Origin: Candidatus Enterousia sp.
GTDB taxonomy: Bacteria > Pseudomonadota > Alphaproteobacteria > Rs-D84
Assembly: GCA_045133095.1 (NCBI GenBank)
Contig: JBGUTP010000004.1
Location: forward strand, 142,873-206,872
Direction of reading: 5' to 3'
DNA length: 64,000 nt
Shown: positions 1 to 64,000 of the stretch, in pieces
Layout of the letters: every line of letters begins with the position of its first letter
Numbering within the stretch: position 1 is the stretch's first letter
Notes under the pieces: generated by a model
Databases searched by the model: none
Told to the model about the DNA's origin: nothing
Seen by the model: the letters and a program-made list of their open reading frames with translations, nothing else
Made by a program: the position numbers and the translations under genes

Positions 1-176
1 CTTGACTACTATCAGACTTACGGCGAAGAAGAAGGGTTTGATTGGGGCAAATATGCAGATAGCGATTGCATAAAAAACGAGTTTCTTAAGTGTGCCCAAA
101 CGAATCAGATTCAGTTGCCCAAACGCCTGTTAGACCTGTATGAACTGGAATGTTTAAAACAAAAAAACAAAATTTA
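1..176 (+). CDS. 3' end of a hypothetical protein (C-terminal fragment, truncated by the window edge)
   Basis: Open frame from position 1 to TAA at 174-176 (...LDLYELECLKQKNKI*). A terminator follows. No recognisable family. Confidence 0.35.
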
Positions 177-203
177 ATTCATTGTATCTACTGGATTTAT
201 TGC

Positions 204-237
204 CAACTGTCGGCTTAAGCTGACAGTTGTTTTTTTG
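204..237 (+). terminator. Rho-independent terminator
   Basis: Hairpin caactgtcggc-ttaa-gctgacagttg followed by TTTTTTTT. Confidence 0.6.
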
Positions 238-307
238 CCTTTAGTGGTTTTAATTATTATCGAAAGCTTTCAAATAACTATCGATTAATAAAAATGGAGA
301 TAAAACG

Positions 308-520
308 ATGAAAATAGGAACTGATATCCTTAACCAACGTCAGGCGGCCCAGTATCTGGGGACGACTGTCGGGACGTTAAACAGTTGGCGCCATTGTGGC
401 AAAAACACTCTGCCATTCATTCGCTGGGGGAACCGTATTCGGTACCGCAAATCCGACCTGGATGCGTGGATTGAACGCCAGCTGATTAACAAGTTAGACG
501 AAGGGGGCGAAAATGTATAA
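308..520 (+). CDS. AlpA/excisionase-family HTH DNA-binding protein (prophage regulatory)
   Basis: 70 aa. The segment QRQAAQYLGTTVGTLNSWRHCG...PFIRWGNRIRYRKSDLDAWI resembles the AlpA/Xis-type HTH_17 pattern. It lies upstream of an integrase. Confidence 0.65.
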   Translation: MKIGTDILNQRQAAQYLGTTVGTLNSWRHCGKNTLPFIRWGNRIRYRKSDLDAWIERQLINKLDEGGENV

Positions 521-1043
521 TGTACAACAAATCTCGTACATGGGTACATATTCGATACCCGAAGTATGCCAGATGATTAATCGTTCTGAACGCACCGTGC
601 GCCAGATGATTGCAAACGGCTTGACCACAATTGACGACAAACGACCAACACTTATTCGCGGGACGAATTTGATAGATTTTCTGTTAAATGAAAACGACAA
701 AAACCGTTGTCCAATCGAATTCCACCAGTTCTATTGTCTGCACTGTCGCCAGGCCCGCATACCCAAGGGCAAGGTTATATGGTTTTCACGCGAACACCCG
801 ACCCTGCCCAACATGTGTGGTATATGTCCGGTTTGCGGTTGCAAGATGCACAAAGTCTACAAAATTGCGGATATTTCACGACTGAAACGTGAATTCCACG
901 TGACTGAATCACCGTGTATATCCCATTCCCTGGATTCAAGCCTAAACTGCAGAGTCGATGACGGGGACAATGGTGCAACATCCTGCAACCAGGAATTTAT
1001 GAAATTTGAAGAAAAAGGAGATACAAATGATAACGAAAATTGA
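513..1043 (+). CDS. Hypothetical protein with N-terminal HTH-like segment and Cys4 zinc-finger-like motifs
   Basis: SIPEVCQMINRSERTVRQMIANGL is HTH-like. CLHC...CGICPVCGC gives CxxC...CxxC pairs. The start may be the internal Met at 540. Confidence 0.4.
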   Translation: MYNVQQISYMGTYSIPEVCQMINRSERTVRQMIANGLTTIDDKRPTLIRGTNLIDFLLNENDKNRCPIEFHQFYCLHCRQARIPKGKVIWFSREHPTLPNMCGICPVCGCKMHKVYKIADISRLKREFHVTESPCISHSLDSSLNCRVDDGDNGATSCNQEFMKFEEKGDTNDNEN

Positions 1044-1278
1044 ATATAGCAAGGGGCCACATCCGTCCCTGTTCCAGATTAACTATGTATTGGCTAATGA
1101 CTATCTGACCCTGCTGGGGCTAAAGGAATATTGCAGTGATGTCGACAGCACGGCCCGCTATATTGCCGGCATGTATCAGATTCAGACCCAAACACAAACC
1201 ATGACACCAGTTGAGATGGAAACAGTACGTCTGACAGCCAAGGAAGTATACGATGCAATCAATTCTGAACGAATCTAA
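1006..1278 (+). CDS. Hypothetical small protein
   Basis: ORF only. It overlaps neighbours at both ends. No recognisable domains. Confidence 0.2.
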   Translation: MKKKEIQMITKIEYSKGPHPSLFQINYVLANDYLTLLGLKEYCSDVDSTARYIAGMYQIQTQTQTMTPVEMETVRLTAKEVYDAINSERI

Positions 1279-2284
1279 CCACCGCAAATACAATCCCGGC
1301 AACGAACGTATCGTTAAAAAATATCTGGAACACGTCCGCCGGACCAAGCTGGCCGATAACAAGACCCTGCTGGCCCTGCGCAAATATCTGCGTGCGTTCG
1401 AGGTTTTAACGGACTTTCAAGACCTGGATCGCTATACCCCAGACATGGCCAAGGTATTCTTGGCCAATCTGCGGCAACAGTCGGTATCCCCCAGCTATAT
1501 GCACCGGATAACATCCGAAACGCAAAAGTTCATACGCTGGCTGGCGGACGAGCCATTTGGCCGACGCATTCGCCGAAACGACGCCGACTATCTGACCCTG
1601 ACCCAGAACGAGATTAATCGGGCCAACGCATCCGGATATAAACAGCATCACGAATATTCACAACTGTTGCATGCCGTTCGTACTATGCCAGCGCAAACAG
1701 TGACAGACCTGCGAAATCGGGCACTGGTTGCGCTGGTAATACTGACCAGCCCACGTGTAAGCGAACTGTGCAACTTTCGAATTGATACGATTATGCAGGA
1801 CCCGCTGGTTGGTGCATACTTTCTGGACATAAACCCACGAAAAATCAAGAATGTAAAATTCTGTCGTGCACGCCAGGCGACCTTGCTGAACGTCCCAAAT
1901 CTGCGGCAATTTGTTCTGGATTGGCGTGATATACTGGTCAACGAATACGGTTTTGATAAATCAGCCCCACTATTTCCCAAGATTGCAACCAATCCGTTCC
2001 AACTAAACATCTTTGAACGCATTGTAAAGCCCCAGCCAATATCCGTATGCACCGCCAATCAGATATTTAACGGCGCATGTGTGGCAAATGGACTGGCGCC
2101 ACTAAGCATCCACAGTGTCCGCCGCACCCGTGCCAGACACATTGAAAACATAACGCACGACGACCACATAGTCGCCCTGCAACAAGACTTTGGCCACAGC
2201 AGTATCGGCACCACCCGATGCAATTACGGCAACATCACCCCATCCCGCCAACGCGAACTAATCGCAGGGATTAAGGTGGAGTGA
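1253..2284 (+). mobile_element. Tyrosine site-specific recombinase / phage-type integrase gene
   Basis: 343 aa. The C-terminal region LTSPRVSELCNFRIDTI ... HSVRRTRARHI ... GHSSIGTTRCNYGNI fits the R...HxxR...Y catalytic signature of tyrosine recombinases. An AlpA-like gene lies upstream. Confidence 0.6.
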
Positions 2285-2315
2285 ATCGCATATACTTCTC
2301 TTGCCATACGACTAA

Positions 2316-4037
2316 TCAAGCAAACTCAAAAGATACTTGTTTTATATCTTTTGCATATTTCTGCGCAAGTTTCTTGTCTGAATACTCCCAAAGATATCCG
2401 CCTGCTTGATTTCTATGCCCCCTGCATACCATACCTATGTTTGCAGGGTTTATATTCATTTGTCTTCCAGCATCTGATATGGATTTAAACGTTTTTATTA
2501 TGTGGCCCGTTTTAAGATCTATCATGTTTACCGCAACACTTTTTGCTAGATCGCTGCGTTCCTTGCCACATATAGGGCATCCTGTTGGGATTTTTTTGCT
2601 CGTTCTATGACTGATTGTTGACTGATACTCATAAGCACATTTTGGACATATCCACCATACTTTATGATCGGAACCACAACTAAACATACTTGGTCGCAAA
2701 TTGCCATTTTTAGTTGGATGCCATTCCATGGCTATATCTGGTCTTACAGAAACCAGAGAGTTGCTTATCTCCGATTTTTTATATTCTAATATTTTAAATC
2801 TGTCTCTTTTTAAATTTATTAAATCATCTGGTATTGGTTTATGCAAATTCAAAAGCATTAACACCTGCCTTAAGGCAAATTCCAAATTCTTATGTTCGTA
2901 CAGATTTTTCATACCAACTATACGATCTGCAACATCTTCGCCTGACTCCGGCATTTGTTCTCGCATTCTAATCAGCGTTATGCCGTGTTCTTTACATATT
3001 TGGTATTTTCGCTCTTCTCTTTCTATTTTATTTTGCTTATGCCAAGCTTCGCCATCATATTCAATCGCATATTTGATTGAAGGAATATAAACATCCAATT
3101 CAAACTTGCCCAGAAAATCAGATTTATACCTGCTTATCGTATCTGGATATAACTGGTTTACATAAAAGAATACCGCTTGCTCTGCAAAAGACGTCTGTCG
3201 TCCAGAATAACATATCGGACAGCCTGTGCCATTCGGCGCTGTTCTGTGACCTATCGTCGCTTGATATTCATGTCCCAATGGACATTGCCACCAAACCTTT
3301 TTGCTTGCACCACCAGCAAAATTCTCTGGTAACCAATCGCCATTTTTAGTTGGGTGCCACTCTTTGGCTATATGAGGGAATTTCGTTTTTAAATCGTTTA
3401 TTCCTGACACAACAACACTACCAGAACAACATGGACACCCCCGTTTTAACAACGCACGATTAGATACTTTCGCTTTCCATTCATAACCACATCTTGAACA
3501 TTTCCACCAAGCATATTTGTTAGAAGCGTACGATGTATATCTTGGATTTGCGGCATTTTTGGTCATATCCCATTCTTTTAAAAGTTCTGGTCTCGTGGAA
3601 GCCAGGTCTTTTATTCCTTTTTTACACTGTGGACACATTATTTGTTTTTTTATCTGGCTTTTTATTGTTGCCTCCCACTCATGATTACAGTCAGGACACC
3701 TCCACCAAACTTTGTTACGCGAGTACTTACTTACTATTTCAGGTTTTAATAATTTATTTTTAGAAAAATCCCAGTATTTAAGACGGTTTTGATGTGTCTC
3801 TACCAAATTAGACGAAATGTGTTTTTTTAATAAATATCTACATTTTGGGCAATCTTGTTTGCCAATAGCCCTATGATGAATAGCTGTTTGCCATTCATGG
3901 TCGCATTTGGAACATTTCCACCAGGCTTTCTTATTTGAACCCGGTGTCAATTTATTTGGATCTAAATCAGCATTAGCATCCCAGTCCCATTCAGACATGA
4001 GTTCTGTATTTTCAATAATGTATGATTTAGGCTTCAT
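2316..4037 (-). CDS. Multi-zinc-ribbon, DUF559/Vsr-like endonuclease-fold protein with NUMOD-like C-terminal DNA-binding domain (homing-endonuclease-like)
   Basis: Five repeats of WW(K/R/Q/I)C..C.HEWxxxI. A central ELDVYIPSIKYAIEYDGEAWHK segment has a PD-(D/E)xK DUF559-like core. The C-terminal SISDAGRQMNINPANIGMVCRG...GGYLWEY is typical of DNA-binding modules of free-standing homing endonucleases. Confidence 0.55.
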   Translation of the reverse strand: MKPKSYIIENTELMSEWDWDANADLDPNKLTPGSNKKAWWKCSKCDHEWQTAIHHRAIGKQDCPKCRYLLKKHISSNLVETHQNRLKYWDFSKNKLLKPEIVSKYSRNKVWWRCPDCNHEWEATIKSQIKKQIMCPQCKKGIKDLASTRPELLKEWDMTKNAANPRYTSYASNKYAWWKCSRCGYEWKAKVSNRALLKRGCPCCSGSVVVSGINDLKTKFPHIAKEWHPTKNGDWLPENFAGGASKKVWWQCPLGHEYQATIGHRTAPNGTGCPICYSGRQTSFAEQAVFFYVNQLYPDTISRYKSDFLGKFELDVYIPSIKYAIEYDGEAWHKQNKIEREERKYQICKEHGITLIRMREQMPESGEDVADRIVGMKNLYEHKNLEFALRQVLMLLNLHKPIPDDLINLKRDRFKILEYKKSEISNSLVSVRPDIAMEWHPTKNGNLRPSMFSCGSDHKVWWICPKCAYEYQSTISHRTSKKIPTGCPICGKERSDLAKSVAVNMIDLKTGHIIKTFKSISDAGRQMNINPANIGMVCRGHRNQAGGYLWEYSDKKLAQKYAKDIKQVSFEFA

Positions 4038-4101
4038 ATGACCATTATAGATAATATGTCCAAATAATCAATTAAAGAACAAACACTTATATCACTGTTT
4101 T

Positions 4102-4443
4102 TCATTCCCCATCCGGGATTTCGGGGCTGGATACTTCGGTGATGTCATCAAATGGGATTTTGGTTTTGACTATGGTGATGTATCGGTATTCGGGGTCTAT
4201 GCGGGTGACCAGGCCCATTATGGTGTCATAGGCATCGGTCCGATAAAATCGCACCGTTATCATCATGCCCTTTTTAACCAGCGCAAGTTTCCGGGACAGT
4301 CGTTCGGCGGCATCGCCAATCAATTCCCGTCTGGGCTCAACCACCCGATTTTTAGCCAGCACCATCGCATAGTACCCACGCAGGGCCGCAAAAGGCATAA
4401 ACTGTTTTGCACGTGCGGTATTATCAGCCATTGTGTCCCCCAA
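4102..4443 (-). CDS. YolD-like protein (accessory partner of Y-family polymerase)
   Basis: 113 aa. It overlaps the 3' end of the upstream polymerase gene. Sequence and size are consistent with the YolD family associated with UvrX/UmuC on mobile elements. Confidence 0.6.
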   Translation of the reverse strand: MGDTMADNTARAKQFMPFAALRGYYAMVLAKNRVVEPRRELIGDAAERLSRKLALVKKGMMITVRFYRTDAYDTIMGLVTRIDPEYRYITIVKTKIPFDDITEVSSPEIPDGE

Positions 4444-5686
4444 CCAAAGTATTACGTTTGCGACCGGTAGACTTCTCGTGATAATTTATGCCACGCAGGA
4501 CGGCGTTCTTGCCAAACTTGCCCTTGATATCCAGCAATGCGTGTTGCAGTTTGCTTTCGCGTTCGTCCACCCTTGTGTCCGCAAATAAATCCAGTTGCAG
4601 ATGCACCGTATCCGCATCGACCAGGTTCCCCAACCCCACCGTCAATTTATGTATCGGTGTGCGTTTATCGGTCGTTTCCCGATACAGGCGCACAAATTCC
4701 GCCACCAATGATTTATAGGACGATGTGTGCGCTGGCAATTTACGACTGCCCCCGGTTGGGCGTTGCACATCGTGCGAGTACCCCACCGACAGAGATATTT
4801 CATCCGCCACCAGGTTCTTTTCCACCAATTCCAAGACCAGGTTGTCCACCATTTCCTGCATCACAATCTGTGCATCGTCAAAGTTATAATCTTCGAACAG
4901 AATCTGGCCGTTGGACAGGGAATGGGATTTCGCCTGATAATTGTGAATATCGGCAATCGTGCACGGCTCGATGCCGTTCGCATGGTCAATCAGGTATTCC
5001 GCATTTGTGCCGAATTCTTTGTATAGGGTTTCGGCCGGCAACTGCGTCACCCCACACAGGTCATAAACACCGTATTTTTCCAGTCGCCGTGCAATACCCG
5101 CCCCGATGTTCCAGATGTCTGTTATTGGCCGATGGTGCCACAGGTGTTCCCGGAACGATTCCGCATCCAGGTATCCGATATGGTCGGGGACTTTCTTGGC
5201 CGTGATGTCCAGCGCAACCTTGGCCAGGAACAGGTTCGTACCAATGCCGGCGGTGGCGCATATGCCCGTTTCATCCCGCACCGCATCCATCAGCATTATC
5301 GCCATTTCTTTGGGCGACCGTTTATACATTTTCAGGTACGGCGTGATATCGATAAAACATTCGTCAATGGAATAGACATGGATGTCTTCGGGCGAAATAT
5401 AGCGCAGGTAAATCCCGTAAATCTGGGCGGATACTTCCATATACTTTTTCATGCGGGGCATGGCGGTGATGTATTCGACCCCACGTGGGATTTCAAAGAC
5501 CCGGCAACGATTGCGAATCCCCAGGGCCTTCATCGCCGGCGTTATCGCCAGACAGACCGACCCCCGCCCCCGTGACGGGTCCGCCACCACCAGGTTTGTT
5601 GTAAACGGGTCCAGCCCACGGTCAACCGCTTCGACCGAGGCAAAGAAACTCTTTAAATCAATGCAAAGATAAAACCTTTCCGCCAT
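4424..5686 (-). CDS. Y-family (UmuC/UvrX/DinB-like) translesion DNA polymerase
   Basis: N-terminal FYLCIDLKSFFASVE (catalytic DxD-like start of Y-family palm), ...SIDECFIDIT..., ...LFLAKVALDITAKK. Length 420 aa. Confidence 0.85.
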   Translation of the reverse strand: MAERFYLCIDLKSFFASVEAVDRGLDPFTTNLVVADPSRGRGSVCLAITPAMKALGIRNRCRVFEIPRGVEYITAMPRMKKYMEVSAQIYGIYLRYISPEDIHVYSIDECFIDITPYLKMYKRSPKEMAIMLMDAVRDETGICATAGIGTNLFLAKVALDITAKKVPDHIGYLDAESFREHLWHHRPITDIWNIGAGIARRLEKYGVYDLCGVTQLPAETLYKEFGTNAEYLIDHANGIEPCTIADIHNYQAKSHSLSNGQILFEDYNFDDAQIVMQEMVDNLVLELVEKNLVADEISLSVGYSHDVQRPTGGSRKLPAHTSSYKSLVAEFVRLYRETTDKRTPIHKLTVGLGNLVDADTVHLQLDLFADTRVDERESKLQHALLDIKGKFGKNAVLRGINYHEKSTGRKRNTLVGGHNG

Positions 5687-5845
5687 TCCAGGACTCAGTA
5701 TAAACCGAATTCACAGGATGTCAAAAAGGATTGTATGGATAAAGGAACCCGCCCATGTGGGGCTAGTATTTACTTTAAGGATAAATGGATGCAATAGCCT
5801 GTACGGTTGAATATTTTTCCAATATTATACAGTGTTTATAGCGCG

Positions 5846-8800
5846 TTAATGTTTGTTAACCGTTTCTGAAATTTTTACTGTACGTGGATCTATTTCATTC
5901 GCAGGTAGCCCATTCAAGAAAGCTGTCTTATCCGCACCGTTGTACAAAATCCATAGCTGCTCTTTAGCACGTGTGATAGCCACATAAAACAGTCTTTTTT
6001 GATCCTTTAGCACCTCATTCGGCGTTTCACCAAAAACTTCGAATAAGGTGGCATCGGGATGTAATGCGGACATGATCGAAGCATCTGCTTCTAATATAAC
6101 TACAACATCCGCTTCTTGTCCCTTAACAGAATGTATTGTACCAATTGAAACCTTTTTCTCAAATTCTTCCCTGCTCATTATCCCCAGTTCAACACATACC
6201 TCTTTTACCTTAGCCAAGAAACGCTCTATGTCAACAAACCAAAATGACATATCGTTATTTCTATGAAGTAGTTTTATGCTATTTTTATCTTTGTTTTGCT
6301 TTATTATCCATACAACAGACTTCAAATATCTAACTGCATTAATTTCTGGTGCCCGTTTATCAGAAACACTCATTTTAGTCTTAAAGATACGATCTGCATC
6401 TGCTGTTACATCTATGGCCCGGCGTCTCTCTATGAACACATCGGATATATTTAATGTATTAACGTTACCTGGCTCAGACTTGTGTGCATTAAAGCTTTCT
6501 CGAGAATCCATATGTTTTTGCATAAATACTCGTGCATTATCAACAATATTGCTGTTACAACGATAATTTGTATCCAATGTCAGAATATATGCGTATTGAA
6601 AATAATTTCTAAAATTATCAAAGTATTTAACGTCCGACCCTGCAAACCTATTTATAGCCTGATATGTATCCCCTACACACATTACATTACAATACGGATT
6701 TTTTTGTTTAATCGCATCTATGAAGTCAAAAAACAGTTTAGAAAAATCCTGGAATTCATCTATAAAAATATACTGTTTTTTTGTTATGTTGACTTCTTGA
6801 TTATCTTTTATCGATTTTGATGCTTTATCCATAAGCATATTAAAGTCCATATCATACTGATTATGCTCTTTAATTTTTTGCATATATAATTTATAAATTC
6901 TAATTGCAATATCCAAAAACTCTCGTTCTCTGGTGTATTCTGGAACAGATTTAACCTTCTCCTCTAATGCTTCGATATCGTTCAAAAAGCTCTGTTGCGC
7001 ACGATTTATAAACTGTGCTATCAATTTAGCGAAATCAGGCATATGGCTTTTCCAGACTTGTCGTACCAGGATATCACGTGATAATTTCTCGGTTTTTATT
7101 CCCTGTTTATTTAACAGCTCTTTGATTGTATTTTCAAACTCTTCACGTGACTGGGTTGGATTATAATACGTCTCTACTAAACCATTCCAATCCTTAACCT
7201 GTTTTGCATACTTATTATAATCTACTGCCGATGGATCAACCCATTCACGAGCATAGAACCATTTTTTCCAATCCATATTAGTTTTATATTCTGAATATTT
7301 ACCAATATGACCTGCGGCATTTATTTTTTCAATTTCTTCTTCGGTTTCACGCCCCGTAATTCCCCAGTGCTCCCATACTAAATTAGAATCCTTTAACAAA
7401 AAATCGGGTTTTATAGATTCTTTTTGAACCAGATATTCTCTTTCATTTTGTTTGGCTATCCCCCATAAGTTACTGGTATAGCACACCGGTTCATACATAT
7501 ATTCAATTCCATGCTCAAACAAGAAATCGCAAATTACTTTTTCTGCCCTAGATTTTACGCAGGTGTTATCCAAGGTTTTATATTCCTGTGCTCTCACCAT
7601 CTGATAAAAATCATCTTCTGACACAAAGTATTTCTTCTCAATCTTGTGCCCCAACTTTCTACAAACAGAATAAAGCTCTTCTGGGGACACGTTATCAAAT
7701 ACTATATCTTGTATAAACTTACTAAGCTCAGGTCCCTGTTCTTTGCTGTCACACAAGATTTTATTATGCCGAACATTATTATACGCAAAGCTATGAAAAG
7801 TTGTTGCAACTGCTTTGGTTATAATTTGTTGTCCATCGACCCTAATGCTGGCCAACCGATTATTGATTTCCTTCGCCGCATCTTTATTGAATGCGAATGC
7901 AATAATAGAATCAGGATTTATATTACAGATTGCAACCAAATACACAATTTTTGCAACCAAAGTCCCTGTTTTGCCCGAACCAGCCAATGCCTGCACCAGT
8001 AAATTTTTATGTTCATCGGCAATAACCATTGCTTGTTTTCTATCAACAACATATATATCGCCATTGGTGTTTTTTGTTACATGGTGCTCGAACCATTCTA
8101 CAACTTTGTCCGCTATTATGGAGTTTACTTCATTTTTCAATCTAGCCACATCAGGAATATCGATGTTATCCAACTTCTTCAACAATTCAGGTCGCATTAT
8201 TCTTATTTGGGGTAATTCCAATCCTCGATAATGCGCCATATCTTTTTGAATTTCCTCTGTTAACTTCTTGCCTTCTTCATACTGTCTGACACTTACTTCA
8301 TTCTGTCTAAATGCAAGCATTTTTTGGCTTGGACGCGAAATCTTATCAATCCTACTGCAAATTGCCTTAAATTCACTAAAGGATATATCTCCATCGGTAT
8401 GCCAATGCTGATAAAAATTCTCGATATCTTCATCTATTTGCGCCTTTAATTGCGTCTCTAATACAAAGGCAGTGATATCTAACGATAAAAAATCTAAATG
8501 TCGTTGTGCTGGCTCTTTTAACCGCTTGATCATGTCACAAATATCATGAAATATGGATTCATAGTTTAAACTTTGTTGCTTTTTTTCTATATTGGTGACA
8601 AGCATTTCGATACGACTGTCAATTTCTATTACCAACCCTCGGTCTTCTACCATTGCCCAGAGCTCTTCTTTTTGCTTTGAGAAGAAAGCAGCATCATTAA
8701 GTTGTTCTATTAGCTCACAAATTTTTTGATATTCAGACCAGTAGTACTTAGCTTCCAATGTTGTTCGAAAATCTTCTATTAACTTGGCTATTTTCGTCTG

Positions 8801-8992
8801 CAGGCACTTTTCTTTTTCGGCAATGACATCCCTGGCCAAGAATTGTAACATTCTTGGGCTCGGCTTCTCTAAGCCTTTTATCAATGTACATATTCTGCGA
8901 TATTCTGACAAATCATAGTCAGAAAACGTTCCGTTTTGTATATCCCAAACGTACGCAGTTATGTCTAAATCTATTTGTGTCTCTAAATCCAT
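5846..8992 (-). CDS. UvrD/Rep-like superfamily-1 helicase with inserted restriction-endonuclease-like segment and four N-terminal ~33-aa repeats
   Basis: Walker A LAGSGKTGT. Q-motif region ATTFHSFA. DExx box FIDEFQDFS. Motifs V/VI GTIHSVKGQEADVVVI and FYVAITRAKEQLWI. Inserted KPDFLL...VWEHWG segment. N-terminal repeats carry a S/YE(F/Y)xxIC core. Confidence 0.8.
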   Translation of the reverse strand: MDLETQIDLDITAYVWDIQNGTFSDYDLSEYRRICTLIKGLEKPSPRMLQFLARDVIAEKEKCLQTKIAKLIEDFRTTLEAKYYWSEYQKICELIEQLNDAAFFSKQKEELWAMVEDRGLVIEIDSRIEMLVTNIEKKQQSLNYESIFHDICDMIKRLKEPAQRHLDFLSLDITAFVLETQLKAQIDEDIENFYQHWHTDGDISFSEFKAICSRIDKISRPSQKMLAFRQNEVSVRQYEEGKKLTEEIQKDMAHYRGLELPQIRIMRPELLKKLDNIDIPDVARLKNEVNSIIADKVVEWFEHHVTKNTNGDIYVVDRKQAMVIADEHKNLLVQALAGSGKTGTLVAKIVYLVAICNINPDSIIAFAFNKDAAKEINNRLASIRVDGQQIITKAVATTFHSFAYNNVRHNKILCDSKEQGPELSKFIQDIVFDNVSPEELYSVCRKLGHKIEKKYFVSEDDFYQMVRAQEYKTLDNTCVKSRAEKVICDFLFEHGIEYMYEPVCYTSNLWGIAKQNEREYLVQKESIKPDFLLKDSNLVWEHWGITGRETEEEIEKINAAGHIGKYSEYKTNMDWKKWFYAREWVDPSAVDYNKYAKQVKDWNGLVETYYNPTQSREEFENTIKELLNKQGIKTEKLSRDILVRQVWKSHMPDFAKLIAQFINRAQQSFLNDIEALEEKVKSVPEYTREREFLDIAIRIYKLYMQKIKEHNQYDMDFNMLMDKASKSIKDNQEVNITKKQYIFIDEFQDFSKLFFDFIDAIKQKNPYCNVMCVGDTYQAINRFAGSDVKYFDNFRNYFQYAYILTLDTNYRCNSNIVDNARVFMQKHMDSRESFNAHKSEPGNVNTLNISDVFIERRRAIDVTADADRIFKTKMSVSDKRAPEINAVRYLKSVVWIIKQNKDKNSIKLLHRNNDMSFWFVDIERFLAKVKEVCVELGIMSREEFEKKVSIGTIHSVKGQEADVVVILEADASIMSALHPDATLFEVFGETPNEVLKDQKRLFYVAITRAKEQLWILYNGADKTAFLNGLPANEIDPRTVKISETVNKH

Positions 8993-9052
8993 AACATCAC
9001 CACCTCATATGAGATATAGTGAAATTAATCCTCTGTTCAAGCTGGTAGAACT

Positions 9053-9460
9053 TTAGGCCAACACACCCATAAAACAATATGGTTTTTGGGATAAGATTTG
9101 CGACACGATTAAATCTGCTGGTAATTGTGGGTGAGATGGCAGGTTTGGAATTGATACCCAGTGCATATCGTCGTGGACGCGCAGTTGGATTTCACCAGTG
9201 TAGGATTTGATTTCGTATGTGTGCAGTTCGATAACCCGGCCTGAATCCGTTGTATGTTTTGCGATTGTAATCAAGTCGCCAATTTGTGCATCTATCCCCA
9301 ACTCTTCGGCCAGTTCACGTTTCAGGCATGTTGGGCCGTCTTCACCATCTTCAAACTTACCACCGGGATATTCCCACGTCCCCGCCAATGGCTGGCCAGC
9401 CGCCCGTCGCATCAACAAGACTTTGTCGTCATCCCTAAAAATCGCTGCAGTTACTTTCAT
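9053..9460 (-). CDS. mutT: NUDIX hydrolase (MutT-like), copy 1
   Basis: Nudix box GGKFEDGEDGPTCLKRELAEELGI. 135 aa. Confidence 0.8.
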   Translation of the reverse strand: MKVTAAIFRDDDKVLLMRRAAGQPLAGTWEYPGGKFEDGEDGPTCLKRELAEELGIDAQIGDLITIAKHTTDSGRVIELHTYEIKSYTGEIQLRVHDDMHWVSIPNLPSHPQLPADLIVSQILSQKPYCFMGVLA

Positions 9461-9559
9461 GCATCCCCTTTTCCCTTACGTTAGCACAAAGATATTGTAA
9501 TCAAAGAACTTTTTGAATATAATCCCTATTGTAATACAAGTAGAATTTAGGAGAAAAAT

Positions 9560-10006
9560 ATGTCTATCACACAAGATAACGGCAAAAAAGGCGAACAAGA
9601 AGTTGTCGATTTGGTATTGTGCCCAAATTGTAAAAAGAAATTGATGTTGTTGCCGCCGAATTATCCGTTGTGTGATATACAATGTACTGGCTGCCAATTC
9701 AGAGCACAGATTAAAACAGCAAACCATAAACCTTCATCTGTCATTCGTGGTGCAGGATGGGACATTATGGAAAAAGTGTTAAAAGCGGGTATACTGCCAC
9801 CATTACTTATTTTGAATTTCAAATGGAACGAAAAAGGCAAACAGTTTCAAGAAATTAGATTTTATCCATTTGTTCCAAAATCTCATTTGAAGAAATATAC
9901 CTTGTCACCAGAGGCTAGAAGAGCAAATTATAGGATGTTTAATTACGTAAATATGGATAAATTACCCTATGTAACACTGTATCAAAACCAAACAGAAACA
10001 GCATAG
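9560..10006 (+). CDS. Hypothetical protein with CxxC...CxxC zinc ribbon, possibly a PD-(D/E)xK-fold
   Basis: GKKGEQEV...LCPNCKKK...CDIQCTGCQFRAQIKTA. SD-like aggag lies 8 nt upstream of the ATG. Confidence 0.4.
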   Translation: MSITQDNGKKGEQEVVDLVLCPNCKKKLMLLPPNYPLCDIQCTGCQFRAQIKTANHKPSSVIRGAGWDIMEKVLKAGILPPLLILNFKWNEKGKQFQEIRFYPFVPKSHLKKYTLSPEARRANYRMFNYVNMDKLPYVTLYQNQTETA

Positions 10007-10176
10007 TTATACATCATGCGGAGAAATTCCGCAAACAGGTAATAGACACATAAATTTTATAAGCCTTATTAATCAGGCAATAATACAGCTGTAAGGTGCA
10101 GTACTTTTAACATATCATATGTATGACAATAAACATAAGCCCATACAGTATTAGACTAATGTACGAATTATACAAC

Positions 10177-11046
10177 TTAAATATTGGTATCGGATGGTAA
10201 AAACAACCAATTATATTCTGGAAAAGGTATTGGTTGGCCATAACCTAGACTTTTCATAATGCGCATAACTTCTTCTGCATGACAAGGCAAGTAATCGTGA
10301 CAATGCGCAGGAAAACTCTCTATAAATATAATTGGTTTGTATTTTTTTATAATATTCATCATCCCTTTTAGTGCTTCTATTTCAAAACCCTCTACATCTA
10401 TTTTTATAAAATCTAGTTTATTTACGTCCAATTTGAACCGATCTAGTGATACTATTGAAACAGAATATTTGTTTTTTGTATCTGACACTTTTATACTTGT
10501 ACCTCCAATATTATCAGATGCCATAAAATCAATTTCTCCCTTTCCATTATTGCTCCCCACCCCCATGTTAAAAGCCGTCACAATATTATCAATCTTGTTG
10601 ATTTTGATATTATTTGTTAACATTCTGAAGGTTTCTGGAATCGGTTCAAAAGCGATCACCCTTTTTGCTTCACCAACTGTCGCAAAAAATACCGAATGAT
10701 TGCCAATATTTGCCCCCACATCCAGTATGGTGGCATTTTTCGGTAAATATTTTAAAAGACGATAAAGAATATCTTGTTCAAAAAAATTAGATGTATTCAC
10801 TATGGTACGTTGAATTACATCCCATGGGTACAGCGGGCAATACATTTTTATAGAATTCGGCATTGTAAAAACGTCCTTATTTTGTATCAAAGACATTTTT
10901 CTACAAATAGTGTCTGTATCAGAATATACAGGGATATACTTTGGCAATATTCCGTGTTTCCTTTGGAATTTGCGACGGTTGTCTTTTGATATAATAAAAA
11001 AAGAGATTATTTTAAACACGCGTTGCATTATTTTTCCATATAACAT
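10177..11046 (-). CDS. FkbM-family SAM-dependent methyltransferase
   Basis: ILDVGANIGNHSVFFA...RVIAFEPIPETF...IDFIKIDVEGFE is typical of the Methyltransf_21/FkbM domain. Confidence 0.7.
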   Translation of the reverse strand: MLYGKIMQRVFKIISFFIISKDNRRKFQRKHGILPKYIPVYSDTDTICRKMSLIQNKDVFTMPNSIKMYCPLYPWDVIQRTIVNTSNFFEQDILYRLLKYLPKNATILDVGANIGNHSVFFATVGEAKRVIAFEPIPETFRMLTNNIKINKIDNIVTAFNMGVGSNNGKGEIDFMASDNIGGTSIKVSDTKNKYSVSIVSLDRFKLDVNKLDFIKIDVEGFEIEALKGMMNIIKKYKPIIFIESFPAHCHDYLPCHAEEVMRIMKSLGYGQPIPFPEYNWLFLPSDTNI

Positions 11047-11709
11047 TTAGTATATTTCCATTTTTTTATCCCAATCAATATTGTGTTTTACTATTTTTGC
11101 AGGATTACCAGCAATAACAGTATTTGTCTCTCTAAAACCCTTTGATATAACTGCGGCATTCGCAACAACCGTGTTATTTGGAATTTTTGCCCGTTTCGTA
11201 AAAATAGCATTTGCTCCAATCCAACAGTGATCACCAACAGTCAAAATGTCTTTTGGAATATTTATAACTCGTTTAGTGTCATTATCCATTAAGGCATGAA
11301 AATCAGAAGCCCAAACTTGAACATCCCTAGAAATCAAACAATCTTTACCAATACAACATTTTGCCCCAGCTGATATGTAAATGTGTATTTCGCTTATGTA
11401 TGTATTATCGCCAATAGAAAGATAATTACTATTTCCACGTTCCATTAATATATTTGTATCGTTAAACATGCAGTTTTTACCTAAATTTACAACATTATCA
11501 TCGGATAATATGGTAATATTTATGTTAGACTGGTTTAGCGGAAGCGAAATATAAATTCTATTATTATTTCCATGTATTTTAATTTTGCCTAGCTTTCGAA
11601 TTTCTTTTTGCCCCAGCTTAAAAAGCTTGTCATTGATAACAGCCGCGACAATGTTGTTTTTTCCTTTTACATCTAATTTTCTTGAATTAAATTTTAACAT
11701 ATCATGCAA
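11047..11709 (-). CDS. Hexapeptide-repeat (left-handed beta-helix) sugar O-acetyltransferase
   Basis: Repetitive [LIV]G..xxI hexads. The C-terminal HCWIGANAIFTKRAKIPNNTVVANAAVI resembles LacA/WbbJ/Vat-type acetyltransferases. Confidence 0.65.
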   Translation of the reverse strand: MHDMLKFNSRKLDVKGKNNIVAAVINDKLFKLGQKEIRKLGKIKIHGNNNRIYISLPLNQSNINITILSDDNVVNLGKNCMFNDTNILMERGNSNYLSIGDNTYISEIHIYISAGAKCCIGKDCLISRDVQVWASDFHALMDNDTKRVINIPKDILTVGDHCWIGANAIFTKRAKIPNNTVVANAAVISKGFRETNTVIAGNPAKIVKHNIDWDKKMEIY

Positions 11710-11761
11710 TATTGTAATTTATAGTGCTACTTTTTCAAGCTTTTTCTTGAAATTTGATATT

Positions 11762-12556
11762 ATGTGTATAATTATGGGAAAAAGAGGTTTTGCATTGATC
11801 CCAAAAATTTCCGTTTTTATGCCTGCATACAATTCTGAAGAATTTATAGCAGAAGCCATAGAAAGTATTTTAAATCAAACTTTTAAAGATTTTGAATTTA
11901 TCATAATCAATGATGGTTCTACAGATCATACGTGGGACATAATACAAAAATATGCAAGGCAGGACAACAGAATCCGCGCATACTCCAGATGTATAAACAA
12001 GGGGATTGTTTATACTGCTAATGAAGGCTTTGAACTTGCAAGGGGCGAATATATCGCTCGAATGGATAGTGACGACATATCACTACCTGAACGTTTTGAA
12101 AAACAGATAAAATATATGGAAACCCATCCCGACATCGGCTTGCTGGGGGCCTGGACACAGTATTTTCCGGGTTTTGATATCTCAAAAAGACCGGAGAACA
12201 TCAATTTGTTTTACCTATTAAAAGATTGCCCTGTAGACCAGCCTGTTGTAATGATTAGAAAATCAGTCATAGATAAATACCATTTACGTTATGATGAAGA
12301 CTATCTGGCATGCGAAGACCAAGAATTATGGTTCAGATTAATAAAAGTATCCAGGATTGCTAACTTGCAGGAATTATTGTTAATGCACAGATGGCACGGG
12401 AATAATATTTCAATCAAAATGGGCGACATTCAGCAACAGAACATCCAAAAAATTCGAAGACAGATTTTAAATTTCATAACGACAGACAAAAAAGAACAAG
12501 ATGCAATAAAAAAAATTATACCAGAAATGCTTGCACCCTTGCTATTAAAAACTTGA
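11762..12556 (+). CDS. Family 2 glycosyltransferase
   Basis: ISVFMPAYNSEEFIAEAIESILNQTFKDFEFIIINDGSTD...RMDSDDIS is the GT2 DxD architecture. The ORF track extends to 11585, but that part overlaps the convergent acetyltransferase; the internal Met at 11762 or 11774 is the likely start. Confidence 0.75.
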   Translation: MCIIMGKRGFALIPKISVFMPAYNSEEFIAEAIESILNQTFKDFEFIIINDGSTDHTWDIIQKYARQDNRIRAYSRCINKGIVYTANEGFELARGEYIARMDSDDISLPERFEKQIKYMETHPDIGLLGAWTQYFPGFDISKRPENINLFYLLKDCPVDQPVVMIRKSVIDKYHLRYDEDYLACEDQELWFRLIKVSRIANLQELLLMHRWHGNNISIKMGDIQQQNIQKIRRQILNFITTDKKEQDAIKKIIPEMLAPLLLKT

Positions 12557-12604
12557 CAATCTTGTTATCTGTGCTACAACATATGTAAACACAGGGGCTG
12601 TGAC

Positions 12605-14056
12605 ATGAAATTTGAATACGGTGTTGATTTAATACAATTAGCAGACAATATCTACTGTTTGAATAACGCCTATAGACAGACGCAAATTTTCGGAAACAGA
12701 AAACTCAAAGAATATTTTGAAAAAGTATGCAAAAACAATTCTGTGAATGCAGACGTGTACAACATGTTTTTACAAAATAATTTCTTAACAGATAAGCCGG
12801 CAGATGCGTACAAACAAAAACTATTACAAGATTCTTTAATATACAGTGCAAAGCCAGAATTTAACTTATTAAGAATTTTACTGACCGATGTTTGTAATTT
12901 AAATTGCGATTATTGCAAGGTTGTAAAATTGATAGATACCCCATCGGCAAAACCAACAAAACAAGAACGTTTGGAAGAAGCTATAAAGTTCTTTTTTGAA
13001 AATTCTATACCATATGAGCCTAAAATAATTCATATCACTGGCGGTGAACCCACATTGTTTTTTGATAGTATTAAGCAAATAGTACAATATAAAAAGAAAT
13101 ATATGCGCCCAAATGAAAATTGCTGGGTTGTGGTAGGCACAAACGCTATAGCTATAACACCAGATAAAGCAAAATTTTTTGCCGACAATAACATAAAATG
13201 TATTGTGTCAATGGATGGACCAGAACATACGCATAATTTATTACGAAAAAACCACGCAGGCCACGGAACCTGGGCAACAGTTGATAAAAACATTAAACTG
13301 TTACAATCATATGGTGTTGAAATATCTATTTCAGCCGTTATGGGCAAGCACACGATTTATAACGCTGATGAAAATATATCGTTCCTGGTTAATGAATACC
13401 ATCCAACAGGTCTGGGGATCAATTTTATGAAGCCACCAACCACAAATTCAGCTGACTATGAATATTTAATTGATGAAAAACTATATGCAGAAACGATGTA
13501 CAAACTGCATCAAAACTATCGAAACCGTGGCGTGTTCTTTGAGTTAATTTTCAGACACTTGGAACCATTTGTACAACAAACTTTCAGATTTCATGATTGT
13601 GGTGCTGCGGCCAGTAAAAATTTAAACATTGATGCAAAAGGAAATATCGGACCGTGCAAATCTTTCTTATTGCTAAATAAAATGGCTATGAAGGATATAA
13701 ATATCCAAGAATATATTGATATCGTATCTACAAATTGGGAAAAACGTTCACCAATTCATTTTGCTCCCTGTCAAAATTGCCCAAGTATCGGCATATGCGG
13801 AAATGGCTGTGCATATGATGCATTTATAAACAATAGCGATATGTTAGCCATAGATACACGAGGGTGCAAATATGTAAAATATTTTTATAAATTGTTCTTG
13901 CAAGACTTGTATGAAATATCGCGTAAAACACATAGCGGGCAAGATATTTTTATACCAACGCAATCTGATAGATTGCAAATGTTGGGAAATGTAAAAGAAA
14001 TTCAAAATTCCTTAAGTTATTCAATAGGACATCAGACGAAACTGTTTCAAAAATGA
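12605..14056 (+). CDS. Radical SAM enzyme with C-terminal SPASM/twitch Cys cluster
   Basis: CNLNCDYC is the CxxxCxxC motif. ITGGEP glycine-rich SAM motif. C-terminal Cys cluster CGAAAS...GPCKS...APCQNCPSIGICGNGCAYDA. 483 aa with an ~95-aa N-terminal extension. Confidence 0.8.
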   Translation: MKFEYGVDLIQLADNIYCLNNAYRQTQIFGNRKLKEYFEKVCKNNSVNADVYNMFLQNNFLTDKPADAYKQKLLQDSLIYSAKPEFNLLRILLTDVCNLNCDYCKVVKLIDTPSAKPTKQERLEEAIKFFFENSIPYEPKIIHITGGEPTLFFDSIKQIVQYKKKYMRPNENCWVVVGTNAIAITPDKAKFFADNNIKCIVSMDGPEHTHNLLRKNHAGHGTWATVDKNIKLLQSYGVEISISAVMGKHTIYNADENISFLVNEYHPTGLGINFMKPPTTNSADYEYLIDEKLYAETMYKLHQNYRNRGVFFELIFRHLEPFVQQTFRFHDCGAAASKNLNIDAKGNIGPCKSFLLLNKMAMKDINIQEYIDIVSTNWEKRSPIHFAPCQNCPSIGICGNGCAYDAFINNSDMLAIDTRGCKYVKYFYKLFLQDLYEISRKTHSGQDIFIPTQSDRLQMLGNVKEIQNSLSYSIGHQTKLFQK

Positions 14057-14655
14057 TAAAACAAAATCATTTATTTTCTGTTTTAATGACTGGTTACAGT
14101 ATTCTGAAACGACGCAATAATTTTGTACATAATTTTAACCATTGTAAACGCGTATTTTTTAATAATGTGCGGATTTTAGGGTTAAGTTCTTTACCAAGTC
14201 TTCGAATTTTAATATTATCGGCCATGTGGCACGACGTTGGACAAAACGACTTCAAACAACAAGCAAAAAATCATCATATATATTCCGCCAGACTATTCAA
14301 ATACTTTACTAAAGAACAAACATATTCAGACATAGTTGTGAATATAATTTTATGCCATAGAAATCGTGGAGCCAATAAGCAATTTTCTCCAAAGACATTA
14401 TTAGAAAAAGCTTTTTTCGATGCCGACAAATTAGACATATTAAATATACCACGATCAAAAAAACTGATAAAATTATACTCTTATGGGTTTTCGTGCGGAG
14501 AGTTTAATATCAAGGACACGCTTGATTTTTGGGAAAACTTTATTATAAACGGCGAAAAAACTTTATTCTTAGAAAGCTCCAAGAAAATATTTCGTAAGAG
14601 AATAAAAAAATTTATACAATTTGTCATATACACCAAAGGAAAATATAATGTCTGA
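14053..14655 (+). CDS. HD-domain-like phosphohydrolase (tentative)
   Basis: H/D-containing segments SAMWHDVG, ILCHRNRG and FFDADKLDIL. The ATGA start overlaps the upstream stop. Confidence 0.35.
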   Translation: MIKQNHLFSVLMTGYSILKRRNNFVHNFNHCKRVFFNNVRILGLSSLPSLRILILSAMWHDVGQNDFKQQAKNHHIYSARLFKYFTKEQTYSDIVVNIILCHRNRGANKQFSPKTLLEKAFFDADKLDILNIPRSKKLIKLYSYGFSCGEFNIKDTLDFWENFIINGEKTLFLESSKKIFRKRIKKFIQFVIYTKGKYNV

Positions 14656-16015
14656 TACGAACAAAGTGGAAATTACAAACATGGATGTTTTTTTTGATTA
14701 CGTCAAAAAACATTTTTTTGCCGACATTACAAACCAGCCATATTTATTGAAAAGCACCCCGAACAGTGTGTTGAACCCCATTCTAGACACATTAAAATCT
14801 CATTTGTCAGATGACAACGTCAAGCAAATAAAAAATATTTTGTTTTATAAGTGGATTTATACCAACGGAATGAAATCCCTATTATTGAATCCGCATTCAG
14901 ATTATATCATACGAAATAGTATTGGATATGAATTTACACCGAAACAAGAGCTTTATGGACATTTATTACAAATTAAAGACTATTTCGACTATATGATAGA
15001 TTTTTATATTGAAAAAAATATGGCTTATAAATTGAAATTAGCATTATTTACATCGGAAACATTTGAATCAGCATTTAATAAGGCAAATATCGAATTTGAA
15101 AAGAGAGTAAAAAGAAATTCTGCCTTGGGGATAGATAATGAAAAAAACATCCTGCTGCATCTGGATAATGGATATAAGCTTGTAAAATTAAATACAGTAT
15201 ACGATTTAGATTATGAAGGATTGTGCATCGGACACTGTATTGGCGAAGGTGTTTTAGACAAAGAAATTAACGACACAAAATCAACAATAACTATTTGCTC
15301 TTTGCGCAAAGACATGTTGGTAAAGGAACGTATCTCCGGTAAAAACATTGTTCGTTCAATACCTTTTGCTTCAATTGTCATAGATCGTTTTGAAAAACTT
15401 CCAAACGGAAAAATATCAGGCAATGTGATTTCCATTGAGGGGCACATCGCTGGGAAAGTTAGATACTACCTAAAAAACCAATTGGACAAACAAGATGCCT
15501 GGAAGGGAAGATTTCCCCCATATATTCATCCTACTTCCGTATCAAACGAAGAAATCGAGTGTCGGAACACCGAACTACAACGAACGCTAACAAACTTCTT
15601 TATGCAAAACAAATTGATAATATGCGGAGAGAGAAAGTATACAACATGTTTGACCCAGGATTATAAGATCGACATGCCAACAACATATTCTATAAGAATT
15701 CGGACCCAGGATGATTTAATTCGAGCTAGCCAACAAGGTTTTTATCATATTGTTATCCCTTCATACGATATGTTTATACCAACAATTCAGCCGATAAGGG
15801 TGGAGCCTTTTGAGAATAAACATAGTTTAAACATAACAAAGTCAGGAACATACGATTTAACGGAGATGCAGAATTTAAAAACAATAAATGTTTCTGCTAG
15901 CCAAGTAACAATATATTGTTATAATTGTAATAATTTGCAAAATATTAATCGTCTAACAGACACAAAAGTGTTGATAGAACGCAATAAATATAATATCATA
16001 CAAAACACTCACTAA
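14648..16015 (+). CDS. Hypothetical protein (~455 aa), no recognisable domain
   Basis: Long ORF inside a same-strand operon. The Met at 14648 follows ggaaa and overlaps the upstream gene end. It contains LDYEGLCIGHCIGEG. Confidence 0.45.
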   Translation: MSDTNKVEITNMDVFFDYVKKHFFADITNQPYLLKSTPNSVLNPILDTLKSHLSDDNVKQIKNILFYKWIYTNGMKSLLLNPHSDYIIRNSIGYEFTPKQELYGHLLQIKDYFDYMIDFYIEKNMAYKLKLALFTSETFESAFNKANIEFEKRVKRNSALGIDNEKNILLHLDNGYKLVKLNTVYDLDYEGLCIGHCIGEGVLDKEINDTKSTITICSLRKDMLVKERISGKNIVRSIPFASIVIDRFEKLPNGKISGNVISIEGHIAGKVRYYLKNQLDKQDAWKGRFPPYIHPTSVSNEEIECRNTELQRTLTNFFMQNKLIICGERKYTTCLTQDYKIDMPTTYSIRIRTQDDLIRASQQGFYHIVIPSYDMFIPTIQPIRVEPFENKHSLNITKSGTYDLTEMQNLKTINVSASQVTIYCYNCNNLQNINRLTDTKVLIERNKYNIIQNTH

Positions 16016-16026
16016 GGATTGCTTTT

Positions 16027-16896
16027 ATGAAAATATACAAAGATGGCTGGCTAGAAACTGGCGAGGGACATAGTATTTATTATATGTTATTAGGCAACCC
16101 AAATGGCACACCTGTTTTGTCTTTTCATGCTGGCCCTGGGGATTGTTCATGGGCAGGATTTTATGATTTTTTAGACGAAAAAAAATATAACATTATTACA
16201 TTTGACCAACGTGGCTGTGGAAAATCTGAGCCCTTTGGCAAAATAGAAGATAACACAATTGACAAAATTTTAGCGGATGCAAAGGCATTGCTTGACTTTA
16301 TTGGCATTCAGGATAAATGTATTTTATTTGGTGGGTCCTGGGGCAGCACTTTGGCATTGGCTTTTGGGGCAAAATTTCCACATATAACAAAATCCTTGGT
16401 GCTATCAAATGTTTTGTTGGGCCGCCATCATGATTTAAAAAAACTGATGTCTGATTTAAAAAAATTTAAGCCATTATCAGATTATGATGTTGATGAAAAT
16501 AATATATTCTTGAAAATAAAGCAGGCGATATGTAAAAACGATATTGAATTTTTGTCAAAATATAATGATTATGAAATATATAAATATACATTTCATAGAA
16601 GCGATGGGTTAAAAACAAATTTGATAGAAAAAGATTTCTTACAAAAACGTCTTTATTGTAACTTTTTATGTAACAACCTATTTTTGTCAAACAAAGGTAT
16701 TGTGAATGAGTTGCAAAAACTGTCTGACAAGCCCATTTTCTTGGTACATAATAAATACGACCCGATATGTAATATAGAGCAAGCACATCTTTTAAAAAAG
16801 CATCTACCACAAACAGAATTGGTCGTGTTAAACAAACGTGGGCACGGAGGAGATTTCCAAATTGACACACTTAAAAAATTCTTCAAAAAAGCTTAA
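16027..16896 (+). CDS. Alpha/beta hydrolase, proline-iminopeptidase-like (S33 family)
   Basis: Nucleophile elbow FGGSWGSTLALAFG (GxSxG) with HAGPGDC upstream matches the prolyl aminopeptidase pattern. Confidence 0.7.
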   Translation: MKIYKDGWLETGEGHSIYYMLLGNPNGTPVLSFHAGPGDCSWAGFYDFLDEKKYNIITFDQRGCGKSEPFGKIEDNTIDKILADAKALLDFIGIQDKCILFGGSWGSTLALAFGAKFPHITKSLVLSNVLLGRHHDLKKLMSDLKKFKPLSDYDVDENNIFLKIKQAICKNDIEFLSKYNDYEIYKYTFHRSDGLKTNLIEKDFLQKRLYCNFLCNNLFLSNKGIVNELQKLSDKPIFLVHNKYDPICNIEQAHLLKKHLPQTELVVLNKRGHGGDFQIDTLKKFFKKA

Positions 16897-18067
16897 TGTT
16901 TGTTTAGTTTATCCTGGCTATCCGCCATATGAACAAGAATCCGGGGGGATTGCATCATATGTCCAGGAAACAGTACAGTTTTTGACCGCATCGGGGCACA
17001 ATGTTGTTGTTATTTCCCGTGCGCCTAGCATATCGCACATTATCAAAAAAAACACAAAAGGCGCCCATATTATATATCTGCCACATTTCTTGCCACGCAT
17101 CAGCAAATTATTTCCCCTGTTAAAATTTAATAAATACGGGGCATATTTTTATTCATATAAAGCATACAAATATTTAAACAAGATAGAAAAAGAAACTCAT
17201 ATACGATTTGATGTTATTGAAGCTAGCGATTGGGGCGGCGAAGGTTATTTTTTTGTAAAGAAATTTCCAAAGAGAACAATTATAAAATGTGACACCCCAA
17301 GTTTTATATCAGAATCATACAACCCAAACAACCCGGCGTATTTAAGTTCTTTTGTAAAAAGGCTAGAACAAAAAACATTATTAAATGCTAAAAACATCGT
17401 ATCAAACAGTAAAAAATTAATGCAAAAAATAAATAGCGTACTACATAAAAAATTATCTTTTACTTTGATTCAATTATCAATGAAAACAACGCCTGCCTAT
17501 AAAACAAAGTACGAGAGCAAATTTTCAAAAAATAATCCAATGAAAATTATCTTTTCTGGCAGAATAGAGAAACGAAAAGGGATTTTCAACCTAATAAAAG
17601 CGGTAAAACAACTGAGAGATCAGGGGATATTTTTGGAACTTTATTGTTTTGGTGCTTCAACGCCTGTTAAACAAACGGACACCATAACAATATTACAAAA
17701 TAAAGGATATGAGTGGCTTCATTTTTATGGTTCTGTTCCAAGGAAACAAATGATAGAACAATATAAAAATTATGATTTATGTGTTGTTCCGTCCGTATTC
17801 GACAGTTTTTGCCTTACAGCACTGGAAGCAATATACTCAAAACTGCCAACCATTATGTCTAACACGACCGGCATTACAGATTTAATATCCAACAAGAGCC
17901 TTGTTTTTTGTTCGTTTGACGAAATGCTATTGAAGCTTAAAGATGCATACTATAACTATTCAACCTATATCTCAGCAATCAACTCTACCTCAACTGAATT
18001 ATATCATAAAACACAGACAGCTAATAGGGACCGATTAAATTATTATTATAAAGTCTCACCCACTTGA
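16838..18067 (+). CDS. Family 4 (GT-B, group 1) glycosyltransferase
   Basis: The N-terminal LVYPGYPPYEQESGGIASYVQETVQFLTASGHNVVVIS and C-terminal RIEKRKGIFNLIKAV...EAIYSKLPTIMSNTTGITDLI match the GT4 pattern. The 59-nt overlap with the upstream gene leaves the start uncertain. Confidence 0.7.
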   Translation: MGTEEISKLTHLKNSSKKLNVCLVYPGYPPYEQESGGIASYVQETVQFLTASGHNVVVISRAPSISHIIKKNTKGAHIIYLPHFLPRISKLFPLLKFNKYGAYFYSYKAYKYLNKIEKETHIRFDVIEASDWGGEGYFFVKKFPKRTIIKCDTPSFISESYNPNNPAYLSSFVKRLEQKTLLNAKNIVSNSKKLMQKINSVLHKKLSFTLIQLSMKTTPAYKTKYESKFSKNNPMKIIFSGRIEKRKGIFNLIKAVKQLRDQGIFLELYCFGASTPVKQTDTITILQNKGYEWLHFYGSVPRKQMIEQYKNYDLCVVPSVFDSFCLTALEAIYSKLPTIMSNTTGITDLISNKSLVFCSFDEMLLKLKDAYYNYSTYISAINSTSTELYHKTQTANRDRLNYYYKVSPT

Positions 18068-18129
18068 TACTGTATATTAAATACATCAATGCTTTTTTAC
18101 AGTGGACAATGTTATCTTTAGATACAAAT

Positions 18130-18220
18130 GAAACGCCGCCAGTGGCTGGTCAGCCGCCCGTCGCATCAGCAGAACTTTATCACCATCCCTAAAAATCGCA
18201 GCAGTTACTTTCATATTTCC
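18130..18220 (-). pseudogene. Truncated 5' fragment (~90 nt) of the NUDIX/mutT gene
   Basis: The sequence ccagtggctggtcagccgcccgtcgcatcagcagaactttatcaccatccctaaaaatcgcagcagttactttcat matches the first ~30 codons of both full mutT copies, including the ATG. Confidence 0.6.
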
Positions 18221-18265
18221 CTTCATAGCTCTGATACGCCCCCGTTCTTCCCCATAGCAATATGA

Positions 18266-19828
18266 TTACTTTTTTGATGTTTGCCTCTGTTTTTCTATAT
18301 TCTTAAAATATTCATCCCATGGAAAAGGTTCATTTTGATTCCACTTACCCATTCCTTGTGCGCTTGTTGAAGATATTGCAGAATCCTTAACTATATTAAT
18401 GGGAATAATACCATCTGGGCACTCTATTTCCACTATTGTTGAAGATATTGCAGAATCCTTAACTATATTAACGGGAATAATACCATCTGGGCACACTATT
18501 TCCACTATTGTAGATTCAACATTATAATCATTGTTTTTTAGCGCCCGCAAATATAATCTTAGTTGTTCCTCACAGTATTCAAGATATTTTCCGTTTATAT
18601 TCTTTCCAGTTTTAAAATCCGCTAAATACTGACATATATTATTTCTTATAATCACCAAATCACACCTTCCTTTCACTCCATCTAAACTAACAGAAAACTC
18701 TGTCTGCATCCCTGCCTTTCTGCTTAAATGTCTTGCGATTTGCCTTGAAACTTTCTCCTTTAAATCATCATAGGACATGCGGCTACCATCTTTATAATAC
18801 TCAGCGAGTTCAGCATGTACACGCTTTCCTAATTCTGTATTATCATCACTAAAATCTACATCTGAAATTCCAACGATTTTTTTTGCTGCCTCGCTAATAG
18901 TTTCTGCATTTATCGCCTCTATCTGAACCAGTTTACAGGTTTTGATATCCGTACTTTTTTTTGATATTAGCTTATTTTCAATCAATTTAGAACTTGGTTC
19001 ATCGAGTTGTTTTTTTATCGAATCCGATGACGTTTTATCTTTGAAACTACTGGCTTCTTTATCCAGAGTGCTTATTGCCTCCTGATCTTTATGCGTTTTT
19101 TTGGAAGGTATTTGTTCAGAGACACCATAATACCTCAAGCCTTCCAAAGGATGTTTTGTTTTGCATTTTTTCAGATTTTTATTATACGCATTATCTATTT
19201 TTTGTAAATACTTGCCACTTAAGCACCTCTTGTATTCCTTTAACTGCTTCTGGATCGTTGGCTCAAATAACCTATGCTTATTATTAACAATAAAACCTAT
19301 TGCTTGTTCTGATGCCTTTTCGAGATAATATTCTAAAAACTGTTGTTTACTTGGCTCTGGCAGCAAATTGATACTTTGCTTTATCTTGTTATGTTTTTTT
19401 TTGCATAGTACCCCAGTAAGATTATCATCTATAAACCGTTCAATCAATAAACACAACAAACTTTCATAATACTTAACAATGCTCTTTTTATCTTTGTTCT
19501 GTAATTTTTCTATATTACGCTCTATCTGCTTACGTACCTTTTCATTAAGTAAATCGTTCTTTCTGATATATTTTTTTATCTGTCTGCTTAAACAAGAAAA
19601 ATAATAACTTTTTAAGTTTCTTTTATATTTCTTATTTGACTTAGTTAATAATTTTTTGATCATTCTAGCATCAGCTTCTTCCAACAAATTAGCTTTTCTT
19701 ATAATTCTTTGTGGCACAGAACAGTTCAAATACCAGAATATAATAGAATATAATCCCAGAGTAATCACATTTAAGAAAGCGTTATTATTGTTTTTTGTCA
19801 TATTATCTCCTCTTTTGCGGCTCTGCAT
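18266..19828 (-). CDS. Hypothetical protein: N-terminal TM helix, Lys-rich middle, 24-aa tandem repeat, RecB/Cas4-type PD-(D/E)xK nuclease motif
   Basis: N-terminal LNVITLGLYSIIFWYL is hydrophobic. GRCDLVIIRNNICQYLADFKTGK resembles the D...(I/A)D(Y/F)KTG RecB-family motif. IVEI(V/E)CPDGIIP(V/I)NIVKDSAISST occurs twice. Confidence 0.5.
   Translation of the reverse strand: MQSRKRGDNMTKNNNNAFLNVITLGLYSIIFWYLNCSVPQRIIRKANLLEEADARMIKKLLTKSNKKYKRNLKSYYFSCLSRQIKKYIRKNDLLNEKVRKQIERNIEKLQNKDKKSIVKYYESLLCLLIERFIDDNLTGVLCKKKHNKIKQSINLLPEPSKQQFLEYYLEKASEQAIGFIVNNKHRLFEPTIQKQLKEYKRCLSGKYLQKIDNAYNKNLKKCKTKHPLEGLRYYGVSEQIPSKKTHKDQEAISTLDKEASSFKDKTSSDSIKKQLDEPSSKLIENKLISKKSTDIKTCKLVQIEAINAETISEAAKKIVGISDVDFSDDNTELGKRVHAELAEYYKDGSRMSYDDLKEKVSRQIARHLSRKAGMQTEFSVSLDGVKGRCDLVIIRNNICQYLADFKTGKNINGKYLEYCEEQLRLYLRALKNNDYNVESTIVEIVCPDGIIPVNIVKDSAISSTIVEIECPDGIIPINIVKDSAISSTSAQGMGKWNQNEPFPWDEYFKNIEKQRQTSKK
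18366..18509. repeat. 72-bp tandem direct repeat (2 copies, near identical) inside the 18266-19828 CDS
   Basis: gttgaagatattgcagaatccttaactatatta(a/c)(t/c)gggaataataccatctgggcac(t/a)ctatttccactatt recurs with period 72. Confidence 0.8.
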
Positions 19829-19926
19829 GTGGCATATCTGCTTTCTGTAGCGATAGCGCCACAGATTTCATCTTCGCTTTGGCTCAACAAGTTTTGAATG
19901 CTGTGTTTGTAGAAAATGCACTCATT

Positions 19927-20313
19927 TTACTTTCCTTTGGTTACCAGGGTTTCTGATACAATCAAATCTGCTGGCAATTGTGGATGGGATGGCAAGTCTG
20001 GGACTGGCACCCAGTGCATATCGTCGTGGACGCGCAGTTGAATTTCACCGGTATAGGATTTGATTTCGTATGTGTGCAGTTCGATTACCTTGCCTAAATC
20101 CGTTGTATGTTTTGCAATGGTAATCAGGTCGCCGATTTGTACATCTATCCCCAACTCTTCAGCCAGTTCACGTTTCAGGCATGTTGGGCCGTCTTCACCA
20201 TCTTCAAATTTACCACCGGGGTATTCCCATTCACCCGCAAAAGGTTGGGCCGCCGCCCGTCGCATCAACAGAACTTTATCCCCATTTCTAAAAATCGCAG
20301 CAGTTACTTTCAT
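19927..20313 (-). CDS. mutT: NUDIX hydrolase (MutT-like), copy 2
   Basis: Nudix box GGKFEDGEDGPTCLKRELAEELGI. About 90% nucleotide identity to copy 1 over most of the gene, diverging at the 3' end. Confidence 0.8.
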   Translation of the reverse strand: MKVTAAIFRNGDKVLLMRRAAAQPFAGEWEYPGGKFEDGEDGPTCLKRELAEELGIDVQIGDLITIAKHTTDLGKVIELHTYEIKSYTGEIQLRVHDDMHWVPVPDLPSHPQLPADLIVSETLVTKGK

Positions 20314-20457
20314 AACAACATAAGATTAAACAAATTGTGCAAATATTTCAATGAAATTGACTTGAATTTTATGGATATTGACCTATATCAATAGTGTCCG
20401 TTGGGGACAGAGTTTTAATTTCCAATTTTTATCAAACAACAGCCAAAGGAGGCAAGC

Positions 20458-21015
20458 ATGACACAAGTGTCAAGTGCGGTTGATGTGCTGTGGAATTTGT
20501 ATCTGAGGCACCCGGAAAAACTGAGTAAGGTTGACTGGGAATACCTGATACGGAATCGAGCAGATGCATTAGTACGCGAAATACTGATTAAAGATATGCG
20601 CGAACACATAAAGCCAACACAAGATAAACATGAACAGCAATGGCTGATAGCCAACCAGGAAACTTTGCAACACATTGGACAATGTGTTGCGGACGGTGGG
20701 GCGGTCGCATACATGGACCTGATTGCGGCAATTGATGCGGGGGTGGATATAAATATCCTGAAATACCTGATATCAAAGTGCGACAACATAAATGGGTGTG
20801 ACGAAAATGGGCAGACAGCCCTGCATCACTGTGCGCAGAATTATGTTAGTTTGGATTTGATGAACGAATTACTAATCGCAGATGCAAACAGTGCCGCACA
20901 AGACCGACACGGCAAAGAGGCCCGCGATTACCTGGACAAAGATGTCTGGGGAGAAGACTATGTGACGGCATTACTGATGTTGCGTCCATGCTGGACATAT
21001 TTTTATGACGAATAA
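20458..21015 (+). CDS. Ankyrin-repeat-containing protein
   Basis: NGCDENGQTALHHCAQNYVSLDLMNELLIADANSAAQDRHGKEARDYL fits the ANK consensus G-TALH-A...LL..GA. A second degenerate repeat lies upstream. Confidence 0.5.
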   Translation: MTQVSSAVDVLWNLYLRHPEKLSKVDWEYLIRNRADALVREILIKDMREHIKPTQDKHEQQWLIANQETLQHIGQCVADGGAVAYMDLIAAIDAGVDINILKYLISKCDNINGCDENGQTALHHCAQNYVSLDLMNELLIADANSAAQDRHGKEARDYLDKDVWGEDYVTALLMLRPCWTYFYDE

Positions 21016-21267
21016 AACAGATTTCAATACATGATTCGGTTGCAGAAAATGAAAATATTTGATTTTTGCGAATAAGTATGATACAATTTTATGCACAAGG
21101 CGGTAAACACAATAAACGCCACAACCGCCGTAAATTAAGAACCAAATTCAACCGCAGGTTGTATTTAGAAACATATTCTTTTTTTTACTTGTTTTTATCC
21201 CGCGTTTAAGGAATAATTACATACGCATTTTGATTTTTATTCCTGTACAACGAAAGAGAGAAAAAAC

Positions 21268-21528
21268 ATGAATCATCAAATACTGTGGGCGGCAATATCT
21301 AAACTGGCAAAAGAACAGGGGCTGACCTGCTCGGGGTTGGCAAGGCTTAGCGGATTAGATGCAACAACATTCAACAAAAGCAAGCAATTTTCGCCGGACG
21401 GTTCGCCACGATGGCCGTCGTGCAATACTATTGCCAAGGTCATAAACGCGACCAATATTTCAATTTGCGATTTCGCAGCAATATGCCTGAGCGAGAAGGA
21501 AAGACTTGCCAAAATAGGCGAACAATAA
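21268..21528 (+). CDS. Ner/Nlp-like small HTH DNA-binding protein
   Basis: 86 aa. The GLTCSGLARLSGLDATTFNKS...PRWPSCNTIAKVINA pattern resembles Ner/Nlp (HTH followed by a PxWP...IAK segment). Confidence 0.4.
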   Translation: MNHQILWAAISKLAKEQGLTCSGLARLSGLDATTFNKSKQFSPDGSPRWPSCNTIAKVINATNISICDFAAICLSEKERLAKIGEQ

Positions 21529-21560
21529 AAACGCCCCGCAATTTGTATTTGCAGGGCGAA
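21526..21560. terminator. Bidirectional hairpin terminator
   Basis: cgccccgcaa-tttgtattt-gcagggcg stem-loop flanked by A/T runs, between convergent genes. Confidence 0.4.
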
Positions 21561-21572
21561 TGGGCGCAGAAG

Positions 21573-24500
21573 TTAGAATTCATACCTGAAGTTTACACGA
21601 CCGGTTTGAGATGTGTAATCTGAACGCGCTTCGATATCATAATGCAACGAGATATCAAAACCCATGTAATTCATGCTGACACCAATGCCAATTTCATTGG
21701 CTATTCGCGACAGACGTTCACCACCAAGAATATAAGCATTAACACCAGGCATCGCAACCGTTATGTTGTTATCATCAGACACTATATCATACTTAACCGC
21801 ATAGTGGATGTTTGGACGAACCGACCAACCATTGACAAAGTACAAATCAAAAGCATATTTCGTACCCAAAGATGCAGTCAAATAATCAGCACTGTCGATG
21901 CTGTTTTTTACGCCCAATGAAGTGGTATAATCCGTTGAGTTTAGATGAAGGTAATGAAGGGCGACCTCTGGTGTGATACCACCAATAAAATTATACCCTG
22001 TGGCAAGGCGCGCACCAAACATATCTATGTCATAATCCGAAGAAACGCCAACACCAAAAACAGACCCGTCTTCGGTATAATCAGACATAGTATAGTTCAT
22101 GACCGCGTTTGCATACCAGGCACTTGGTTTGTATTGACCGTAAACAAACATAGTCGATGAATCTATGTCCGTGTCGCGTGAAGAACTGCGGATATCAGAA
22201 TGAGAATACATGTAACCTATCCCCAAAGTCCAAACGTCATTAACCGTGCCATCAAACCCGGCGGCAATGCCACGAGTATAACCATTAAAAGCACTGTTTA
22301 ACTTGGTCTTGTTGTATAATCCCTGCGCCCAGATGCCACCAAAGTCAAGTTCCGCATCGCCACCACTGCGCCCAATGCCAGACATAGTAACACGGTCCGA
22401 TATCAGGGATGCTATTGTATGCTGAACCGATTGCCCGACGGATTGAACAATCCCGGACTTTTCAGGATTAATCGCAGAACCTGCCTGTTCTACGTCGCGC
22501 AAATCAGCAGATGTACCAGATGCCAATTTTTCTTGGAACATCACGGAAATATTATTTAATCGTACAGACGATGAATCAGAGGCACCCGCAATTGCACGCG
22601 CCGTATCGTCAGTCAGATTGTTTTGAGCGGCTATGTCTTCTGCGGATTTGATTGTCGCAGTAACATCGCCACCATCCCAAACTAAGTCATAAACAGAACT
22701 GCTGATGTCAACATTGTTAAAAACTTGATTTCCAAACACCTTGTATGTTCCCGCCTTGTCAAAGGACAATTTTAGTAACCCAGTACCCGTAAAGCCGTCG
22801 GCATTGTTGACAGTTATCTGGGCGTTGTCGTTACTGCGCAAGGTTGCAAGCATCGTTCCATCAAGAATTATTGCGCCCTGGGTTATATCAGATGTGCCAA
22901 TATCAACCGTCGCGCCAGATGCAATGCGCAATGTACCCGTTCCATCAATGCCGCCGTCCAATATCGCATCACCATTAAAATTTACCGTACCAGAATTATA
23001 AATATCATTGGATGTGCCGCCTGCGGTGTTACCAGAAAATGTAGCGTTGCCGTTAAAAGTCACCGTGTCATTGTTATACAATGCACCACCCATGCCGACA
23101 GATGAATTGTTTGCAAATGTTGTATCGCCATTGAAAGTAATCTGGGCAGAACCTGTTGAACCATCACTTGCCGATACAAAATTCCAAATCGCACCACCAT
23201 CTAGTTCAGACTGATTCCCAGAAAACTTTGTTGTACCATTTATGATTATTTCAGAATCTTGACCGGCACCATCAAAGGCACGCGCCACTATCGCGCCACC
23301 GTATGCCGCAGACTGATTTGAAGTAAAAGTGTTTGTACTGTTCGTGGTGCCAATAACCAGGGTGGCAGTACCTGTGTTCCCGCGGTTATGAATTGCACCG
23401 CCACCACTTTTGGTCGTTCCTGCATCGCGCGCGATATTGTTTGCAAAGATGTTTTCTTGGCCAGCGATTGTTAAATCTGATGCGTTAAAAACAGCACCGC
23501 CATAACCTGCGTCAGATGCGTTTTCAGAAAACGAAACGCCGGATGCCGACAACATTATCTGACCACCATTATCCAGTGCGCCCGCGCTGCTGGACGTTGT
23601 GTTTGCAGAAAACAGAACGTCGCCCGATGTGTTTACGGAAACAGTACCTGAATTTTTTAAGCCGCCACCATTACTGCCGGTATTATTGGAAAAAACTAAA
23701 TCGCCGCCGGTAACAGACACCGTGCCTGTGTTGACCAACGCGCCATTGTATGTGTTAGTATTATTATCAAATGTTGCGCCCTTGGCAAAGGAAACAGTGG
23801 CGGTTGATTTATTGTTTAGCAATGTGCCAACACCTGTATTTTGGGTAAAGGAAACAAAATCCCTGAACGCGACGGAATTTGCAGATTCACCAATATAAAT
23901 GGCGGACGCGCCGGCGGCACTGTTTTTATTAAAAGTCACAGCCTGTTCAAAAGTTGTGTTGCCGCCCATAATCGCCAAGGCTCCACCATTTGCGGTGGCA
24001 CTGTTGCTTTGAAAATCTGCGGTGCCATTAAATATCATGTCGCCAGCCGAGATAATTGCGCCGCCTTGGGATGCGGATTGATTCCCAGAAAATTTAGACA
24101 TACCATCAAATACAATCATACCATTGCGATGATTGATTGCACCACCGCCGGCATATACACTGTTGGATACCCCTGTCACAGAATTACCAGAAAAATTCGC
24201 GTTGCCATAAAAAATTATATCCGGGTTCGTTGCATTACCTAGGCCATAATTAAATATCGCACCACCACCATTGATGTTGTTTGTGCCATTGCCAGTAAAA
24301 GTCGAACTGTTGGCGAAGACTATCTTGCCACCTTGGGTATAGCCTGTACCAGTCGTCGATGACAACCAACCATTTCCAATAACGCCGCCCATTCCACCAT
24401 TGTTTAGCGAATTGCCGGCAAATAACGCGTCACCTTCAAACGACAAGACAACTTCAGGAACATCTTGCATATAAAAAACACCGCCGTTATTTGCCGTTGT

Positions 24501-24650
24501 TGATGCAATGTTTTGCGCGACAGCATCTGTGTATGTTGTATTTTCTGAAATTACCGTACGCCCCGAAATAGTTTCCGACATCGCAGGCATTATAAATAAT
24601 GCCGGCAACACAGAAACACCAAACAAAATATTTTGAAAAGAATTTTTCAT
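21573..24650 (-). CDS. Autotransporter outer-membrane protein with Pmp-like (GGA[ILV]/FxxN) passenger repeats
   Basis: Signal peptide MKNSFQNILFGVSVLPALFIMPAMS. Many GGAI/GGAL and F(S/A)xN motifs. The C-terminal beta-barrel ends ...VNFRYEF. Confidence 0.8.
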   Translation of the reverse strand: MKNSFQNILFGVSVLPALFIMPAMSETISGRTVISENTTYTDAVAQNIASTTANNGGVFYMQDVPEVVLSFEGDALFAGNSLNNGGMGGVIGNGWLSSTTGTGYTQGGKIVFANSSTFTGNGTNNINGGGAIFNYGLGNATNPDIIFYGNANFSGNSVTGVSNSVYAGGGAINHRNGMIVFDGMSKFSGNQSASQGGAIISAGDMIFNGTADFQSNSATANGGALAIMGGNTTFEQAVTFNKNSAAGASAIYIGESANSVAFRDFVSFTQNTGVGTLLNNKSTATVSFAKGATFDNNTNTYNGALVNTGTVSVTGGDLVFSNNTGSNGGGLKNSGTVSVNTSGDVLFSANTTSSSAGALDNGGQIMLSASGVSFSENASDAGYGGAVFNASDLTIAGQENIFANNIARDAGTTKSGGGAIHNRGNTGTATLVIGTTNSTNTFTSNQSAAYGGAIVARAFDGAGQDSEIIINGTTKFSGNQSELDGGAIWNFVSASDGSTGSAQITFNGDTTFANNSSVGMGGALYNNDTVTFNGNATFSGNTAGGTSNDIYNSGTVNFNGDAILDGGIDGTGTLRIASGATVDIGTSDITQGAIILDGTMLATLRSNDNAQITVNNADGFTGTGLLKLSFDKAGTYKVFGNQVFNNVDISSSVYDLVWDGGDVTATIKSAEDIAAQNNLTDDTARAIAGASDSSSVRLNNISVMFQEKLASGTSADLRDVEQAGSAINPEKSGIVQSVGQSVQHTIASLISDRVTMSGIGRSGGDAELDFGGIWAQGLYNKTKLNSAFNGYTRGIAAGFDGTVNDVWTLGIGYMYSHSDIRSSSRDTDIDSSTMFVYGQYKPSAWYANAVMNYTMSDYTEDGSVFGVGVSSDYDIDMFGARLATGYNFIGGITPEVALHYLHLNSTDYTTSLGVKNSIDSADYLTASLGTKYAFDLYFVNGWSVRPNIHYAVKYDIVSDDNNITVAMPGVNAYILGGERLSRIANEIGIGVSMNYMGFDISLHYDIEARSDYTSQTGRVNFRYEF

Positions 24651-24799
24651 ATATCGTCCTTTTTTAAAGATTGCCCGTTTCAGATATACAATTTATTTAC
24701 AAAAAAGTAACTAGGCACCTTTTCATGTTTTTACGATAAAAATCCCCCACAGATTGTGAGGGAGAGCTAACATACCAAAAAAAGGAAAAGAGAGAGATG

Positions 24800-24982
24800 C
24801 TAACGTGTGAAACTTAAATGACCATTTTCGTCATAAACATATATCGTAGAACCACCACGACGCACGCTGACGCTACCACTGGTGTAGCCCATCAATTCAC
24901 CGCTTTGTGTGTACTTTAGATGTCCTCTTTCATCATATACATAAATCAAACTTCCGCTTTGTTTTACTGTTCCAATCGCCAT
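24800..24982 (-). CDS. Small protein with two YD/RHS-like repeats
   Basis: AAGGAG lies 6 nt upstream of the internal ATG. The repeats are SLIYVYDERGHLKYT and STIYVYDENGHLSFT. The ORF track gives a longer TTG-initiated version to 25063. Confidence 0.35.
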   Translation of the reverse strand: MAIGTVKQSGSLIYVYDERGHLKYTQSGELMGYTSGSVSVRRGGSTIYVYDENGHLSFTR

Positions 24983-25096
24983 GTTAAACTCCTTTGTTTG
25001 GGTTGGTAATGTTATTATAAATACATCACACGACAAAAATGGTCGTAATAAAAAACCGCCCAAAAACGGGCGGAAATTTGACCTACCGGGGAAAGA

Positions 25097-25624
25097 CTAT
25101 CTTCTTTTTTTAACTGCTTTTGATGCAGTCTTGGCGCGAACTGTGGCGGCACGCTTTGTATTGCGTTTTGGGATTACTTCGTCATCGGTTGCCATTATAT
25201 CTAAATCTAGTTCGCCGTTAGCAACATCGATAATGTTATTTACATTACGACGCAAATTTGGATGACGATCTGCGTAACGCTTGATACCGAACAAGACCGC
25301 CGCAGTTATTATCTTTTCCATATCATGAACACTGATATTTTCAGTTATCTTGCCACGAATAGCGCCCATGATGTCATGAACCGTATTTTTTGCACGACGG
25401 ATAAATGAACGACGACGACGAATTCTGATAATCTCGGCAATCCACATCCAAATCAGAATGAAAATCAGCGGAACAATTACACAGAACAGAAAATAGCGAT
25501 ACCAGCTGTCACAAAACGCAGGAAATAATATCGAATCGCACAGACGTTGAAAATGCAATATCGAAACCGCAATCATTTCGTAAACAGCCAAAACAGTAAA
25601 ACATATTTTTGATTTTAGTAACAT
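25097..25624 (-). CDS. Hypothetical membrane protein with basic C-terminal tail
   Basis: Two hydrophobic N-terminal helices, an RRRR patch, and a C-terminal KRNTKRAATVRAKTASKAVKKRR. Confidence 0.4.
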   Translation of the reverse strand: MLLKSKICFTVLAVYEMIAVSILHFQRLCDSILFPAFCDSWYRYFLFCVIVPLIFILIWMWIAEIIRIRRRRSFIRRAKNTVHDIMGAIRGKITENISVHDMEKIITAAVLFGIKRYADRHPNLRRNVNNIIDVANGELDLDIMATDDEVIPKRNTKRAATVRAKTASKAVKKRR

Positions 25625-25726
25625 GGTGAAATCCTTTGTTTAATACAAAAATATAATGCCTTATTTGGCACTTTTTTTCACCAGGTATGAATTCCGTTTA
25701 AAAAACCCGCACCAAGGCGGGTTTGT

Positions 25727-26497
25727 TTATTCATTGTCTGATTGTTCTGTATCCGACACAGGCGCATCATCTGATTCCCGGCGTTGTTCCACAGCGCGGG
25801 CAACAGTTTCAATTTGCAGCAATTGATTTTCCAGCGCGGCACGTTCCGAAGACTTGTAACCTGTTTCATCATCCGCAGATACCGCGCCCCCGTTTGACGT
25901 TTCCGCCTTTTTGGTACCAGAAACCGCAGGATTTATCAGATTATTATAAATCTCTAGTGCTTCGTGAGTGCCAGCCATATCACGTGCCAACAACTTATTT
26001 TCCGGCCCAGGAAAGAACCAATCATCTAACTTGACCGCAGTAATTTGCATTATTGGACGGGTACGCGCCTGGGATATCCATTGGGGCAAAAATGGCGTAT
26101 CAGAATAGTACCACAACGCCCCCCAATACACAATCCCCATAACAACAATACCACGAATAATTCCAAAAATTACCCCCAAGGTCTTATCCGTAACGTTCAT
26201 GATGCTGTCTTGGATTCTGTCACGTAATTTCTGATTCAAGAAACCAACCAACAACAATACCGCAAAGAATATGATAAAATACGATGCAACCAAAGTCCCA
26301 ACAGTGGAATCAGACAAACTGAACCAACGTTGCAAAACACCGTCCAGCCATGGGGATGCAAATCGGGCAGAAATTGCCGCCACAACCCATGACAACGTTG
26401 CGATTGTTTCATAAACGCCACCACGAATTGTTGCCCATATCGTGGACGCCAAAATGACGCCCACATAAATATAGTCAAGTGTTGTTAAATCAAACAT
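25727..26497 (-). CDS. cvpA: CvpA-family membrane protein
   Basis: The N-terminal DYIYVGVILASTIWATIRGGVYETIATLSWVVAAISARFASPWL matches the CvpA pattern. Multiple TM helices and an acidic C-terminal tail. Confidence 0.6.
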   Translation of the reverse strand: MFDLTTLDYIYVGVILASTIWATIRGGVYETIATLSWVVAAISARFASPWLDGVLQRWFSLSDSTVGTLVASYFIIFFAVLLLVGFLNQKLRDRIQDSIMNVTDKTLGVIFGIIRGIVVMGIVYWGALWYYSDTPFLPQWISQARTRPIMQITAVKLDDWFFPGPENKLLARDMAGTHEALEIYNNLINPAVSGTKKAETSNGGAVSADDETGYKSSERAALENQLLQIETVARAVEQRRESDDAPVSDTEQSDNE

Positions 26498-26528
26498 AGT
26501 CGTTCCGATTTACAGGTTGTTTATACGA

Positions 26529-27140
26529 TTATTTCTTTTTGTCCTTGCGAACCAAAACATAGCCAAGACCCGCGACCAATACAATCAACAGACCCCAGAA
26601 CCAAACAACACTGCCGCCTTGTTCGTTTTCGTCAGATGCAGTCGCCGCCGCTTCGGATTCAGCAGGTTCCGCCGCTGCTTCGGCAGCAGGTGCAACTTCG
26701 GCAATTGCATTAGCGCGGTCCGCATGCGCCGCCTTGAACGCTTCGGCATCAGCAGCCAGTGCTTCTTTGTTTGCAGCAGCCGCAGCCTTTTGTTCGTCAT
26801 TCATGTCGGATTCGATATGCTGACGCAATGTGTCCTGCATAAAGTCCGCATAACCCTGTTCACATTTGTCGCCGATTACCAATACTGGTACACCACCGGA
26901 TTCAAATTTGCACTTGTCCAATGCAGCCTGAAACATTGGCAGGTTCGCCTGGTCCATAACGTTTACTTCTGTGACCTTGATATCTGGGTATTCATAGACC
27001 AGTGTGCTGGCAATAAATTCACGCGCGTGGTGACAATGTGGACATGTTGGGGAATAATATACCGTAATGTCAGCAGCAGATGCCGCACCAATAAATGACA
27101 AGCCCATAACAGCCGATAAGATAGATGTTTTTTTCATTTT
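26529..27140 (-). CDS. Secreted thioredoxin-fold thiol-disulfide oxidoreductase (CPHC) with Ala-rich linker and C-terminal TM anchor
   Basis: Signal peptide MKKTSILSAVMGLSFIGAASA. Active site SPTCPHCH. The Ala/Glu-rich repeat region is followed by WFWGLLIVLVAGLGYVLV. Confidence 0.6.
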   Translation of the reverse strand, partial: KMKKTSILSAVMGLSFIGAASAADITVYYSPTCPHCHHAREFIASTLVYEYPDIKVTEVNVMDQANLPMFQAALDKCKFESGGVPVLVIGDKCEQGYADFMQDTLRQHIESDMNDEQKAAAAANKEALAADAEAFKAAHADRANAIAEVAPAAEAAAEPAESEAAATASDENEQGGSVVWFWGLLIVLVAGLGYVLVRKDKKK

Positions 27141-27268
27141 TACTCCTTTCGATACGGTGATTATAGAAAATATTTTTATGTGTGTGCAAGTGCTTTTTAA
27201 TAAATCATTCCTGTTGCTTTTAACAGAAAAATATAACACCATGAAATAAAAAAATAGGAGAAAAACAC

Positions 27269-27856
27269 ATGTTCACACTTGCACAATTTCCATTACCCTA
27301 TGCGACAGATGCACTGGCACCGTATATTTCCCAGGAAACATTGGAAACGCACCATGGGAAACATGTGGCAACATATATAGATAACCTGAATAAATTGATT
27401 GAAAATACACCATACGAAGAAGTGTCTTTGACAGAAATAATCCGCGACAGCGCAGGCAAACCCAGCGAACAAAAAATCTTTAATAACGCCGCACAGATTT
27501 ATAACCATGACTTTTTCTTTCATGGAATGTGTCCAAAATGCAATGCACCAATTCCAAAAGAAATAATAGATTCTTTTGGCAGCGCGGAAAACTTTAAAGA
27601 ACAATTTAAGTCCGCCGCAACCAGCCTGTTCGGCAGTGGTTACACATGGTTGGTGCGTGACGGAGACAGATTAAAAATTGTAAATACCACTAATGCCGAC
27701 ACGCCAATTGCGCATGACATGAAACCTGTGCTGGCATTGGACGTGTGGGAACATGCGTATTATTTGGACTATAAAAACAAGCGCGCAGATTTTGTTGACT
27801 CGTTCCTGAACAATTTAGTTGATTGGAACTTTGTAGCAGAAAATTTAAAAAACTAA
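27269..27856 (+). CDS. sodB: Fe/Mn superoxide dismutase
   Basis: LPYATDALAPYISQETLETHHGKHV and DVWEHAYYLDYKNKRADFV signatures. Confidence 0.95.
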   Translation: MFTLAQFPLPYATDALAPYISQETLETHHGKHVATYIDNLNKLIENTPYEEVSLTEIIRDSAGKPSEQKIFNNAAQIYNHDFFFHGMCPKCNAPIPKEIIDSFGSAENFKEQFKSAATSLFGSGYTWLVRDGDRLKIVNTTNADTPIAHDMKPVLALDVWEHAYYLDYKNKRADFVDSFLNNLVDWNFVAENLKN

Positions 27857-27886
27857 AAAACGGGGCATACGCCCCGGTTTTTTTAT
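27857..27886. terminator. Rho-independent terminator (bidirectional, sodB / proS)
   Basis: cggggcatacgccccg followed by TTTTTTTTT, with an A-run before it. Confidence 0.7.
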
Positions 27887-29163
27887 TTGCCAAGCAATTT
27901 TAATATCGCATCTGCCGTCTCGGACATATAAGTATCTAGACCAAAAGATGTCTTCATCTGTGATGTATCAAAATCGTTGACACGGTACTTAACTTCTATA
28001 GCATTATTTGCCAGATTCTTGGATGACACAATCAGTCTAATTGGAGCAGCAATCAAATCAGCATCCGCAAATTTTTCACCCGCACGCGCGTCGCGATTGT
28101 CCAACAATGTTTCTATGCCGGCGGCACGCAGGTTCTGATAGATTTCTTGTGCCAGCGGCAAGGTCCGACCGTCTTTGTCTGGCAATCCGATTACCTCGAC
28201 CGCAAATGGCGCAGTTGCCATATTCCAAATCGGTCCCTTGTCATCGGCACTTTCTTCCATGATGGCAGCCATCGTACGCCCAACACCAATACCATAACAA
28301 CCCATGATTGGATGGCGCAATTCGCCATCTGCGGTTGTGTATGTCAAATCCATTGAGTCTGAATATTTTGTACCCAATTGGAAAATATTACCAATTTCAA
28401 TGCCACGAACTTTGTTCATTTTTTTGCCGCATTTTGGACACGTTTCCGTTTCTTCGTCAATCAACTCTTTGTTTGTCTTGAACCCGCAATCACACAGGAA
28501 AATCGTGTCTTCGCCCATATCGTTGACCAATTGGAATTCGTGGGCAACACTGCCCCCCATATCACCAGTTGACGATAAAACACTGACCACATTTTTCAGA
28601 CCACAGCGCGCAAAAATACGTTCGTACGCCCCGTGACAACGGTTATAATACTGTTCCAAATCAGATTGTGTTTCATGGAACGAATAAGCATCTTTCATAA
28701 TAAATTCACGAGTACGAATTAACCCTGCACGAGCGCGCAATTCGTCACGGAATTTAGTCTGAATTTGATAAACCATAAAAGGCATTTGACGATATGTTTC
28801 CAATACAGATTTTACATAATCAACAACAACTTCTTCATGGGTTGGATTCAACACATAATCCGTACCAGAACGCCCCTTGAACTTTGCCAGGACATCAACC
28901 GTGTCGTAACGACCACTTTCACGCCAGATATCAGCACCAGATACAACAGGCATCAAAATCTCCTGACCGTCAATAGCGTCCATTTCACTGCGAATGATAT
29001 TTTCAATATTACGCACAACACGCCATCCCAATGGCGACAAGGTATAGCCGCCTTGAAACGTTTGATAAATATAACCACCTTTAATCGCCATCTTGTGACC
29101 ATGCGTTGTTGCACCCGCAACATCACCGATTAAACGGCGAACACATAAATTTTCTATTTTCAT
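27883..29163 (-). CDS. proS: Prolyl-tRNA synthetase (short bacterial type without editing domain)
   Basis: Class II aaRS motifs (FRDE, GLIRTREF, DAYSFH) and ProRS anticodon-binding C-terminus. Contains CDCG...CPKCG zinc-ribbon insertion. Confidence 0.9.
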   Translation of the reverse strand: MKIENLCVRRLIGDVAGATTHGHKMAIKGGYIYQTFQGGYTLSPLGWRVVRNIENIIRSEMDAIDGQEILMPVVSGADIWRESGRYDTVDVLAKFKGRSGTDYVLNPTHEEVVVDYVKSVLETYRQMPFMVYQIQTKFRDELRARAGLIRTREFIMKDAYSFHETQSDLEQYYNRCHGAYERIFARCGLKNVVSVLSSTGDMGGSVAHEFQLVNDMGEDTIFLCDCGFKTNKELIDEETETCPKCGKKMNKVRGIEIGNIFQLGTKYSDSMDLTYTTADGELRHPIMGCYGIGVGRTMAAIMEESADDKGPIWNMATAPFAVEVIGLPDKDGRTLPLAQEIYQNLRAAGIETLLDNRDARAGEKFADADLIAAPIRLIVSSKNLANNAIEVKYRVNDFDTSQMKTSFGLDTYMSETADAILKLLGK

Positions 29164-29185
29164 CTTTTCTTATCTCTTTTAGTTT

Positions 29186-30007
29186 TTATTTTTTATCTTT
29201 TAATTCCATGTATTTTGCCGATACGATTTTTTGCAGAACATCGGCAATCTGCTTTCTGTCCATACCCGCCAAGGGCGGTGGTGGCAGCAATGTAATTTCA
29301 ACAGTAAATCCACCCAGCATCATTATATGAAAAACTTGACCAAAAGCACTGCGTTCACGCTTGCATTTTGGACCCATATCCATCTTTTTGTTGTCAAAAT
29401 ACGCAAAGTGGTCCGCAAGCGTTTGTTCGTCAATCACGCTGCCATCCTTATAACGATAGTGCATTGCCATGGGTTGCACCGTCACGTTCGAATTTTCAAC
29501 AAAGTTAAACAGTGTACTTTTAAACGGTTTTACATACGCACCGTTTGTCGTGGTTCCTTCTGGGAACAGTATCATTGGGTATTTTACAGTTTGTACCGTT
29601 TTTTGCACAACAGACAGCGCATCACGCGCATGTGACGGACGACGGTCAACAAATATCACACCAAACTTTTTTGCAACCCAACCAACCAATGGCCAATTTT
29701 CCATTTCTTTCTTGGCAATAAAACTGCCGCGAAAAACCGATGGAAATGTTGCAATTTCAAATACGGAAATGTGATTCGATACTATCATCAAAGGGCGCGC
29801 ATCAGACAGTTTTCCATGCACAACAACACGAACCCCTGACAACTTAACCAATATCCACATAAAGACACGCATATAGCGCACAGACAAATCACCGCGCGGT
29901 ATCAACAGGATAATCGGCAATTGCACCACAACCATAACCCAGAACAGCAAAAACTTAATCGCCGCGGTCGTTGTATTGAAAAGATTTTGTTTACGTAATT
30001 TTGCCAT
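29186..30007 (-). CDS. olsA: Lysophospholipid acyltransferase (PlsC family); likely ornithine-lipid O-acyltransferase OlsA
   Basis: LPLAT motifs VSNHIS (motif I) and FPEGTTTNG (motif III). It lies immediately downstream of an OlsB-like gene. Confidence 0.7.
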   Translation of the reverse strand: MAKLRKQNLFNTTTAAIKFLLFWVMVVVQLPIILLIPRGDLSVRYMRVFMWILVKLSGVRVVVHGKLSDARPLMIVSNHISVFEIATFPSVFRGSFIAKKEMENWPLVGWVAKKFGVIFVDRRPSHARDALSVVQKTVQTVKYPMILFPEGTTTNGAYVKPFKSTLFNFVENSNVTVQPMAMHYRYKDGSVIDEQTLADHFAYFDNKKMDMGPKCKRERSAFGQVFHIMMLGGFTVEITLLPPPPLAGMDRKQIADVLQKIVSAKYMELKDKK

Positions 30008-30010
30008 TTT

Positions 30011-30970
30011 TTATTCTTCTGTTTCAGATTTATCATTATCTTCAATGTATTCTGCATCGTCCGCATCTTCGCGAAGCAAGAATTCAACAAATGCACGAAC
30101 AACCTTAAACGGACCCACAACAGGGAACGTCATGATTTTTCCAACCGTTTTAAAAATATGTTCTTTGTCGTCTTCGGGTGCGCCCAGTGCATTTTCACGC
30201 CCCAAAAAATGCTTTTGATACGCAGCATCCATCTTGCGCGTTTCAATCATAACAAAGACGTCATACGAATTAAATGGTGCATCCACAAATACCCCCTTGC
30301 CAAAGGTGGCACCCAGGCGCAAATACCCCTTAATCAAAGGCGTCATTTCAGCCTTGGCATCCGCCGCATCAACAAATTCACGTGGTAAAATATTCATGCG
30401 CGACAGTTTTGGATTAACACCGTCCGAGAAATTTTCAGGCAGAACCGTTGCACGCAGGCGCAATGGTGTCAAATGATTGTAATACAGATATGATATAGCC
30501 TGGGCAGAACGTGCAGGTTTTGTACCAACAAATGATGCAACACCAAAAACGACACCAATCTTGCGACGGACAATCAATTCGCCCAACCCCGCCCATAACA
30601 TTCGCATTACCAACGCGTTTTCACGATAACTTGGTTCAACGCATGCACGTGACAATTCCGCAATATTGCCGCGATACTTTTTAATCTTGGATATATTAAA
30701 TTCGCCTTCGGTATAAAAACCACCCATTTTTTCCGCAGCGTTACGGTCAATAATTCGATAAGTACCAACAACGCGCCCCTGATGAAAAACCGCCATGTAT
30801 TCGGCAAACTTATCATGCGAGTCATATTCTTCACACAAGGCGTGCTGTTCCGCGGTGGCGGCGGCACCCTCTTCCTGGACAAAAACACGATAGCGCAATT
30901 GGCGCACCTGTTTTCTTTCTTCTTTGTTTCTGGTCAACCGGACTTCGTAATCACGGATTTTAATAGCCAT
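30011..30970 (-). CDS. olsB: Hemolysin-like GNAT N-acyltransferase; likely ornithine N-acyltransferase OlsB
   Basis: The Met at 30970 gives MAIKIRDYEVRLTRNKEERKQVRQLRYRVFVQEEG..., matching the OlsB-family N-terminus. The olsB-olsA order matches alphaproteobacteria. Confidence 0.65.
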   Translation of the reverse strand: MAIKIRDYEVRLTRNKEERKQVRQLRYRVFVQEEGAAATAEQHALCEEYDSHDKFAEYMAVFHQGRVVGTYRIIDRNAAEKMGGFYTEGEFNISKIKKYRGNIAELSRACVEPSYRENALVMRMLWAGLGELIVRRKIGVVFGVASFVGTKPARSAQAISYLYYNHLTPLRLRATVLPENFSDGVNPKLSRMNILPREFVDAADAKAEMTPLIKGYLRLGATFGKGVFVDAPFNSYDVFVMIETRKMDAAYQKHFLGRENALGAPEDDKEHIFKTVGKIMTFPVVGPFKVVRAFVEFLLREDADDAEYIEDNDKSETEE

Positions 30971-31063
30971 AAATATATCCTTTATAAAATCTATACAGGA
31001 AAGAATAGCAAACAAACACCCAATATTCAATAATAAAAAAACGCGCCGTTGGGCGCGCAGGTT

Positions 31064-32107
31064 TTATTTTATCTGGTCGGCAAGGTCCGCAATGGCTATG
31101 GCATACCAGTTCGAATTATTCCACTTTTTTATACGATAAAAATTCGGATATGTTAAATAGGCAGTTATAACTGGCGCAGGGGCAACGTCATAGTCCGCTT
31201 CTATTTCACCGCCAGTTGATTGAACGCGGGATACAGACGACGTATCCGCAACCAAACCCGCAATCATGTCATTGGTCGGAATCGGCGAACCATCGGTGTT
31301 CAAAACACCCAACGCCGCCCATTCAGGTAAAGTTTTTTTGGTCTTGCCATCTAATAAAGACAAGTCAAAATCCGCAGGCAAAATAACACGACGAGCAATA
31401 CGCTGATTCTTGTCCCAGCCAAGTTTGCCCAAATAGTTCCCGGCACTGAACATAGCATCACCAATGTTGTTTATGATATCAACCCGACCATCACCATCGC
31501 CGTCAACGCCATATTGGGCAAGAGTTGTTGGAATAAACTGAAAATGCCCCATAGCACCCGCCCATGAACCATAGATATTATTAATATCCAGTCTGTTTTT
31601 ATCCGCGGTTTTCATCAAAGAAATTAACTGGTTTGTAAAAAACGTTTCGCGACGCCCATCGTACATCAATGTTAAAAAAGCATCTGTTAGTTTGTGCCTG
31701 GATTTAACAGCACCGTAATTAGATTCCATCCCCCAAAACGCCAAAATTACATGTGGTGGCACACCATGGGCTTTTTCAACACGCGACAGCATTGTTGGAT
31801 ACTTTGAACGCATTTGTCGCCCCTGCTTTATGCGTGCGGCGGTAACGGTACGATTTAAATAATCATCTAAAGTCAATTTAAATTCAGACTGATTTTTATC
31901 ACTTTTTACAATTGATGGAATAAAGGCAGGCGAACGCAAAGTGTCTTTTATCATTTCCTGGGAAATATTTTCAGATGCGGCACGCGAACGAACACCGTCC
32001 AAGATGCCGTACCAACGGTCTATGTCAAACGTTCCGGAATCCGCAAACGATACCATCGGCGCATACAGCGCAAACATAAGCAAGCACATTCTTAGAACAT
32101 GTGACAT
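31064..32107 (-). CDS. mltB: Lytic murein transglycosylase (MltB/SLT_2 family)
   Basis: Signal peptide. HVILAFWGMESNYG catalytic Glu motif. Confidence 0.8.
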   Translation of the reverse strand: MSHVLRMCLLMFALYAPMVSFADSGTFDIDRWYGILDGVRSRAASENISQEMIKDTLRSPAFIPSIVKSDKNQSEFKLTLDDYLNRTVTAARIKQGRQMRSKYPTMLSRVEKAHGVPPHVILAFWGMESNYGAVKSRHKLTDAFLTLMYDGRRETFFTNQLISLMKTADKNRLDINNIYGSWAGAMGHFQFIPTTLAQYGVDGDGDGRVDIINNIGDAMFSAGNYLGKLGWDKNQRIARRVILPADFDLSLLDGKTKKTLPEWAALGVLNTDGSPIPTNDMIAGLVADTSSVSRVQSTGGEIEADYDVAPAPVITAYLTYPNFYRIKKWNNSNWYAIAIADLADQIK

Positions 32108-32141
32108 TTTAGTTCCCCTTGGTTATAAATAATTTGTGGTT

Positions 32142-33662
32142 TTAAAACGCGTATTTCAGACCAATATGCAACCCAAATGATTGCCAGGTGGCACGTTTCA
32201 AAGAATCATTTACTTTTTCCGTGTGCGCAGCGACGGTTTCAAGCAGCGGCACATAATAAACATTACCAAATTCGTCGTAAACTTCCTGCATCACATATTG
32301 ACCGTTTTCATCAATGACGTACTGACTGTATTCTGCAACATATAATTCCCCAGGAATCTTGCCAACGTGGAATAAATTTGTATCAATCTTAAGTGACAAT
32401 TGCATTCTGTCGGAAACCTTGTAATTATATTCCATTTCCGCCGCATAAGAATATGAACCATTGCTGCCTTCGTCCAGGAAACTGGGGTTTTGTTGCCAGT
32501 CGGTACGATTTGGCCAGATGCCTTCGGATGAATACTTTGGCAAGCCAACCTGCATATACAAACGCAATTTATCCTTAAGTGTCATTTGCTTTTCAATTTC
32601 CAGACCAACAAAGAATCCAGACCATGTTGTATTGTAGATGTGGGTTGTGCCTTCTACTATGACAGGACCATCACCACCGATAATTACGCATTCGCCAGCA
32701 CTGACCCCCCATGGAACCGTACCCATTTCAATTGTATAATCACCAGTCACCAAGGAATCACCCAAAATGGGAAAACCGCCATAATAACCAGATGCAGAAT
32801 TTGTTACAACCTTAATATCTTCGGGCGACATGCAGACCTGATACCATTCTTCGGGTGCAGTCGTGCCAACAGGCACACCATAATAGTTCCCCAGTTCATC
32901 ACCAAAAACATATTCACCCTTGTCTGTCATCAATGGCAAATACACCCCAGGATTTGGATAGTAATGATTTGCCATTTCCAAATTATGCTTAAATATTTCA
33001 TAACCAAACGTTGGCGACAACTTCCACCCGCCAATATCCCATATGTGATGCGCAGAAATACCAAAACGGAAATAATTACTGCGCCCTGATTGATCGCCGG
33101 TGGATATTGTGAAAATACCGTATTCCGGATAGGCAGCATCAAACGGCTTTAGGTCATAGTCCATAGACAAACCACCATGCGACATATCACCGTACGCATA
33201 TTCGCCATAGATAGATAAATCAAAAGAACGCAAACTGAAATTATGACGGGCACCAACACGAATTTCATTCCATATCATGTCATCCCATTCAAGAATAGAG
33301 TTCACACCAGTTTCAAATTCAAAATCCGCAAAACGACGTGAATAGCCCGCATAGATTGATGTCGCAGGTTCTGATTCAGCCGGAACCGCAATACCATTCG
33401 GGGTCATTGTACCAGTAAATACAGGTGCCTGAACCTGGGGACGCGGTACCTGATATGAATAAGTGCGGGAACCAACAACCTGTTTATTGCCAGATTTACC
33501 AACATACTTGGTATATCCCTGGTCGGCATACTGACCATAAGACAACTGATTTGCGTTGGGGGCGGATTCTGTTTGATAATACGATGGAACACCTTCGTTC
33601 GCAGCCAAAGCCGCTAAAGGTGCAAAAATCCCCGATAAAAATGAAATCGCCTTTGCCTTCAT
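32142..33662 (-). CDS. Outer-membrane beta-barrel protein (unknown family)
   Basis: The internal Met gives signal peptide MKAKAISFLSGIFAPLAALAA. The C-terminus ...GLHIGLKYAF has the aromatic terminal residue typical of OMPs. Confidence 0.5.
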   Translation of the reverse strand: MKAKAISFLSGIFAPLAALAANEGVPSYYQTESAPNANQLSYGQYADQGYTKYVGKSGNKQVVGSRTYSYQVPRPQVQAPVFTGTMTPNGIAVPAESEPATSIYAGYSRRFADFEFETGVNSILEWDDMIWNEIRVGARHNFSLRSFDLSIYGEYAYGDMSHGGLSMDYDLKPFDAAYPEYGIFTISTGDQSGRSNYFRFGISAHHIWDIGGWKLSPTFGYEIFKHNLEMANHYYPNPGVYLPLMTDKGEYVFGDELGNYYGVPVGTTAPEEWYQVCMSPEDIKVVTNSASGYYGGFPILGDSLVTGDYTIEMGTVPWGVSAGECVIIGGDGPVIVEGTTHIYNTTWSGFFVGLEIEKQMTLKDKLRLYMQVGLPKYSSEGIWPNRTDWQQNPSFLDEGSNGSYSYAAEMEYNYKVSDRMQLSLKIDTNLFHVGKIPGELYVAEYSQYVIDENGQYVMQEVYDEFGNVYYVPLLETVAAHTEKVNDSLKRATWQSFGLHIGLKYAF

Positions 33663-33764
33663 CGTATTTGATACTGTGTGTATTATATCACAAAATAGAA
33701 ACCATGAAAAGCGTTTTAATTTATCTCTTGCCAGAATAAATTCTGGCTGTAAAATGTAGGCAAT

Positions 33765-34823
33765 ATGAAAAGTACACCACACAACATTTATATTCATGTT
33801 CCCTATTGCATGTCAAAGTGCAATTATTGTGCGTTCTTTTCACAGGCATGCGCCAGACCAGATTGGGAAACATATACCGATAACGTATGCCGGGAAATTA
33901 AATATTGGGGACAAAGACTTAATCATCCACAGGTACCAACGATTTTTTTTGGCGGGGGAACACCGTCACTTATACCAACCGAACATTTCCATCAGATAAT
34001 CAAAACAGCAAATGATTGTTTTACCCTGAATAAAAACGCAGAAATCACATTGGAATCTAACCCAGGAACGCTGAGTTATGAAAAACTTGCGGAATTTAAG
34101 CATGGCGGTGTAAACAGACTTAGCGTAGGCGTGCAAAGATTAAATAACAATGAATTAAATTTTATGGGACGCAAACATACCGTCGATGACGCAACGCGAC
34201 TGATTCATACCGCCCAGGACATGCACCTTAATGTTTCGGCGGACTTTATTTACGGAATCCCCGGCGACACAACAAAATCTGTTTTACAAATATGCCAATG
34301 GATTAACGACATTGGAATCCAACATTGTTCTTTGTACGAGTTGACAATAGAACCCAATAGCGCGTTTGGCAAAATGAACCTGAACATGCCCAGCAACGAT
34401 GAAATGGCGCAGATGTACATGGCAATCGAAGATGGATTGCGCCTGAATAAATATGAAGTTTCAAATTATGCGGCATATGGCGCCGAATGCAAACACAATC
34501 AAAATATTTGGGATGGGGGCGCATATATCGGCATTGGGCGTGGTGGCGCGGGGCGCGTTTTCCAGGACAACGTTTGGTACGAACAGATGGGGAATAACGA
34601 ACTGATGCAGGCAATGGACGACACTGCGCGCGCAACAGAAAAAGTTATCATGGGACTTAGAACCATACGCGGTTGTCAATTGACAGACGACGTCAAAAGC
34701 GTTATTGATATAGACTGGATAGGCGCACACCCAGAACTGATTCAAATACACGACGGACGGTTGCGCGCAACCAAGATGGGAATGCTAGTCCTTGACGAAG
34801 TAACTTTGAAAACGGTGAAGTAA
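33765..34823 (+). CDS. hemW: Radical SAM heme chaperone HemW (HemN-like)
   Basis: YIHVPYCMSKCNYCAF with CxxxCxxC at the HemW/HemN position, and GGGTPS. Confidence 0.85.
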   Translation: MKSTPHNIYIHVPYCMSKCNYCAFFSQACARPDWETYTDNVCREIKYWGQRLNHPQVPTIFFGGGTPSLIPTEHFHQIIKTANDCFTLNKNAEITLESNPGTLSYEKLAEFKHGGVNRLSVGVQRLNNNELNFMGRKHTVDDATRLIHTAQDMHLNVSADFIYGIPGDTTKSVLQICQWINDIGIQHCSLYELTIEPNSAFGKMNLNMPSNDEMAQMYMAIEDGLRLNKYEVSNYAAYGAECKHNQNIWDGGAYIGIGRGGAGRVFQDNVWYEQMGNNELMQAMDDTARATEKVIMGLRTIRGCQLTDDVKSVIDIDWIGAHPELIQIHDGRLRATKMGMLVLDEVTLKTVK

Positions 34824-34824
34824 A

Positions 34825-36807
34825 ATGGAAAGCAAATTTTGGAATTTTATCGGAATTGTCGCAGTGGTTATATCTGTGATTTGGGCGTATAATTCAACAA
34901 AGGAGAAAGTAGTGAACGCAGGAATAAAATTTGAAAACATGAATTCGTCAGTACGCGCCGGCGACGACTTTTACACATTTGCAAATGGCGGTTGGATGGT
35001 CAAGAACCCTATTCCAGATGACTATGCGCGATACGGCGCGTTCGAAGTTCTGCGCAATACCAACCTGGAACGAACACGCGACATCGCACAAAAAGACGAC
35101 GGCAAGATTGGCACACTGTATGAAATTGCAATGGACGAAAAAAAATTAAACGCCGACGGCACAAAACCTGTTGCGCCACAATTAGCACAAATCGATAATT
35201 TAACACGCCAGGATTTGCCGCAATACCTTGGACAAATGCACAAATATGCCAGTGCCTTTTGGGGCGACGGCGTGGCATTAGACGAAATGGACAGCGAACA
35301 CTTTCTGTATAACATAGGTCAAGGCGGACTGGGGTTGTCGCGTGACTATTATTTTGACACAGACGCCAAGTCAATTGAAGTGCGCAAAAAATATAAAGAA
35401 TTTATCGCAAAGCAAATGGAAAACTTTGGTATCAATGTGGACGCAGATAAACTGTACGCAATGGAAGAAAGAATGGCAAAATCGTTCTATCCAAAAGAAA
35501 AACTGCGCGACCCACATGCAAATTATCACAAAATGAGCATTGATGAAATTAAAGAAAAATTTAAAGGCTTTGATTGGGATACGTACCTAGATTCACGTGG
35601 CGCAAAGGCAGCAGAATTTATCAATATCGCACAACCAGAAGCAATCGCAGAATCAATCGCTATTATGAACGATACTGATTTCGAATTGATAAAAACATAT
35701 TTGAAATACAGAATCGTCAGTGCCGCAGACACAGTTTTGGACGACAAAACATACGATATATCATTCGACTTTTACAACCGCACAATGGCAGGTCAAAAAG
35801 AACCTAAGCCGCGGTGGAAACGCGCAGTTGCAATGATTGACGGTTCACTGGGCGAAGAAGTTGGAAGACTGTATGTCAAAGAATACTTTTCAAAAGACGC
35901 CAAAGAACGCATGCAAACATTGGTAAAAAATTTACAACGTGCGTACGCGGGACGTATTGAAAACCTGGATTGGATGTCAAAAGAAACCAAGGAAAAAGCA
36001 CTGGAAAAACTTAGCACCTTTAAGGCAAAAATCGGATATCCAGATAAATGGCGCGATTATGACAAACTTGAAATCAAAAAAGATTCACTGTGGGAAAATA
36101 TGATGCGCGTTTCCGCGTTCGAAGATAAATTTTGGATGGATAAAATTGGCAAAAAGAAAGACCCAACAATCTGGTATATGAACGCACACGAAGTTAATGC
36201 ATATTACGACCCATCAACGAATGAGATTTGCTTTCCAGCAGGAATTTTGCAATACCCATTCTTTGACATGAATGCAGACGACGCATTTAACTATGGCGCA
36301 ATTGGCGCGGTCATCGGTCACGAAATGACACACGGCTTTGATGATTCTGGACGACATTTTGACAAGGATGGAAACATGAAAGACTGGTGGACAGCCGAAG
36401 ACGCAAAGGGCTTTGAAGAACGCGCAAATGTCATGGTCGAATACTTTAATCAAATCAAAATCAACAATGAAGTAAATGCGAACGGTAAATTTACACTGGG
36501 TGAAAACTTGGCGGATTATGGTGGCGTTACCATTGCGTTTGATGCGTATAAAAAATTTGGTACACCAACCCCAGATGCCAATGGATTCAGTTCCGACATG
36601 CGCTTCTTTTTAGCATACGCCGGCGCATGGGCGCAAAACATTCGCAGCGACGAAGAATTACGCCTGACCAAGGTTGATGAACATTCGCTGGGGAAGAATC
36701 GCGTCAATGGCATATTGCCACACATTAACGCCTGGTACGATGCGTTTAATATACAAGCAGATGACAAGATGTATCTGCTGGTCGGGGAACGCGTGAAGTT
36801 GTGGTAA
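34825..36807 (+). CDS. pepO: M13-family zinc metalloendopeptidase (PepO/neprilysin-like)
   Basis: VIGHEMTHGFD (HExxH), GENLADYGG, NAYYDPSTNEI. An N-terminal TM anchor is present. Confidence 0.9.
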   Translation: MESKFWNFIGIVAVVISVIWAYNSTKEKVVNAGIKFENMNSSVRAGDDFYTFANGGWMVKNPIPDDYARYGAFEVLRNTNLERTRDIAQKDDGKIGTLYEIAMDEKKLNADGTKPVAPQLAQIDNLTRQDLPQYLGQMHKYASAFWGDGVALDEMDSEHFLYNIGQGGLGLSRDYYFDTDAKSIEVRKKYKEFIAKQMENFGINVDADKLYAMEERMAKSFYPKEKLRDPHANYHKMSIDEIKEKFKGFDWDTYLDSRGAKAAEFINIAQPEAIAESIAIMNDTDFELIKTYLKYRIVSAADTVLDDKTYDISFDFYNRTMAGQKEPKPRWKRAVAMIDGSLGEEVGRLYVKEYFSKDAKERMQTLVKNLQRAYAGRIENLDWMSKETKEKALEKLSTFKAKIGYPDKWRDYDKLEIKKDSLWENMMRVSAFEDKFWMDKIGKKKDPTIWYMNAHEVNAYYDPSTNEICFPAGILQYPFFDMNADDAFNYGAIGAVIGHEMTHGFDDSGRHFDKDGNMKDWWTAEDAKGFEERANVMVEYFNQIKINNEVNANGKFTLGENLADYGGVTIAFDAYKKFGTPTPDANGFSSDMRFFLAYAGAWAQNIRSDEELRLTKVDEHSLGKNRVNGILPHINAWYDAFNIQADDKMYLLVGERVKLW

Positions 36808-36841
36808 AAAACACCCCCTTGCCATAAGGGGGATTTTTTTC
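36808..36841 (+). terminator. Rho-independent terminator
   Basis: cccccttgccataaggggg followed by TTTTTTTT. Confidence 0.7.
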
Positions 36842-36879
36842 GTTGTTACTAAGAAACATACGAAATAAAGTATTGAAAA

Positions 36880-36912
36880 ACAAAAAAACACCCCATACAA
36901 ACGCATGGGGCA
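36880..36912 (-). terminator. Rho-independent terminator for minus-strand gene
   Basis: ccccatgcgtttgtatgggg hairpin with a U-run on the minus strand. Confidence 0.6.
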
Positions 36913-36926
36913 TTTTAATTGTTTTA

Positions 36927-39065
36927 TTAATTTGTATTACCTGTTTTTTCATCTACGCCGTACATATTAGCAATCCATTCGTATTGCTTGATAGCGGTAC
37001 TGGCTGCCTCTGGCGTAATGCCATTAACACTCATACACGTTGTAACAATTGAATTACATGCCTTGATTGCAATTTTATTTTGCGTGGTCAAGGAGTAACT
37101 GCCATCTGACTTTGCTGTTACGTCGTCTTCGTCAAAATTATTCTGTCCCAGGCAAGACATAACATCAGCCATACAGTTTTCCGCAAATTCAGACAAAACT
37201 TCGTCCTGCGCCGCCTTAATCTGGGTCATGGTACGTTGCATAAAGCCGTTTATAACGTCGTTATTCGCAACATAGACACCATCTTTGTACGTGTAATCCT
37301 GACACTTATTCAAGACAGACATACACATGCCGTAGTTTTTACCATCAGAATTATAGCCTATTTTATATGCCAGGTATTTCGCCATGTCGGTCGAAGTGGT
37401 TGCAGGCAGCGTGGCATCAATTTGCGCAGTGATATAATCAGTCAAGGTCGCATCTTTGCCCCATGCATTCAAATCCGTTGAAGAAGAATCAGTTCCTGTT
37501 TTCTTAAAACTCCATGTCGTATATACGCCATCTGTGACGGGTGAAGTTACGCTGCCCGTGGTGGTTTCGACAACATTTGCCATCCCAGGAGTTGACCCCA
37601 TGACCAATTCACCATTTACAATATATTTACCACTTGGGTCCAGACAGTTTTCATAGTCGGAACCACAGGCAAAGTCGTCCTGCATACAGGAATCAAGTGC
37701 ATTGATACATCCGCGCAGGTCGTATTGATTCTTTTGTTGCGCAACCATCAAGCGCGCACGCTGTAAAACACTTTTTGCATTACGAACCGTTTGTGACATT
37801 TCTTCGTTCGTATCGGTCAATTGGCGTTCGTATGCGATACACTGCTTGTCGATTTCAAGGTCATACGCATTTGTTATAATAGAAATATCTACGCCCTGGG
37901 TCTGACAATCCGTCAGAACCGCCTTTTTACAACGAGACGTTGCGGTTTTATACAACTGTTCGCCACGTTGATTGCTGATACTGTTGGTATTAGCGGTTGA
38001 ACCACCAAACAACGACGACAAGTCAAAGCCAGTACTGCTGATATTGAAATCCAGCAGCCCAGACAGGTCAAAATTCATACCGCTGGTTTCGGTCGATGCA
38101 GCAGACCCTCCTTCGACGTCAACAATTAAACTTTTGATTCGGTCCAGGTCACGCTTTAGCGCGGTGTTGTCGGTTGTACCACTCATAACCTCTTCGGCTT
38201 CGGTTTCACTGAACAACGTTTCGATTTCGTCGCCAGTTAAACCAATGTATTGAATCTGTTGGGCGACATCCTGAAGCGCAGCCGTCGCCTGCTTTAATGC
38301 CGCTTCTGTTTCGGCATAGTTTTCCAAATTTTTGGAACAACTGCACCGTCCTTGGTTATCGTCCAGAACATTACAGAAGTTATCCATACACTGGATGTAT
38401 TGCGCCTTGCAAAAATCGGTGATTTGCGCCATTTCATCCATTGACGTCGCGACCGCCGCCACATCCGTTACAGATTTTTCTGTTGCAACATCAGTTGTTG
38501 CAGTAATTGTTGGGATACGCGCGCGGACCGCACTGGACGAGCGGGTCGCAACACGACCACTGTAGATTGGTTGATTTACGGTGTCATTTGTTGTAACAGA
38601 TGCACGCGCAACAATTGCCGGACCTGATTGCATTGCACGACGCGTTGTCGCAATTTGTGTCGCCGCACCCACACCACGTGATGGGCGCGCGCTGCGCGTT
38701 GCAACAGCCCGGGTTACCGGTGTGCGCGCCGCAGTCGTCGAACGTGCAACCGTGGCACGTGATGCCGGCCCCGTATTACGAGATGTAGTAGTACGCGCAG
38801 TAATCGTTTTTGCCCCAGAAACAGGAACAGCACGTGACGCCGCACGACCAGAAGTCGATGTGCCGCGCAAATTCGCACGCGATGCCGGAACAACAGGCGC
38901 AGCAACAACCTGGGGTGCAACCTCTTCTTCGACAACGGGCGCTTCTTCCCAGGCATCAAATTCTTCGCCAGAATATTCTATTGCTTCGTCATAATACAGG
39001 GGCGCAACCTCTGCAAATGCAGGTAAAATCAACAGACTGCTTAAAACGGCAACTAATCTCTTCAT
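36927..39065 (-). CDS. Secreted hypothetical protein with Ala/Thr/Arg/Ser-rich disordered N-terminal region and Cys-rich C-terminal domain
   Basis: Signal peptide MKRLVAVLSSLLILPAFA. Long TTSRNTGPASRATVARSTTAARTPVTR low-complexity tract. More than 20 Cys in the C-terminal half. Confidence 0.55.
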   Translation of the reverse strand: MKRLVAVLSSLLILPAFAEVAPLYYDEAIEYSGEEFDAWEEAPVVEEEVAPQVVAAPVVPASRANLRGTSTSGRAASRAVPVSGAKTITARTTTSRNTGPASRATVARSTTAARTPVTRAVATRSARPSRGVGAATQIATTRRAMQSGPAIVARASVTTNDTVNQPIYSGRVATRSSSAVRARIPTITATTDVATEKSVTDVAAVATSMDEMAQITDFCKAQYIQCMDNFCNVLDDNQGRCSCSKNLENYAETEAALKQATAALQDVAQQIQYIGLTGDEIETLFSETEAEEVMSGTTDNTALKRDLDRIKSLIVDVEGGSAASTETSGMNFDLSGLLDFNISSTGFDLSSLFGGSTANTNSISNQRGEQLYKTATSRCKKAVLTDCQTQGVDISIITNAYDLEIDKQCIAYERQLTDTNEEMSQTVRNAKSVLQRARLMVAQQKNQYDLRGCINALDSCMQDDFACGSDYENCLDPSGKYIVNGELVMGSTPGMANVVETTTGSVTSPVTDGVYTTWSFKKTGTDSSSTDLNAWGKDATLTDYITAQIDATLPATTSTDMAKYLAYKIGYNSDGKNYGMCMSVLNKCQDYTYKDGVYVANNDVINGFMQRTMTQIKAAQDEVLSEFAENCMADVMSCLGQNNFDEDDVTAKSDGSYSLTTQNKIAIKACNSIVTTCMSVNGITPEAASTAIKQYEWIANMYGVDEKTGNTN

Positions 39066-39140
39066 GATAAAATCTTCCCTTCTAATATTCTGATTTTATC
39101 ACAAAAGTCACCGTATAACAACCAAAAAAAATCAATCAGA

Positions 39141-40172
39141 CTAACGCTTTTTGTCACGCGAAGATATTTTCTGTTGCCAATTCCAGGCGGACGCCAATGT
39201 TTCACGCAATGGGGTTTTGGCACGCCAATCCAGCACACGCGCCGCCAATGTCGCATCAGCCCAAATTTCCGGCACATCACCGGGGCGACGTGCAACTATT
39301 TTGTACGGCACGTCAACACCTGTGGCAGCCTTAAATTCATTAATCAATTCCATAACGGAAACGCCACGCCCCGTCCCCAGATTAAATACAGACACACCAT
39401 CCGCCCCCGCACACATACGACGCATCGCCGCAACATGCGCCGCCGCCAGGTCATTTACGTCAATATAGTCGCGCACACAATAACCATCCGCCGTCTTGTA
39501 ATCATTGCCAAAAACACTTAGAACTTCGCGAATGCCCGCCGCAGTTTGCGTTATATAGGGCATTAAATTATTTGGAACACCACGCGGTAATTCGCCAATT
39601 AAGCCCGATGGGTGCGCACCAATCGGATTAAAATAACGCAACAGTGTTGCGCGCAACTGAGGAAACGCACAAACCGCATCGCGAATAATATTTTCGCCCA
39701 CCACCTTGGTTTGACCATAAGGAGATGTGGCAGGCTGAAGCGGGGTCTGTTCAGTAACAGGCAATTTTTCCGGAACACCATAAACCGTTGCAGACGACGA
39801 AAACACCAGACAAGAAATACCATATTCCCGCATCGCAGACAAAACATTTATCAAACCGTTTAAATTATTGCGATAATACATCAAAGGATGCGAAACCGAT
39901 TCACCAACCGCCTTGAGTGCAGCAAAATGAATCACACCAACCGCATCACTGTGTCGCGAAAAGACCTGCATCAGCGCGTCGTGGTCCGCACAGTCAACAC
40001 GTTCAAAAATCGGACGAACCCCGGTAATTTGCGCAACACCGTCAAGCGAGCCAACATCAGAATTTATCAAGTTATCAACAACAACAACTTCGAAACCTGC
40101 ATTCTGCAAAGCCACAGTCGTGTGGGTCCCCAGATAGCCGGCACCACCAGTTACAATCACTTTGTTAGACAT
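39141..40172 (-). CDS. galE: UDP-glucose 4-epimerase
   Basis: VIVTGGAGYLGTHTTVAL Rossmann motif, YxxxK region, and GalE-like length and sequence. Confidence 0.9.
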   Translation of the reverse strand: MSNKVIVTGGAGYLGTHTTVALQNAGFEVVVVDNLINSDVGSLDGVAQITGVRPIFERVDCADHDALMQVFSRHSDAVGVIHFAALKAVGESVSHPLMYYRNNLNGLINVLSAMREYGISCLVFSSSATVYGVPEKLPVTEQTPLQPATSPYGQTKVVGENIIRDAVCAFPQLRATLLRYFNPIGAHPSGLIGELPRGVPNNLMPYITQTAAGIREVLSVFGNDYKTADGYCVRDYIDVNDLAAAHVAAMRRMCAGADGVSVFNLGTGRGVSVMELINEFKAATGVDVPYKIVARRPGDVPEIWADATLAARVLDWRAKTPLRETLASAWNWQQKISSRDKKR

Positions 40173-40338
40173 GCATAAACCCCCTTGGCTGTTTTGGTAT
40201 TCTGAATTGGATTATATATCGACAAAAGAATACATGCAAAGGCAATTTTTCCTAATTCATTAAAAAATATAATGATTTTTTCTTGCGAGCATGTTAAGAT
40301 TTATCTATAATCGCCAAAAAAAATAGGAAGCACACAAA

Positions 40339-41928
40339 ATGTCCGTAGTAAAAAAAGTAGCAGCATGGATATTGGCTTTGCCACTGATGGGATGCACAAC
40401 CGTTCCAACCAGCATGAACGACCCACGATTGGACAACTATCACCCAAAAGTAACTTCGGCAGATTTTGACTATAACCCATACAGCACACCTATTGCGCAA
40501 TGTTATGCAAACGAACTGTCATCGGGCGACGATGTGTCGGGTGCAACACTTATTGAAGACGGACTGTCCGCATTTGTTATTCGTTCCGCATTTGCGCGAA
40601 TGGCAACAAAAACTATTGATTTGCAAACCTATATTTACAGCAACGACTTTTCATCCAAGGTTTTAATTGGCGAACTTAAAAACGCAGCGGACCGTGGGGT
40701 AAAAATCCGAATACTGTTGGACGATTATGGAACAAATTCTGATATCGTTGATGTTATGTTACTGAATCAACATCCTAATATCGAAGTCAAAGTTTTTAAC
40801 ACCGTCAGCAACCGTTCAAAAATTCTGTACTATCCACAATTCATAGCGGACTTTAATCGCCTTAATTCACGCATGCATAATAAGTTATTCATTGTAGATA
40901 ACGTCGCGTACATAACAGGCGGACGAAATGTTGGCAGTAACTATTTCTATCCGGAAACCGCGTCTAACTTTTCCGACACAGACGTTCTGTTTATCGGGAA
41001 TATGACACGCTATGCAACCGACAGTTTTAACGAATACTGGAATCACCACCTGTCAATTCCGGCATCAGTATTCCCAAAGGCAAAATCAAAAAAGGCATTA
41101 AAGAAACTTGAAAAAACTTTTGCCGATTTAGAATACCGCAGCGCAGAAGACGTCAGACGATATAACACCATAATTTCCATGGCACAACGTGAATATAAAC
41201 ATAAAAAATTTGACTTCAGTTGGGGACGCGGAAAGTTCTTGGCAGACCCACCCGAAAAGGTCGAAATGTCAATGGAAGAAAAAGAAAATTATCGGGGCGA
41301 TATTGTCAAGGCACTGCAGCACCTGTGGAACAAAACAACAGATTCTGTTTATATGTCAGCAGCATACTTTGTGCCGGGACAAGGTGGATTAGAACATATT
41401 CTGCGTGAAGAAAATTCTGGGGTTCACATGACAATTGTAACCAATTCCCTGGCATCAACAAACGCACCAACAGTCTATGCAAAATGGGAAAAATATCGCA
41501 AGCAATTAATTGAATCTGGGGCGGACGTGTATGAATTTATGGTGTCTGCGGAAAACCTGCGCGGAAAAGAACACGACCGTGAACGCAAGCAGTCAAGTTT
41601 TTCCGTTCTGCACAGCAAAACCATGGTCTTTGACGACGATATTTCATGGATAGGCAGTTTTAACCTTGACCCACGAAGCGCGTACTATAACACGGAAAAC
41701 GTCGCAATATTCGAAAGTCACGATTTTGCAACAAAATTGCGCGACATGATTATCAAAGACACACAAACGTCTTGGCGGGTGACATTGGACGAAAATGAAA
41801 ATCCTGTTTGGACCGGACGACGTCCAGGCGATACCGCACCACGCGTATATAAGCACGCGCCAGACACCGGGATATTTAGACGAATCTGGAAAAACATCAG
41901 TAATCTGGTTCCAGAAAAATTTGTATAA
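40339..41928 (+). CDS. Phospholipase D-family lipoprotein (two HKD motifs; cardiolipin-synthase/PLD-like)
   Basis: Lipobox LPLMGC. HNKLFIVDNVAYITGGRNVGSNYF and HSKTMVFDDDISWIGSFNLDPRS HxKxxxxD motifs. Confidence 0.8.
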   Translation: MSVVKKVAAWILALPLMGCTTVPTSMNDPRLDNYHPKVTSADFDYNPYSTPIAQCYANELSSGDDVSGATLIEDGLSAFVIRSAFARMATKTIDLQTYIYSNDFSSKVLIGELKNAADRGVKIRILLDDYGTNSDIVDVMLLNQHPNIEVKVFNTVSNRSKILYYPQFIADFNRLNSRMHNKLFIVDNVAYITGGRNVGSNYFYPETASNFSDTDVLFIGNMTRYATDSFNEYWNHHLSIPASVFPKAKSKKALKKLEKTFADLEYRSAEDVRRYNTIISMAQREYKHKKFDFSWGRGKFLADPPEKVEMSMEEKENYRGDIVKALQHLWNKTTDSVYMSAAYFVPGQGGLEHILREENSGVHMTIVTNSLASTNAPTVYAKWEKYRKQLIESGADVYEFMVSAENLRGKEHDRERKQSSFSVLHSKTMVFDDDISWIGSFNLDPRSAYYNTENVAIFESHDFATKLRDMIIKDTQTSWRVTLDENENPVWTGRRPGDTAPRVYKHAPDTGIFRRIWKNISNLVPEKFV

Positions 41929-41956
41929 AAAAAATCCCCAGCCAGGGGATTTTTTA
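41929..41956. terminator. Bidirectional hairpin terminator
   Basis: aaaaaaatccccagccaggggatttttt between convergent genes. Confidence 0.6.
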
Positions 41957-42286
41957 ATGACCATGCGCAAATAAATGCAAAATCAAACTGACCACAAAAA
42001 CAACAGTTATCAAAGCCAAAATTATCTTTTGAACCCTGTGTGATTTTGTGCCGTCACAATGTTCGCACGAACATTCGCAATCACGCGAAACCAACCACCA
42101 CGATAGCCCCAACATCGCCCCAGAAAACACAAACAACCATGGTTCCATCCAATGTGGCAACAGATGAAAATGCGCAGCATCCGGTGCAACCAGACCAATA
42201 AGCGCCAACACCATCGGCACACCACAACAAAACACGTGTGGTAATATTGTCGCCAAAATTCCAAATTTAACCGCTTTGTTTTTCAT
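41954..42286 (-). CDS. Small polytopic membrane protein with CC and CxCxCxxC motifs (MerT-like, tentative)
   Basis: The Met at 42286 gives MKNKAVKFGILATILPHVFCCGVP... A vicinal Cys pair sits in the first TM helix and a CECSCEHC loop follows, reminiscent of MerT. Confidence 0.3.
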   Translation of the reverse strand: MKNKAVKFGILATILPHVFCCGVPMVLALIGLVAPDAAHFHLLPHWMEPWLFVFSGAMLGLSWWLVSRDCECSCEHCDGTKSHRVQKIILALITVVFVVSLILHLFAHGH

Positions 42287-42379
42287 ATCTTTTCCTGTGC
42301 GTTCGATTATACATTTGTTTTTACATATATCAATTACAAATTTATTGACAATATTCCTGGGTGTGATAGAACACAATTA

Positions 42380-43270
42380 ATGACAAAGAAAACCGGCTTT
42401 TTTATCAGTCCAGACTATCCATTCCAAGACAAATCCAGCGTCTATGTTTTTTCAAATGAAAATGTGATTGGGTGTGCAGATGCGCTTTGTGGCAGTCCAG
42501 GCAAGGACTTGTCTGAGAAACAAGTGCTAAGTGTGTGCGCATCGGGAGACCATGCACTTGAAGCATACTATAGACATGCAGATAACGTGGACACTTTTGA
42601 TATAAATTCGTACCAGTCGTGCATTTATGAATTAAAAAACCATTTCTTGCACCACCTTAGATACGAAGATTTTCTGGACTTTTTTCTAAGCCAGAAAAAA
42701 TTTTTTGATTTAAAAATGTTACAGCCCATTGAACACGCGTTTTCGCCATATCTGATAGAATTCCTGAGGTGGCATAAACGTGAAGACAAAAGCAAAAACA
42801 GTCGAATGTTAAGGGGGTATAGACACGACACAATCCCTGACGTTTCTTTTCTGAAAAGCGCATACGATTTTCAAGCAACCGCGGACCGTACGCCAAAGGT
42901 CATAAACTTTGCACATTGCGATATTCGCGGTCTGACCGCACAATTTCAAAAGAAATATGACATTATTATTCTGTCGAATATTTTTGACTATTTGTATCCC
43001 GACACTGTGTCATACGAAGAAAAAATGAAACTGTTTTATAATCAGATTCTGGCACAACTGGCGGCAAATAATTTAAAAGACAATGGCACAATATGCGCAC
43101 ATTACACATGGGGCGAAAATCCAATTGCATGGACGGAATTTGCACACTATTTCCAAAACAAACACATAACCAATCCACACCACAAACTGCAAATACGATG
43201 CGCAATGGAACGCACAAAAAACCAGTGCGATTTGGTAACATTATTAAAACAGAATAAAATGCAAAAATAA
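42380..43270 (+). CDS. Hypothetical protein, class-I SAM-methyltransferase-like motifs (tentative)
   Basis: VLSVCASGDHALEAY (motif I-like), DTFDINSY (motif II-like), YDIIILSNIFDYL (motif IV-like). Confidence 0.35.
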   Translation: MTKKTGFFISPDYPFQDKSSVYVFSNENVIGCADALCGSPGKDLSEKQVLSVCASGDHALEAYYRHADNVDTFDINSYQSCIYELKNHFLHHLRYEDFLDFFLSQKKFFDLKMLQPIEHAFSPYLIEFLRWHKREDKSKNSRMLRGYRHDTIPDVSFLKSAYDFQATADRTPKVINFAHCDIRGLTAQFQKKYDIIILSNIFDYLYPDTVSYEEKMKLFYNQILAQLAANNLKDNGTICAHYTWGENPIAWTEFAHYFQNKHITNPHHKLQIRCAMERTKNQCDLVTLLKQNKMQK

Positions 43271-43275
43271 AAAAG

Positions 43276-43351
43276 TGGCGTTCCCACCAGGGCTCGAACC
43301 TGGATTTAATTCTTAGGAGGAATTTGTTCTATCCTGTTGAACTATGGGAAC
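43276..43351 (-). tRNA. tRNA-Arg (anticodon CCT), CCA encoded
   Basis: Reverse complement folds as GTTCCCA-TA-GTTCAACAGGATAGAAC-A-AATTC-CTCCTAA-GAATT-AAATC-CCAGG-TTCGAGC-CCTGG-TGGGAAC-G-CCA. T-loop TTCGAGC. Confidence 0.85.
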
Positions 43352-43468
43352 GACAAAGACAATAATAAATCATAGAAGAAAAACTTGCAATAAAATATTC
43401 ACCCACTGTTGACAAAACTATATTTTTGTGTACAATTGTCCTCGAAATTAAAATTAAGGATTTATTTT

Positions 43469-44014
43469 ATGGCGAAAGACAATAAATGTTTGGCAAGTTG
43501 GATAGACAAGGAAACCGGTGAAAACACTATTGGTTTTATCGACATCTTTGACATCCCGTACGACATTATGGACACAGAATGTGGACTGGCGATTTGGGGT
43601 AACTTGGAACTGGGGCGATGCAAAAATCGCGAATGGCCAGATTTGTCAAACGTTTATGTTTCCGGCGCTTTTAATTGTTCGGACTTTACAATCGGACCTG
43701 ATACCGTGCTGCCCCAGGAAATGCGATTGCTGGACTGTTCGCACGCAATCAGCGATTTGGAAGTACTGAACGACAAGCTGCCCGCAACAGTAAGCACCAT
43801 AATCGTACGTACCGCCATATTGAATAATATCAAAAATGATAAAAATGGCGCGTTGGATATCGCACGACGTTTCGCCGATAAATACTCGTCCATTACGGTA
43901 ACGGATGGAAAACGTACCTTGGAAGATATCTTTTATGAAATAGAACAAAAGAAAGCAAAAGAAAAAGAAGTACAAAGCAAGACGCCAGAAAAAAAAGCAA
44001 ACCGTGGAATTTAA
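43469..44014 (+). CDS. Hypothetical protein
   Basis: The Met at 43469 is preceded by aaggat. No recognisable domain. Lys/Glu-rich C-terminal tail. Confidence 0.4.
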   Translation: MAKDNKCLASWIDKETGENTIGFIDIFDIPYDIMDTECGLAIWGNLELGRCKNREWPDLSNVYVSGAFNCSDFTIGPDTVLPQEMRLLDCSHAISDLEVLNDKLPATVSTIIVRTAILNNIKNDKNGALDIARRFADKYSSITVTDGKRTLEDIFYEIEQKKAKEKEVQSKTPEKKANRGI

Positions 44015-45239
44015 GAAAAAAACCGACGAATGGCTTACAACCGACGAAACGGTCGCCCTTTGCAAACAGCATTCGAAAATCATAGCCGAATATCCAGAAG
44101 ACAAACTGGCACGCCTGGTGCAAATCGCGCGTTCACCAAAAACTCATCTGGGGGTTAAGTCGGAAATACTGCTGCGCGACGACAACGCACAAGTCTTGTG
44201 CGTAAATAAAAACGATATCGATTTAATCGCAAATTACATCTTGGAAAGCATCAAGAACGAACAAAGCAACCAAGGCAAAAAAGAAACTAAAAAGCAAAAG
44301 GCAGCCCAGACAGAAAAACCAACACCAAAGACGGAACCACAAAACACAACAAAACCCACCGTTTTTCATGTTGGAAACCGCGATGTGCAAGAAGTAGAAA
44401 TAAAAAAATACATACCTAAAAAAGTATATGCCAGCATTCGTGCAAAATGCGGAACCAATACCGATACACTGCGTGAAGTACTGCAGGAAATAAACAAGAT
44501 AAACATCAATCCCGCAGGAACAGACGGCAACAAGGTTGTATATATCGAAAATGGCGAAGTCAGGATTTCTTTGACAGTAAAATTTAAAAGCGCAAGATGC
44601 CTGTGCCAGGGATTTTCAGGAACAGATGACAGCGCGCGTATCGTTTGGGGCGTAAGTGGAAACACTTTTGTCGCGACAGACTTTTTCAAAGAACACGAAC
44701 ACTGTAAAAATAAATACCAATCTGTTATACGAAACATGAATATAGATTTGGCTTCGTTGAATCTGGACGATTTTCTGTTGGTCGAAAATCTGATAAAGGA
44801 TTTATCAGACAACAGCACACCGCCAGAACCAAAACCAGAACCGAAGCCAGAGCCAAAACCAAAACAAAAGAAAACAACCAAGATGGTGACGTCCGAAAAT
44901 CAGGCGGACACAGTTGATGCAACAACTGTTGCACCACAGGTCGAAAACACGGTAAAAAAGCAGACAAAACCCAAGACAACAAAAACAATCAATTGGGTCG
45001 AAATGTATTCTGTACATCACAATCTGACATCAACGCTGGCCAGACTGGCAACCGCACAGTCAATATTGCTGGAACAGATGCGAAACGAAAAAAACACCGC
45101 TAATTTAATAGCGCAGAACGACAGTTTGCAACAGATACTGCAGCACAAAAAGAAATACGAAGCCGCAAGCAAAAAAATTAAAGAATTTAATACATGGTTG
45201 GCAGAACTGCAAGAAGAACTGAAGCAAAATACAAAATAA
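44004..45239 (+). CDS. Hypothetical Lys/Glu-rich protein with PEPK repeats and C-terminal coiled coil
   Basis: PPEPKPEPKPEPKPKQKK repeat. Basic low-complexity stretches. C-terminal heptad-like ELQEELKQ. Confidence 0.45.
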   Translation: MEFKKKTDEWLTTDETVALCKQHSKIIAEYPEDKLARLVQIARSPKTHLGVKSEILLRDDNAQVLCVNKNDIDLIANYILESIKNEQSNQGKKETKKQKAAQTEKPTPKTEPQNTTKPTVFHVGNRDVQEVEIKKYIPKKVYASIRAKCGTNTDTLREVLQEINKININPAGTDGNKVVYIENGEVRISLTVKFKSARCLCQGFSGTDDSARIVWGVSGNTFVATDFFKEHEHCKNKYQSVIRNMNIDLASLNLDDFLLVENLIKDLSDNSTPPEPKPEPKPEPKPKQKKTTKMVTSENQADTVDATTVAPQVENTVKKQTKPKTTKTINWVEMYSVHHNLTSTLARLATAQSILLEQMRNEKNTANLIAQNDSLQQILQHKKKYEAASKKIKEFNTWLAELQEELKQNTK

Positions 45240-45262
45240 AGCCGGGGTCACCCGGTTTTATC
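45240..45262 (+). terminator. Rho-independent terminator
   Basis: gccggggtcacccggtttta. Confidence 0.5.
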
Positions 45263-45355
45263 TTATGATAAAAATCCAAACAATTTAATATTGCAAGTTG
45301 GGTCCGCGGGCTGTATAATGCCTGGGCTAAAAAATCAACAGGAAGGACACACAGC

Positions 45356-46294
45356 ATGGGCAGCAGGTTAATCGGTTATGGTTCTTATCTTCCAGAACGC
45401 ATAATGACTAATCAGGATTTCGAAAAAATTATGGACACGTCCGACGAATGGATTGTTCAACGCACAGGAATCCGCGAACGTCACTTTGCCGAACCCGACG
45501 AAACCGTGGCAACAATGGCAACAACCGCGGCACAGCGCGCACTGGATAACGCCGGGATAACAATCGACGATATTGACCTTATCATTGTCGCAACAACAAC
45601 ACCAGAATTGGACTTTCCATCCGTTGGCGTTCAGGTTGCAGGAAGACTGGGTGCAAAAAATAACCTGCCCGCATTTGACGTGCGCGGCGCATGCACAGGA
45701 TATATTTACGCGTTGCATTGCGCCAGGGCCTTTTTCACATCTGGGATGCACCACAGAATCATGATAATCGGTGCAGAAAAAATGACACGCTTTGTCGATA
45801 TGACCGACCGTTCAACCGCGGTTTTATTTGGCGATGGCGCAGGCGCACTGATATTCGAACAATCTTCGTCAAGTTATTCTGGAATTATCGATACAGTCGT
45901 TATGGCAGATGGGAAAGAGTTCGAATGCCTGCATGGGTCAGACGACCATAAAATTATAATGAACGGACCGGAAACATATAAAAAAGCAGTACAATGTATG
46001 CCTGCGGCGGCGGAATACATTATGCAACACGCCGGAATTACCGCACAGAATGTCGATTGGATTATTCCACATCAGGCAAACCTGCGTATCATCAGCAGTT
46101 GCGCAGAAAAATTGGACTTTCCACTGGAAAAAATATTGGTTACCGTCGATAAGCACGCCAACACCAGTGGGGCATCAGGCGTTTTAGCACTGGCATATGC
46201 GTTTGATAATGATATAATCAAACACGGTCAGTTGATTTTATATCCTGCATTCGGCAGCGGTCTGACATGGGGCGCCGCATTGATAAGAGTTTAA
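45356..46294 (+). CDS. fabH: 3-oxoacyl-ACP synthase III
   Basis: N-terminal GYGSYLPERIMTNQDFEKIMDTSDEWIVQRTGIRERHFA and active-site Cys region RGACTGYIYAL. Confidence 0.9.
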   Translation: MGSRLIGYGSYLPERIMTNQDFEKIMDTSDEWIVQRTGIRERHFAEPDETVATMATTAAQRALDNAGITIDDIDLIIVATTTPELDFPSVGVQVAGRLGAKNNLPAFDVRGACTGYIYALHCARAFFTSGMHHRIMIIGAEKMTRFVDMTDRSTAVLFGDGAGALIFEQSSSSYSGIIDTVVMADGKEFECLHGSDDHKIIMNGPETYKKAVQCMPAAAEYIMQHAGITAQNVDWIIPHQANLRIISSCAEKLDFPLEKILVTVDKHANTSGASGVLALAYAFDNDIIKHGQLILYPAFGSGLTWGAALIRV

Positions 46295-46329
46295 TAAACA
46301 CAATAATGATTATGGGGGTAAGAAAAAAA

Positions 46330-46620
46330 ATGGCAACAATAACAAGAAGCGATTTTGCAGAAAGATTACGCGAGAAATTTGGACTGACAACCGCGGATGC
46401 ATATAAAATGGTAGATGTCGTATTTGACGAAATTCGTGATGCACTGATTCATGGCGAAGAAGTTAAGTTCGCAGGATTTGGTAGTTTTAAAATTTTGAAA
46501 AAAAATGCACGCATGGGGCGCAACCCAAAAACAGGACAGTCCGCAGTGATTACCGCGCGACGCGTCGCAACATTCCGCCCCAGCAATGAATTTAGAAAAC
46601 GTGTCGCAGACGGCGAATAA
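46330..46620 (+). CDS. ihfA: Integration host factor alpha subunit
   Basis: MATITRSDFAERLREKFGLT...GFGSFKILKKNARMGRNPKTGQSAVITARRVATFRPS matches the IHF/HU pattern. The fabH-ihfA order is typical of alphaproteobacteria. Confidence 0.85.
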   Translation: MATITRSDFAERLREKFGLTTADAYKMVDVVFDEIRDALIHGEEVKFAGFGSFKILKKNARMGRNPKTGQSAVITARRVATFRPSNEFRKRVADGE

Positions 46621-46650
46621 AAAGACCCCCAAAATTTTGGGGGATTTTTT
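46621..46650 (+). terminator. Rho-independent terminator
   Basis: cccccaaaattttggggg followed by ATTTTTT. Confidence 0.7.
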
Positions 46651-46770
46651 AAGTCCACGCACAAAAGCACCATTAAAAAACGCCGTCGCCAATTACTTGA
46701 CGACGACGGCTCCCTTCCTTCCGGTTATCCGGAAACTGTGTGCGTTCATTTCCGCGCCATTGGCAACCAA

Positions 46771-47106
46771 CTAGGCAGCCATTGCAACGCCAGAGTGAAC
46801 AGAAACATCTGCGGCATCCATAATCTTTTTTGCTTCGGCAAAAACCATTTCTTTGACACGCAAAGCCAATACTTTTGTTTCCAATGTTTCCGCCGCAATA
46901 TCAAAATTATCTGTGCGAATTTGCAAGGATACATACGCACCAACCAATGATGGACGTGACAAATCTTCGATAGAACGTGGGGCATTGTTTTGACCAATTT
47001 TTAATTCATCAGCCAATGAAATAATATTTCTGTCTTCATTAACCCAAACAGTTGTTGTCAGTACTTGATTTAAAGCAATCATAATTTCTTTGATATTTTT
47101 TGGCAT
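46771..47106 (-). CDS. Hypothetical protein (111 aa)
   Basis: AGGAGG lies 8 nt upstream of the ATG at 47106. The ORF track extends further 5', probably spuriously. No recognisable family. Confidence 0.45.
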   Translation of the reverse strand: MPKNIKEIMIALNQVLTTTVWVNEDRNIISLADELKIGQNNAPRSIEDLSRPSLVGAYVSLQIRTDNFDIAAETLETKVLALRVKEMVFAEAKKIMDAADVSVHSGVAMAA

Positions 47107-47486
47107 GCGCGTTCCCCTCCTTTCTGGGCGTATTTTGTAAAACCACCTTGCGTTTGTTGTAAATACGACGGTATTTACAAAATGCAAAATAATTTTTTTG
47201 TTATCTCTTTTATTTTTCCCAAAAAACCAGTAGTTCCGCGGTTTTCTGGGCTTTTTATTTCCTTTTCCCTTGTCTATACAAACATCTTAGAACAAAAACG
47301 AATCGCAGGTCAAGCACAAAATACATTTATTTTAAATTTATTTTATTTTTTTCATTTTTACTTTACCAAACCATAAAATCCCATAAAAAAACTATAAAAT
47401 GTCATTGACAACCATAAAATCCCGTGCTATCTTCGATTCGAAGCAGGAAAGGGAACCGGAAAAAGCCTCTAAAAGAAAATCATAAT

Positions 47487-47936
47487 ATGTCATTATTTCT
47501 CTCATCTTATGAAAATCGTTTGGATACCAAGGGGCGAATCTCTGTACCGGCCTCTTTCCGGGCTTCGGTCACAGACGAAAAATTCGCAGGCGTTGTGTTA
47601 TATCGTTCATTCACAAACAACTGCATCGAAGGATTGTCTATGTCGCGCATGGAACAAATGGCAGCCGCAACAGATAAAATGGGCGTATTTGACAGCGAAC
47701 TGGATGATTTAAGCGCAATGCTGTTCGCAGATGCGCGACCACTGAGTTTCGACGTAACAGGACGCGTCGTCATTCCAGAAGAATTATTAAAGCATGCCGG
47801 AATCACTGACACCGCCGTATTCGTTGGACGTGGCAACAGTTTTCAGATATGGAACCCAGAGGCATTTCGCGCCGCACAGGAAAAAGCCCTGGAAAATTTG
47901 CGCAAGGCAAGACCTAATCTTAAAATCGGCGAATAA
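47487..47936 (+). CDS. mraZ: Transcriptional regulator MraZ
   Basis: MSLFLSSYENRLDTKGRISVPASFRASV... two MraZ/SpoVT-AbrB half-domains. The Met at 47487 is the likely start. Confidence 0.85.
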   Translation: MSLFLSSYENRLDTKGRISVPASFRASVTDEKFAGVVLYRSFTNNCIEGLSMSRMEQMAAATDKMGVFDSELDDLSAMLFADARPLSFDVTGRVVIPEELLKHAGITDTAVFVGRGNSFQIWNPEAFRAAQEKALENLRKARPNLKIGE

Positions 47937-47962
47937 AAAAAAACAGTTTCTTTCTTGGTCAA

Positions 47963-47987
47963 ACGCCCCACAAGGGCGTTTTTTTAT
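47963..47987 (+). terminator. Rho-independent terminator
   Basis: cgccccacaagggcg followed by TTTTTTT. Confidence 0.7.
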
Positions 47988-48056
47988 TCCCATATAGCAA
48001 GATGCTTTTTTTGTGATATAATAAAATGAATAAAAATATATCAAGGGAGAGAGTCT

Positions 48057-48986
48057 ATGAAAATTTCTATTATTGGAATCGGGTCAGTCGGAGCAGCCGT
48101 CGCAACAGCCGTAAAGAATACAGGACTGGCGCGCGAAATCGTACTGTTCGACAGAAATGGCGTGCGCGCACGTGCCGCGGCAGAAGACCTGGGGCATGCA
48201 GCCGCCTTTTCATACGATGTAAAAATAAGCGCAGTTAATACTTATCGCGCCATTCGTGGCAGTGAAATCGTTATTATCGCAGCCGGCGCAAATCAAAAAC
48301 CAGGCGAAACAAGGACTGATTTACTGAACGCCAATACCGCGGTAATAAACGATATTATTCCGCGAGTTATGGCAAACGTTGATGCAAAAAACGTTAAACT
48401 GATTATTGTTACAAACCCATTAGACGTGATGGTCATGGTGGCACAAAAACTGTCAAAACTGCCCGCGGGGCGCGTCATAGGCACCGGAACAATGTTGGAT
48501 TCTGCCAGACTTAGAACAATACTTGCCAGACAATTGTCGGTTTCAACACAATCTATTAACGCCTATGTTCTGGGCGAACATGGCGACAGCAGTGTCGTCA
48601 ACTGGTCCGCAGCGTGTGTGGGCGGGATTGATTTGAATACTTTTTGCAAGCAGGCAAAAACCACACTGCCGGCAACAACACGCAAGACAATTGAACACCG
48701 CGTCCACAATGCTGCGTACGAAATTATCCAGGGACGTGGCGCAACATGGGATGGCATCGCAGGCGCAGTGGCGGACCTGGTACGCTGTATCGCAAATGAC
48801 GAACGCAGAATCTTGACCGTCAGTACCGTTGACGGGGTTGGCGACAAGGCGGTTGCAATGTCTTTGCCGCGCATTGTTGGCAATGGTGGGGTGGCAACTA
48901 CGCTGATGCCCAAGATGGACAGCGCGGAAGCAGCAGCCCTGAAGAAAAGTGCAAAAATCATTCAAAAAAATTACAAGTCTATCTAA
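48057..48986 (+). CDS. ldh: L-lactate dehydrogenase (LDH/MDH superfamily)
   Basis: IIGIGSVGAAVA Rossmann motif. GANQKPGETR (Gln at the substrate-specificity position, LDH-like). IVTNPLDVM. GEHGDSS. Confidence 0.75.
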   Translation: MKISIIGIGSVGAAVATAVKNTGLAREIVLFDRNGVRARAAAEDLGHAAAFSYDVKISAVNTYRAIRGSEIVIIAAGANQKPGETRTDLLNANTAVINDIIPRVMANVDAKNVKLIIVTNPLDVMVMVAQKLSKLPAGRVIGTGTMLDSARLRTILARQLSVSTQSINAYVLGEHGDSSVVNWSAACVGGIDLNTFCKQAKTTLPATTRKTIEHRVHNAAYEIIQGRGATWDGIAGAVADLVRCIANDERRILTVSTVDGVGDKAVAMSLPRIVGNGGVATTLMPKMDSAEAAALKKSAKIIQKNYKSI

Positions 48987-48993
48987 AAATTTA

Positions 48994-49017
48994 AATCCCG
49001 CAACCGCGGGATTTTTT
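48994..49017 (+). terminator. Rho-independent terminator
   Basis: cccgcaaccgcggg followed by ATTTTTT. Confidence 0.7.
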
Positions 49018-49064
49018 CCCAAGAAAACAGTCGTATTTTATTTAACTGTGTCGTCTGATATATT

Positions 49065-49370
49065 GTGTGTATGACAGATAACATTCAATACTTTGCATCA
49101 GAAGCAGGAAACGGATTTGACGCCCTGTACAACGGACAAAAAATTGGTGAAATAACTTTTGTGCGCGTCGGAATAGACAGACTGATAATAGACTATACCG
49201 GTGTCGCCCCAGAATTTAGAAACCAACATGTCGGACTTAACCTGGTGCGAAACGTCGCAAATATGGCACGCATTCAACACAGACATGTTATAACACTGTG
49301 TCCTTTTGCGCGCGCAATGTTTAATAAATACCCAGAATTTGACGATATCAGACTGATGAATGCGCATTGA
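49065..49370 (+). CDS. Small GNAT-fold N-acetyltransferase-like protein
   Basis: 101 aa with a GNAT motif-A-like FRNQHVGLNLVRNVANMA core. Confidence 0.5.
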   Translation: MCMTDNIQYFASEAGNGFDALYNGQKIGEITFVRVGIDRLIIDYTGVAPEFRNQHVGLNLVRNVANMARIQHRHVITLCPFARAMFNKYPEFDDIRLMNAH

Positions 49371-49441
49371 ATAAATTTAATCATTGCACCAATACATTTA
49401 TTTCATATAATATAACACGGTGTAAAAAGAGAGAAGTATTC

Positions 49442-50824
49442 ATGCAAAAATTATCACGCGAAATTTTAATACTGCTTGTGTTCCTGAACGGATATGTAAG
49501 TTTGTCATTGGAATTAGCAGTACTGAGACAACTGTCTTTCTATGTCGGCAGCAGCGCCGTTATAACAAGTATAATAATGGCGATTTTTTTGGGATTTATG
49601 TCAATGGGGTATTTCCTGGGGGAATCCGGACATATACAAGATAAAAAAACCAGAAACATTTTAAATATAAGTTTTTTGATAATTGCGACCCTGTCCGTAT
49701 GCGCAGCAAGTTTTCCCTTAATCACAAAATACTTTACAATGATGTATGAAGGCGGAATTAAATCTGGGGCAATTCAGACATTCTTGTATTCGTTGATATT
49801 CCTGTCGGCGGGTCCTTTTTTATTCGGATTGAATACAACACTGTTGTCACGTCAATTACATAAGTACAGCGATAAATGCACCGGGAATATTATGGCATGG
49901 GATACAATCGGTTCTGTGTTTGGGTCTATGGCGACAACGCTGTTGCTGATGCCATTTATGGGCGTTAATTACACGGTCGTATTAATTACATTCTTGGCCG
50001 TTGTGTGTGCGTTGATTGCGCATCACAGGTGGTGGACTTGGATTGTATGTGCAATTATCCTGGGGGCATCAATATTTATCAACAGCGATAATTACCAAAG
50101 ACGCAAATTTGGTATTCTGGTAAATAATGCAAATTCTACTATTTCCGTTGAACAGTTTGAAAATGATAAAGTACTGTACATGAATGGATTGCCAATGTCT
50201 GTGTACAACAGTAAAAACAACACTACCGCAGATTATATTGATTATCTGAATAGAAACTTTATCTATACAATGCCAAAGGATAAACAATATAAAATATTGG
50301 TGTTGGGGGCTGGCGGGTTTACGCTGGGGCTGCGCGACAGCAGAAATGACTATGTGTTTGTAGATATAGAACACACATTAAAAGATATCTCAGAAAAGTA
50401 CTTTTTAAATAAAAAATTAACACCAAATAAAAAGTTTGTTGTTGCAGATGCCAGCCAGTTCTTAAAGAACACTGATGAATTTTTCGACTTTATTTTGTTA
50501 GATGTTTATTCAAATTCATATCAGGTTCCCGAAGGACTGATTACCGTAGAATTTATGGAACGATTGAAGAGCAGAGTTGCACCAGGCGGTATCATAACTA
50601 TGAACATGATTGTAATGCCAGAATTTAGCGATAAATATTCACAGGTCTTTGACAATACTTTTCATGCCGTTTTCCCACACAATACAACACGCCAGATTAT
50701 TGGGAATTTTAACCCTTGGCAGAACAAATATGGCGAATCTAATATTATATACATTTACCATAATATCGAAAACGACGGACGGGTTTACACTATAAACAGA
50801 ACACCGGTAATTTACGATAAATAG
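49442..50824 (+). CDS. Polyamine aminopropyltransferase (spermidine-synthase-like) fused to N-terminal multi-TM domain
   Basis: About 230 aa with multiple TM helices, then ILVLGAGGFTLG...FDFILLDVYS...PGGIITMN, a spermidine synthase/MTase fold. Confidence 0.6.
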   Translation: MQKLSREILILLVFLNGYVSLSLELAVLRQLSFYVGSSAVITSIIMAIFLGFMSMGYFLGESGHIQDKKTRNILNISFLIIATLSVCAASFPLITKYFTMMYEGGIKSGAIQTFLYSLIFLSAGPFLFGLNTTLLSRQLHKYSDKCTGNIMAWDTIGSVFGSMATTLLLMPFMGVNYTVVLITFLAVVCALIAHHRWWTWIVCAIILGASIFINSDNYQRRKFGILVNNANSTISVEQFENDKVLYMNGLPMSVYNSKNNTTADYIDYLNRNFIYTMPKDKQYKILVLGAGGFTLGLRDSRNDYVFVDIEHTLKDISEKYFLNKKLTPNKKFVVADASQFLKNTDEFFDFILLDVYSNSYQVPEGLITVEFMERLKSRVAPGGIITMNMIVMPEFSDKYSQVFDNTFHAVFPHNTTRQIIGNFNPWQNKYGESNIIYIYHNIENDGRVYTINRTPVIYDK

Positions 50825-50882
50825 CAGTACACACTTGACAAAATAAAAAACTTGTCTATAATACTTTTATAACAAGGATTTT

Positions 50883-51251
50883 ATGATGTCACAAGAATTA
50901 TTGAACAATGCAAAGACTTTGATAAAAAACACGGTAATCTATACTGCCCTTGGGGCGGCTTTTGTCGTGGGTGGACATTTTATTGCAGAAGGCTTTGTAC
51001 ACAAAGGTATTGAACGAAAATTCAAAACCGAAAATTATTCAATGAAAGCCAGAATCCGAAACGCATACAGTTTTGACATGCCAAAACAAGAACGATTTTA
51101 TATTGCCAATGGTCAACCACGCCAGTACGAAGGAACACCATGCCTGACGTATCCACTTATTGGAACCGGGGCAGGACTTGGATTTGCGTTCGGTGCCGCC
51201 AATGCGTTGGATGCGATTGCAAGACGTCGCAGACAGGTAAAGCAAAAATAA
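50883..51251 (+). CDS. Hypothetical small membrane protein
   Basis: 122 aa with a hydrophobic N-terminus VIYTALGAAFVVGGHFIA. A terminator follows. Confidence 0.4.
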   Translation: MMSQELLNNAKTLIKNTVIYTALGAAFVVGGHFIAEGFVHKGIERKFKTENYSMKARIRNAYSFDMPKQERFYIANGQPRQYEGTPCLTYPLIGTGAGLGFAFGAANALDAIARRRRQVKQK

Positions 51252-51278
51252 AAACGCCCAATTGGGCGTTTTTATTTT
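51249..51278. terminator. Bidirectional hairpin terminator
   Basis: aaaaacgcccaattgggcgttttt between convergent genes. Confidence 0.6.
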
Positions 51279-52339
51279 TCTTCGTGTTGAAGTTCGGCAC
51301 GAACGTCGGTTAAAGCACGCGCACGCTCTTCGATTAATCCATTAAGGTTGGCCTTGGTCAATTCAGCGGCATAACGTATCGAATTAGCAAACGCCAGGGC
51401 ATCACTGTTACCATGTGTTTTGACCGAAAATCCGCGCAACCCCAAGAACGTTGCACCGGCATACGAACGTGGGTCAATTTTATGCTTAAGCCGTTTGAAA
51501 ACATGAACCAAGAAAAACGCACCTATCATCGCCAGGATGGACTTCTTGAAATTTTCAACAACAACGCGTTTGACCAACTTTGCGGTACCTTCGACGGTTT
51601 TAAGCACAATGTTTCCGGTAAAACCATCGGTCACAACGACCTGAACACGACCTGCGCTGATGTCTGTACCTTCGACAAAACCAATATAATCATATGGTAA
51701 TTTGTCCTTGTTTTCTGTCAGGACTTTATTCAGATGAATTAATGTTTCATTACCCTTGGTTTCTTCGGAACCTATGTTCAAAACGCCCAACTTTGGCTTT
51801 GGCATTTTTCCCACAACTTCGGCATAAACACTGCCCAAAATAGCAAAGTCAAACAGTATGGTTTCGTCACACTGAACATTTGCGCCCAGGTCCAAAACAA
51901 CCACACGGCTGTCCCCGGCACCCGATGGCAACATTGTTGTTATCGCAGGACGCGAAATACCGTCTATTGTCTTTAACGCAAGTTTCGACAAGGACATCAA
52001 AATTCCGGTGTTACCCGCACTGATAACCGCGGTGGATTTACCTTCGCGAACATCTTTGATTGCCATGTACATGGACGTATCCTGGGAATGGCGCAGAACA
52101 TCCATAACCTTGTCCGTGGGTTTAATAACATTTGGCGCATGCACAACTTCGCAGTTGCGGGCAACACGCGGATATTTCCCCAGTAATTTACGCAGTTTCT
52201 TTTCATCGCCAAAAACACGAAAGAACACATGTCCTTCGCCATTTTGGTACAAATACTGATTCATGCCACCAAGAACCGCATTAGGCCCTTTGTCGCCACC
52301 CATTGCATCAATAGAGATTATTTTTTTTTCTTCTGACAT
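51272..52339 (-). CDS. plsX: Phosphate acyltransferase PlsX
   Basis: MSEEKKIISIDAMGGDKGP... is the PlsX N-terminus. 355 aa. Confidence 0.9.
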   Translation of the reverse strand: MSEEKKIISIDAMGGDKGPNAVLGGMNQYLYQNGEGHVFFRVFGDEKKLRKLLGKYPRVARNCEVVHAPNVIKPTDKVMDVLRHSQDTSMYMAIKDVREGKSTAVISAGNTGILMSLSKLALKTIDGISRPAITTMLPSGAGDSRVVVLDLGANVQCDETILFDFAILGSVYAEVVGKMPKPKLGVLNIGSEETKGNETLIHLNKVLTENKDKLPYDYIGFVEGTDISAGRVQVVVTDGFTGNIVLKTVEGTAKLVKRVVVENFKKSILAMIGAFFLVHVFKRLKHKIDPRSYAGATFLGLRGFSVKTHGNSDALAFANSIRYAAELTKANLNGLIEERARALTDVRAELQHEEK

Positions 52340-52413
52340 AGTATATAAAAAAGCAGAAAAGGCACAAAGTTATGCGCCCTGCTTCTGCTGTTTATTTGTT
52401 TTATTTGTTTTTA

Positions 52414-52563
52414 TTATTTTGCACCGCATGCAGGACAAACATGATGTGGGCGTTTCTTTTCGCCACATGTTTTGCATACACCGCAAGGCATCACAGACAG
52501 TGCGTCGTGTGAACGGCGTTGTGCGGAACGTGCTTTACTTGTTTTACTTTTTGGCGTTGCCAT
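52414..52563 (-). CDS. rpmF: 50S ribosomal protein L32
   Basis: The reverse complement encodes MATPKSKTSKARSAQRRSHDALSVMPCGVCKTCGEKKRPHHVCPACGAK (49 aa), upstream of plsX. It is below the ORF-track size cutoff. Confidence 0.85.
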   Translation of the reverse strand: MATPKSKTSKARSAQRRSHDALSVMPCGVCKTCGEKKRPHHVCPACGAK

Positions 52564-52691
52564 TTTACTATCCTTTTTATTATGACTGTCCTATTCTATT
52601 CATTTTCTGTGCATTTGCAAGAAAAAGTTTTCTTAGTGGTTGGTGGTTAGCCAGTTGAATTACCCGCACTAACCACCGACCCCAACCACTT

Positions 52692-55600
52692 TTATATATT
52701 CATCAGCTGCTGCTGACCATTGCCTTCGCGTGCCAATTTTTCAGCTTTTTCTTCTTCTTTGGCAATTTCACGAACGCGACGGACGTACGCACCAGTACCA
52801 ATTGGAATCAGACGACCAACAATCAAGTTTTCGTTAATACCAACCAGTTTGTCTGTTGAACCACTGATTGCCGCATCAACTAAGACTTTGGTTGTCTGCT
52901 GGAACGATGCGTTCGAGATAAATGAGCGTGACGTCAACGATGCGCGTGTCAAGCCAACCAGAACCTGAGAAGCTTCGGCGGCCTTTCTGCCATCACGGGC
53001 AACACGGGCATTTTCTTCTTCGAAGTCAACACGGTCCACAACCTGCCCCATCAAGAATCCCGTATCACCAGGATTAGTGATTTCAACACGACGTGTCATT
53101 TCACGAATCAAGATTTCAATATGCTTGTCGTTAATTGTCACGCCCTGCAGGCGGTAAACCTGCTGAATCTTGTCAACCATAAATGTTGCCAATGCCTTTT
53201 GCCCCAATATACGTAAGATATCCTGAGGCACTTCGTCACCGTCAACCAATTTTTCAGCCTTGCGCACAGTATCGCCACTGCGTACCAACAGGTTTGTTCC
53301 CTTTGGCACAGTGTATTCAACACTGGCAGTACCGTCGTCCGGAACAATACGGATAAGAATCTTGGATTTTGCATCTTCTAATTCAACAGTACCATCAATT
53401 TCTGCTAACAGGGCAGGATTCGTTGGACGACGTACTTCCAGCAATTCATTAACGCGTGGCAAACCACCAGTAATGTCGCCTGTACGTTTTGTCTGAACAG
53501 GGATACGTGCCAACACATCACCAGCATGAACCGTGTCGCCATTGGCAACGGTCAAGATAGAATAGATTGGCAGCAAATATTCCGCAACCTTCTTGCCGGC
53601 AACGTTGATAACTTCGCCCTTGTCATCTACTAACTTGATAGATGGGTTCAGTGCTTTCTTTGAATTGGATTTCCAATCGATAACCTTGCGCGAAACGATA
53701 CCTGTCATGGAATCTACTTCTTCCTGATATGACACATTTTCGACCAAGTCATTAAAGGAAACAATACCGTCTTTTTCCGCGATGATTGTATTGGAATATG
53801 GGTCCCATTCTGCAACCTTGGCGCCCTTTTCAACAGTGTCACCATCGTTGACAATCAGCATGGATGCATACGGCAGGTTGCTGCTGAACAATTCTTTGCC
53901 TTCGGCATCAACAATGTTCAATTTAGCATTGCGGCTTAATACAACAACACGTCCAACACTGTTCTTAATTGTGTTAACACCAGACAACTTTACAATACCG
54001 GCAACAGGAACTTCGATAAAGTGACTTTCTGCGCCACCGGCGGCAACACCACCAATGTGGAAAGTACGCAATGTCAACTGAGTACCTGGTTCACCAATAG
54101 ACTGACCCGCGATAACACCAACCGCTTCGCCAACGTGCACCAGCGCATTACGTGACAAGTCCATACCATAACATTTTGCACACAGACCATCGCTGCAGCA
54201 AGTCAGCACACTGCGCACTTTCAATTCTGGCAAGCCAGATTCATTGATAGCCTTGGCAGCAGCCTTGGTAATTAATTCGCCCGCAGGAACAATAATTTCT
54301 TTGGTTGTTGGATGAATAACGTCTTCTGCCGCGGTGCGTCCTAATACAACATCACCCAGCGCAACAGACAATGTCGAACCAGTATAAACAGGTTTCGCAA
54401 CAATATATTCCGTTGTGCCACAGTCGTGTTCGGTGATAACTGTGTTCTGTGCCAATTCAACCAAACGACGTGTCAAGTACCCCGCGTCAGCAGTCTTCAA
54501 AGCCGTGTCCGACATACCTTTACGCGCACCGTGGGTGGATGTAAAGTATTCAGACATGGTCAAGCCTTCTTTAAAGTTCGATACAATTGGAACTTCGATA
54601 ATAGAACCGTCTGGCTTCTGCATCATGCCACGCATACCTGCTAGCTGCTGAATCTGACGTTTGGAACCACGGGCGCCAGATAACGCCATCATATATACAG
54701 AATTCCAATTGTCGCCTTCGCTTTTACCCAGGGCCGCATACGCCATGTCACCCAATTTGTCGGTGGTTTTCTGCCACATATCGACCAATTTGTTATAGCG
54801 TTCACCACCAGAAATCAAACCGTTCTGATATTGGTCTTCGATTTCTTCTGCGATTTTTTCAGATTCTGCAATCAGTGTTTTCTTTTCTTCTGGAATCACG
54901 ATGTCGTCATAACCAATGGAAATACCACTGCGTGCAGCCTGTTCAAAACCAGTATCTTTCAACGCGTCTGCCAACAGAATCATAGCCTTGTCACCGCAAC
55001 GTTCATAAGTTGTCGCCAACAACGCCTTGATTTCTTTTACAGGCATAACTTTGTTTACCAGGTCAAATGGCATCTTGTCAGATTTTGGTAACAATTCACC
55101 CAAAATCATACGACCTGCCGTTGTTTTATATGTTTTGCCGTTGATACGCGCAACAATTGGTGTATGCAATGTGATTGTCTTGTTTTCCAACGCCATTTTC
55201 ACTTCGTCCATGTTCGCAAAACGAGGTGACTTTTCGGTGTGTTCGCCATTAATCAGCGAGATATAGTACACACCCAATACCATGTCTTGGGATGGAACAA
55301 TCATTGGCGCACCGTTCGCAGGCGACAGAACGTTGTTCGAAGACAACATTAATGTGCGTGCTTCTAATTGCGCTTCTAATGAAATTGGAACGTGAACAGA
55401 CATCTGGTCACCGTCAAAGTCAGCATTAAATCCAGAACAGACCAATGGGTGCAGACGGATTGCCTTGCCTTCAATCAAAACTGGTTCAAATGCCAGCAAG
55501 GACAGACGGTGCAACGTTGGCGCACGGTTCAACAAGACCGGATGTTCGTGAATTACACGCTCTAAAATTTCCCAAACGATATCTTCACCGTTTTCAACCA

Positions 55601-56801
55601 TTTTGCGTGCGGTCTTTAACGTATTTGCATGATCGCCCGCCAATAACTGTGCAAAAACGAATGGTTTAAACAATTCCAATGCCATTGTCTTGGGCAAGCC
55701 AACCTGATGCAATTTCAATGTTGGACCAGATACGATAACCGAACGACCAGAATAGTCAACACGCTTACCCAACATGTTCATACGGAAACGACCAGATTTA
55801 CCGCGCAAAGAATCAGACAATGATTTCAATGGGCGACGGTTCTGGGATACCATTGGACGTGCCTTGTGGCCATTGTCGAACAATGAATCAACCGCTTCTT
55901 GCAACATGCGCTTTTCATTACGGATAATGATATCTGGCGCGTGCATGTCCATAAACTTTTTCAAACGATTGTTACGAATGATTACACGACGATATAAATC
56001 GTTCAAGTCAGATGCCGCAACATGTCCCGCATCCAATGTAACCAATGGACGCATATCCGGTGGAATAACTGGAATGATATCAGGTAACATCCATGCAGGT
56101 TCTGTGTCAGAATCCAGGAACGCTTCGACCAATTTTAATTGTTTTACCAGTGCCTTGCGCTTGGTGTCAGAATTTGTTCTTGCCAGTTCTTCACGCAGAC
56201 GTGTGCGTTCGTCGCCCATGTCCAGACTGGAGATAATTGAACGGACACCTTCGGCGCCGATACCTACGTGGAATGCGTCCGCACCAAATTCTTCAACGGC
56301 GGCCTGGTATTCATCTTCGCTGATGACATCATATTGTTTCAGATTGGTCAAACCTGGTTCAATAACAATATAAGCATCATAGGAGATAACCTGCTCTAAT
56401 TTTTTCTGAGGCAGATTGTTCAACAAAGTTGCGATTTTACCTTCGCGCAGGAACCATGTGTGCGCCACAGGCATAGCCAACTTTATATGCCCCATACGTT
56501 CACGACGAACGTCAGAAGAACCAACTTCTACACCACACTTTTCGCAGACAATACCACGATTTTTGATTCTTTTATATTTACCACAGGCGCATTCAAAATC
56601 TTTGACAGGACCAAAAATCTGCTGACAAAACAGACCTTCGGCTTCTGGTTTCATGGAATGATAGTTAATGGTTTCTGGTTTTTTAACTTCGCCATGAGAC
56701 CAAGACAAAATCTCTTCTGGGGATGCAATCGTAATGCGCAAGGCATCAAACTGCTCTTTTGTTTCGATTTGTCCAAATATCTTTTGCAACATTTTGCTCA
56801 T
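52692..56801 (-). CDS. rpoC: DNA-directed RNA polymerase subunit beta'
   Basis: NADFDGDQM catalytic motif and zinc-binding Cys clusters. 1369 aa. Confidence 0.98.
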   Translation of the reverse strand: MSKMLQKIFGQIETKEQFDALRITIASPEEILSWSHGEVKKPETINYHSMKPEAEGLFCQQIFGPVKDFECACGKYKRIKNRGIVCEKCGVEVGSSDVRRERMGHIKLAMPVAHTWFLREGKIATLLNNLPQKKLEQVISYDAYIVIEPGLTNLKQYDVISEDEYQAAVEEFGADAFHVGIGAEGVRSIISSLDMGDERTRLREELARTNSDTKRKALVKQLKLVEAFLDSDTEPAWMLPDIIPVIPPDMRPLVTLDAGHVAASDLNDLYRRVIIRNNRLKKFMDMHAPDIIIRNEKRMLQEAVDSLFDNGHKARPMVSQNRRPLKSLSDSLRGKSGRFRMNMLGKRVDYSGRSVIVSGPTLKLHQVGLPKTMALELFKPFVFAQLLAGDHANTLKTARKMVENGEDIVWEILERVIHEHPVLLNRAPTLHRLSLLAFEPVLIEGKAIRLHPLVCSGFNADFDGDQMSVHVPISLEAQLEARTLMLSSNNVLSPANGAPMIVPSQDMVLGVYYISLINGEHTEKSPRFANMDEVKMALENKTITLHTPIVARINGKTYKTTAGRMILGELLPKSDKMPFDLVNKVMPVKEIKALLATTYERCGDKAMILLADALKDTGFEQAARSGISIGYDDIVIPEEKKTLIAESEKIAEEIEDQYQNGLISGGERYNKLVDMWQKTTDKLGDMAYAALGKSEGDNWNSVYMMALSGARGSKRQIQQLAGMRGMMQKPDGSIIEVPIVSNFKEGLTMSEYFTSTHGARKGMSDTALKTADAGYLTRRLVELAQNTVITEHDCGTTEYIVAKPVYTGSTLSVALGDVVLGRTAAEDVIHPTTKEIIVPAGELITKAAAKAINESGLPELKVRSVLTCCSDGLCAKCYGMDLSRNALVHVGEAVGVIAGQSIGEPGTQLTLRTFHIGGVAAGGAESHFIEVPVAGIVKLSGVNTIKNSVGRVVVLSRNAKLNIVDAEGKELFSSNLPYASMLIVNDGDTVEKGAKVAEWDPYSNTIIAEKDGIVSFNDLVENVSYQEEVDSMTGIVSRKVIDWKSNSKKALNPSIKLVDDKGEVINVAGKKVAEYLLPIYSILTVANGDTVHAGDVLARIPVQTKRTGDITGGLPRVNELLEVRRPTNPALLAEIDGTVELEDAKSKILIRIVPDDGTASVEYTVPKGTNLLVRSGDTVRKAEKLVDGDEVPQDILRILGQKALATFMVDKIQQVYRLQGVTINDKHIEILIREMTRRVEITNPGDTGFLMGQVVDRVDFEEENARVARDGRKAAEASQVLVGLTRASLTSRSFISNASFQQTTKVLVDAAISGSTDKLVGINENLIVGRLIPIGTGAYVRRVREIAKEEEKAEKLAREGNGQQQLMNI

Positions 56802-56889
56802 TATATTTTGCTCCTTATAAAATAGTTTTTAGTTGTTAGTGGCTAGTGGTTAGGGTGTGGGCAGAAAATACCCACACCAAATCTAACAA

Positions 56890-59800
56890 CTAATCTACTT
56901 TCTTTGGTGTCATCGCCAGACCCAATCCACGCAATTCGCGAACGAATACGTTAAAGGCTTCTGGGGTGCCAGTCTGAATATCATTGCTGCCGGAAATGAT
57001 GGCTTCGTACATCTTGTTTCGACCGGTGATATCGTCAGACTTTACCGTCAACATTTCACGCAGCAAGTGGGCGGCACCATGGGCTTCTAATGCCCATACT
57101 TCCATTTCACCCAAACGCTGACCACCCATGTGGGCTTTACCTGATAACGGCTGTTGTGTTACCAAGGAATAGTTCCCAATCGAACGTGCGTGAATCTTTT
57201 CATCAACAAAGTGATGCAGTTTCAGCATGTACATAACACCAACAGTGACCGGACGGGCAAACTTTTCACCAGTCATACCGTCATACAAGTCAAACTGACC
57301 TGTTTCTGGTAATTTTGCCAATTTCAGCATCTTGCGAATGTCTTCTGGGGTGGCACCGTCAAATGTTGGCGTCGCCATTGGAACACCATCACGCAACAAT
57401 GCCGCCTGGGCGCGAACATCTGTGTCCGTCATCTTTTCCAGTTTTTCGGCAGTTTCTTTGCCATAAACCTTGCCCATGATATTGCGCAAGTCCGCAGAAA
57501 CAGCACGTTTGGCCTTAACTTCGTCCAAAACCGCACCAATCTGGGCGCCCAATGTACGCGCCGCCATACCAAGGTGGGTTTCCAAAATCTGACCAATGTT
57601 CATACGTGAAGGCACACCCAATGGATTCAGTACCAAATCAACCGGTGTTCCGTCCGCCAAGTGTGGCATATCTTCAACAGGAACAACCTTGGATACAATA
57701 CCCTTGTTTCCGTGACGTCCCGCCATCTTGTCACCAGGCTGCAGTTTCATTTTGTGTGCAATGTAAACTTTGACCTCTTTCAAAACGCCGGCATTTAAAG
57801 AATTGCTTTCTGCGGCAATCTTAATAGCCTTGGCTGCCTTGATATGCATGGCGATTAACTTTTCCATGTATTCCTTGCATTTCTTGTCCAATGCTGCCTG
57901 AACAGTGGCGTCTTTGACAACCAACTTTTTGACATCAGACGGACGAATGCCTTCGAAGACTTCGGAATTCAGTTTTTTGCCAATAAATGGTGACAAACTG
58001 CCCGCACCGGATTCCAGACCAATCTTTCTTTGGATATTATCAATTATATCCTTGCGGTCTTTGGCATCCTTTAAGTCCTGGGCCAAAACGGCACGTTCAA
58101 CCATGCTCTTGAATTCATTAACGCGTGATTTCGCGCCAGATTCATCAGAGATAACCTGCCCTTCGGCAATTTGGAACGCCTGGTCCGCAAACCCGCGTTC
58201 AATAATCGCAGATTCTTCCGCACAGTCCTTGTTGATTTTTTCTATCTTTTGCAATTCAATCATCTGGGTACGGTCGTCTTTTTTAACACCATGACGTGTC
58301 AAGATATTAACACCGATAACAGTACCTTCTTCGTTTGGTCCAACACGCAATGATGTATCTTTTACATTCAATGCCTTTTCACCAAAGATGTTGCGCAACA
58401 GTGCTTCTTCTGGGGTTAATAATGTTTCAGATTTTGGTGTTACACGACCAACCAAAATGTCACCCTGTTTCACGCGTGCGCCAACATAGATGATTCCGGA
58501 TTCGTCCAGATTCTTTAATGCTTCTTCGCTGACATTTGGAATGTCACGTGTCAAAGCTTCTGGTCCTAATTGAGTGTCACGAACCTTGAATTCTTTTTCA
58601 ACAATCTTGACTGATGTGAACACGTCATCGCGCGAGATACGTTCCGAAATAACAATAGAGTCTTCATAATTATAACCGCGCCATGGCATAAAGGCAACCA
58701 ACACATTGCGACCCAATGCCAATTCACCATAATTCATTGCAGAACCGTCCGCAATGATGTCGCCTTCGGAAATACGATCGCCGACCTTGACCAATGGTTT
58801 CTGGTGAATCAGTGTCTCACTGTTAGAACGTTCGAATTTTTCCAGATTGTAAATATCTACGCCCTTAACCTCGTTGCGGCTGTTCATGCATTTTACCACG
58901 ATACGGTTCGCATCAACAGATTCCACGACACCACTGTGTTTTGCAACCTTACCAGTGCGTGAATCACGTGCCACTTCGCGTTCAATGCCAGTACCAACCA
59001 GTGGTGCCTGAACACGCAATAATGGAACAGCCTGACGTTGCATGTTAGAACCCATCAATGCACGGTTCGCGTCGTCATTTTCAACGAATGGAATCAAACC
59101 TGTTGCAATGGACACCACCTGACGTGGTTCAACGTCGATTAAGTCAATTTCATCCTTTGGCACCATGGTAAATTCACCGTCAACACGCGCAGTTACCGTG
59201 TCGTCCGCCAAATTTCCTTTGGTGTCAACAGGGGTGTTACCCTGGGCAATTTTATGACCAAATTCTTCGTCCGCGGTCAGATATATCTTCTTGTCTGTTA
59301 CTTTTCCATTTTCAACAATATAATATGGCGTTTCAATGAACCCGTATGGATTAACACGCGCATAAGTGGACAAGTGGTTAATCAGACCAATGTTCGCACC
59401 TTCTGGGGTGTGAATTGGACACAGACGACCATAATGCGTTGGGTGAACGTCGCGGACGTCAATACCCGCACGGTCACGGTTCAGACCGCCAGGACCCAAT
59501 GCAGAAATCAGACGCTTATGTTCCAGTTCAGATAATGGATTGTATGCATCCATAAACTGAGACAACTGAGACGTACCCAAAAATTCAGAAACCAAAGACA
59601 TTAATGGTTTTACATTAACAACATCTTGTGGCTGCATAGTGGCAATATTCTGAGATGACAGATTTTCACGAACCAGACGTTCAATGCGAACCATACCTGT
59701 ACGGAAATTCTGTTCCAGCAATTCACCAACCGTGCGAACGCGACGATTAGACAGGTTGTCAATGTCATCAACTGTGTCTTTACGGTCAATGATGTTAGTC

Positions 59801-61212
59801 AGTGTTTTTAACACCGCCAAGAAATCAGCCTTGGTCAACAAACGTTCTTCTTCTGGCTTTTTATTAGACTTGATTTTCAAACGCTTGTTCATCTTGAAAC
59901 GACCAACCGCAGACAAATCATAGTACGCCAAATCAAAGCCCTGACGTTGGAACAACGTGATTGCGGCTTCTAATGTTGGACGTTCGCCTGGACGAATGAT
60001 GTTATAAATTTCAATCAACGCTTCTTCACGATTTGTGGTTTTGTCCGCCATCAATGTGTTACGCATGTGGGCGCTGATTGTGTTGTTATCAATAGAAATC
60101 AGGCTGATTTGTTTGATATTCTTTTCGTCTAAATCACGCAAGACTTCTTCGGTGATTTCTGTTCCCGCAGGATATACAACTTCGTCACCAGACATAATCG
60201 CATCAAACAAATATTCGCCAATCAAAGATTCTGGCAAAATACCAAATTCCTTGGTTTCCAACAGTTTTTTCATGCGTTTAGCATTCAAACGGTCGCCCTT
60301 GGATGCAATTGTTTTTTTGTCTTTGATACCGAACAAATCATAGTTCAAGCGATATTTGTCCAAACCTTCAAAACTGGCAGTTTCGCCGGTCCACATTTTA
60401 CCGTTAAAGGTCAATGGGATACGGTTATAGAACACAGACAGGATTTCCGCATCTGACATGCCACGAATTGATGGTTTGCGTGGGTCCGCCAACCATTTCT
60501 TTTCGTCTTCTGCAGATGGCAGACAACGCAACAAAACCGTGGCCGGGATTTTACGACGACGGTCGATGCGTACATAAATCACACCCTTGGATTCTTCAAA
60601 ATCAATCCAAGAACCGTGTTCTGGAATAATACGGGCAGTATATGTCGTAGGATTACCAGCAACTTTTGATTCTTTGGTCGTAGCAAACACAACGCCTTGG
60701 GCGCGGTGCATCTGAGACACAATAACACGCTCAACACCAGATGCGATAAAACTGCCGCGTTCTGTCATTAACGGCACTTCGCCCATAAATATTTCTTGTT
60801 CAATTTCGTGGATCGGAATTCTTGGTGCGCCTTTGACCTCTTCAGGAGAATCATATACTTTCAATCTCAGCTTCAGTTTTAACTTGCTGGAGTATGTCAT
60901 GTTGCGCAACATGCATTCTTTTACATTGTAATCGGATTTATCCAATGTATATTCTACGAATTCCAATTCGGCAATGCCGGTATAGTCTTTGATTGGAAAG
61001 ATAGATTTGAATACATTTTGCAACCCCACGTCTTCGCGTTCAGCGGGTGGGACATCTGCCTGCAAGAAATTGTTATAGGAATTATGTTGAATTTCAACTA
61101 AATCAGGAAGCGGAGTTTGCAAAAAACTTTTACCAAAAGATTTTCTAAGTTTCTGGATAACTGCCATCGGTTTTAATCCTTTTTTTTGTGCGTTTTGCAA
61201 ACGATGTGACAT
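56890..61212 (-). CDS. rpoB: DNA-directed RNA polymerase subunit beta
   Basis: Conserved beta-subunit blocks throughout. 1440 aa as called; the true start may be the Met at codon 16 (MAVIQKLRKSFGK). Confidence 0.97.
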   Translation of the reverse strand: MSHRLQNAQKKGLKPMAVIQKLRKSFGKSFLQTPLPDLVEIQHNSYNNFLQADVPPAEREDVGLQNVFKSIFPIKDYTGIAELEFVEYTLDKSDYNVKECMLRNMTYSSKLKLKLRLKVYDSPEEVKGAPRIPIHEIEQEIFMGEVPLMTERGSFIASGVERVIVSQMHRAQGVVFATTKESKVAGNPTTYTARIIPEHGSWIDFEESKGVIYVRIDRRRKIPATVLLRCLPSAEDEKKWLADPRKPSIRGMSDAEILSVFYNRIPLTFNGKMWTGETASFEGLDKYRLNYDLFGIKDKKTIASKGDRLNAKRMKKLLETKEFGILPESLIGEYLFDAIMSGDEVVYPAGTEITEEVLRDLDEKNIKQISLISIDNNTISAHMRNTLMADKTTNREEALIEIYNIIRPGERPTLEAAITLFQRQGFDLAYYDLSAVGRFKMNKRLKIKSNKKPEEERLLTKADFLAVLKTLTNIIDRKDTVDDIDNLSNRRVRTVGELLEQNFRTGMVRIERLVRENLSSQNIATMQPQDVVNVKPLMSLVSEFLGTSQLSQFMDAYNPLSELEHKRLISALGPGGLNRDRAGIDVRDVHPTHYGRLCPIHTPEGANIGLINHLSTYARVNPYGFIETPYYIVENGKVTDKKIYLTADEEFGHKIAQGNTPVDTKGNLADDTVTARVDGEFTMVPKDEIDLIDVEPRQVVSIATGLIPFVENDDANRALMGSNMQRQAVPLLRVQAPLVGTGIEREVARDSRTGKVAKHSGVVESVDANRIVVKCMNSRNEVKGVDIYNLEKFERSNSETLIHQKPLVKVGDRISEGDIIADGSAMNYGELALGRNVLVAFMPWRGYNYEDSIVISERISRDDVFTSVKIVEKEFKVRDTQLGPEALTRDIPNVSEEALKNLDESGIIYVGARVKQGDILVGRVTPKSETLLTPEEALLRNIFGEKALNVKDTSLRVGPNEEGTVIGVNILTRHGVKKDDRTQMIELQKIEKINKDCAEESAIIERGFADQAFQIAEGQVISDESGAKSRVNEFKSMVERAVLAQDLKDAKDRKDIIDNIQRKIGLESGAGSLSPFIGKKLNSEVFEGIRPSDVKKLVVKDATVQAALDKKCKEYMEKLIAMHIKAAKAIKIAAESNSLNAGVLKEVKVYIAHKMKLQPGDKMAGRHGNKGIVSKVVPVEDMPHLADGTPVDLVLNPLGVPSRMNIGQILETHLGMAARTLGAQIGAVLDEVKAKRAVSADLRNIMGKVYGKETAEKLEKMTDTDVRAQAALLRDGVPMATPTFDGATPEDIRKMLKLAKLPETGQFDLYDGMTGEKFARPVTVGVMYMLKLHHFVDEKIHARSIGNYSLVTQQPLSGKAHMGGQRLGEMEVWALEAHGAAHLLREMLTVKSDDITGRNKMYEAIISGSNDIQTGTPEAFNVFVRELRGLGLAMTPKKVD

Positions 61213-61358
61213 AGATATGCCACGACTTTTTCTTATTTTTGACTTACGTCTTTTTTACGCCTGTGTGCCCGCATAGGGATTTTCCCCACGCGGGCGGCGT
61301 TTTGTCGTATGTTCTACGACAGATTCTTATCAGAACCATGCGGTTCCAAAGGTACGAA

Positions 61359-61724
61359 TTATTTTACTTCGACCTTGGCACCAGCTGCTTCCAATGTTGC
61401 CTTCAGCTTATCAGCTTCGTCTTTTGCAACACCTTCTTTGACAGCCTTTGGCGCAGATTCAACCAAAGCTTTCGCTTCGCCCAAACCTAAGCCTGTGATG
61501 TCTTTAACAGCCTTGATAACAGCCAATTTGTTTGCGCCAACTTCAGCCAAGACAACATCAAATTCTGTCTTTTCTTCTGCCGCCGCAGCAACAGGACCAG
61601 CAGCAACTGCAACAGCAGCAGCAGCACTTACGCCCCATGTTTCTTCTAACGCTTTGGACAATTCAACTGCTTCCAAAACGGTCAATTTTGACAATTCTTC
61701 AACTAATTTCTGAATGTCTGCCAT
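61359..61724 (-). CDS. rplL: 50S ribosomal protein L7/L12
   Basis: [32 protein letters not shown]..., Ala-rich hinge, and a C-terminal domain ending KVEVK. Confidence 0.97.
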
Positions 61725-61773
61725 TTTATTACTCCTAATTTTTGTTTTAGGTCAGAATATCGATATTCTGATT

Positions 61774-62253
61774 TTATTGTTCTTTTTTTCCATACTCTGC
61801 AGAAACGCGCGCAAGACGTGAACCTGGTTCGACCAAGATACGTGCAATTGTGCCACGAATTTCCAACAGGGAAGGAAGCTTGGATAATTGCATAACGCCG
61901 TCACAATCCAGAACGTCTGCATCCATTTTACCACCAATGATTGTCAAATTTGGATGTTCATCAGCAAATTTAGCCAATACCTTGGTAACCGCCAAACCAT
62001 CTGTTGCAACCGCAACAGCCGTTGGGCGTTTCAACATATCAGATACAGGTTCAAAATCGGTGTCTTTCAACGCCAATTTCATCAAACGGTTTTTGACAAC
62101 TTTGAATACCGCAACCAATGGACGCAATTCATTACGCAAGGTTTCGAATTCTTTTACAGTCAAACCATTGTTTTCAATAACGAAAACACCGTTCGCTTCT
62201 TTCAGGGACGACTGCAACGCTGAAATCAAATCTGATTTTTCTTCGCGTTTCAT
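61774..62253 (-). CDS. rplJ: 50S ribosomal protein L10
   Basis: Sits between rplA and rplL. Length and composition fit L10. Confidence 0.85.
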   Translation of the reverse strand: MKREEKSDLISALQSSLKEANGVFVIENNGLTVKEFETLRNELRPLVAVFKVVKNRLMKLALKDTDFEPVSDMLKRPTAVAVATDGLAVTKVLAKFADEHPNLTIIGGKMDADVLDCDGVMQLSKLPSLLEIRGTIARILVEPGSRLARVSAEYGKKEQ

Positions 62254-62440
62254 CTATTTTTCCTTCAAGCTTCTGTTTTGTTAACTTTCCATCCGGATTT
62301 ACCCGGGTGGGGCTTTGGTTCCTGCCCCAAAGAATCTTTTCTTTGTCTATGATGGGAATTAAGCAACAAAATTGTCACACCATCAGTCTTGGACAGAAAT
62401 CTGTTCATGCGACGCATGTTTTCACACACGTCGCATTTAA
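62254..62440 (-). promoter_or_regulatory. Putative L10 (rplJ) leader region
   Basis: 187-nt untranslated gap between rplA and rplJ containing the gcgacgcatgttttcacacacgtcgc stem-loop. The L10(L12)4 autoregulatory leader is placed here in many bacteria. Confidence 0.35.
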
Positions 62441-63115
62441 TTATTTTGCATCAACCTTTAAACCAGGTCCCTGGGTTGTCGCAACGGACACGCCCAAGAT
62501 ATACTGACCCTTGGATGAAGCAGGTTTAACTTTCTTTAACTGATCAATCAAAGCAACCGCATTTTCAACCAATTTGTCTGTTGCAAATGACATCTTGCCA
62601 ATACCAGCGTGGATGATACCTTTCTTTTCTGCACGGTATTCAATCTGACCCGCCTTTGCAGTCGCAACCGCATCAGCAACATTGTTTGTAACAGTACCCA
62701 ATTTTGGATTCGGCATCAAACCCTTTGGTCCCAAAACACGCGCAATCTTTGACATTTTTGGCATCATGTCTGGTGTTGCAATTACACGGTCAAAATTGAT
62801 ATTGCCCGCCGCAACCGCATCAATCAAATCTTCGGCACCAACAACATCAGCACCCGCTTTCTTTGCTTCGTCCTGTGCGTTTGCAGTAAATACCGCAACA
62901 CGAACAGATTTGCCTGTGCCGTTTGGCAAAGACAACATACCACGAATATTCTGATCAGCCTTGGTCACATCGATACCCAAACGGATAGCAATTTCCAATG
63001 TTTCATCAAATTTCTTGGATGTATATTCACGCAACGCTTCGATTGCATCAGCCAAAGAATACACTTTGTCTGTGTCCAAATTCTTCCAAGTCTGCTGTTT
63101 CTTTGTTAATTTCAT
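62441..63115 (-). CDS. rplA: 50S ribosomal protein L1
   Basis: MKLTKKQQTWKNL...ETLEIAIRLGIDVTKADQNIRG. Confidence 0.95.
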   Translation of the reverse strand: MKLTKKQQTWKNLDTDKVYSLADAIEALREYTSKKFDETLEIAIRLGIDVTKADQNIRGMLSLPNGTGKSVRVAVFTANAQDEAKKAGADVVGAEDLIDAVAAGNINFDRVIATPDMMPKMSKIARVLGPKGLMPNPKLGTVTNNVADAVATAKAGQIEYRAEKKGIIHAGIGKMSFATDKLVENAVALIDQLKKVKPASSKGQYILGVSVATTQGPGLKVDAK

Positions 63116-63119
63116 GATA

Positions 63120-63551
63120 TTATTCCTCCACCTTTACGCCCATAGAACGGCATTGACCCGCAACAATGTTCATAGCAGATTCAATGGTAGAGCAATTCAA
63201 GTCCGGCATTTTTGCTTCGGCAATTTCTTTCAACTGCGCCTTAGACAATGTGCCAACAAAATCACGACCTGGTTTGTGTGAACCAATCTTCAATTTTAAT
63301 GCTTTCTTGATATAGTACGACACAGGAGGCAATTTCATAATGAATTCGAAACTGCGGTCCGTATAAACAGTGATAATACATGGAATTGGCATTCCAGGTT
63401 CTTTATCAGATGTTTTGTCGTTAAACTGTTTGCAGAATTCTGCGATGTTTACACCAGCAGCACCCAACGCCGGACCAATTGGTGGCGCAGGATTTGCCTG
63501 CTTTGCAGGGACGACCAATTTGACCAATCCCTTAACTTCTTTCTTTGCCAT
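63120..63551 (-). CDS. rplK: 50S ribosomal protein L11
   Basis: [44 protein letters not shown]. Confidence 0.95.
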
Positions 63552-63654
63552 TTTTCACTCCGTTTTTTTTCGTTTGTGTCGTGGTACGATATGGCGTATC
63601 TACCACGGTTTGCTGTGATTTTACATGATATTTTTCAGAAAACCACAAAAATTT

Positions 63655-63828
63655 TTACTTTTTTCGCGCCCTGGACATTTCCATCGCCGCACCCACAACT
63701 GCTTTGCGATTTTCATCAATCATTTTGCGCAATTCAGGACTCATTTTGTATTCATGATTGGCCTTACGAATATTTTGTATCGTAACCTCTACACGAATTT
63801 CACCAAAAGCATCCCTTGTTATCTTCAT
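63655..63828 (-). CDS. Unlisted 57-codon ORF between nusG and rplK (hypothetical; may be non-coding leader)
   Basis: The ATG lies 4 nt after the nusG stop, in frame. It translates as MKITRDAFGEIRVEVTIQNIRKANHEYKMSPELRKMIDENRKAVVGAAMEMSRARKK. It is not in the ORF track (<60 aa). Confidence 0.2.
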   Translation of the reverse strand: MKITRDAFGEIRVEVTIQNIRKANHEYKMSPELRKMIDENRKAVVGAAMEMSRARKK

Positions 63829-63831
63829 ACA

Positions 63832-64000
63832 CTAGACCCGTTCAACCTGACTGAATTCCAGTTCCATACTGGTTTCGCGACCAAACACAACAACCAAAAC
63901 AACCATTTTTTGTCTAACGTTATCAACTTCGGTCACAATTCCATTAAATGTCATAAACGGACCGTCGATAATATGAACTTCTTGACCAACTTCATATTCG
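63832..64000 (-). CDS. nusG: Transcription antiterminator NusG (3' part; 5' end beyond window)
   Basis: The reverse complement ends ...VFGRETSMELEFSQVERV*, a KOW-domain C-terminus. It sits in the expected position upstream of rplK. Confidence 0.85.
   Translation of the reverse strand, partial: EYEVGQEVHIIDGPFMTFNGIVTEVDNVRQKMVVLVVVFGRETSMELEFSQVERV

Follow-up and report, generated by a model that had tools for sequence, protein, structure and literature searches.

Fusions of a helicase to a nuclease have a central place in DNA end processing (RecBCD, AddAB) and in several defence systems; in all the examples known to us, the nuclease either sits at one end of the protein or forms a subunit of its own. 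In AddA and RecB, one polypeptide carries an SF1A motor together with a nuclease of the restriction-endonuclease fold, the latter lying C-terminal to domain 2A, and they work with AddB or RecC/RecD; they offer the likely working logic for the protein described here, with the motor feeding DNA to the nuclease. Nhi and HheA have Upf1-like (AAA_11/AAA_12) motors and terminal nuclease domains. In Gabija, the UvrD-type helicase GajB acts with the OLD-type nuclease GajA (ATPase plus TOPRIM), which is encoded beside it. Two helicases of other kinds also invite comparison: E. coli helicase IV (also named HelD; NF008276, COG3973), in which we know of no nuclease domain in 1B, and the HelD-type proteins of Bacillus and Mycobacterium, whose hallmarks are binding to RNA polymerase (RNAP) and insertion of a Gre-like N-terminal coiled coil into its secondary channel.

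We analysed a 64,000-nucleotide stretch of a Candidatus Enterousia sp. genome (contig JBGUTP010000004.1), hereafter the window. One of its genes encodes a standalone helicase-nuclease in which the predicted nuclease is nested in domain 1B of the motor, between motifs Ib and II, instead of following 2A as in AddA/RecB. The gene and its parts, in the order of the protein, are:

5846-8992, minus strand: whole ORF, encoding an SF1A helicase of helicase IV/UvrD type, with helical repeats at the N-terminus and a predicted nuclease domain nested in the motor
8297-8971, minus strand: N-terminal repeat array (aa 8-232), four units of ~58 aa with cores beginning at aa 28, 85, 146 and 205
7769-8056, minus strand: N-terminal half of helicase domain 1A (aa 313-408), with Walker A (AGSGKTGT, 337-344) and motifs Ia/Ib; aligns with UvrD 11-99 and PcrA 15-100
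6917-7768, minus strand: expanded 1B region (aa 409-692, ~285 aa), the gap between the two blocks aligned to PcrA/UvrD
7148-7585, minus strand: predicted nuclease core (aa 470-615, ~145 aa), of alpha-beta-beta-beta-alpha-beta topology
6503-6916, minus strand: end of 1B and second half of 1A (aa 693-830), with motif II (DEFQD, 745-749), motif III (VGDTYQAI) and motif IV (NYR); aligns with PcrA 170-304
5849-6502, minus strand: domain 2A (aa 831-1048), with motif V (TIHSVKGQEAD) and motif VI (VAITRAKEQL), from Pfam, the PcrA/UvrD alignment and family conservation

The ORF, which an earlier note on this DNA had described as a 1048-aa UvrD-like protein, was confirmed as such. It has an ATG start and intact SF1A motifs throughout, and the motifs quoted in that note were all found (AGSGKTGT at aa 337-344, DEFQDF at 745-750, GTIHSVKGQEADVVVI at ~950-965 and VAITRAKEQLWI at 1004-1015). 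Residues G338, G340, K341, T342, D745, E746, Q748 and D749 are invariant in an alignment of 21 relatives, and R1008 is at least 90% conserved. The Pfam UvrD-helicase profile (PF00580; E = 2e-32, 113 bits, cut-off 23) has 271 positions, yet its match is split and stretches across aa 319-798; UvrD_C (PF13361) matches aa 935-1018 with 47 bits (cut-off 25.6). The motifs and these two profiles place the motor, at superfamily level, among the SF1A UvrD/Rep/PcrA-like helicases. Gut metagenomes and a Ca. Gastranaerophilales MAG contain an identical or 98%-identical protein.

The models of individual enzymes fit less well. The UvrD, PcrA and Rep equivalogs gave 54-115 bits against curated cut-offs of 911-1168, and the AddA/RecB models 30-58 bits against 650-1697. 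The best-scoring named model was helicase IV (NF008276), whose 183.5 bits fall below its cut-off of 543 and come from the motor segments only. Like our protein, helicase IV has an SF1A motor that is extended at the N-terminus and whose 2B region is reduced, but the N-terminal domains are unrelated. The space taken in UvrD and PcrA by the second part of 2A and a 170-aa 2B comprises only ~115 aa here, so that domain 2B appears to be absent or vestigial.

When the protein is aligned to PcrA and UvrD, aa 409-692 take the place of ~69 residues (PcrA 101-169) within domain 1B. An AF2 model of the core of this insert (aa 470-615; pLDDT 94.8) has a restriction-endonuclease-like fold and is structurally closest to Vsr, DUF559, RAP and I-Bth0305I. 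The modelled core has the PD-(D/E)xK topology (alpha-beta-beta-beta-alpha-beta), with acids on alpha1/beta1, beta2 and beta3: E484 lies in alpha1, E501 after beta1, P529-D530-F531 at beta2 and E541-H542-W543 in beta3, followed by Y569 and K576 in alpha2 and E607-T608 in beta4. Across 170 representative relatives with mutual identity of ≤50%, S481, E484, E501, P529-D530-F531, E541, H542 and K576 are 94-100% conserved, with a range of 92-100% for the putative active-site residues. Database searches with the insert gave fainter signals. Its top Foldseek matches in the PDB were PD-(D/E)xK proteins but were non-significant (best E = 0.012). An insert profile matched only T7 endonuclease I in the PDB, weakly (E = 0.066-0.15); three of that enzyme's four site residues (E20/D55/E65/K67) align to invariant residues, and Lys67 corresponds to Trp543. 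There was no Pfam match even at E ≤ 10, the Vsr (PF03852) and DUF559 (PF04480) profiles included, and PADLOC returned weak matches to PDC-S69, PDC-S68 and HEAT_CxxC_PDDEXK only.

The lysine position of the (D/E)xK motif is thus W543, which is Trp in 88% of the family and Phe in 10%, so activity would have to rely on H542 (94% conserved) and K576 (98%), the candidate substitutes. The likely active site, judged from conservation and the model, comprises E484, E501, D530, E541 and H542, with K576 on the next helix, and we infer that the 1B-nested domain is an active nuclease. Its branch would be the Vsr/T7 endonuclease I-like one, lacking the (D/E)xK lysine, which sets it apart from the AddA/RecB nucleases as does its position; it differs from Vsr, DUF559, RAP, I-Bth0305I and T7 endonuclease I themselves in being embedded in a helicase, not free-standing or terminal. 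The proposal in the earlier note of a PD-(D/E)xK, DUF559/Vsr-like insertion therefore stands as to fold. Its size does not: the ~60 aa first suggested are really ~285, with a ~145-aa core. An ordinary 1B or 2B subdomain would not account for the insert, because the acidic residues of its modelled nuclease fold are near-invariant.

The N-terminal repeats are also real and likewise of a different size than first reported; the period is ~57-61 aa rather than ~33, with ~30 aa of each unit forming a conserved core, (S/Y)E(F/Y)xxIC..I..L...P...M..F. A windowed score scan gave ungapped 24-aa BLOSUM62 scores between repeats of 58, 56, 42 and 42, against maximum scores in 200 shuffles with a mean of 26 (sd 4.5, highest 45). 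BLASTP self-comparison of the N-terminus showed the diagonal alone, with no repeats visible. Every unit is modelled as a three-helix bundle of a generic kind, and structural matches to the N-terminal model were to generic helical bundles only, with nothing specific among them. In local hmmsearch the repeats are confined to one subclade (P0001-P0005/P0007) and its loci. The N-terminus diverges fastest (23-34% identity), whereas the nuclease domain (53-59%) is about as conserved as the motor (54-70%). This three-helix repeat array is probably a regulatory or target/partner-recognition module.

Comparison with defence helicases did not yield a close counterpart; PADLOC gave no match to a validated defence protein beyond generic UvrD similarity. 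Its GajB models came out on top (E = 1e-40), and both proteins are UvrD-type helicases found in defence contexts. GajB, however, has no internal nuclease domain and the similarity is limited to the helicase core. GajA is neither at this locus, where the neighbours are NUDIX and Y-family polymerase genes, nor conserved beside family members, and membership of GajB was rejected because GajA is absent; the GajB-like analogy drawn in the earlier note thus comes down to generic UvrD similarity. Nhi, the Gao Hhe 'helicase + Vsr endonuclease' and NERD+UvrD candidates are alike in uniting an SF1 helicase with a restriction-endonuclease-fold nuclease in one polypeptide borne in defence islands or mobile elements. 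Unlike Nhi and Hhe, our protein has a UvrD/helicase IV-like motor and an internal nuclease. Pfam AAA_11 was unmatched, and the best 25 of the 34 PADLOC matches were all GajB or RT-associated helicase models, with no Nhi/Hhe model among them, so that the protein does not fall within Nhi or Gao_Hhe.

The gene belongs to a large, unnamed family. The insert profile finds ~9,487 representative clusters (50% identity) across phyla, so the domain order, which had matched nothing that could be named, is not rare; the nuclease module is nonetheless modelled in none of the libraries searched (our copies of Pfam, NCBIfam, PHROGs and PADLOC). Literature searches turned up no account of a UvrD-like helicase with a nuclease nested inside it. 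The few source-given names seen were 'UvrD-helicase domain-containing protein' and, for one relative (P0014, automated annotation), 'DNA helicase-4'. Phage searches showed the family to be essentially absent from phages, and a phage origin of the helicase was rejected, there being no phage matches. Most of the wider family is chromosomal, and some members are embedded in BREX loci. A syntenic chromosomal lineage (HEL-HisK-RR-PPDK-DnaB) occurs in 5-6 Gastranaerophilales genomes, and in Methylohalobius a member adjoins uvrD among housekeeping genes. Orthologues at a housekeeping locus had been named in the earlier note as evidence that would count against a defence role; the syntenic Gastranaerophilales copies exist, but they are distant paralogues (~30% insert identity).

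The helicase stands alone, as had been proposed for a single-gene system. No partner gene is conserved among ~75 family loci, in keeping with a further difference from AddA/RecB, and 144 immediate neighbours of family members match 115 different Pfam families. In some BREX loci a relative occupies the position between pglX and pglZ, its gene overlaps being 4 nt; one such locus stands beside Shedu, PDC-S02 and PDC-M25 and another beside DRT UG5-nitrilase and Lamassu. GmrSD, SNF2-like or type IIG-like genes, or an OLD-like ATPase, occur within five genes on either side in at least 14 of ~80 loci; most family loci have no recognisable defence neighbour. A 48%-identical relative (P0004) has a DUF2779 gene on one side and an integrase on the other, with a type I R-M system, GmrSD and a PLD gene following. 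Repeat-bearing relatives of the subclade adjoin integrases, serine recombinases, FtsK/SpoIIIE and a PcfJ-like gene.

An integrated-element setting had been suggested for the gene, and this was borne out: the helicase gene is carried on mobile elements. The integrase, nuclease gene, YolD and Y-family polymerase reported earlier are all present, and a NUDIX gene and an adjacent DpnI-like gene accompany them, as do HTH_17 proteins. The surroundings in the window are:

1253-2284, plus strand: tyrosine integrase (Pfam)
2316-4037, minus strand: nuclease with five DUF4379 domains, DUF2726/MTES_1575 and NUMOD (Pfam)
4102-5745, minus strand: conserved downstream flank, comprising the polymerase promoter, the Y-family polymerase (PolY) and YolD
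4102-4443, minus strand: YolD
4424-5686, minus strand: Y-family polymerase
5724-5697, minus strand: PolY promoter, TTGACA-16-TATACT, within the conserved flank
9053-9460, minus strand: NUDIX gene (Pfam NUDIX), 60 nt upstream of the helicase on the same strand

Comparison of four variants of this element identifies the helicase as swappable cargo. It lies directly upstream of PolY-YolD in all four. The downstream flank is 94.6% identical in nucleotides to that of locus L011 and 96.7% to that of L009, whereas the helicases share 43% of their amino acids, so that 43%-identical alleles have been exchanged between ~95%-identical flanks. The slot junctions are sharp, the downstream one at ~5745, and the GC content is 0.355 in the helicase against 0.475-0.52 in the flanks. 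In L011 another nuclease-bearing protein, an AAA_11/AAA_12 helicase with DUF2726, occupies the slot that follows YolD. The NUDIX gene, which matches the PADLOC candidate family PDC-S07 over its full length (E = 1.4e-35), recurs in L009 at 86% nucleotide identity next to the other helicase allele, and L010 and L011 keep a 26-35-nt remnant of its 3' end; these alignments indicate that it is part of the ancestral flank of the slot. NUDIX makes up only 3 of the 144 immediate neighbours, and L010 and L011 have lost the gene; an obligate two-gene NUDIX-helicase system was rejected on these grounds. An obligate helicase-PolY operon was rejected as well, PolY having its own promoter and the linkage being restricted to this element. 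Look-ups of the NUDIX and DpnI-like proteins returned no other contigs, and a search for att-like direct repeats joining the left end of the window to 5-30 kb found none (best match 12 nt).

Taken together, we favour a self-contained, ATP-driven helicase-nuclease that is carried as mobile-element cargo and whose most likely role is single-gene anti-phage or anti-plasmid defence, a reading to which we give a probability of about 50%. The defence role in it is plausible, its basis being context. Domain 1B of UvrD and PcrA is positioned at the DNA junction and single-strand gateway. The motor would translocate 3'->5' along single-stranded DNA, and the nuclease embedded in 1B would cut the DNA being threaded or unwound. 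The outcome may be processive degradation or nicking, as in AddA/RecB but within one polypeptide and with another topology. For this copy, conflict with foreign DNA would be the most likely setting, in the form of single-gene defence against phages or plasmids.

A role in DNA repair or recombination is a serious rival to defence, though we think it the less probable of the two. The protein would then be a helicase IV-like enzyme that processes ends or gaps for genome or element maintenance and, on this element, part of a damage-tolerance module of MutT-like NUDIX, helicase-nuclease, Y-family polymerase and YolD. That helicase IV is the best named model agrees with it, as do the family's absence from phages (which also fits defence), the syntenic lineage near dnaB in Gastranaerophilales, the member beside uvrD in Methylohalobius, and the helicase-PolY-YolD adjacency kept in every element variant with NUDIX ancestrally upstream. 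However, the strong PolY promoter lies inside the conserved flank, so PolY need not be co-transcribed with the helicase, and its adjacency was not seen elsewhere in the family. The exchange of the helicase for an allele of 43% identity, against ~95% identity in PolY-YolD, and the helicase's GC difference of 15 points argue against a co-adapted module. Several members, moreover, are embedded in BREX hot spots alongside other defence systems.

Two other explanations are much less likely. The protein could serve the element itself as a transfer, establishment or anti-defence factor that processes the element's own DNA or attacks rival elements or host defences; the mobility genes and FtsK/SpoIIIE and PcfJ-like neighbours of the subclade, and a slot that varies as accessory regions of conjugative elements do, are consistent with this. 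It is improbable given that no relaxase or conjugation genes lie beside the helicase within the window, that the wider family is mostly chromosomal, with BREX-embedded members that suggest host-side defence, and that no link to known anti-defence families emerged. Alternatively, RNAP might be gripped by the N-terminal helices together with the arm that interrupts 1A, as in HelD-type factors, the nuclease-like domain being structural or acting on nucleic acid held by stalled complexes. The layout is indeed the same, with an N-terminal helical domain, 1A interrupted at the 1B position by a large insertion, and no clear 2B, and the protein weakly matches B. subtilis HelD in its RNAP complex (6wvk_H, E = 2.4e-5). 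But that match is confined to the P-loop/Walker A region, the N-terminal model resembles generic helical bundles alone, and the inserted nuclease fold with its strictly conserved acidic site is unlike the HelD clamp arm, which is not a nuclease fold. We consider an RNAP-associated role very unlikely.

Returning to defence, a broader version may be put forward tentatively: the family may constitute a widespread, unrecognised single-protein immunity or anti-plasmid enzyme that cuts at its own gateway, with the N-terminal array setting recognition and whole alleles exchanged as cassettes in mobile-element slots and BREX hot spots. A nuclease within 1B of an SF1A motor would be a different mode of coupling unwinding to cutting. 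As a defence gene it would add a common single-gene system, with the N-terminal domain as a variable region for studies of specificity; a repair enzyme would instead give helicase IV-type proteins a testable function. In either case, the annotation of the family can be improved now.

It is firmly established that the query gene encodes an SF1A helicase that stands alone and has a nuclease-fold domain nested within domain 1B.

5846-8992, minus strand: helicase ORF, 1048 aa, ATG start, ribosome-binding site GAGGTGGTGA

Every helicase motif quoted in the earlier note was found in this ORF, and the motifs were invariant when the query was aligned with 20 relatives of 22-49% identity. In Pfam, the UvrD-helicase domain, a profile of 271 positions, was spread across aa 319-798, with UvrD_C at 935-1018. 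The closest named model was that of helicase IV, whose score of 183 bits is far below the cut-off of 543. The PADLOC matches to GajB reflect generic UvrD similarity.

The insertion that the earlier note put at 60 aa is real but is part of a far larger one: alignments to PcrA and UvrD showed that aa 409-692 occupy the place of PcrA residues 101-169, within domain 1B. In a model of a 196-aa insert segment (pLDDT 94.8), a helix is followed by three strands, a second helix and a further strand, the core arrangement of the restriction-endonuclease fold. Foldseek returned no significant match for the insert, though its top list was still of the restriction-endonuclease-fold kind; the sole match of the insert profile in the whole PDB, a weak one (E = 0.07), was T7 endonuclease I. 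Structural and sequence comparisons agree on the fold. In the profile alignment, E484, D530 and E541 correspond to the catalytic E20, D55 and E65 of T7 endonuclease I, and W543 to its Lys67. The proposed PD-(D/E)xK / DUF559-Vsr-like assignment holds for the fold, by model and alignment, but not for the canonical lysine, which the insert lacks. It is plausible that H542 and K576 stand in for that residue.

Insert residues S481, E484, Y500, E501, P529-D530-F531, E541, Y569 and K576 were invariant in the query and 20 relatives. Among 170 family representatives sharing ≤50% identity, conservation was 99% for S481, E484 and E541, 98% for E501 and K576, 99-100% for P529-D530-F531, 94% for H542, 100% for Y569 and 92% for E607; position 543 was Trp in 88% and otherwise Phe. 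No Pfam model covered the insert. We conclude that the insert, a nuclease-type domain, is functional and represents a distinct family; its activity we infer.

The N-terminal repeats of the earlier note are indeed four in number, with a period of ~58 aa rather than 33 aa. A windowed BLOSUM62 scan picked out four segments that match one another, beginning near aa 28, 85, 146 and 205, with scores of 58, 56, 42 and 42, against a maximum of 26 ± 4.5 (top value 45) in 200 shuffles. The presence of an N-terminal three-helix repeat array in the window copy is firm. Such repeats, in 3-5 copies, are confined to the subclade P0001-P0005/P0007 and its loci; N-termini differ in other family members.

The insert profile matched 9,487 representative proteins at E ≤ 1e-3, 3,349 at E ≤ 1e-10 and 433 at E ≤ 1e-30; among 150 matches listed, most were proteins of 700-1200 aa in which the insert lay around aa 300-600. 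When one genome per species was scanned with a narrow pattern, 144 relatives were confirmed, spanning Gastranaerophilales, Saccharibacteria, Clostridia, Xanthomonadales, Chloroflexota, Cyanobacteria and others; the best match (98%) was in a Ca. Gastranaerophilales MAG, taken as the likely host of the window. Members occur on seven plasmids, haloarchaeal ones included, where they are annotated just as "UvrD-helicase domain-containing protein", and searches of phage collections gave essentially none. That the protein belongs to a large family, with a nuclease module missing from every family library searched, is firm. At one locus (L090, 2014-5218), the relative P0007 consists of an 850-aa protein call followed by an overlapping 219-aa ORF; this copy of the helicase has probably been frameshifted or is decaying.

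The gene order in the window is two HTH_17 genes, tyrosine integrase, DUF4379/DUF2726/NUMOD nuclease, YolD, Y-family polymerase (PolY), helicase, NUDIX and a divergent DpnI-like gene, which bears out the mobile-element neighbours reported earlier (integrase, homing-endonuclease-like gene, YolD/UmuC cassette).

2316-4037, minus strand: DUF4379/DUF2726/NUMOD nuclease, 573 aa, with five DUF4379 treble-clef zinc-finger units, a DUF2726/MTES_1575 (Vsr-like) nuclease and NUMOD
5697-5745, minus strand: near-consensus PolY promoter, TTGACA-16-TATACT, ahead of the Y-family polymerase
9053-9460, minus strand: NUDIX gene, 135 aa, matching PADLOC single-gene defence candidate PDC-S07 at full length (E = 1.4e-35)
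9560-10006, plus strand: DpnI-like gene, 148 aa, DpnI / 'Dam-replacing' family, transcribed divergently to the NUDIX gene
10177-19828: low-GC block (0.30-0.35) of glycan-type genes

The DpnI-like protein matched methyl-directed type II restriction enzymes over the catalytic part of the profile only. The 573-aa protein gene has an internal DNA repeat (2643-2737 versus 3279-3373, 76% identical). The low-GC block encodes an FkbM methyltransferase, a hexapeptide transferase, a GT2, a radical SAM protein, an HD protein, an alpha/beta hydrolase, a GT4 also matching 'GT4-conflict', a 520-aa PDDEXK_1 protein and a 464-aa protein without a Pfam match.

Comparison with related loci firmly shows that a mobile element carries the helicase gene in a cassette slot. 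PolY-YolD plus the 60 nt ahead of PolY show 94.6% (L011) and 96.7% (L009) identity to the window, and NUDIX is 86% identical in L009, while the helicase of both is another allele (1140-1143 aa, 43% amino-acid identity to the query). The 3' junction lies at ~5745, where the shared PolY promoter begins; this promoter is within the stretch that stays ~95% identical between elements with different helicase alleles. On the 5' side, L010 and L011 retain just the final 26-35 nt of the NUDIX gene; L010 has the window's helicase allele and other upstream genes. GC is 0.34-0.36 in both alleles versus 0.475-0.52 in the flanks. Between alleles, conservation of the nuclease region (53-59% identity) matches that of the motor (54-70%); at the N-terminus identity is 23-34%. 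In L011 (10509-13025), the position after YolD is taken by a different nuclease-bearing protein, an AAA_11/AAA_12 helicase with DUF2726, which makes this position look like a second variable slot of the element. L011 also has three more NUDIX genes and a pyrophosphatase nearby.

A conserved neighbour was sought across the wider family and none was found, the 144 immediate neighbours matching 115 Pfam families, which favors the earlier single-gene reading. In the repeat-bearing subclade, P0004 adjoins a DUF2779 gene and integrase, and a type I R-M system, GmrSD and a PLD gene come next; other members adjoin a serine recombinase or an FtsK/SpoIIIE gene. Family contexts are of three kinds: BREX hot spots, other defense or mobile-element neighbours, and chromosomal synteny. 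Within ±5 genes, GmrSD, an SNF2-like gene, an OLD-like ATPase, serine recombinases and a large, possibly type IIG-like protein recur. At four loci, the helicase has PglX-like as well as PglZ-like genes nearby; in the two annotated ones it sits in the interval from pglX to pglZ, and several adjoining genes, helicase and neighbours included, overlap by 4 nt.

L056, 1033-16418: BREX locus, pglX-pglZ interval also with PDC-M25, PDC-S02 and Shedu
L067, 2321-20098: BREX locus, pglX-pglZ interval also with DRT UG5-nitrilase and Lamassu LmuA/LmuB

Domain 1B of UvrD and PcrA lies at the junction and ssDNA gateway, and in AddA and RecB DNA is passed from the motor to the nuclease. By analogy, the motor would translocate at the expense of ATP and the 1B-nested domain would cut the threaded or unwound DNA. 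As to biological role, defense has a probability of about one-half, favored by embedding in BREX hot spots, defense-island and mobile-element neighbours, allele exchange, the divergent N-terminus and absence from phages. A function in repair or recombination is less probable yet a serious alternative; pointing to it are affinity to helicase IV, the constant NUDIX-helicase-PolY-YolD neighbourhood (NUDIX only a 3' remnant in L010 and L011) and a chromosomal lineage in which HEL-HisK-RR-PPDK-DnaB synteny is common to 5-6 Gastranaerophilales/Vampirovibrio genomes (L040, L045, L047, L066, L033). That arrangement is helicase-nuclease, histidine kinase, LuxR-type response regulator, pyruvate phosphate dikinase and DnaB; MAG MGBC159851 carries both a syntenic (L045) and a recombinase-linked (L053) copy. 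The Methylohalobius family gene adjoins uvrD. That the protein serves the element itself, or acts like HelD, is less likely than either.

Helicase-nuclease fusions are already known; unlike these, the present one has a helicase IV-like motor with a Vsr/T7-endonuclease-I-like nuclease nested in its 1B. Such nesting was not found in Pfam, NCBIfam, PADLOC, PHROGs, PDB or the literature and, as far as these searches show, is new. The architecture occurs well beyond the window and marks a large family rather than a one-off.

Follow-up and report, generated by a model that had tools for sequence, protein, structure and literature searches.

Hotspots for variable gene blocks in SXT/R391 ICEs and in P2/P4 elements belong to the same class as defence-island hotspots, and P4-like integrative islands that target tRNA genes undergo tandem accretion and decay. 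Defence-island hotspots bounded by conserved genes have been described in the E. coli pan-genome (PMC10121019), and core defence hotspots (cDHS1 and cDHS2) in Pseudomonas aeruginosa (PMC10250203). DusA-specific integrase islands enter dusA at its 5' end and leave the gene restored (PMC4482086). Streptococcal ICEs integrate in mutT (PMC4701971, PMC7168690), with serine integrase triplets, a disrupted mutT and 2-8-bp repeats.

We compared a 64,000-nt stretch of DNA (the window; W marks its positions) with 80 related loci (L numbers) from gut alphaproteobacterial MAGs. The host is a Candidatus Enterousia-like gut alphaproteobacterium of the order Rs-D84. As in defence-island hotspots, variable and mostly defence-type cargo lies between conserved anchors, the cargo differs between close relatives whilst the anchors stay put, and integrases are found in some occupants and not in others. 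Unlike in those hotspots, the NUDIX (mutT) anchor is small and present in several diverged tandem copies, occurs both on mobile islands and on the chromosome, and is mosaic, with breakpoints inside it concentrated in the first 26-40 nt; the host group also has reduced genomes of under 1 Mb (PMC12306168). As in DusA islands, a housekeeping-type gene has the junction at its 5' end and is kept intact by the new gene start that incoming DNA brings. By contrast with these, no integrase is demonstrably NUDIX-specific, crossover positions vary, the window islands have no identical flanking direct repeat and the adjacent P4-like integrases of relatives have other targets or cargo. A MutT/Nudix gene is a recurrent landing place for mobile elements here as in streptococci, but it is intact and multi-copy and no serine-integrase triplet accompanies it. 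In relatives, IntA-Fic-NUDIX-cargo-umuDC islands between 36-49-nt tRNA-Thr 3'-end repeats, and decayed tandem units with gene stubs, match P4-like tRNA islands, whereas the window has neither tRNA-Thr nor IntA and its structuring repeat is a protein-coding gene. Tandem units in one orientation, each a short conserved element plus variable gene(s), recall integron cassette arrays. However, neither an IntI integrase nor attC hairpin sites are present, the element conserved here is an entire protein-coding gene under selection, and units span 1.7 to over 8 kb with genes on both strands.

The layout in the initial annotation was borne out, running from NUDIX2 through the PD-(D/E)XK gene, the 5' remnant and the 8.7-kb island A to NUDIX1 (Table 1).

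Table 1. Features of the variable region and its borders (window positions).
Feature	Position	Strand	Evidence or remark
AlpA-like HTH, 176-aa, 90-aa and 343-aa XerC/D-like tyrosine recombinase genes	308..2284	+	
umuC-umuD block	4088..5763	-	Pfam IMS; second conserved backbone element
UvrD/GajB/helicase IV-like helicase, 1048 aa	5846..8992	-	Pfam; PADLOC GajB E 1e-40; NCBIfam
NUDIX1, MutT-like	9053..9460	-	Intact ORF, 135 aa
DpnI-like gene, methyl-directed restriction enzyme type	9560..10006	+	Pfam DpnI E 2e-14; PADLOC mREase_II
Island A core, 8 genes	10158..18129	.	Pfam; portable cluster
Third NUDIX allele, truncated 5' remnant (nt 1-79)	18136..18214	-	Abuts island A core end
'Island B', one 520-aa gene	18266..19828	-	Weak PD-(D/E)XK nuclease match
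NUDIX2, MutT/NudG-like	19927..20313	-	Intact ORF, 128 aa; Pfam NUDIX E 8e-19
Ankyrin-repeat gene	20458..21015	+	Conserved chromosome-side neighbour of NUDIX2

NUDIX2 is the first gene of the variable region and adjoins the conserved Ank-repeat gene, a junction that recurs in L008, L012 and L020; core genes (rpoB, rpoC and an aminoacyl-tRNA synthetase) begin from about 25 kb. The island B gene, co-oriented with and directly downstream of NUDIX2, is unique among the fetched loci, and homology with other NUDIX2-type loci breaks exactly at its start codon (W19828). The island A core encodes an FkbM methyltransferase, a hexapeptide transferase, a GT2, a radical SAM protein, an HD protein, a 464-aa unknown protein, an alpha/beta hydrolase and a 'conflict'-type GT4. 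The DpnI-like gene is a recurrent divergent upstream neighbour of NUDIX and adjoins it in nine loci, several of which adjoin core genes such as tyrS and C38. Downstream of NUDIX1 the cargo is the helicase, which has a long N-terminal extension; the slot between NUDIX and umuC is filled by different genes in 14 other loci. The umuC-umuD block is 93-95% identical in 14 loci and has sharp recurrent ends at W4088 and W5763.

Two mutT copies of about 90% identity had been reported, and both were confirmed as intact NUDIX ORFs, 87.7% identical over 359 nt (nt 1-359, E 1e-127; longest exact run in the alignment 47 nt) and sharing 108/119 amino acids. They do differ mainly at their 3' ends: past about nt 360 they are unrelated, NUDIX1 having a 'QILSQKPY'-type tail in which the stop codon was lost and seven residues were added. 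A partial copy of about 90 nt had been placed at 18130-18220; it exists, but its true span is 18136-18214, with 79 nt of coding sequence from an ATG at 18214, about 6-9 nt of further similarity in the RBS region and a reading frame that closes after 42 codons. The window contains no additional NUDIX copies. The remnant is 88.6% identical to NUDIX1, matching it perfectly for at most 14 nt (counted from the ATG), and 87.3% identical to NUDIX2 (E 1e-22 to 1e-23). At the 13 sites within nt 1-79 where the full copies differ, it agrees with copy 1 at six, with copy 2 at five and with neither at two, and it carries two private changes. The word 'chimeric' used for it earlier is apt only as a description of this pattern, since the remnant is a third NUDIX allele; its best match is the 5' end of the L005 NUDIX (97.5%).

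NUDIX1 and NUDIX2 are separated by a dS of 0.51 and a dN of 0.05, and median dN/dS among NUDIX copies was 0.10 (1830 pairs). By these substitution patterns the two genes are old, functional alleles under purifying selection (dN/dS ~0.1) and not products of a recent duplication. Each has closer relatives in genomes of other species, NUDIX1 being up to 96% identical to the L017 copy and NUDIX2 up to 92% to the L007 copy. The dS and these relatives do not support the earlier proposal of serial insertions that regenerate the target each time, at least as recent events. They also argue against a local tandem mutT duplication, followed by divergence and unrelated insertions and now old and fixed, as does polymorphism of the arrangement in a 98.8%-identical relative. 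Direct orientation of the copies within 11 kb would fit such a duplication, but it is already largely refuted and we regard it as very improbable.

That relative, the independent assembly L084, reproduces the remnant-island A-DpnI-like-NUDIX stretch. It shares with the window an 8675-nt block (W9461-18135) at 98.8% identity, plus nt 40-79 of the remnant. The shared block is limited by remnant nt 39/40 on one side and by NUDIX1 nt 1-12 on the other, both breakpoints lying inside the first 12-40 nt of a NUDIX sequence. Beyond them the neighbours differ: IntA-PIN in L084 versus PD-(D/E)XK-NUDIX2 in the window on the remnant side, and CYTH versus the helicase on the NUDIX1 side. Ahead of the remnant, L084 has a Fic 3' remnant, a PIN gene and the IntA integrase. 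The polymorphism seen is the opposite of the identical, invariant arrangement in relatives that would have told against an active hotspot. The NUDIX2-PD-(D/E)XK-remnant junction is known from the window only. Island A blocks with the same ends occur in L009 and L085 (87%), without a NUDIX remnant in L085 and with the corresponding side of L009 lying outside the fetched sequence; a 79% version in L086 also lacks the remnant and adjoins a serine recombinase. L084 further contains a umuC 5' stub fused to a NUDIX 3' stub, and additional NUDIX 3' stubs are found in L019 and L080; decayed tandem units thus exist in these loci.

A contig chimera, joined at NUDIX repeats from co-existing strains, might be suspected: about 14/80 related loci break off at NUDIX or no more than 300 nt away from it, a same-strain Logan contig breaks 41 nt upstream of NUDIX2, and the two full copies share the 47-nt run. 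However, the copies are only 88% identical, the remnant-island A-NUDIX order was reproduced from another sample, and multi-copy contigs occur in many independent MAG projects, so that such an artefact is highly unlikely.

Related genomes carry 2-3 NUDIX copies, spaced 4-24 kb and co-oriented where they share a contig; in more distant relatives only one NUDIX is present, next to tyrS or metK. Conservation sets in exactly at the start codon and stops near nt 360. Both flanks are hypervariable, mutually unrelated between loci and mostly of defence type (restriction-modification, McrBC, helicase, nuclease, Fic and reverse-transcriptase genes). In a comparison of about 70 copies, every upstream-context group joined one upstream sequence to different NUDIX bodies, the switch falling just past the invariant first 26 nt. 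Within the close Enterousia clade, each of the ten multi-member upstream-context groups pairs with at least two different haplotypes at nt 26-45, and the same haplotypes recur across groups. Identity was lost within nt 0-60 in 49 of 94 pairs sharing upstream DNA, the pairs and groups counted here being non-independent events. The window/L084 breakpoints and the reassortment of upstream DNA and bodies within the first 26 nt therefore support the idea, already put forward in the initial annotation, of a recombination or insertion hotspot at the mutT 5' end. In these alignments the NUDIX 5' end behaves as a recombination junction, its first few dozen bases being the most frequent site of block exchange. 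A fixed crossover point was not supported: the remnant measures 79 nt in the window but only 21 nt in L002, and crossovers fall at differing positions according to markers at nt 1, 12, 17 and 18.

We also considered which integrase might act here. The 343-aa XerC/D-like integrase at 1253-2284, suggested earlier as the cognate recombinase, is not implicated: it belongs to an AlpA-C110-C111-Int module, which lies at the distant end of the umuDC unit, has no link to NUDIX junctions and probably plays no part in block swapping. The P4-like IntA, NUDIX-adjacent in relatives, evidently targets tRNA-Thr. tRNA-Thr 3'-end repeats flank it in L002, L018 and L019; in L002 perfect 49-nt direct repeats enclose IntA-Fic-NUDIX-cargo-umuDC, and in L019 a 36-nt repeat and a full tRNA mark the island unit. 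The P4-like IntB carries NUDIX only as one among several alternative cargoes. Its AlpA-IntB-Fic module, with about 100% protein identity in nine species-level genomes, always ends at the GTG...ACA version of the NUDIX start, after which NUDIX bodies diverge. Neither tRNA-Thr nor IntA nor IntB was found in the window or its 5.5-kb leftward extension.

The invariant NUDIX start (core about nt 12-26) could be an att-like site for such P4-like tyrosine integrases, each unit bringing its own gene start or a whole NUDIX and leaving an intact gene plus a 5' stub. This was the model of the initial annotation, supplemented by an integrase that either works in trans or has disappeared from the window. 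It would account for the clustering of junctions in the first 12-40 nt, the constant end of the AlpA-IntB-Fic module, the 'empty' Ank-NUDIX sites (L008, L012, L020 and the window) and a perfect copy of NUDIX nt 1-21 beside the Ank gene in L002, with the intact gene 5.5 kb away; a heteroduplex overlap region would fit the markers at nt 12, 17 and 18, which segregate either way, and the dusA integrases offer a precedent for integration at a gene 5' end with restoration (PMC4482086). However, the tRNA-Thr repeats flanking IntA in L002 are interleaved with the 21-nt NUDIX repeat, so both cannot mark simple insertions. Relatives of IntB that are 87% identical carry different cargo without NUDIX; where NUDIX is present, it comes after the conserved leader of about 140 nt that precedes the other cargoes too, and the left ends of IntB modules, when checked, held no NUDIX-derived repeat. 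The stubs differ in length (21 versus 79 nt), the longer ending exactly at the portable island A boundary, and the remnant matches NUDIX1 at only 88.6%, perfectly over no more than 14 nt. Metagenome contigs were scanned for NUDIX nt 1-21 running into a non-NUDIX base, with no match. We therefore consider site-specific docking unlikely.

NUDIX is also mosaic towards its 3' end: the last 8-10 codons covary with the downstream gene, and L042 and L053 are 100% identical at nt 1-236 and then 84%, with different cargo. Fusions of NUDIX to DUF5677, about 400 aa long, are found in 6-8 loci, and the PADLOC candidate PDC-S07 matches NUDIX2 at E 1e-34. The covarying tail, the fusions, the PDC-S07 match (E 1e-35), the strong purifying selection and the co-oriented nuclease or helicase gene 60-100 nt beyond each full window copy might all mean that NUDIX is a shared leader, regulator or enzymatic partner of two-gene defence modules. 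Repeated NUDIX-effector pairs would then reflect selection for the pair and not a property of recombination, although such coupling is compatible with the recombination explanations. We find it improbable: the partners are extremely heterogeneous, including small lipoproteins and opposite-strand genes (C36, tyrS), and in distant relatives NUDIX adjoins housekeeping genes. PDC-S07, an untested candidate, is found in 99% of Enterobacter genomes (PMC12851794) and thus behaves like a housekeeping MutT/NudG family. Coupling also leaves the truncated stub and the 5' junctions without explanation.

Taken together, we put at about 0.6 the probability that recombination on NUDIX homology, combined with accretion of island units, explains the mosaic region. 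As comparison between loci shows, NUDIX itself serves as the homology, with crossovers for upstream block swaps concentrated in its first 26 nt, which are invariant, and reaching to about nt 40, and those for downstream cargo swaps concentrated in its 3' third. The most likely mechanism would be homologous or one-sided-homology recombination on NUDIX together with integrase-borne accretion. Accretion would have gathered diverged NUDIX alleles in direct orientation, each with its own cargo; candidate units in relatives are tRNA-Thr fragment-IntA-Fic-NUDIX-cargo-umuC-umuD-tRNA-Thr and NUDIX in the cargo slot of an AlpA-IntB island. One-sided-homology events and deletions may leave truncated NUDIX stubs. 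The 79-nt stub at 18136-18214 may have arisen when the island A block, whose other end would be the DpnI-like gene with its own NUDIX, joined a resident NUDIX at nt 79.

Against NUDIX-homology recombination, crossovers are more 5'-concentrated than uniform homologous recombination over 360 nt predicts, a bias that could just as well point to a dedicated site. Recombination functions of the Bet/Exo kind were not identified, and a search for an 'empty' version from the same strain found none. The history of the window arrangement is a reconstruction from relatives. On this reconstruction, window positions 1-20.4 kb would lie at the edge of a region where mobile and defence-type genes form a mosaic and a functional MutT/NudG-like NUDIX recurs as the backbone or 'anchor' gene between swappable blocks.

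Two full copies and one partial copy of a NUDIX gene were found in the window, with no further copy, and the order given by the initial annotation (mutT, island, 5' fragment, island, mutT) was present as described. Read in the NUDIX direction, the ankyrin-repeat gene Ank is followed by NUDIX2, a protein of 520 aa that weakly matches PD-(D/E)XK (island B), the 79-nt stub, island A, a DpnI-like gene, NUDIX1, a 1048-aa UvrD/GajB-like helicase, umuC, umuD, a DUF4379 protein and a 343-aa XerC/D-like integrase with AlpA and members of ORF clusters C111 and C110. Island A encodes, in the same direction, a GT4-conflict protein, an alpha/beta hydrolase, a 464-aa unknown protein, an HD protein, a radical SAM protein, a GT2, a hexapeptide transferase and an FkbM methyltransferase; the radical SAM protein gave weak viperin-like PADLOC matches and the GT4 is of the Pfam 'conflict systems' type. 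G+C is 0.30-0.36 across 6-20 kb against ~0.43 in the remaining window, and core chromosome (rpoB, rpoC, an aminoacyl-tRNA synthetase) extends from ~25 kb onward. Inside the PD-(D/E)XK-like gene, 72 nt are tandemly duplicated in perfect register (97% identity), and a 24-residue segment (…STIVEI.CPDGIIP.NIVKDSAIS) thereby occurs twice towards the C-terminus of the protein. The DUF4379 protein, between umuD and the integrase, has five zinc-finger repeats of the treble-clef type (E 2e-92) as well as DUF2726 and NUMOD-like matches, and is conserved in four related loci (L010, L025, L030, L039).

Coordinates of the NUDIX copies and neighbouring features in the window
Feature	Position	Strand	Description
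NUDIX1 (copy 1)	9053-9460	-	intact ORF, 135 aa
NUDIX2 (copy 2)	19927-20313	-	intact ORF, 128 aa
Partial NUDIX copy (stub)	18136-18214	-	ATG at 18214; 79 nt; frame closes after 42 codons
NUDIX1 3' end with altered stop	9053-9075		
Hypervariable patch, nt 26-45	9416-9435; 20269-20288		codons 9-15
Island A core	10158-18129		
PD-(D/E)XK-like gene (island B)	18266-19828		520 aa
Tandem duplication in PD-(D/E)XK-like gene	18364-18507		72 nt repeated
umuC-umuD block	4088-5763		
DUF4379 protein	2316-4037		573 aa
Integrase	1253-2284		343 aa

Both full copies belong to the NUDIX hydrolase superfamily and are MutT-like. They matched Pfam PF00293 at 64.5 and 68.4 bits (cut-off 21.1), and the Nudix box GX5EX7REUXEEXGU, read directly as GGKFEDGEDGPTCLKRELAEELGI, is intact in both ORFs. 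The best NCBIfam match was NudG PRK10546 (98.3 and 89.9 bits, cut-off 156), with TIGR00586 mutT at 71 and 69.7 bits (cut-off 97.9). Since both copies fall below these equivalog cut-offs, the name mutT denotes a resemblance and not an assignment. Their identity, initially put at ~90%, was 87.7% over nt 1-359 from the start codon (108/119 residues in the proteins), and they are unrelated past ~nt 360. In NUDIX1 the stop of the common '...QILSQKPY*' allele has been lost (TGA to TGT), adding 7 residues (CFMGVLA). A hypervariable patch, R-[NDGK]-[GDR]-[DGN]-[KRN]-V, directly follows the invariant 26-nt start and comes in only a handful of haplotypes, common to unrelated contexts.

The partial copy had been placed at 18130-18220, with a length of ~90 nt, and described as a chimera of the two full copies. 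The stub is real, but its limits were corrected to those tabulated, and it is a third NUDIX allele. It is 88.6% identical to NUDIX1 over the 79 nt in common, with the first 14 nt identical, and 87.3% identical to NUDIX2 (E ~1e-22). At the 13 sites in nt 1-79 where the full copies differ, it agrees with copy 1 at six, copy 2 at five and neither at two, and its best match was the NUDIX start of another locus, L005 (97.5%).

Relatives were taken from one-genome-per-species GTDB contigs, in which 149 stretches encode them; the best 80 of the 149 were all gut MAGs labelled Candidatus Enterousia, Alphaproteobacteria or Rickettsiales. They belong to the order Rs-D84, whose genomes are mostly <1 Mb (PMC12306168). 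Nothing similar to the region was found in phage, plasmid or E. coli collections, and a protein-based metagenome scan gave only 6 further relevant contigs. Exact-protein look-ups with NUDIX1, NUDIX2 and the PD-(D/E)XK protein returned no other contig, those with the Ank gene and a 176-aa protein returned short same-strain contigs only, and no empty site for the window's islands was found by such look-ups.

Many genomes carried 2-3 NUDIX copies, with pairs on one contig co-oriented and 4-24 kb apart, and ~14 loci ended at or near NUDIX, as expected of a repeat. In an ungapped comparison of 73 copies, conservation began exactly at the start codon and stopped near nt 360, with both flanks at background identity. 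More distant relatives (60-70% identity) had a single NUDIX beside tyrS or metK, indicating that this was ancestrally a chromosomal housekeeping-type gene which proliferated in the Enterousia clade. The median dN/dS was 0.10 across 1830 pairs of close copies, and the window's two copies differed with dN 0.05 and dS 0.51. NUDIX1 was 96% identical to a copy at L017 and NUDIX2 92% identical to one at L007, each thus closer to copies of other species than to its neighbour in the window. This excludes a recent in-situ duplication, and with it the recent regeneration of the target gene at each of a series of insertions, as initially proposed. The gene is also mosaic, since the copies at L042 and L053, which adjoin different cargo, are identical over nt 1-236 and then only 84% identical. 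These results show that the NUDIX copies are multi-copy, functional, mosaic, old alleles that recombine.

A search with the GT4 protein reached L084, a contig from another sample, which matched window positions 9461-18135 at 98.8% over 8675 nt, gap-free, and carried the same 79-nt stub. Past the stub, the window continues into the PD-(D/E)XK gene and NUDIX2, but L084 into a Fic 3' remnant, a PIN gene, a 94-aa gene and IntA, a P4-like integrase. As its full NUDIX, L084 carries another allele (86% identity, differing first at nt 12), followed by a CYTH gene instead of the helicase. Between the two stubs there were 8 differences in nt 1-39 and none in nt 40-79, which, with the NUDIX mismatch from nt 12, places each end of the block within a NUDIX start, in its first 12-40 nt. 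Relatives with an identical triple arrangement and no polymorphism, initially named as the mark of an old, fixed duplication, are not what we found, as L084 differs on both sides of the 98.8% block.

The island A core recurs with identical limits in L009 and L085 (87%), its boundary lying 6 nt from the end of the stub; L085 lacks the stub, and that side of L009 lies outside the fetched stretch. In L086, island A was 79% identical and had no stub. By this comparison the core is a portable block. In all, island A was seen in four other contexts (L009, L084, L085, L086) at 79-99% identity, with a serine recombinase adjoining once, in L086. A deletion junction at 624-934 of L084 fuses the first ~153 nt of umuC and its upstream region to NUDIX nt 264-360, followed by ORF cluster C132 and Ank. 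A further NUDIX copy thus once lay beyond the umuDC unit. NUDIX 3' stubs were also present in L019 and L080, and these cases, with the L084 fusion, show that NUDIX-bearing island units exist and decay, leaving stubs.

Copies of the close Enterousia clade were then grouped by their 60 upstream nt. Ten multi-member groups were obtained, with the upstream contexts AlpA-IntB-Fic (15 copies), Fic remnant (11), a third GTG-start context (7), Ank (5), DpnI-like type a (5), DpnI-like type b (4) and four others (3, 3, 2 and 2). All ten were joined to at least two haplotypes of nt 26-45, the same haplotypes recurring between groups, and 49/94 pairs with common upstream DNA (pairs, not independent events) lost identity within nt 0-60. 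Together with the L084 breakpoints, the ten groups support the hotspot first proposed at the 5' end of the gene. The two ends of NUDIX, above all its first 12-40 nt, are the points at which close relatives exchange neighbouring blocks.

A dedicated att-like site at NUDIX nt 12-26 is an unlikely explanation of the junctions. Markers at nt 1, 12, 17 and 18 placed crossovers at different positions inside the invariant 26-mer ATGAAAGTAACTGCTGCGATTTTTAG, junction positions ranged over nt 1-40, and a metagenome scan for an attL-type junction (NUDIX nt 1-21 and then a base other than T) gave 0 matches. No site is indicated at the 3' junction either, where a conserved nucleotide motif was looked for but third-codon positions varied freely and breakpoints past the stop codon differed. 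We favour homologous recombination on NUDIX as the process by which the blocks would be exchanged. In alleles differing by ~13%, crossovers would be forced into the longest invariant runs, and one-sided-homology events and deletions could then yield stubs such as the one in the window.

Two unrelated families of P4-like integrases (Arm-DNA-bind_3 and Phage_integrase domains) lie near NUDIX in relatives. IntA occurs in L001, L018 and L084 (99% mutual identity) and in L002 (72%), and a 3' piece of tRNA-Thr(TGT) lies ahead of it. L002 has perfect 49-nt repeats on either side of IntA-Fic-NUDIX-two small genes-umuC-umuD and the full tRNA at the far end (7104-7152 and 12934-13009), and L019 has a perfect 36-nt repeat and the full tRNA (2039-2074 and 10257-10332). 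These tRNA-Thr(TGT) islands measure 5.8-8.2 kb and are arranged as IntA-Fic-NUDIX-cargo-umuDC with repeats of the tRNA 3' end, indicating that NUDIX and umuDC are backbone genes of the tRNA-Thr island. A perfect 21-nt NUDIX start also lies 5.5 kb upstream in L002, a case for which Ank-NUDIX 'empty' sites exist. Its reading as attL/attR of the IntA island was withdrawn because the tRNA-Thr 3'-end repeats flank IntA and are interleaved with it; the 21-nt start is better taken for another truncated copy.

The second family, the 402-aa IntB, sits in a module between an AlpA-like HTH protein and a Fic/DOC protein. This module showed ~100% protein identity in 9 species-level genomes (L022, L026, L030, L033, L038, L040, L041, L052, L055), indicating very recent spread between species. 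It always ends at a GTG...ACA version of the NUDIX start. Its left end has a defined position and adjoins at least three different contexts. The idea that IntB integrates into NUDIX, suggested by the constant end at the NUDIX start, was weakened when no NUDIX-derived repeat was found at the left end of the module, and also by IntB relatives (87%) which carry SACS/NOV_C, KAP NTPase, reverse-transcriptase or methyltransferase cargo, without NUDIX, after the same ~140-nt leader. This conserved noncoding leader (L040 9858-9991, L167 6420-6549, L168 7813-7909, L175 15584-15703) stops 20-30 nt before the cargo start codon (NUDIX, KAP NTPase or a 333-aa protein) and may act as a promoter common to these cargoes or mark the limit of the cargo slot.

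No tRNA-Thr, tRNA-Thr fragment or member of the IntA or IntB family was found in the window, and its islands do not qualify as a tRNA-targeting P4-like island, as those of L002 and L019 do. Neither are they an integron cassette array; the window has no IntI, its integrase scores far below integron-integrase models, and no imperfect inverted repeats recur between its units. By Pfam, no recombinase is encoded in island A or island B. The window's only integrase, named initially as the only candidate for a cognate recombinase, proved to lie 7 kb beyond NUDIX1 in a separate AlpA-C110-C111-Int module that is also found in L016, L010 and L039. We consider it improbable that the ~26 invariant nt of the NUDIX start are a dedicated att-like docking site and that NUDIX and its cargo form large gene-anchored cassettes, moved in trans by the P4-like integrases circulating among Enterousia species. 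If true, this would be an integron-like exchange of cargo with the recombination site inside, and regenerating, a selected protein-coding gene.

To survey the flanks, the ORFs of all loci were clustered and labelled by Pfam and PADLOC; on both sides of NUDIX they had mostly defence or mobile functions. These included type I and III restriction-modification systems, McrBC, Dam and other methyltransferases, SLFN-type and GajB-like helicases, an SRA-HNH protein, a CoiA-like protein, a CYTH protein, and Fic and PIN proteins. The slot between NUDIX and umuC measured 0.7-4.8 kb in 14 loci and held different genes locus by locus. With the same anchors and varied cargo enriched in defence-type genes, the region fits a defence-island hotspot. 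Island A resembles an uncharacterised nucleotide- or sugar-modifying conflict system. The umuC-umuD block was 93-95% identical in 14 loci, with sharp recurrent ends at window positions 4088 and 5763, and behaves as a recently spread backbone segment; this identity holds across species whose NUDIX copies are only ~85% identical.

The last 8-10 NUDIX codons covary with the downstream gene, the tail '...QILSQKPY' preceding small lipoproteins, '...KTLQAKGK' an SLFN-type helicase and '...NELMQLSLE' ORF cluster C36. In 6-8 loci (among them L044, L047, L050, L055, L058 and L061) NUDIX is fused in frame to DUF5677, a C-terminal ~270-aa extension giving a protein of ~400 aa. If NUDIX were functionally coupled to its partner genes, this would be compatible with either homologous recombination or an att-like site. 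Both full copies also matched PADLOC PDC-S07 (E 1.4e-35 and 9.8e-35, profile positions 7-130/135), a candidate without tested function present in 99% of Enterobacter genomes (PMC12851794). Membership of so widespread a family says little about function, and we discounted the match as a sign of a defence role. The main text of one preprint on embedded defence candidates does not treat PDC-S07.

Defence hotspots bounded by conserved genes have been described (PMC10121019, PMC10250203), and the flank of one, cDHS2, also holds a NUDIX-domain gene (PMC10250203). In contrast to these conserved-anchor hotspots, the anchor here is a multi-copy gene, present on islands and chromosome, with breakpoints inside it. 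The dusA integrases insert into the 5' end of their target and restore the gene (PMC4482086), and a cognate integrase would be expected at one end of an island of that type; islands A and B encode none. Streptococcal ICEs target mutT by means of serine-integrase triplets and disrupt the gene (PMC4701971, PMC7168690).

Candidatus Enterousia and its relatives have genomes of <1 Mb, yet tens of kilobases are given over to a rapidly reshuffled defence-type region built around a single small housekeeping-type gene that recurs in several copies. If the anchor-gene mechanism is true, it would provide a simple searchable signature for cargo hotspots in uncultured, reduced-genome bacteria, namely a conserved gene present in multiple copies, broken within its own sequence and hypervariable on both flanks. 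It would furthermore yield a natural catalogue of candidate defence modules, made up of all genes in the NUDIX-umuC interval or on the upstream side of NUDIX. It would also explain why MutT-like NUDIX proteins are flagged as defence candidates through guilt by association, as they may be island landmarks and not defence genes.

Follow-up and report, generated by a model that had tools for sequence, protein, structure and literature searches.

A mobile eight-gene cassette in Candidatus Enterousia combines a radical SAM/SPASM enzyme of a distinct family with glycosyltransferases and tailoring enzymes

Chemical precedents for the locus described here are the pathways of mycofactocin (MftC, MftE, MftF and MftM) and mycothiol (MshA, MshA2, MshC and MshD). 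A further point of reference is the EpmA/EpmB logic, a radical SAM enzyme paired with an anticodon-less class II aminoacyl-tRNA synthetase (aaRS) paralogue. Our subject is an eight-gene cassette from Candidatus Enterousia sp. (GCA_045133095.1, contig JBGUTP010000004.1, positions 142,873 to 206,872 of the forward strand; this whole 64,000-nt stretch is referred to as the window). Candidatus Enterousia-like hosts are gut Alphaproteobacteria with genomes below 1 Mb. No match of the cassette to any known system was found, and we tentatively favor, with rather less than even confidence, a pathway in the cytoplasm whose product, derived from an amino acid or peptide, is glycosylated, methylated and acetylated. 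Such a compound would amount to a small, decorated glycoconjugate rather than a surface polymer.

Table 1. Coordinates of the cassette, its genes and its flanking elements in the window
Feature	Position	Strand	Remarks
mutT/NUDIX copy 1, full, left of insertion hotspot	9053-9460	-	PF00293, E 1e-17
ORF, DpnI-like, truncated	9560-10006		Separate gene, not in other cassette copies
Eight-gene cassette (Island A core)	10158-18129	both	7.97 kb; recurs as block, flanks vary
FkbM-family SAM methyltransferase, RfbT-like, 289 aa	10177-11046	-	TIGR01444
LbH (left-handed beta-helix, hexapeptide) O-acetyltransferase, 220 aa	11047-11709	-	WbbJ and Maa among top matches
GT2 (GT-A fold) glycosyltransferase, 260 aa, soluble	11774-12556	+	PF00535
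Radical SAM/SPASM enzyme, 483 aa	12605-14056	+	PF04055, 60 bits; a distinct unnamed family
RRE-like (PqqD-type) N-domain of radical SAM enzyme, residues 1-81	12605-12847	+	
SPASM 7-Cys region of radical SAM enzyme	13598-13867	+	C332-X13-G-X4-C351, C389-X2-C-X5-C-X3-C402, C421
C-terminal signature tail of radical SAM enzyme, residues 449-476	13949-14032	+	P-T-x-x-D-R-x-x-L-L-G-x-V ... L-S-Y-S-I-G-H
Stand-alone small HD-domain hydrolase, 200 aa	14053-14655	+	PF01966
455-aa protein, divergent PcfJ-like centre	14648-16015	+	Domain nt 14915-15517, residues ~90-290
S33 alpha/beta-hydrolase, prolyl-aminopeptidase-like, 289 aa	16027-16896	+	TIGR01249
GT4 (GT-B fold) glycosyltransferase	16838 (GTG) or 16862 (TTG) to 18067	+	PF00534
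mutT 5'-end fragment, 86 nt, immediately past cassette	18136-18221	-	Third member of repeat family D2
mutT/NUDIX copy 2, full	19927-20313	-	In an 89-member MutT cluster of gut Alphaproteobacteria MAGs

Open reading frames and family matches place all eight genes named in the first-pass annotation on the strands given there (Table 1), and the plus-strand genes form the tight operon it described, with successive spacings of a 48-nt gap, a 4-nt overlap, an 8-nt overlap, an 11-nt gap and a 35-59-nt overlap. A divergent intergenic space of 64 bp sets the FkbM and LbH genes apart from this operon. The same annotation ran the island from 9560 to 18067; the eight-gene block stands, but its left edge does not, the DpnI-like gene there being unrelated to the conserved unit. 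No membrane segment is predicted in any of the eight proteins, and all are predicted to be cytoplasmic. Nor does the cassette contain wzx, wzy, wzt, initiating-transferase or NDP-sugar genes, in agreement with the earlier view that no standard O-antigen locus is at hand, and it is no standard capsule locus either; the nearest nucleotide-sugar-type gene in the window encodes an NAD epimerase/dehydratase (39141-40172). Exporter, regulator and immunity genes are likewise absent from the cassette. The precursor-peptide gene for which a search had been proposed was found neither in the cassette, where the intergenic gaps are only 64, 48, 11 and 62 bp, nor as a conserved neighbor at any of the ~45 loci of the radical SAM family examined, and in view of this result a glycopeptide of the RiPP kind would be conjectural.

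The cassette occurs as one block on at least six other contigs, from MAGs or metagenomes, with DNA identities of 79-98%. In blastn comparisons the whole span is 97.7% identical in L012, 87% identical in L001, L003, L004, L013 and L014, and 79.5% identical in L005, L015 and L016, and the copies differ from one another in their flanking DNA. No stop codon interrupts a cassette gene across the copies, and dN/dS is 0.05-0.15 for each of the eight genes (0.09-0.12 for FkbM and 0.07-0.11 for LbH). The genes are thus under purifying selection, and since the entire block recurs in this intact and constrained state its clustering is beyond chance. GC content of the cassette genes is 0.295-0.355 compared with 0.43 for the core genome, within a low-GC tract (~5800-19900) wider than the island itself. 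The cassette is horizontally mobile and strain-variable. Horizontal acquisition at mutT repeats, as first suggested, is supported; the mutT elements number three rather than two. The two full copies share 88% identity across 300 nt (repeat D1); the fragment translates as a truncated MutT N-terminus, and the same fragment also lies directly after the cassette in L012.

By its sequence, the radical SAM enzyme falls in a distinct, unnamed family of ~95 clusters that is sharply delimited by an invariant 3+7 Cys pattern and a universal tail. The domains follow the order RRE-like N-domain, AdoMet core, 7-Cys SPASM and C-terminal L-x-x-S-I-G-H tail. In a 28-sequence alignment (A2) all seven SPASM cysteines are invariant, as are tail residues R456, L470, G475 and H476, and there is no eighth invariant Cys. 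The tail motif is found in 85 of the 95 hits and a close variant in three more, the remainder being truncated or frameshifted; 55 of the 85 carriers have exactly four residues past GH, and distant family members terminate at GH. The predicted model has a pLDDT of ~97 for helix 453-460 and ~57 for the SIGH segment. In an NCBIfam search no known cofactor- or peptide-maturase family was matched at trusted cutoff (best scores 129 bits against a cutoff of 400 and 127 against 340). It had been suggested to be BtrN/anSME-like: its structure is far nearer to the peptide and protein modifiers anSME, its closest structural relative, and CteB than to BtrN, and with the anSME model it scores 113 bits (cutoff 349).

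Together with the HD and GT4 genes, the radical SAM gene recurs in at least eight distinct non-Enterousia loci (L030, L034 [= L064], L035, L036 [= L065], L063, L143/L144, L146 and a contig of GCA_041443065.1) from CPR bacteria, one deltaproteobacterial MAG and unclassified metagenome contigs. Each of these loci adds an aaRS core (PF00152) and an S51 peptidase (PF03575), which in L035 and L036 are fused with HD in one protein of ~810 aa. The aaRS core is nearest to bacterial AspRS (E 5e-44) and is without an anticodon-binding domain. In Enterousia the slots of the AspRS core and the S51 peptidase are occupied by the PcfJ-like protein and the prolyl-aminopeptidase-like S33 hydrolase, and GT2, FkbM and LbH are additions to the radical SAM, HD and GT4 core; L006, a relative of 48% identity, keeps the order radical SAM, HD, PcfJ-like, hydrolase, GT4. 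Other members of the radical SAM family adjoin SerRS-like genes (12 copies in nine loci) or PheRS-alpha-like genes, and these aaRS-like neighbors therefore make amino-acid activation a recurrent partner. Several further members lie among genes for GFO/IDH/MocA, xylose-isomerase-like TIM barrel, shikimate-DH-like, carbamoyltransferase and sulfotransferase proteins, so the substrate could be non-peptidic. The Enterousia cassette is a lineage-specific variant, with genes added, of a broader and so far undescribed system whose constant core is radical SAM, HD and GT4.

The HD hydrolase (PF01966, E 8e-7) has invariant residues H30, H60-D61, H74, H102 and D123/D125/D128, its profile matches the uncharacterised HD hydrolases 2pq7 (1e-14) and 3b57 (9e-13), and its orthologues adjoin the radical SAM gene in the CPR and deltaproteobacterial loci. 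Although initially listed as unknown, the 455-aa protein carries a divergent PcfJ-like domain (hhalign probability 99.2%, E 9e-20), and the regions on its N- and C-terminal sides are orphans. It falls in just five clusters among 5.8e9 proteins; an exhaustive profile search returned one family representative and nine weak hits, all with PF14284 PcfJ, and its poor AF2 model (pLDDT 57) gave no fold match. We know of no activity for PcfJ; one paper notes PcfJ domains in DGR target genes. The S33 hydrolase aligns over its full length with TIGR01249 (E 8e-51; 173 bits, cutoff 260), also matches PF00561 and PF12146, and has a GGSWG nucleophile motif at residue 102; its nearest solved structures are the prolyl aminopeptidases 1qtr (1.5e-37) and 1azw (1.9e-32).

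The remaining four genes, FkbM, LbH, GT2 and GT4, are typical of polysaccharide loci, and this counts against a peptide-derived product. They could belong to a surface-glycan tailoring island in which GT2 and GT4 extend an existing LPS or capsule glycan linked to undecaprenyl, FkbM methylates and LbH acetylates this glycan, and the radical SAM enzyme acts on a sugar in the style of BtrN, DesII or an epimerase, giving antigenic or phage-receptor variation between strains. FkbM (TIGR01444, 113 bits, cutoff 37.7; PF05050, E 4e-21) also matches V. cholerae RfbT (PF05575, E 2e-8). The LbH protein has weak Pfam Hexapep matches and, all under cutoffs, NCBIfam matches topped by WbbJ (E 2e-12), maltose O-acetyltransferase and WcaF. 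GT2 (PF00535, E 1e-37; ATG start, DSD motif at residue 98) resembles EpsE (118 bits) and TuaG (111 bits), again under cutoffs, and GT4 (PF00534, E 1e-20) resembles TuaC and EpsE. The low-GC, horizontally acquired, strain-variable character of the island also fits, and L013 has two further glycosyltransferases (GT4 and GT61) ~3 kb upstream. We consider a surface-glycan role unlikely. The comparative neighborhood is one of amino-acid and peptide chemistry (aaRS-like ligases and serine peptidases), not of sugar-nucleotide chemistry, which alters the sugar-tailoring context first supposed. GT4 orthologues (31-36% identity) adjoin the radical SAM gene in L030, L034-L036 and L063-L065. The top NCBIfam model for GT4 is TIGR04157 glyco_rSAM_CFB (61 bits, under cutoff), a radical-SAM-associated GT4 family.

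The aaRS-like neighbors could also point to an aminoacyl-nucleoside or -glycoside toxin that, like microcin C, albomycin or ascamycin, is directed against an aaRS, with the S51 or S33 protein as self-immunity or activation amidase, the aaRS-like protein as ligase and adjacent full-length aaRSs as resistant copies. Ascamycin is known to be dealanylated by a proline iminopeptidase of Xanthomonas, and the serine peptidase MccF acts in immunity. Class II aaRS or aaRS-like genes of three specificities (AspRS-, SerRS- and PheRS-alpha-type) adjoin the family. In L143/L144 the gene set is flanked by an ABC exporter and a full-length AspRS, and in L030 by a full-length class IIb aaRS; a PRTase-like Glycos_transf_3 occurs together with a HAD phosphatase in one family locus, and the HD family has a distant relative in 5dqv, the nucleotide pyrophosphohydrolase YpgQ. 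Nevertheless, the Enterousia cassette itself encodes neither an aaRS-like protein nor an exporter nor a resistant aaRS, and enzymes that would build a nucleoside are absent. The full-length aaRSs at the flanks may be ordinary housekeeping genes, and an RRE with full SPASM architecture is atypical of nucleoside radical SAM enzymes; we judge a toxin decidedly unlikely.

Quite improbable, in our estimate, is a biological-conflict (anti-phage or anti-plasmid) system in which a nucleotide, nucleic acid or invader protein is modified by radical chemistry and glycosylation and the PcfJ-like protein is sensor or effector. The cassette does lie in a defence-type hotspot, adjoined by a GajB-like helicase, the DpnI-like gene and a PD-(D/E)XK protein, and other copies are near NERD, SLFN-type helicase, HNH, AAA_14/DUF4143 and ParB-methylase genes; GT4 scores 48 bits with PF20706, 'GT4 in conflict systems', above the Pfam cutoff of 26, and we regard PcfJ domains as characteristic of plasmids and phages. 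However, PADLOC returned only generic matches (pVip for the radical SAM enzyme, E 2e-12; a marginal Cas3 match for HD, E 0.0018) and no hits for GT2, GT4, the S33 hydrolase or the 455-aa protein. The radical SAM enzyme is of SPASM type, not viperin-like, CPR versions of the gene set are surrounded by housekeeping genes (TsaD and L32, for example), and the conserved unit has no nuclease, NTPase sensor or abortive-infection effector. Finally, modification of a specific host protein encoded elsewhere, as in EF-P beta-lysylation (EpmB with EpmA) or rhamnosylation, is very improbable: anSME modifies full-length proteins encoded elsewhere, radical SAM with an anticodon-less aaRS core repeats the EpmA/EpmB pairing, one family member adjoins sulfatase-family proteins and the absence of a precursor gene fits, but a mobile, strain-variable cassette is unexpected for core-protein modification, two glycosyltransferases with methyl- and acetyltransferases imply an elaborate glycan, and nothing that could be the target is inherited along with the cassette.

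The original proposal of a glycan or glycopeptide modification pathway is thus partly supported, in gene content, operon structure and mobility, and gives way in context, in the identity of the 455-aa protein and in the start coordinate. Because every enzyme falls under the trusted cutoff of every named equivalog, no pathway step is assigned by homology. For the amino-acid- or peptide-derived glycoconjugate that we favor, the radical SAM enzyme would hold an amino acid or peptide by its RRE-like domain and make a radical C-H-initiated change on this substrate, GT4 would add the first sugar to the modified aglycone or to a phosphorylated acceptor, and the HD enzyme would take phosphate or nucleotide off an intermediate. 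The PcfJ-like protein and the S33 hydrolase might form and cleave an aminoacyl or peptidyl linkage, a pair that would parallel the AspRS core and S51 peptidase of the other loci; we infer, solely from gene position, that the PcfJ-like protein functionally replaces the AspRS core. GT2 would then extend the glycan, with FkbM O-methylating and LbH O-acetylating it. Such a pathway would follow a mycofactocin-like logic, mycofactocin having a radical SAM-SPASM enzyme, a peptidase, a GT2 and a methyltransferase, and also a mycothiol-like logic, mycothiol having a GT4, a phosphatase, an aaRS-like ligase and an acetyltransferase.

All eight genes that the first-pass annotation had listed for this locus were found in the window, where they form a compact cassette with a 64-bp divergent gap. 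Along the plus strand the successive junctions are a gap of 48 nt, overlaps of 4 and 8 nt, a gap of 11 nt and an overlap of 35-59 nt, the last depending on the start codon chosen for GT4. The cluster is real, but its left boundary had been drawn from a separate, truncated DpnI-like ORF: blastn against fetched relatives returned exactly 10158-18129 as the recurring block, with flanks that differ between copies. The block is 87% identical in five contigs, 79.5% identical in three and 97.7% identical in one, a goat-colon MAG whose radical SAM gene is 99% identical to that of the window. In every copy the eight genes are intact, dN/dS lies between 0.05 and 0.15, and the cassette is under purifying selection. 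Chromosomal in origin, the window belongs to an uncultured alphaproteobacterium of the gut, and its right part carries core genes (ProRS, an OlsB/OlsA-like pair, SLT transglycosylase, Cls, tRNA-Arg, FabH, Mdh, PlsX, RpoC, RpoB and L1); each cassette gene has a GC content of 0.295-0.355 versus 0.43 for the core genome. Scans for promoter-like sites (76 versus 58 expected) and terminator-like sites (4 versus 6 expected) were uninformative in this AT-rich DNA. The eight proteins are all predicted to be cytoplasmic, with no predicted membrane segments.

Coordinates of the cassette genes and of neighbouring features in the window
Feature	Position	Strand	Remarks
Left end of variable region	513-5686		includes HTH protein
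Tyrosine integrase	1253-2284
573-aa protein	2316-4037		five DUF4379 treble-clef zinc fingers, REase-like (DUF2726/MTES_1575) and NUMOD modules
Y-family polymerase	4424-5686		UmuC/DinB-like
Extra 4.2-kb block	5738-9972
mutT, full copy 1	9053-9460
DpnI-like ORF	9560-10006	+	148 aa; PF06044 E 2e-14; PADLOC mREase_II
FkbM methyltransferase	10177-11046	-
LbH acetyltransferase	11047-11709	-
GT2	11774-12556	+
Radical SAM enzyme	12605-14056	+
HD protein	14053-14655	+
455-aa protein	14648-16015	+
S33 alpha/beta-hydrolase	16027-16896	+
GT4	16838 or 16862 to 18067	+
mutT, 5' fragment	18136-18221		86 nt
Lys-rich protein	18266-19828	-	520 aa; C-terminal PD-(D/E)XK nuclease domain
72-nt tandem duplication	18364-18435 and 18436-18507		in the Lys-rich protein gene; 97% identical
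mutT, full copy 2	19927-20313
Small ankyrin-repeat protein	20458-21015	+
Autotransporter	21573-24650	-	1025 aa; Chlamydia-Pmp-type repeats
Second radical SAM gene	33765-34823	+	352 aa; unrelated to the cassette enzyme
NAD-dependent epimerase/dehydratase	39141-40172	-	GDP-mannose-dehydratase-like; only nucleotide-sugar-type gene in the window

The mutT repeats previously described as flanking the locus are present, although there are three elements rather than two, and the one directly after the cassette is a fragment. The same mutT 5' fragment follows the cassette in the goat-colon MAG, and in two other relatives (L002 and L014) a full mutT stands to its left; the recurrence of these elements beside the cassette therefore marks the mutT neighbourhood as a recombination hotspot. 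A search for terminal repeats and target duplications at the cassette ends found none. Among the neighbours in other cassette copies are NERD, an SLFN-type helicase and NUDIX; GT4, GT61 and HNH; AAA_14, a trypsin-like gene and a ParB-methylase; and an aryl-polyene-like lipid cluster with Lgt.

The DpnI-like ORF spans only the N-terminal catalytic part of DpnI and falls in a cluster of 62 members that is widely distributed among these gut MAGs; we dropped it as a cassette gene because it is missing from the other copies. It sits in the 4.2-kb block, together with MutT copy 1 and a UvrD/GajB-like helicase of 1048 aa that has a long repeat region at its N terminus. The goat-colon MAG lacks this block and is otherwise collinear, sharing the Y-family polymerase gene that bounds the block on the side away from the cassette, and the block has the appearance of an insertion in its own right at this hotspot. 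The gene for the Lys-rich protein has the mutT fragment on one side and mutT copy 2 on the other, and so is probably another cargo gene of the hotspot. Immediately to the right of the hotspot, the autotransporter and the ankyrin-repeat protein are candidate host- or partner-interaction factors.

The radical SAM enzyme matches PF04055 at 60.4 bits (cutoff 29.5), carries a C97-X3-C101-X2-C104 (CX3CX2C) motif and has a TIM-barrel-like core in its structural model. It also has the seven-cysteine SPASM motif for two auxiliary clusters (C332-X13-G-X4-C351, C389-X2-C-X5-C-X3-C402 and C421) and an RRE-like (PqqD-like) domain of the kind by which RiPP clusters are recognised. The first-pass annotation had suggested an anSME- or BtrN-like enzyme, and neither assignment held. 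The score against anSME TIGR03942 was 112.7 bits (trusted cutoff 349.45) and against PRK13758, also anSME, 88.9 bits (cutoff 441), and identity to 4k36 is 20%; the enzyme has neither the single auxiliary cluster of the BtrN type nor BtrN as its closest fold. No named NCBIfam family reached its cutoff, the FibroRumin maturase scoring 129 bits (cutoff 400) and PapB 127 bits (cutoff 340), and the lack of any trusted match to a known cofactor or peptide maturase agrees with the earlier view of the pathway as uncharacterised. The AlphaFold2 model (28 sequences, pLDDT 90.6) compared best with anSME (29.1), CteB (28.5, 399 residues aligned), ChlB (28.0) and TigE (26.0), followed by SuiB (20.8) and the small-molecule enzymes BlsE (20.3), MoaA (18.0) and BtrN (13.2).

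The enzyme's family, which is sharply delimited, comprises about 95 clusters with 36-57% full-length identity and ranges over Actinomycetota, Bacillota, Alpha- and Deltaproteobacteria, candidate phyla (CPR) bacteria and archaea; its hosts include a Rickettsiales MAG, Thermoactinomyces, Nocardia, Streptomyces and Kitasatospora. Two features define it. The first is an N-terminal domain of ~85 aa, modelled as beta3-alpha3 with a pLDDT of about 95. The second is a C-terminal tail, P-[TS]-x-x-D-R-x-x-L-L-G-x-V followed by [TS]-L-x-x-S-I-G-H, in which R456, L470, G475 and H476 are invariant. The tail was found in 85 of the 95 hits and as a close variant in three more, the remainder being truncated or frameshifted. 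It usually lies 4 residues from the stop, and in the most distant members the protein stops right after G-H. Helix 453-460 of the tail is modelled confidently (pLDDT about 97) and the S-I-G-H segment poorly (about 57). We entertained the tail as a fused precursor and demoted that idea: the tail is universal, has fixed spacing, is never encoded by a gene of its own, and the residues beyond G-H are dispensable.

A precursor-peptide gene beside the maturase, a mark of RiPP clusters for which the first-pass annotation had proposed a search, was found neither in the cassette nor in the family loci. No candidate occurs among ORFs of at least 20 aa across 9400-18300, and no ORF fits the intergenic gaps. 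When the small ORFs lying up to 3 kb from the radical SAM gene were clustered over 33 loci, none was conserved, and inspection of seven CPR and deltaproteobacterial loci likewise revealed no conserved small ORF. The only S-I-G-H hit among small ORFs is an internal start inside a radical SAM gene.

To place the cassette in a wider context, one genome per species was scanned with the radical SAM alignment, followed by a tblastn census, ORF clustering and Pfam scans. At least eight distinct non-Enterousia loci, which we call type A, carry orthologues of the cassette HD protein (28-34% identity, with H30, H60-D61, H74, H102 and D123/D125/D128 invariant) and GT4 (31-36% identity) beside the radical SAM gene. 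Their hosts are a deltaproteobacterial MAG, Taylorbacteria and Magasanikbacteria, to which an HD-profile search added metagenome and Logan contigs; that metagenome scan returned mostly generic HD proteins, with true members of the system in 3 of 80 loci. Every type A locus also encodes an S51 peptidase and a class II aaRS catalytic core (PF00152), nearest to bacterial AspRS (E 5e-44) and without the anticodon-binding domain; in two loci (L035 and L036) a single fusion protein of ~810 aa combines AspRS core, HD and S51. The same radical SAM, HD and GT4 set is present in the window and in a relative of 48% identity (L006), where the order is radical SAM, HD, PcfJ-like, hydrolase, GT4. This core is thus conserved across distant lineages, and the window cassette is a member of the wider system, with S33 in the peptidase slot. 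Enterousia and L006 have a PcfJ-like protein and S33 in place of the AspRS core and S51; one pair has been exchanged for the other, and it is by gene position alone that we assign the PcfJ-like protein to the ligase slot.

Elsewhere the radical SAM family keeps different company. In type B loci (around position 10000 in each of L009, L022, L023, L029, L031, L032 and L038-L041) it is joined by SerRS-like genes (one or two), a ~500-aa NTase-like protein, shikimate-DH-like, GFO/IDH/MocA and xylose-isomerase-like TIM-barrel proteins and sometimes a carbamoyltransferase, a set that appears to be an uncharacterised biosynthetic cluster. Type B hosts include actinomycetes, Thermoactinomyces, Falkowbacteria, Woesearchaeota, Bdellovibrionales and another goat-gut alphaproteobacterium. 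A sulfotransferase accompanies the enzyme in some other contexts, and a PurM-like protein together with a carbamoyltransferase in others. At L145 (6193-10428) a radical SAM gene whose product's tail ends in LKQCIGHEI is followed by genes for a sulfatase/alkaline-phosphatase-family protein, an orthologous HD protein and a PheRS-alpha-like class II core. At L143 (7157-16092) and L144 an ABC exporter and a full-length AspRS of archaeal type (1n9w, E 2e-109) flank a type A set comprising HD, S51, AspRS core, GT4 and radical SAM genes, and at L030 a full-length class IIb aaRS adjoins the type A set; these full-length enzymes could be resistance copies or coincidence. With AspRS-, SerRS- and PheRS-alpha-like genes all found beside this family, amino-acid-activating enzymes are thus its recurrent partners. 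The literature we searched describes neither such a linkage nor a system of radical SAM, aaRS-like, S51 and HD proteins, and the wider, widely distributed system is apparently undescribed there.

The 455-aa protein, formerly listed as unknown, has a PcfJ-like domain by remote homology. It forms only five clusters among 5.8 billion proteins, and an exhaustive profile search of 1.84 billion representatives returned one true relative and nine weak hits, every one of the nine carrying Pfam PcfJ (PF14284). The single sequence does not match the PF14284 HMM; hhalign aligned residues about 90-290 with PcfJ at a probability of 99.2% (E 9e-20), a region that contains the invariant motif Y-E-G-L-C-I-G-H-C-I-G-E-G and is flanked by orphan N- and C-terminal regions. 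The AF2 model (5 sequences) is poor (pLDDT 56.8), and the only Foldseek hits in the PDB, which were GNAT-like, were rejected as meaningless (E >= 0.018, TM about 0.13), leaving no fold match. No activity of PcfJ was found described in the literature searched. The S33 hydrolase appears prolyl-aminopeptidase-like: it aligns with TIGR01249 over its full length (E 8e-51) at 173 bits, below the equivalog cutoff of 259.75, has the nucleophile motif GGSWG at residues 102-106 and matches 1qtr (1.5e-37) over the N-terminal half only. The GT4 matches PF20706, and its closest solved relatives, at a weak E of 7e-7, are 3c48 and 3c4q, which we take to be C. glutamicum MshA.

Our tentative proposal, to which we give somewhat less than even credence, is that the cassette directs synthesis of a small glycoconjugate derived from an amino acid or peptide. 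The radical SAM enzyme would make or modify the aglycone, GT4 would add the first sugar, the HD protein would strip a phosphate or nucleotide, and the ligase-like and peptidase pair would form and cut an aminoacyl or peptidyl bond; the glycan could then be extended by GT2, O-methylated by FkbM and O-acetylated by LbH. There are precedents for such a scheme. Mycofactocin biosynthesis joins a radical SAM-SPASM enzyme and RRE to a peptidase, a GT2 and a methyltransferase, and mycothiol biosynthesis uses the GT4 MshA, a phosphatase, the aaRS-like ligase MshC and an acetyltransferase. The earlier reading of the locus as a glycan or glycopeptide modification pathway is upheld in part and moved toward peptide and amino-acid chemistry. 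The main weakness of the glycoconjugate proposal is that no precursor gene lies in the cassette or beside any family member, and some contexts of the radical SAM family also look like sugar or cyclitol chemistry.

Tailoring of a surface glycan, suggested by four cassette genes of polysaccharide type, is unlikely: the cassette lacks export, initiation and NDP-sugar machinery, and in CPR bacteria its core is again found, there in the company of peptidase and aaRS-like genes. The first-pass annotation had rightly set the locus apart from a standard O-antigen locus, in that Wzx/Wzy, Wzm/Wzt, polymerase, initiating transferase and NDP-sugar genes are absent among the eight proteins and the flanks (1-26000). 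The full-length AspRS and exporter at L143 and L144 are what an aaRS-targeting aminoacyl-nucleoside or -glycoside toxin with an immunity or activation peptidase might leave behind, an explanation we consider distinctly improbable for the cassette. We have still more doubt about a role in defence or biological conflict; the position of the cassette in a hotspot and the match of GT4 to PF20706 point that way, but the cassette corresponds to no PADLOC system, a PADLOC 2.0 scan giving only generic hits (pVip for radical SAM, E 2e-12; mad2 for FkbM; Cas3 for HD) and none for five of the eight proteins. EF-P-style modification of a host protein seems very improbable.

The glycoconjugate proposal can be extended, speculatively and at long odds, to a new pathway class enriched in reduced-genome symbionts (Enterousia, CPR, DPANN) and actinomycetes, composed of the radical SAM family, HD, GT4 and a swappable ligase/peptidase pair. 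The tail might then act in cis as scaffold or substrate for the enzyme's own RRE, on which a small molecule bearing aminoacyl and sugar groups, be it a cofactor, a signal or an aaRS-directed toxin, would be assembled before the dedicated peptidase released it, with the PcfJ-like protein as an amino-acid or peptide ligase or transferase; if true, this would be the first biochemical role for the PcfJ-like domain. The analysis already singles out an unnamed radical SAM/SPASM family with a unique conserved tail and repeated linkage to aaRS-like genes, and gives an orphan domain a concrete, testable biochemical setting. Enterousia (order Rs-D84) has genomes of less than 1 Mb, without the TCA cycle and respiration (PMC12306168). 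About 1% of such a genome is devoted to this acquired, secondary-metabolite-like pathway, and its retention under strong purifying selection therefore implies that the product is probably important to a bacterium living in an animal gut. The compactness of the cassette (8 kb, eight soluble proteins) makes heterologous expression and product discovery realistic.

Among known systems, O-antigen tailoring genes (RfbT, WbbJ/WcaF, EpsE/TuaG) share superfamilies with FkbM, LbH and GT2, which probably perform the same chemistry on a sugar; all three nevertheless fall below equivalog cutoffs, and in the cassette they are coupled to radical SAM, HD, PcfJ-like and peptidase genes. The RRE-dependent RiPP maturases CteB, TigE, ChlB and SuiB and the enzyme anSME are only 16-20% identical to the cassette enzyme, which lies below the cutoff of each named family, has no adjacent precursor and carries a tail unique to its own family; RiPP maturase loci have precursors, proteases and transporters as neighbours, whereas this family has HD, GT4 and aaRS-like genes. 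The CFB system (TIGR04157 glyco_rSAM_CFB with the TIGR04148 maturase) also couples a GT4 genetically to a radical SAM maturase, and TIGR04157 is the best NCBIfam match of the cassette GT4, but at 61 bits against a cutoff of 400 the latter is not a member, and the GG-leader precursor peptides of that system are absent from the cassette.

The mycothiol and bacillithiol pathways (MshA GT4, MshA2 phosphatase, MshC ligase, MshD acetyltransferase) resemble the wider system in combining a GT4, a phosphohydrolase, an aaRS-paralogue ligase and an acetyltransferase. They differ in that the ligase of the wider system is a class II AspRS core rather than a class I CysRS paralogue, that this ligase is missing in Enterousia, and that the thiol pathways have no radical SAM enzyme or peptidase. 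Compared with mycofactocin (MftA-F, MftM), the cassette lacks an MftA-like precursor and MftD and has HD, GT4, LbH and PcfJ-like genes in addition; its peptidase is S33 rather than creatininase-type, its GT2 matches MftF only at E 4e-6, and its radical SAM enzyme, with no trusted NCBIfam match, is not MftC. No MftC or PqqE equivalog accompanied by MftA/B/D/E or PqqA/B/C/D genes was found in the cassette. The two systems nonetheless share a radical SAM/SPASM enzyme with an RRE and a dedicated peptidase, and the cassette may follow the same plan, in which a GT2 glycosylates a peptide-derived aglycone and a methyltransferase O-methylates the sugar, all in the cytoplasm.
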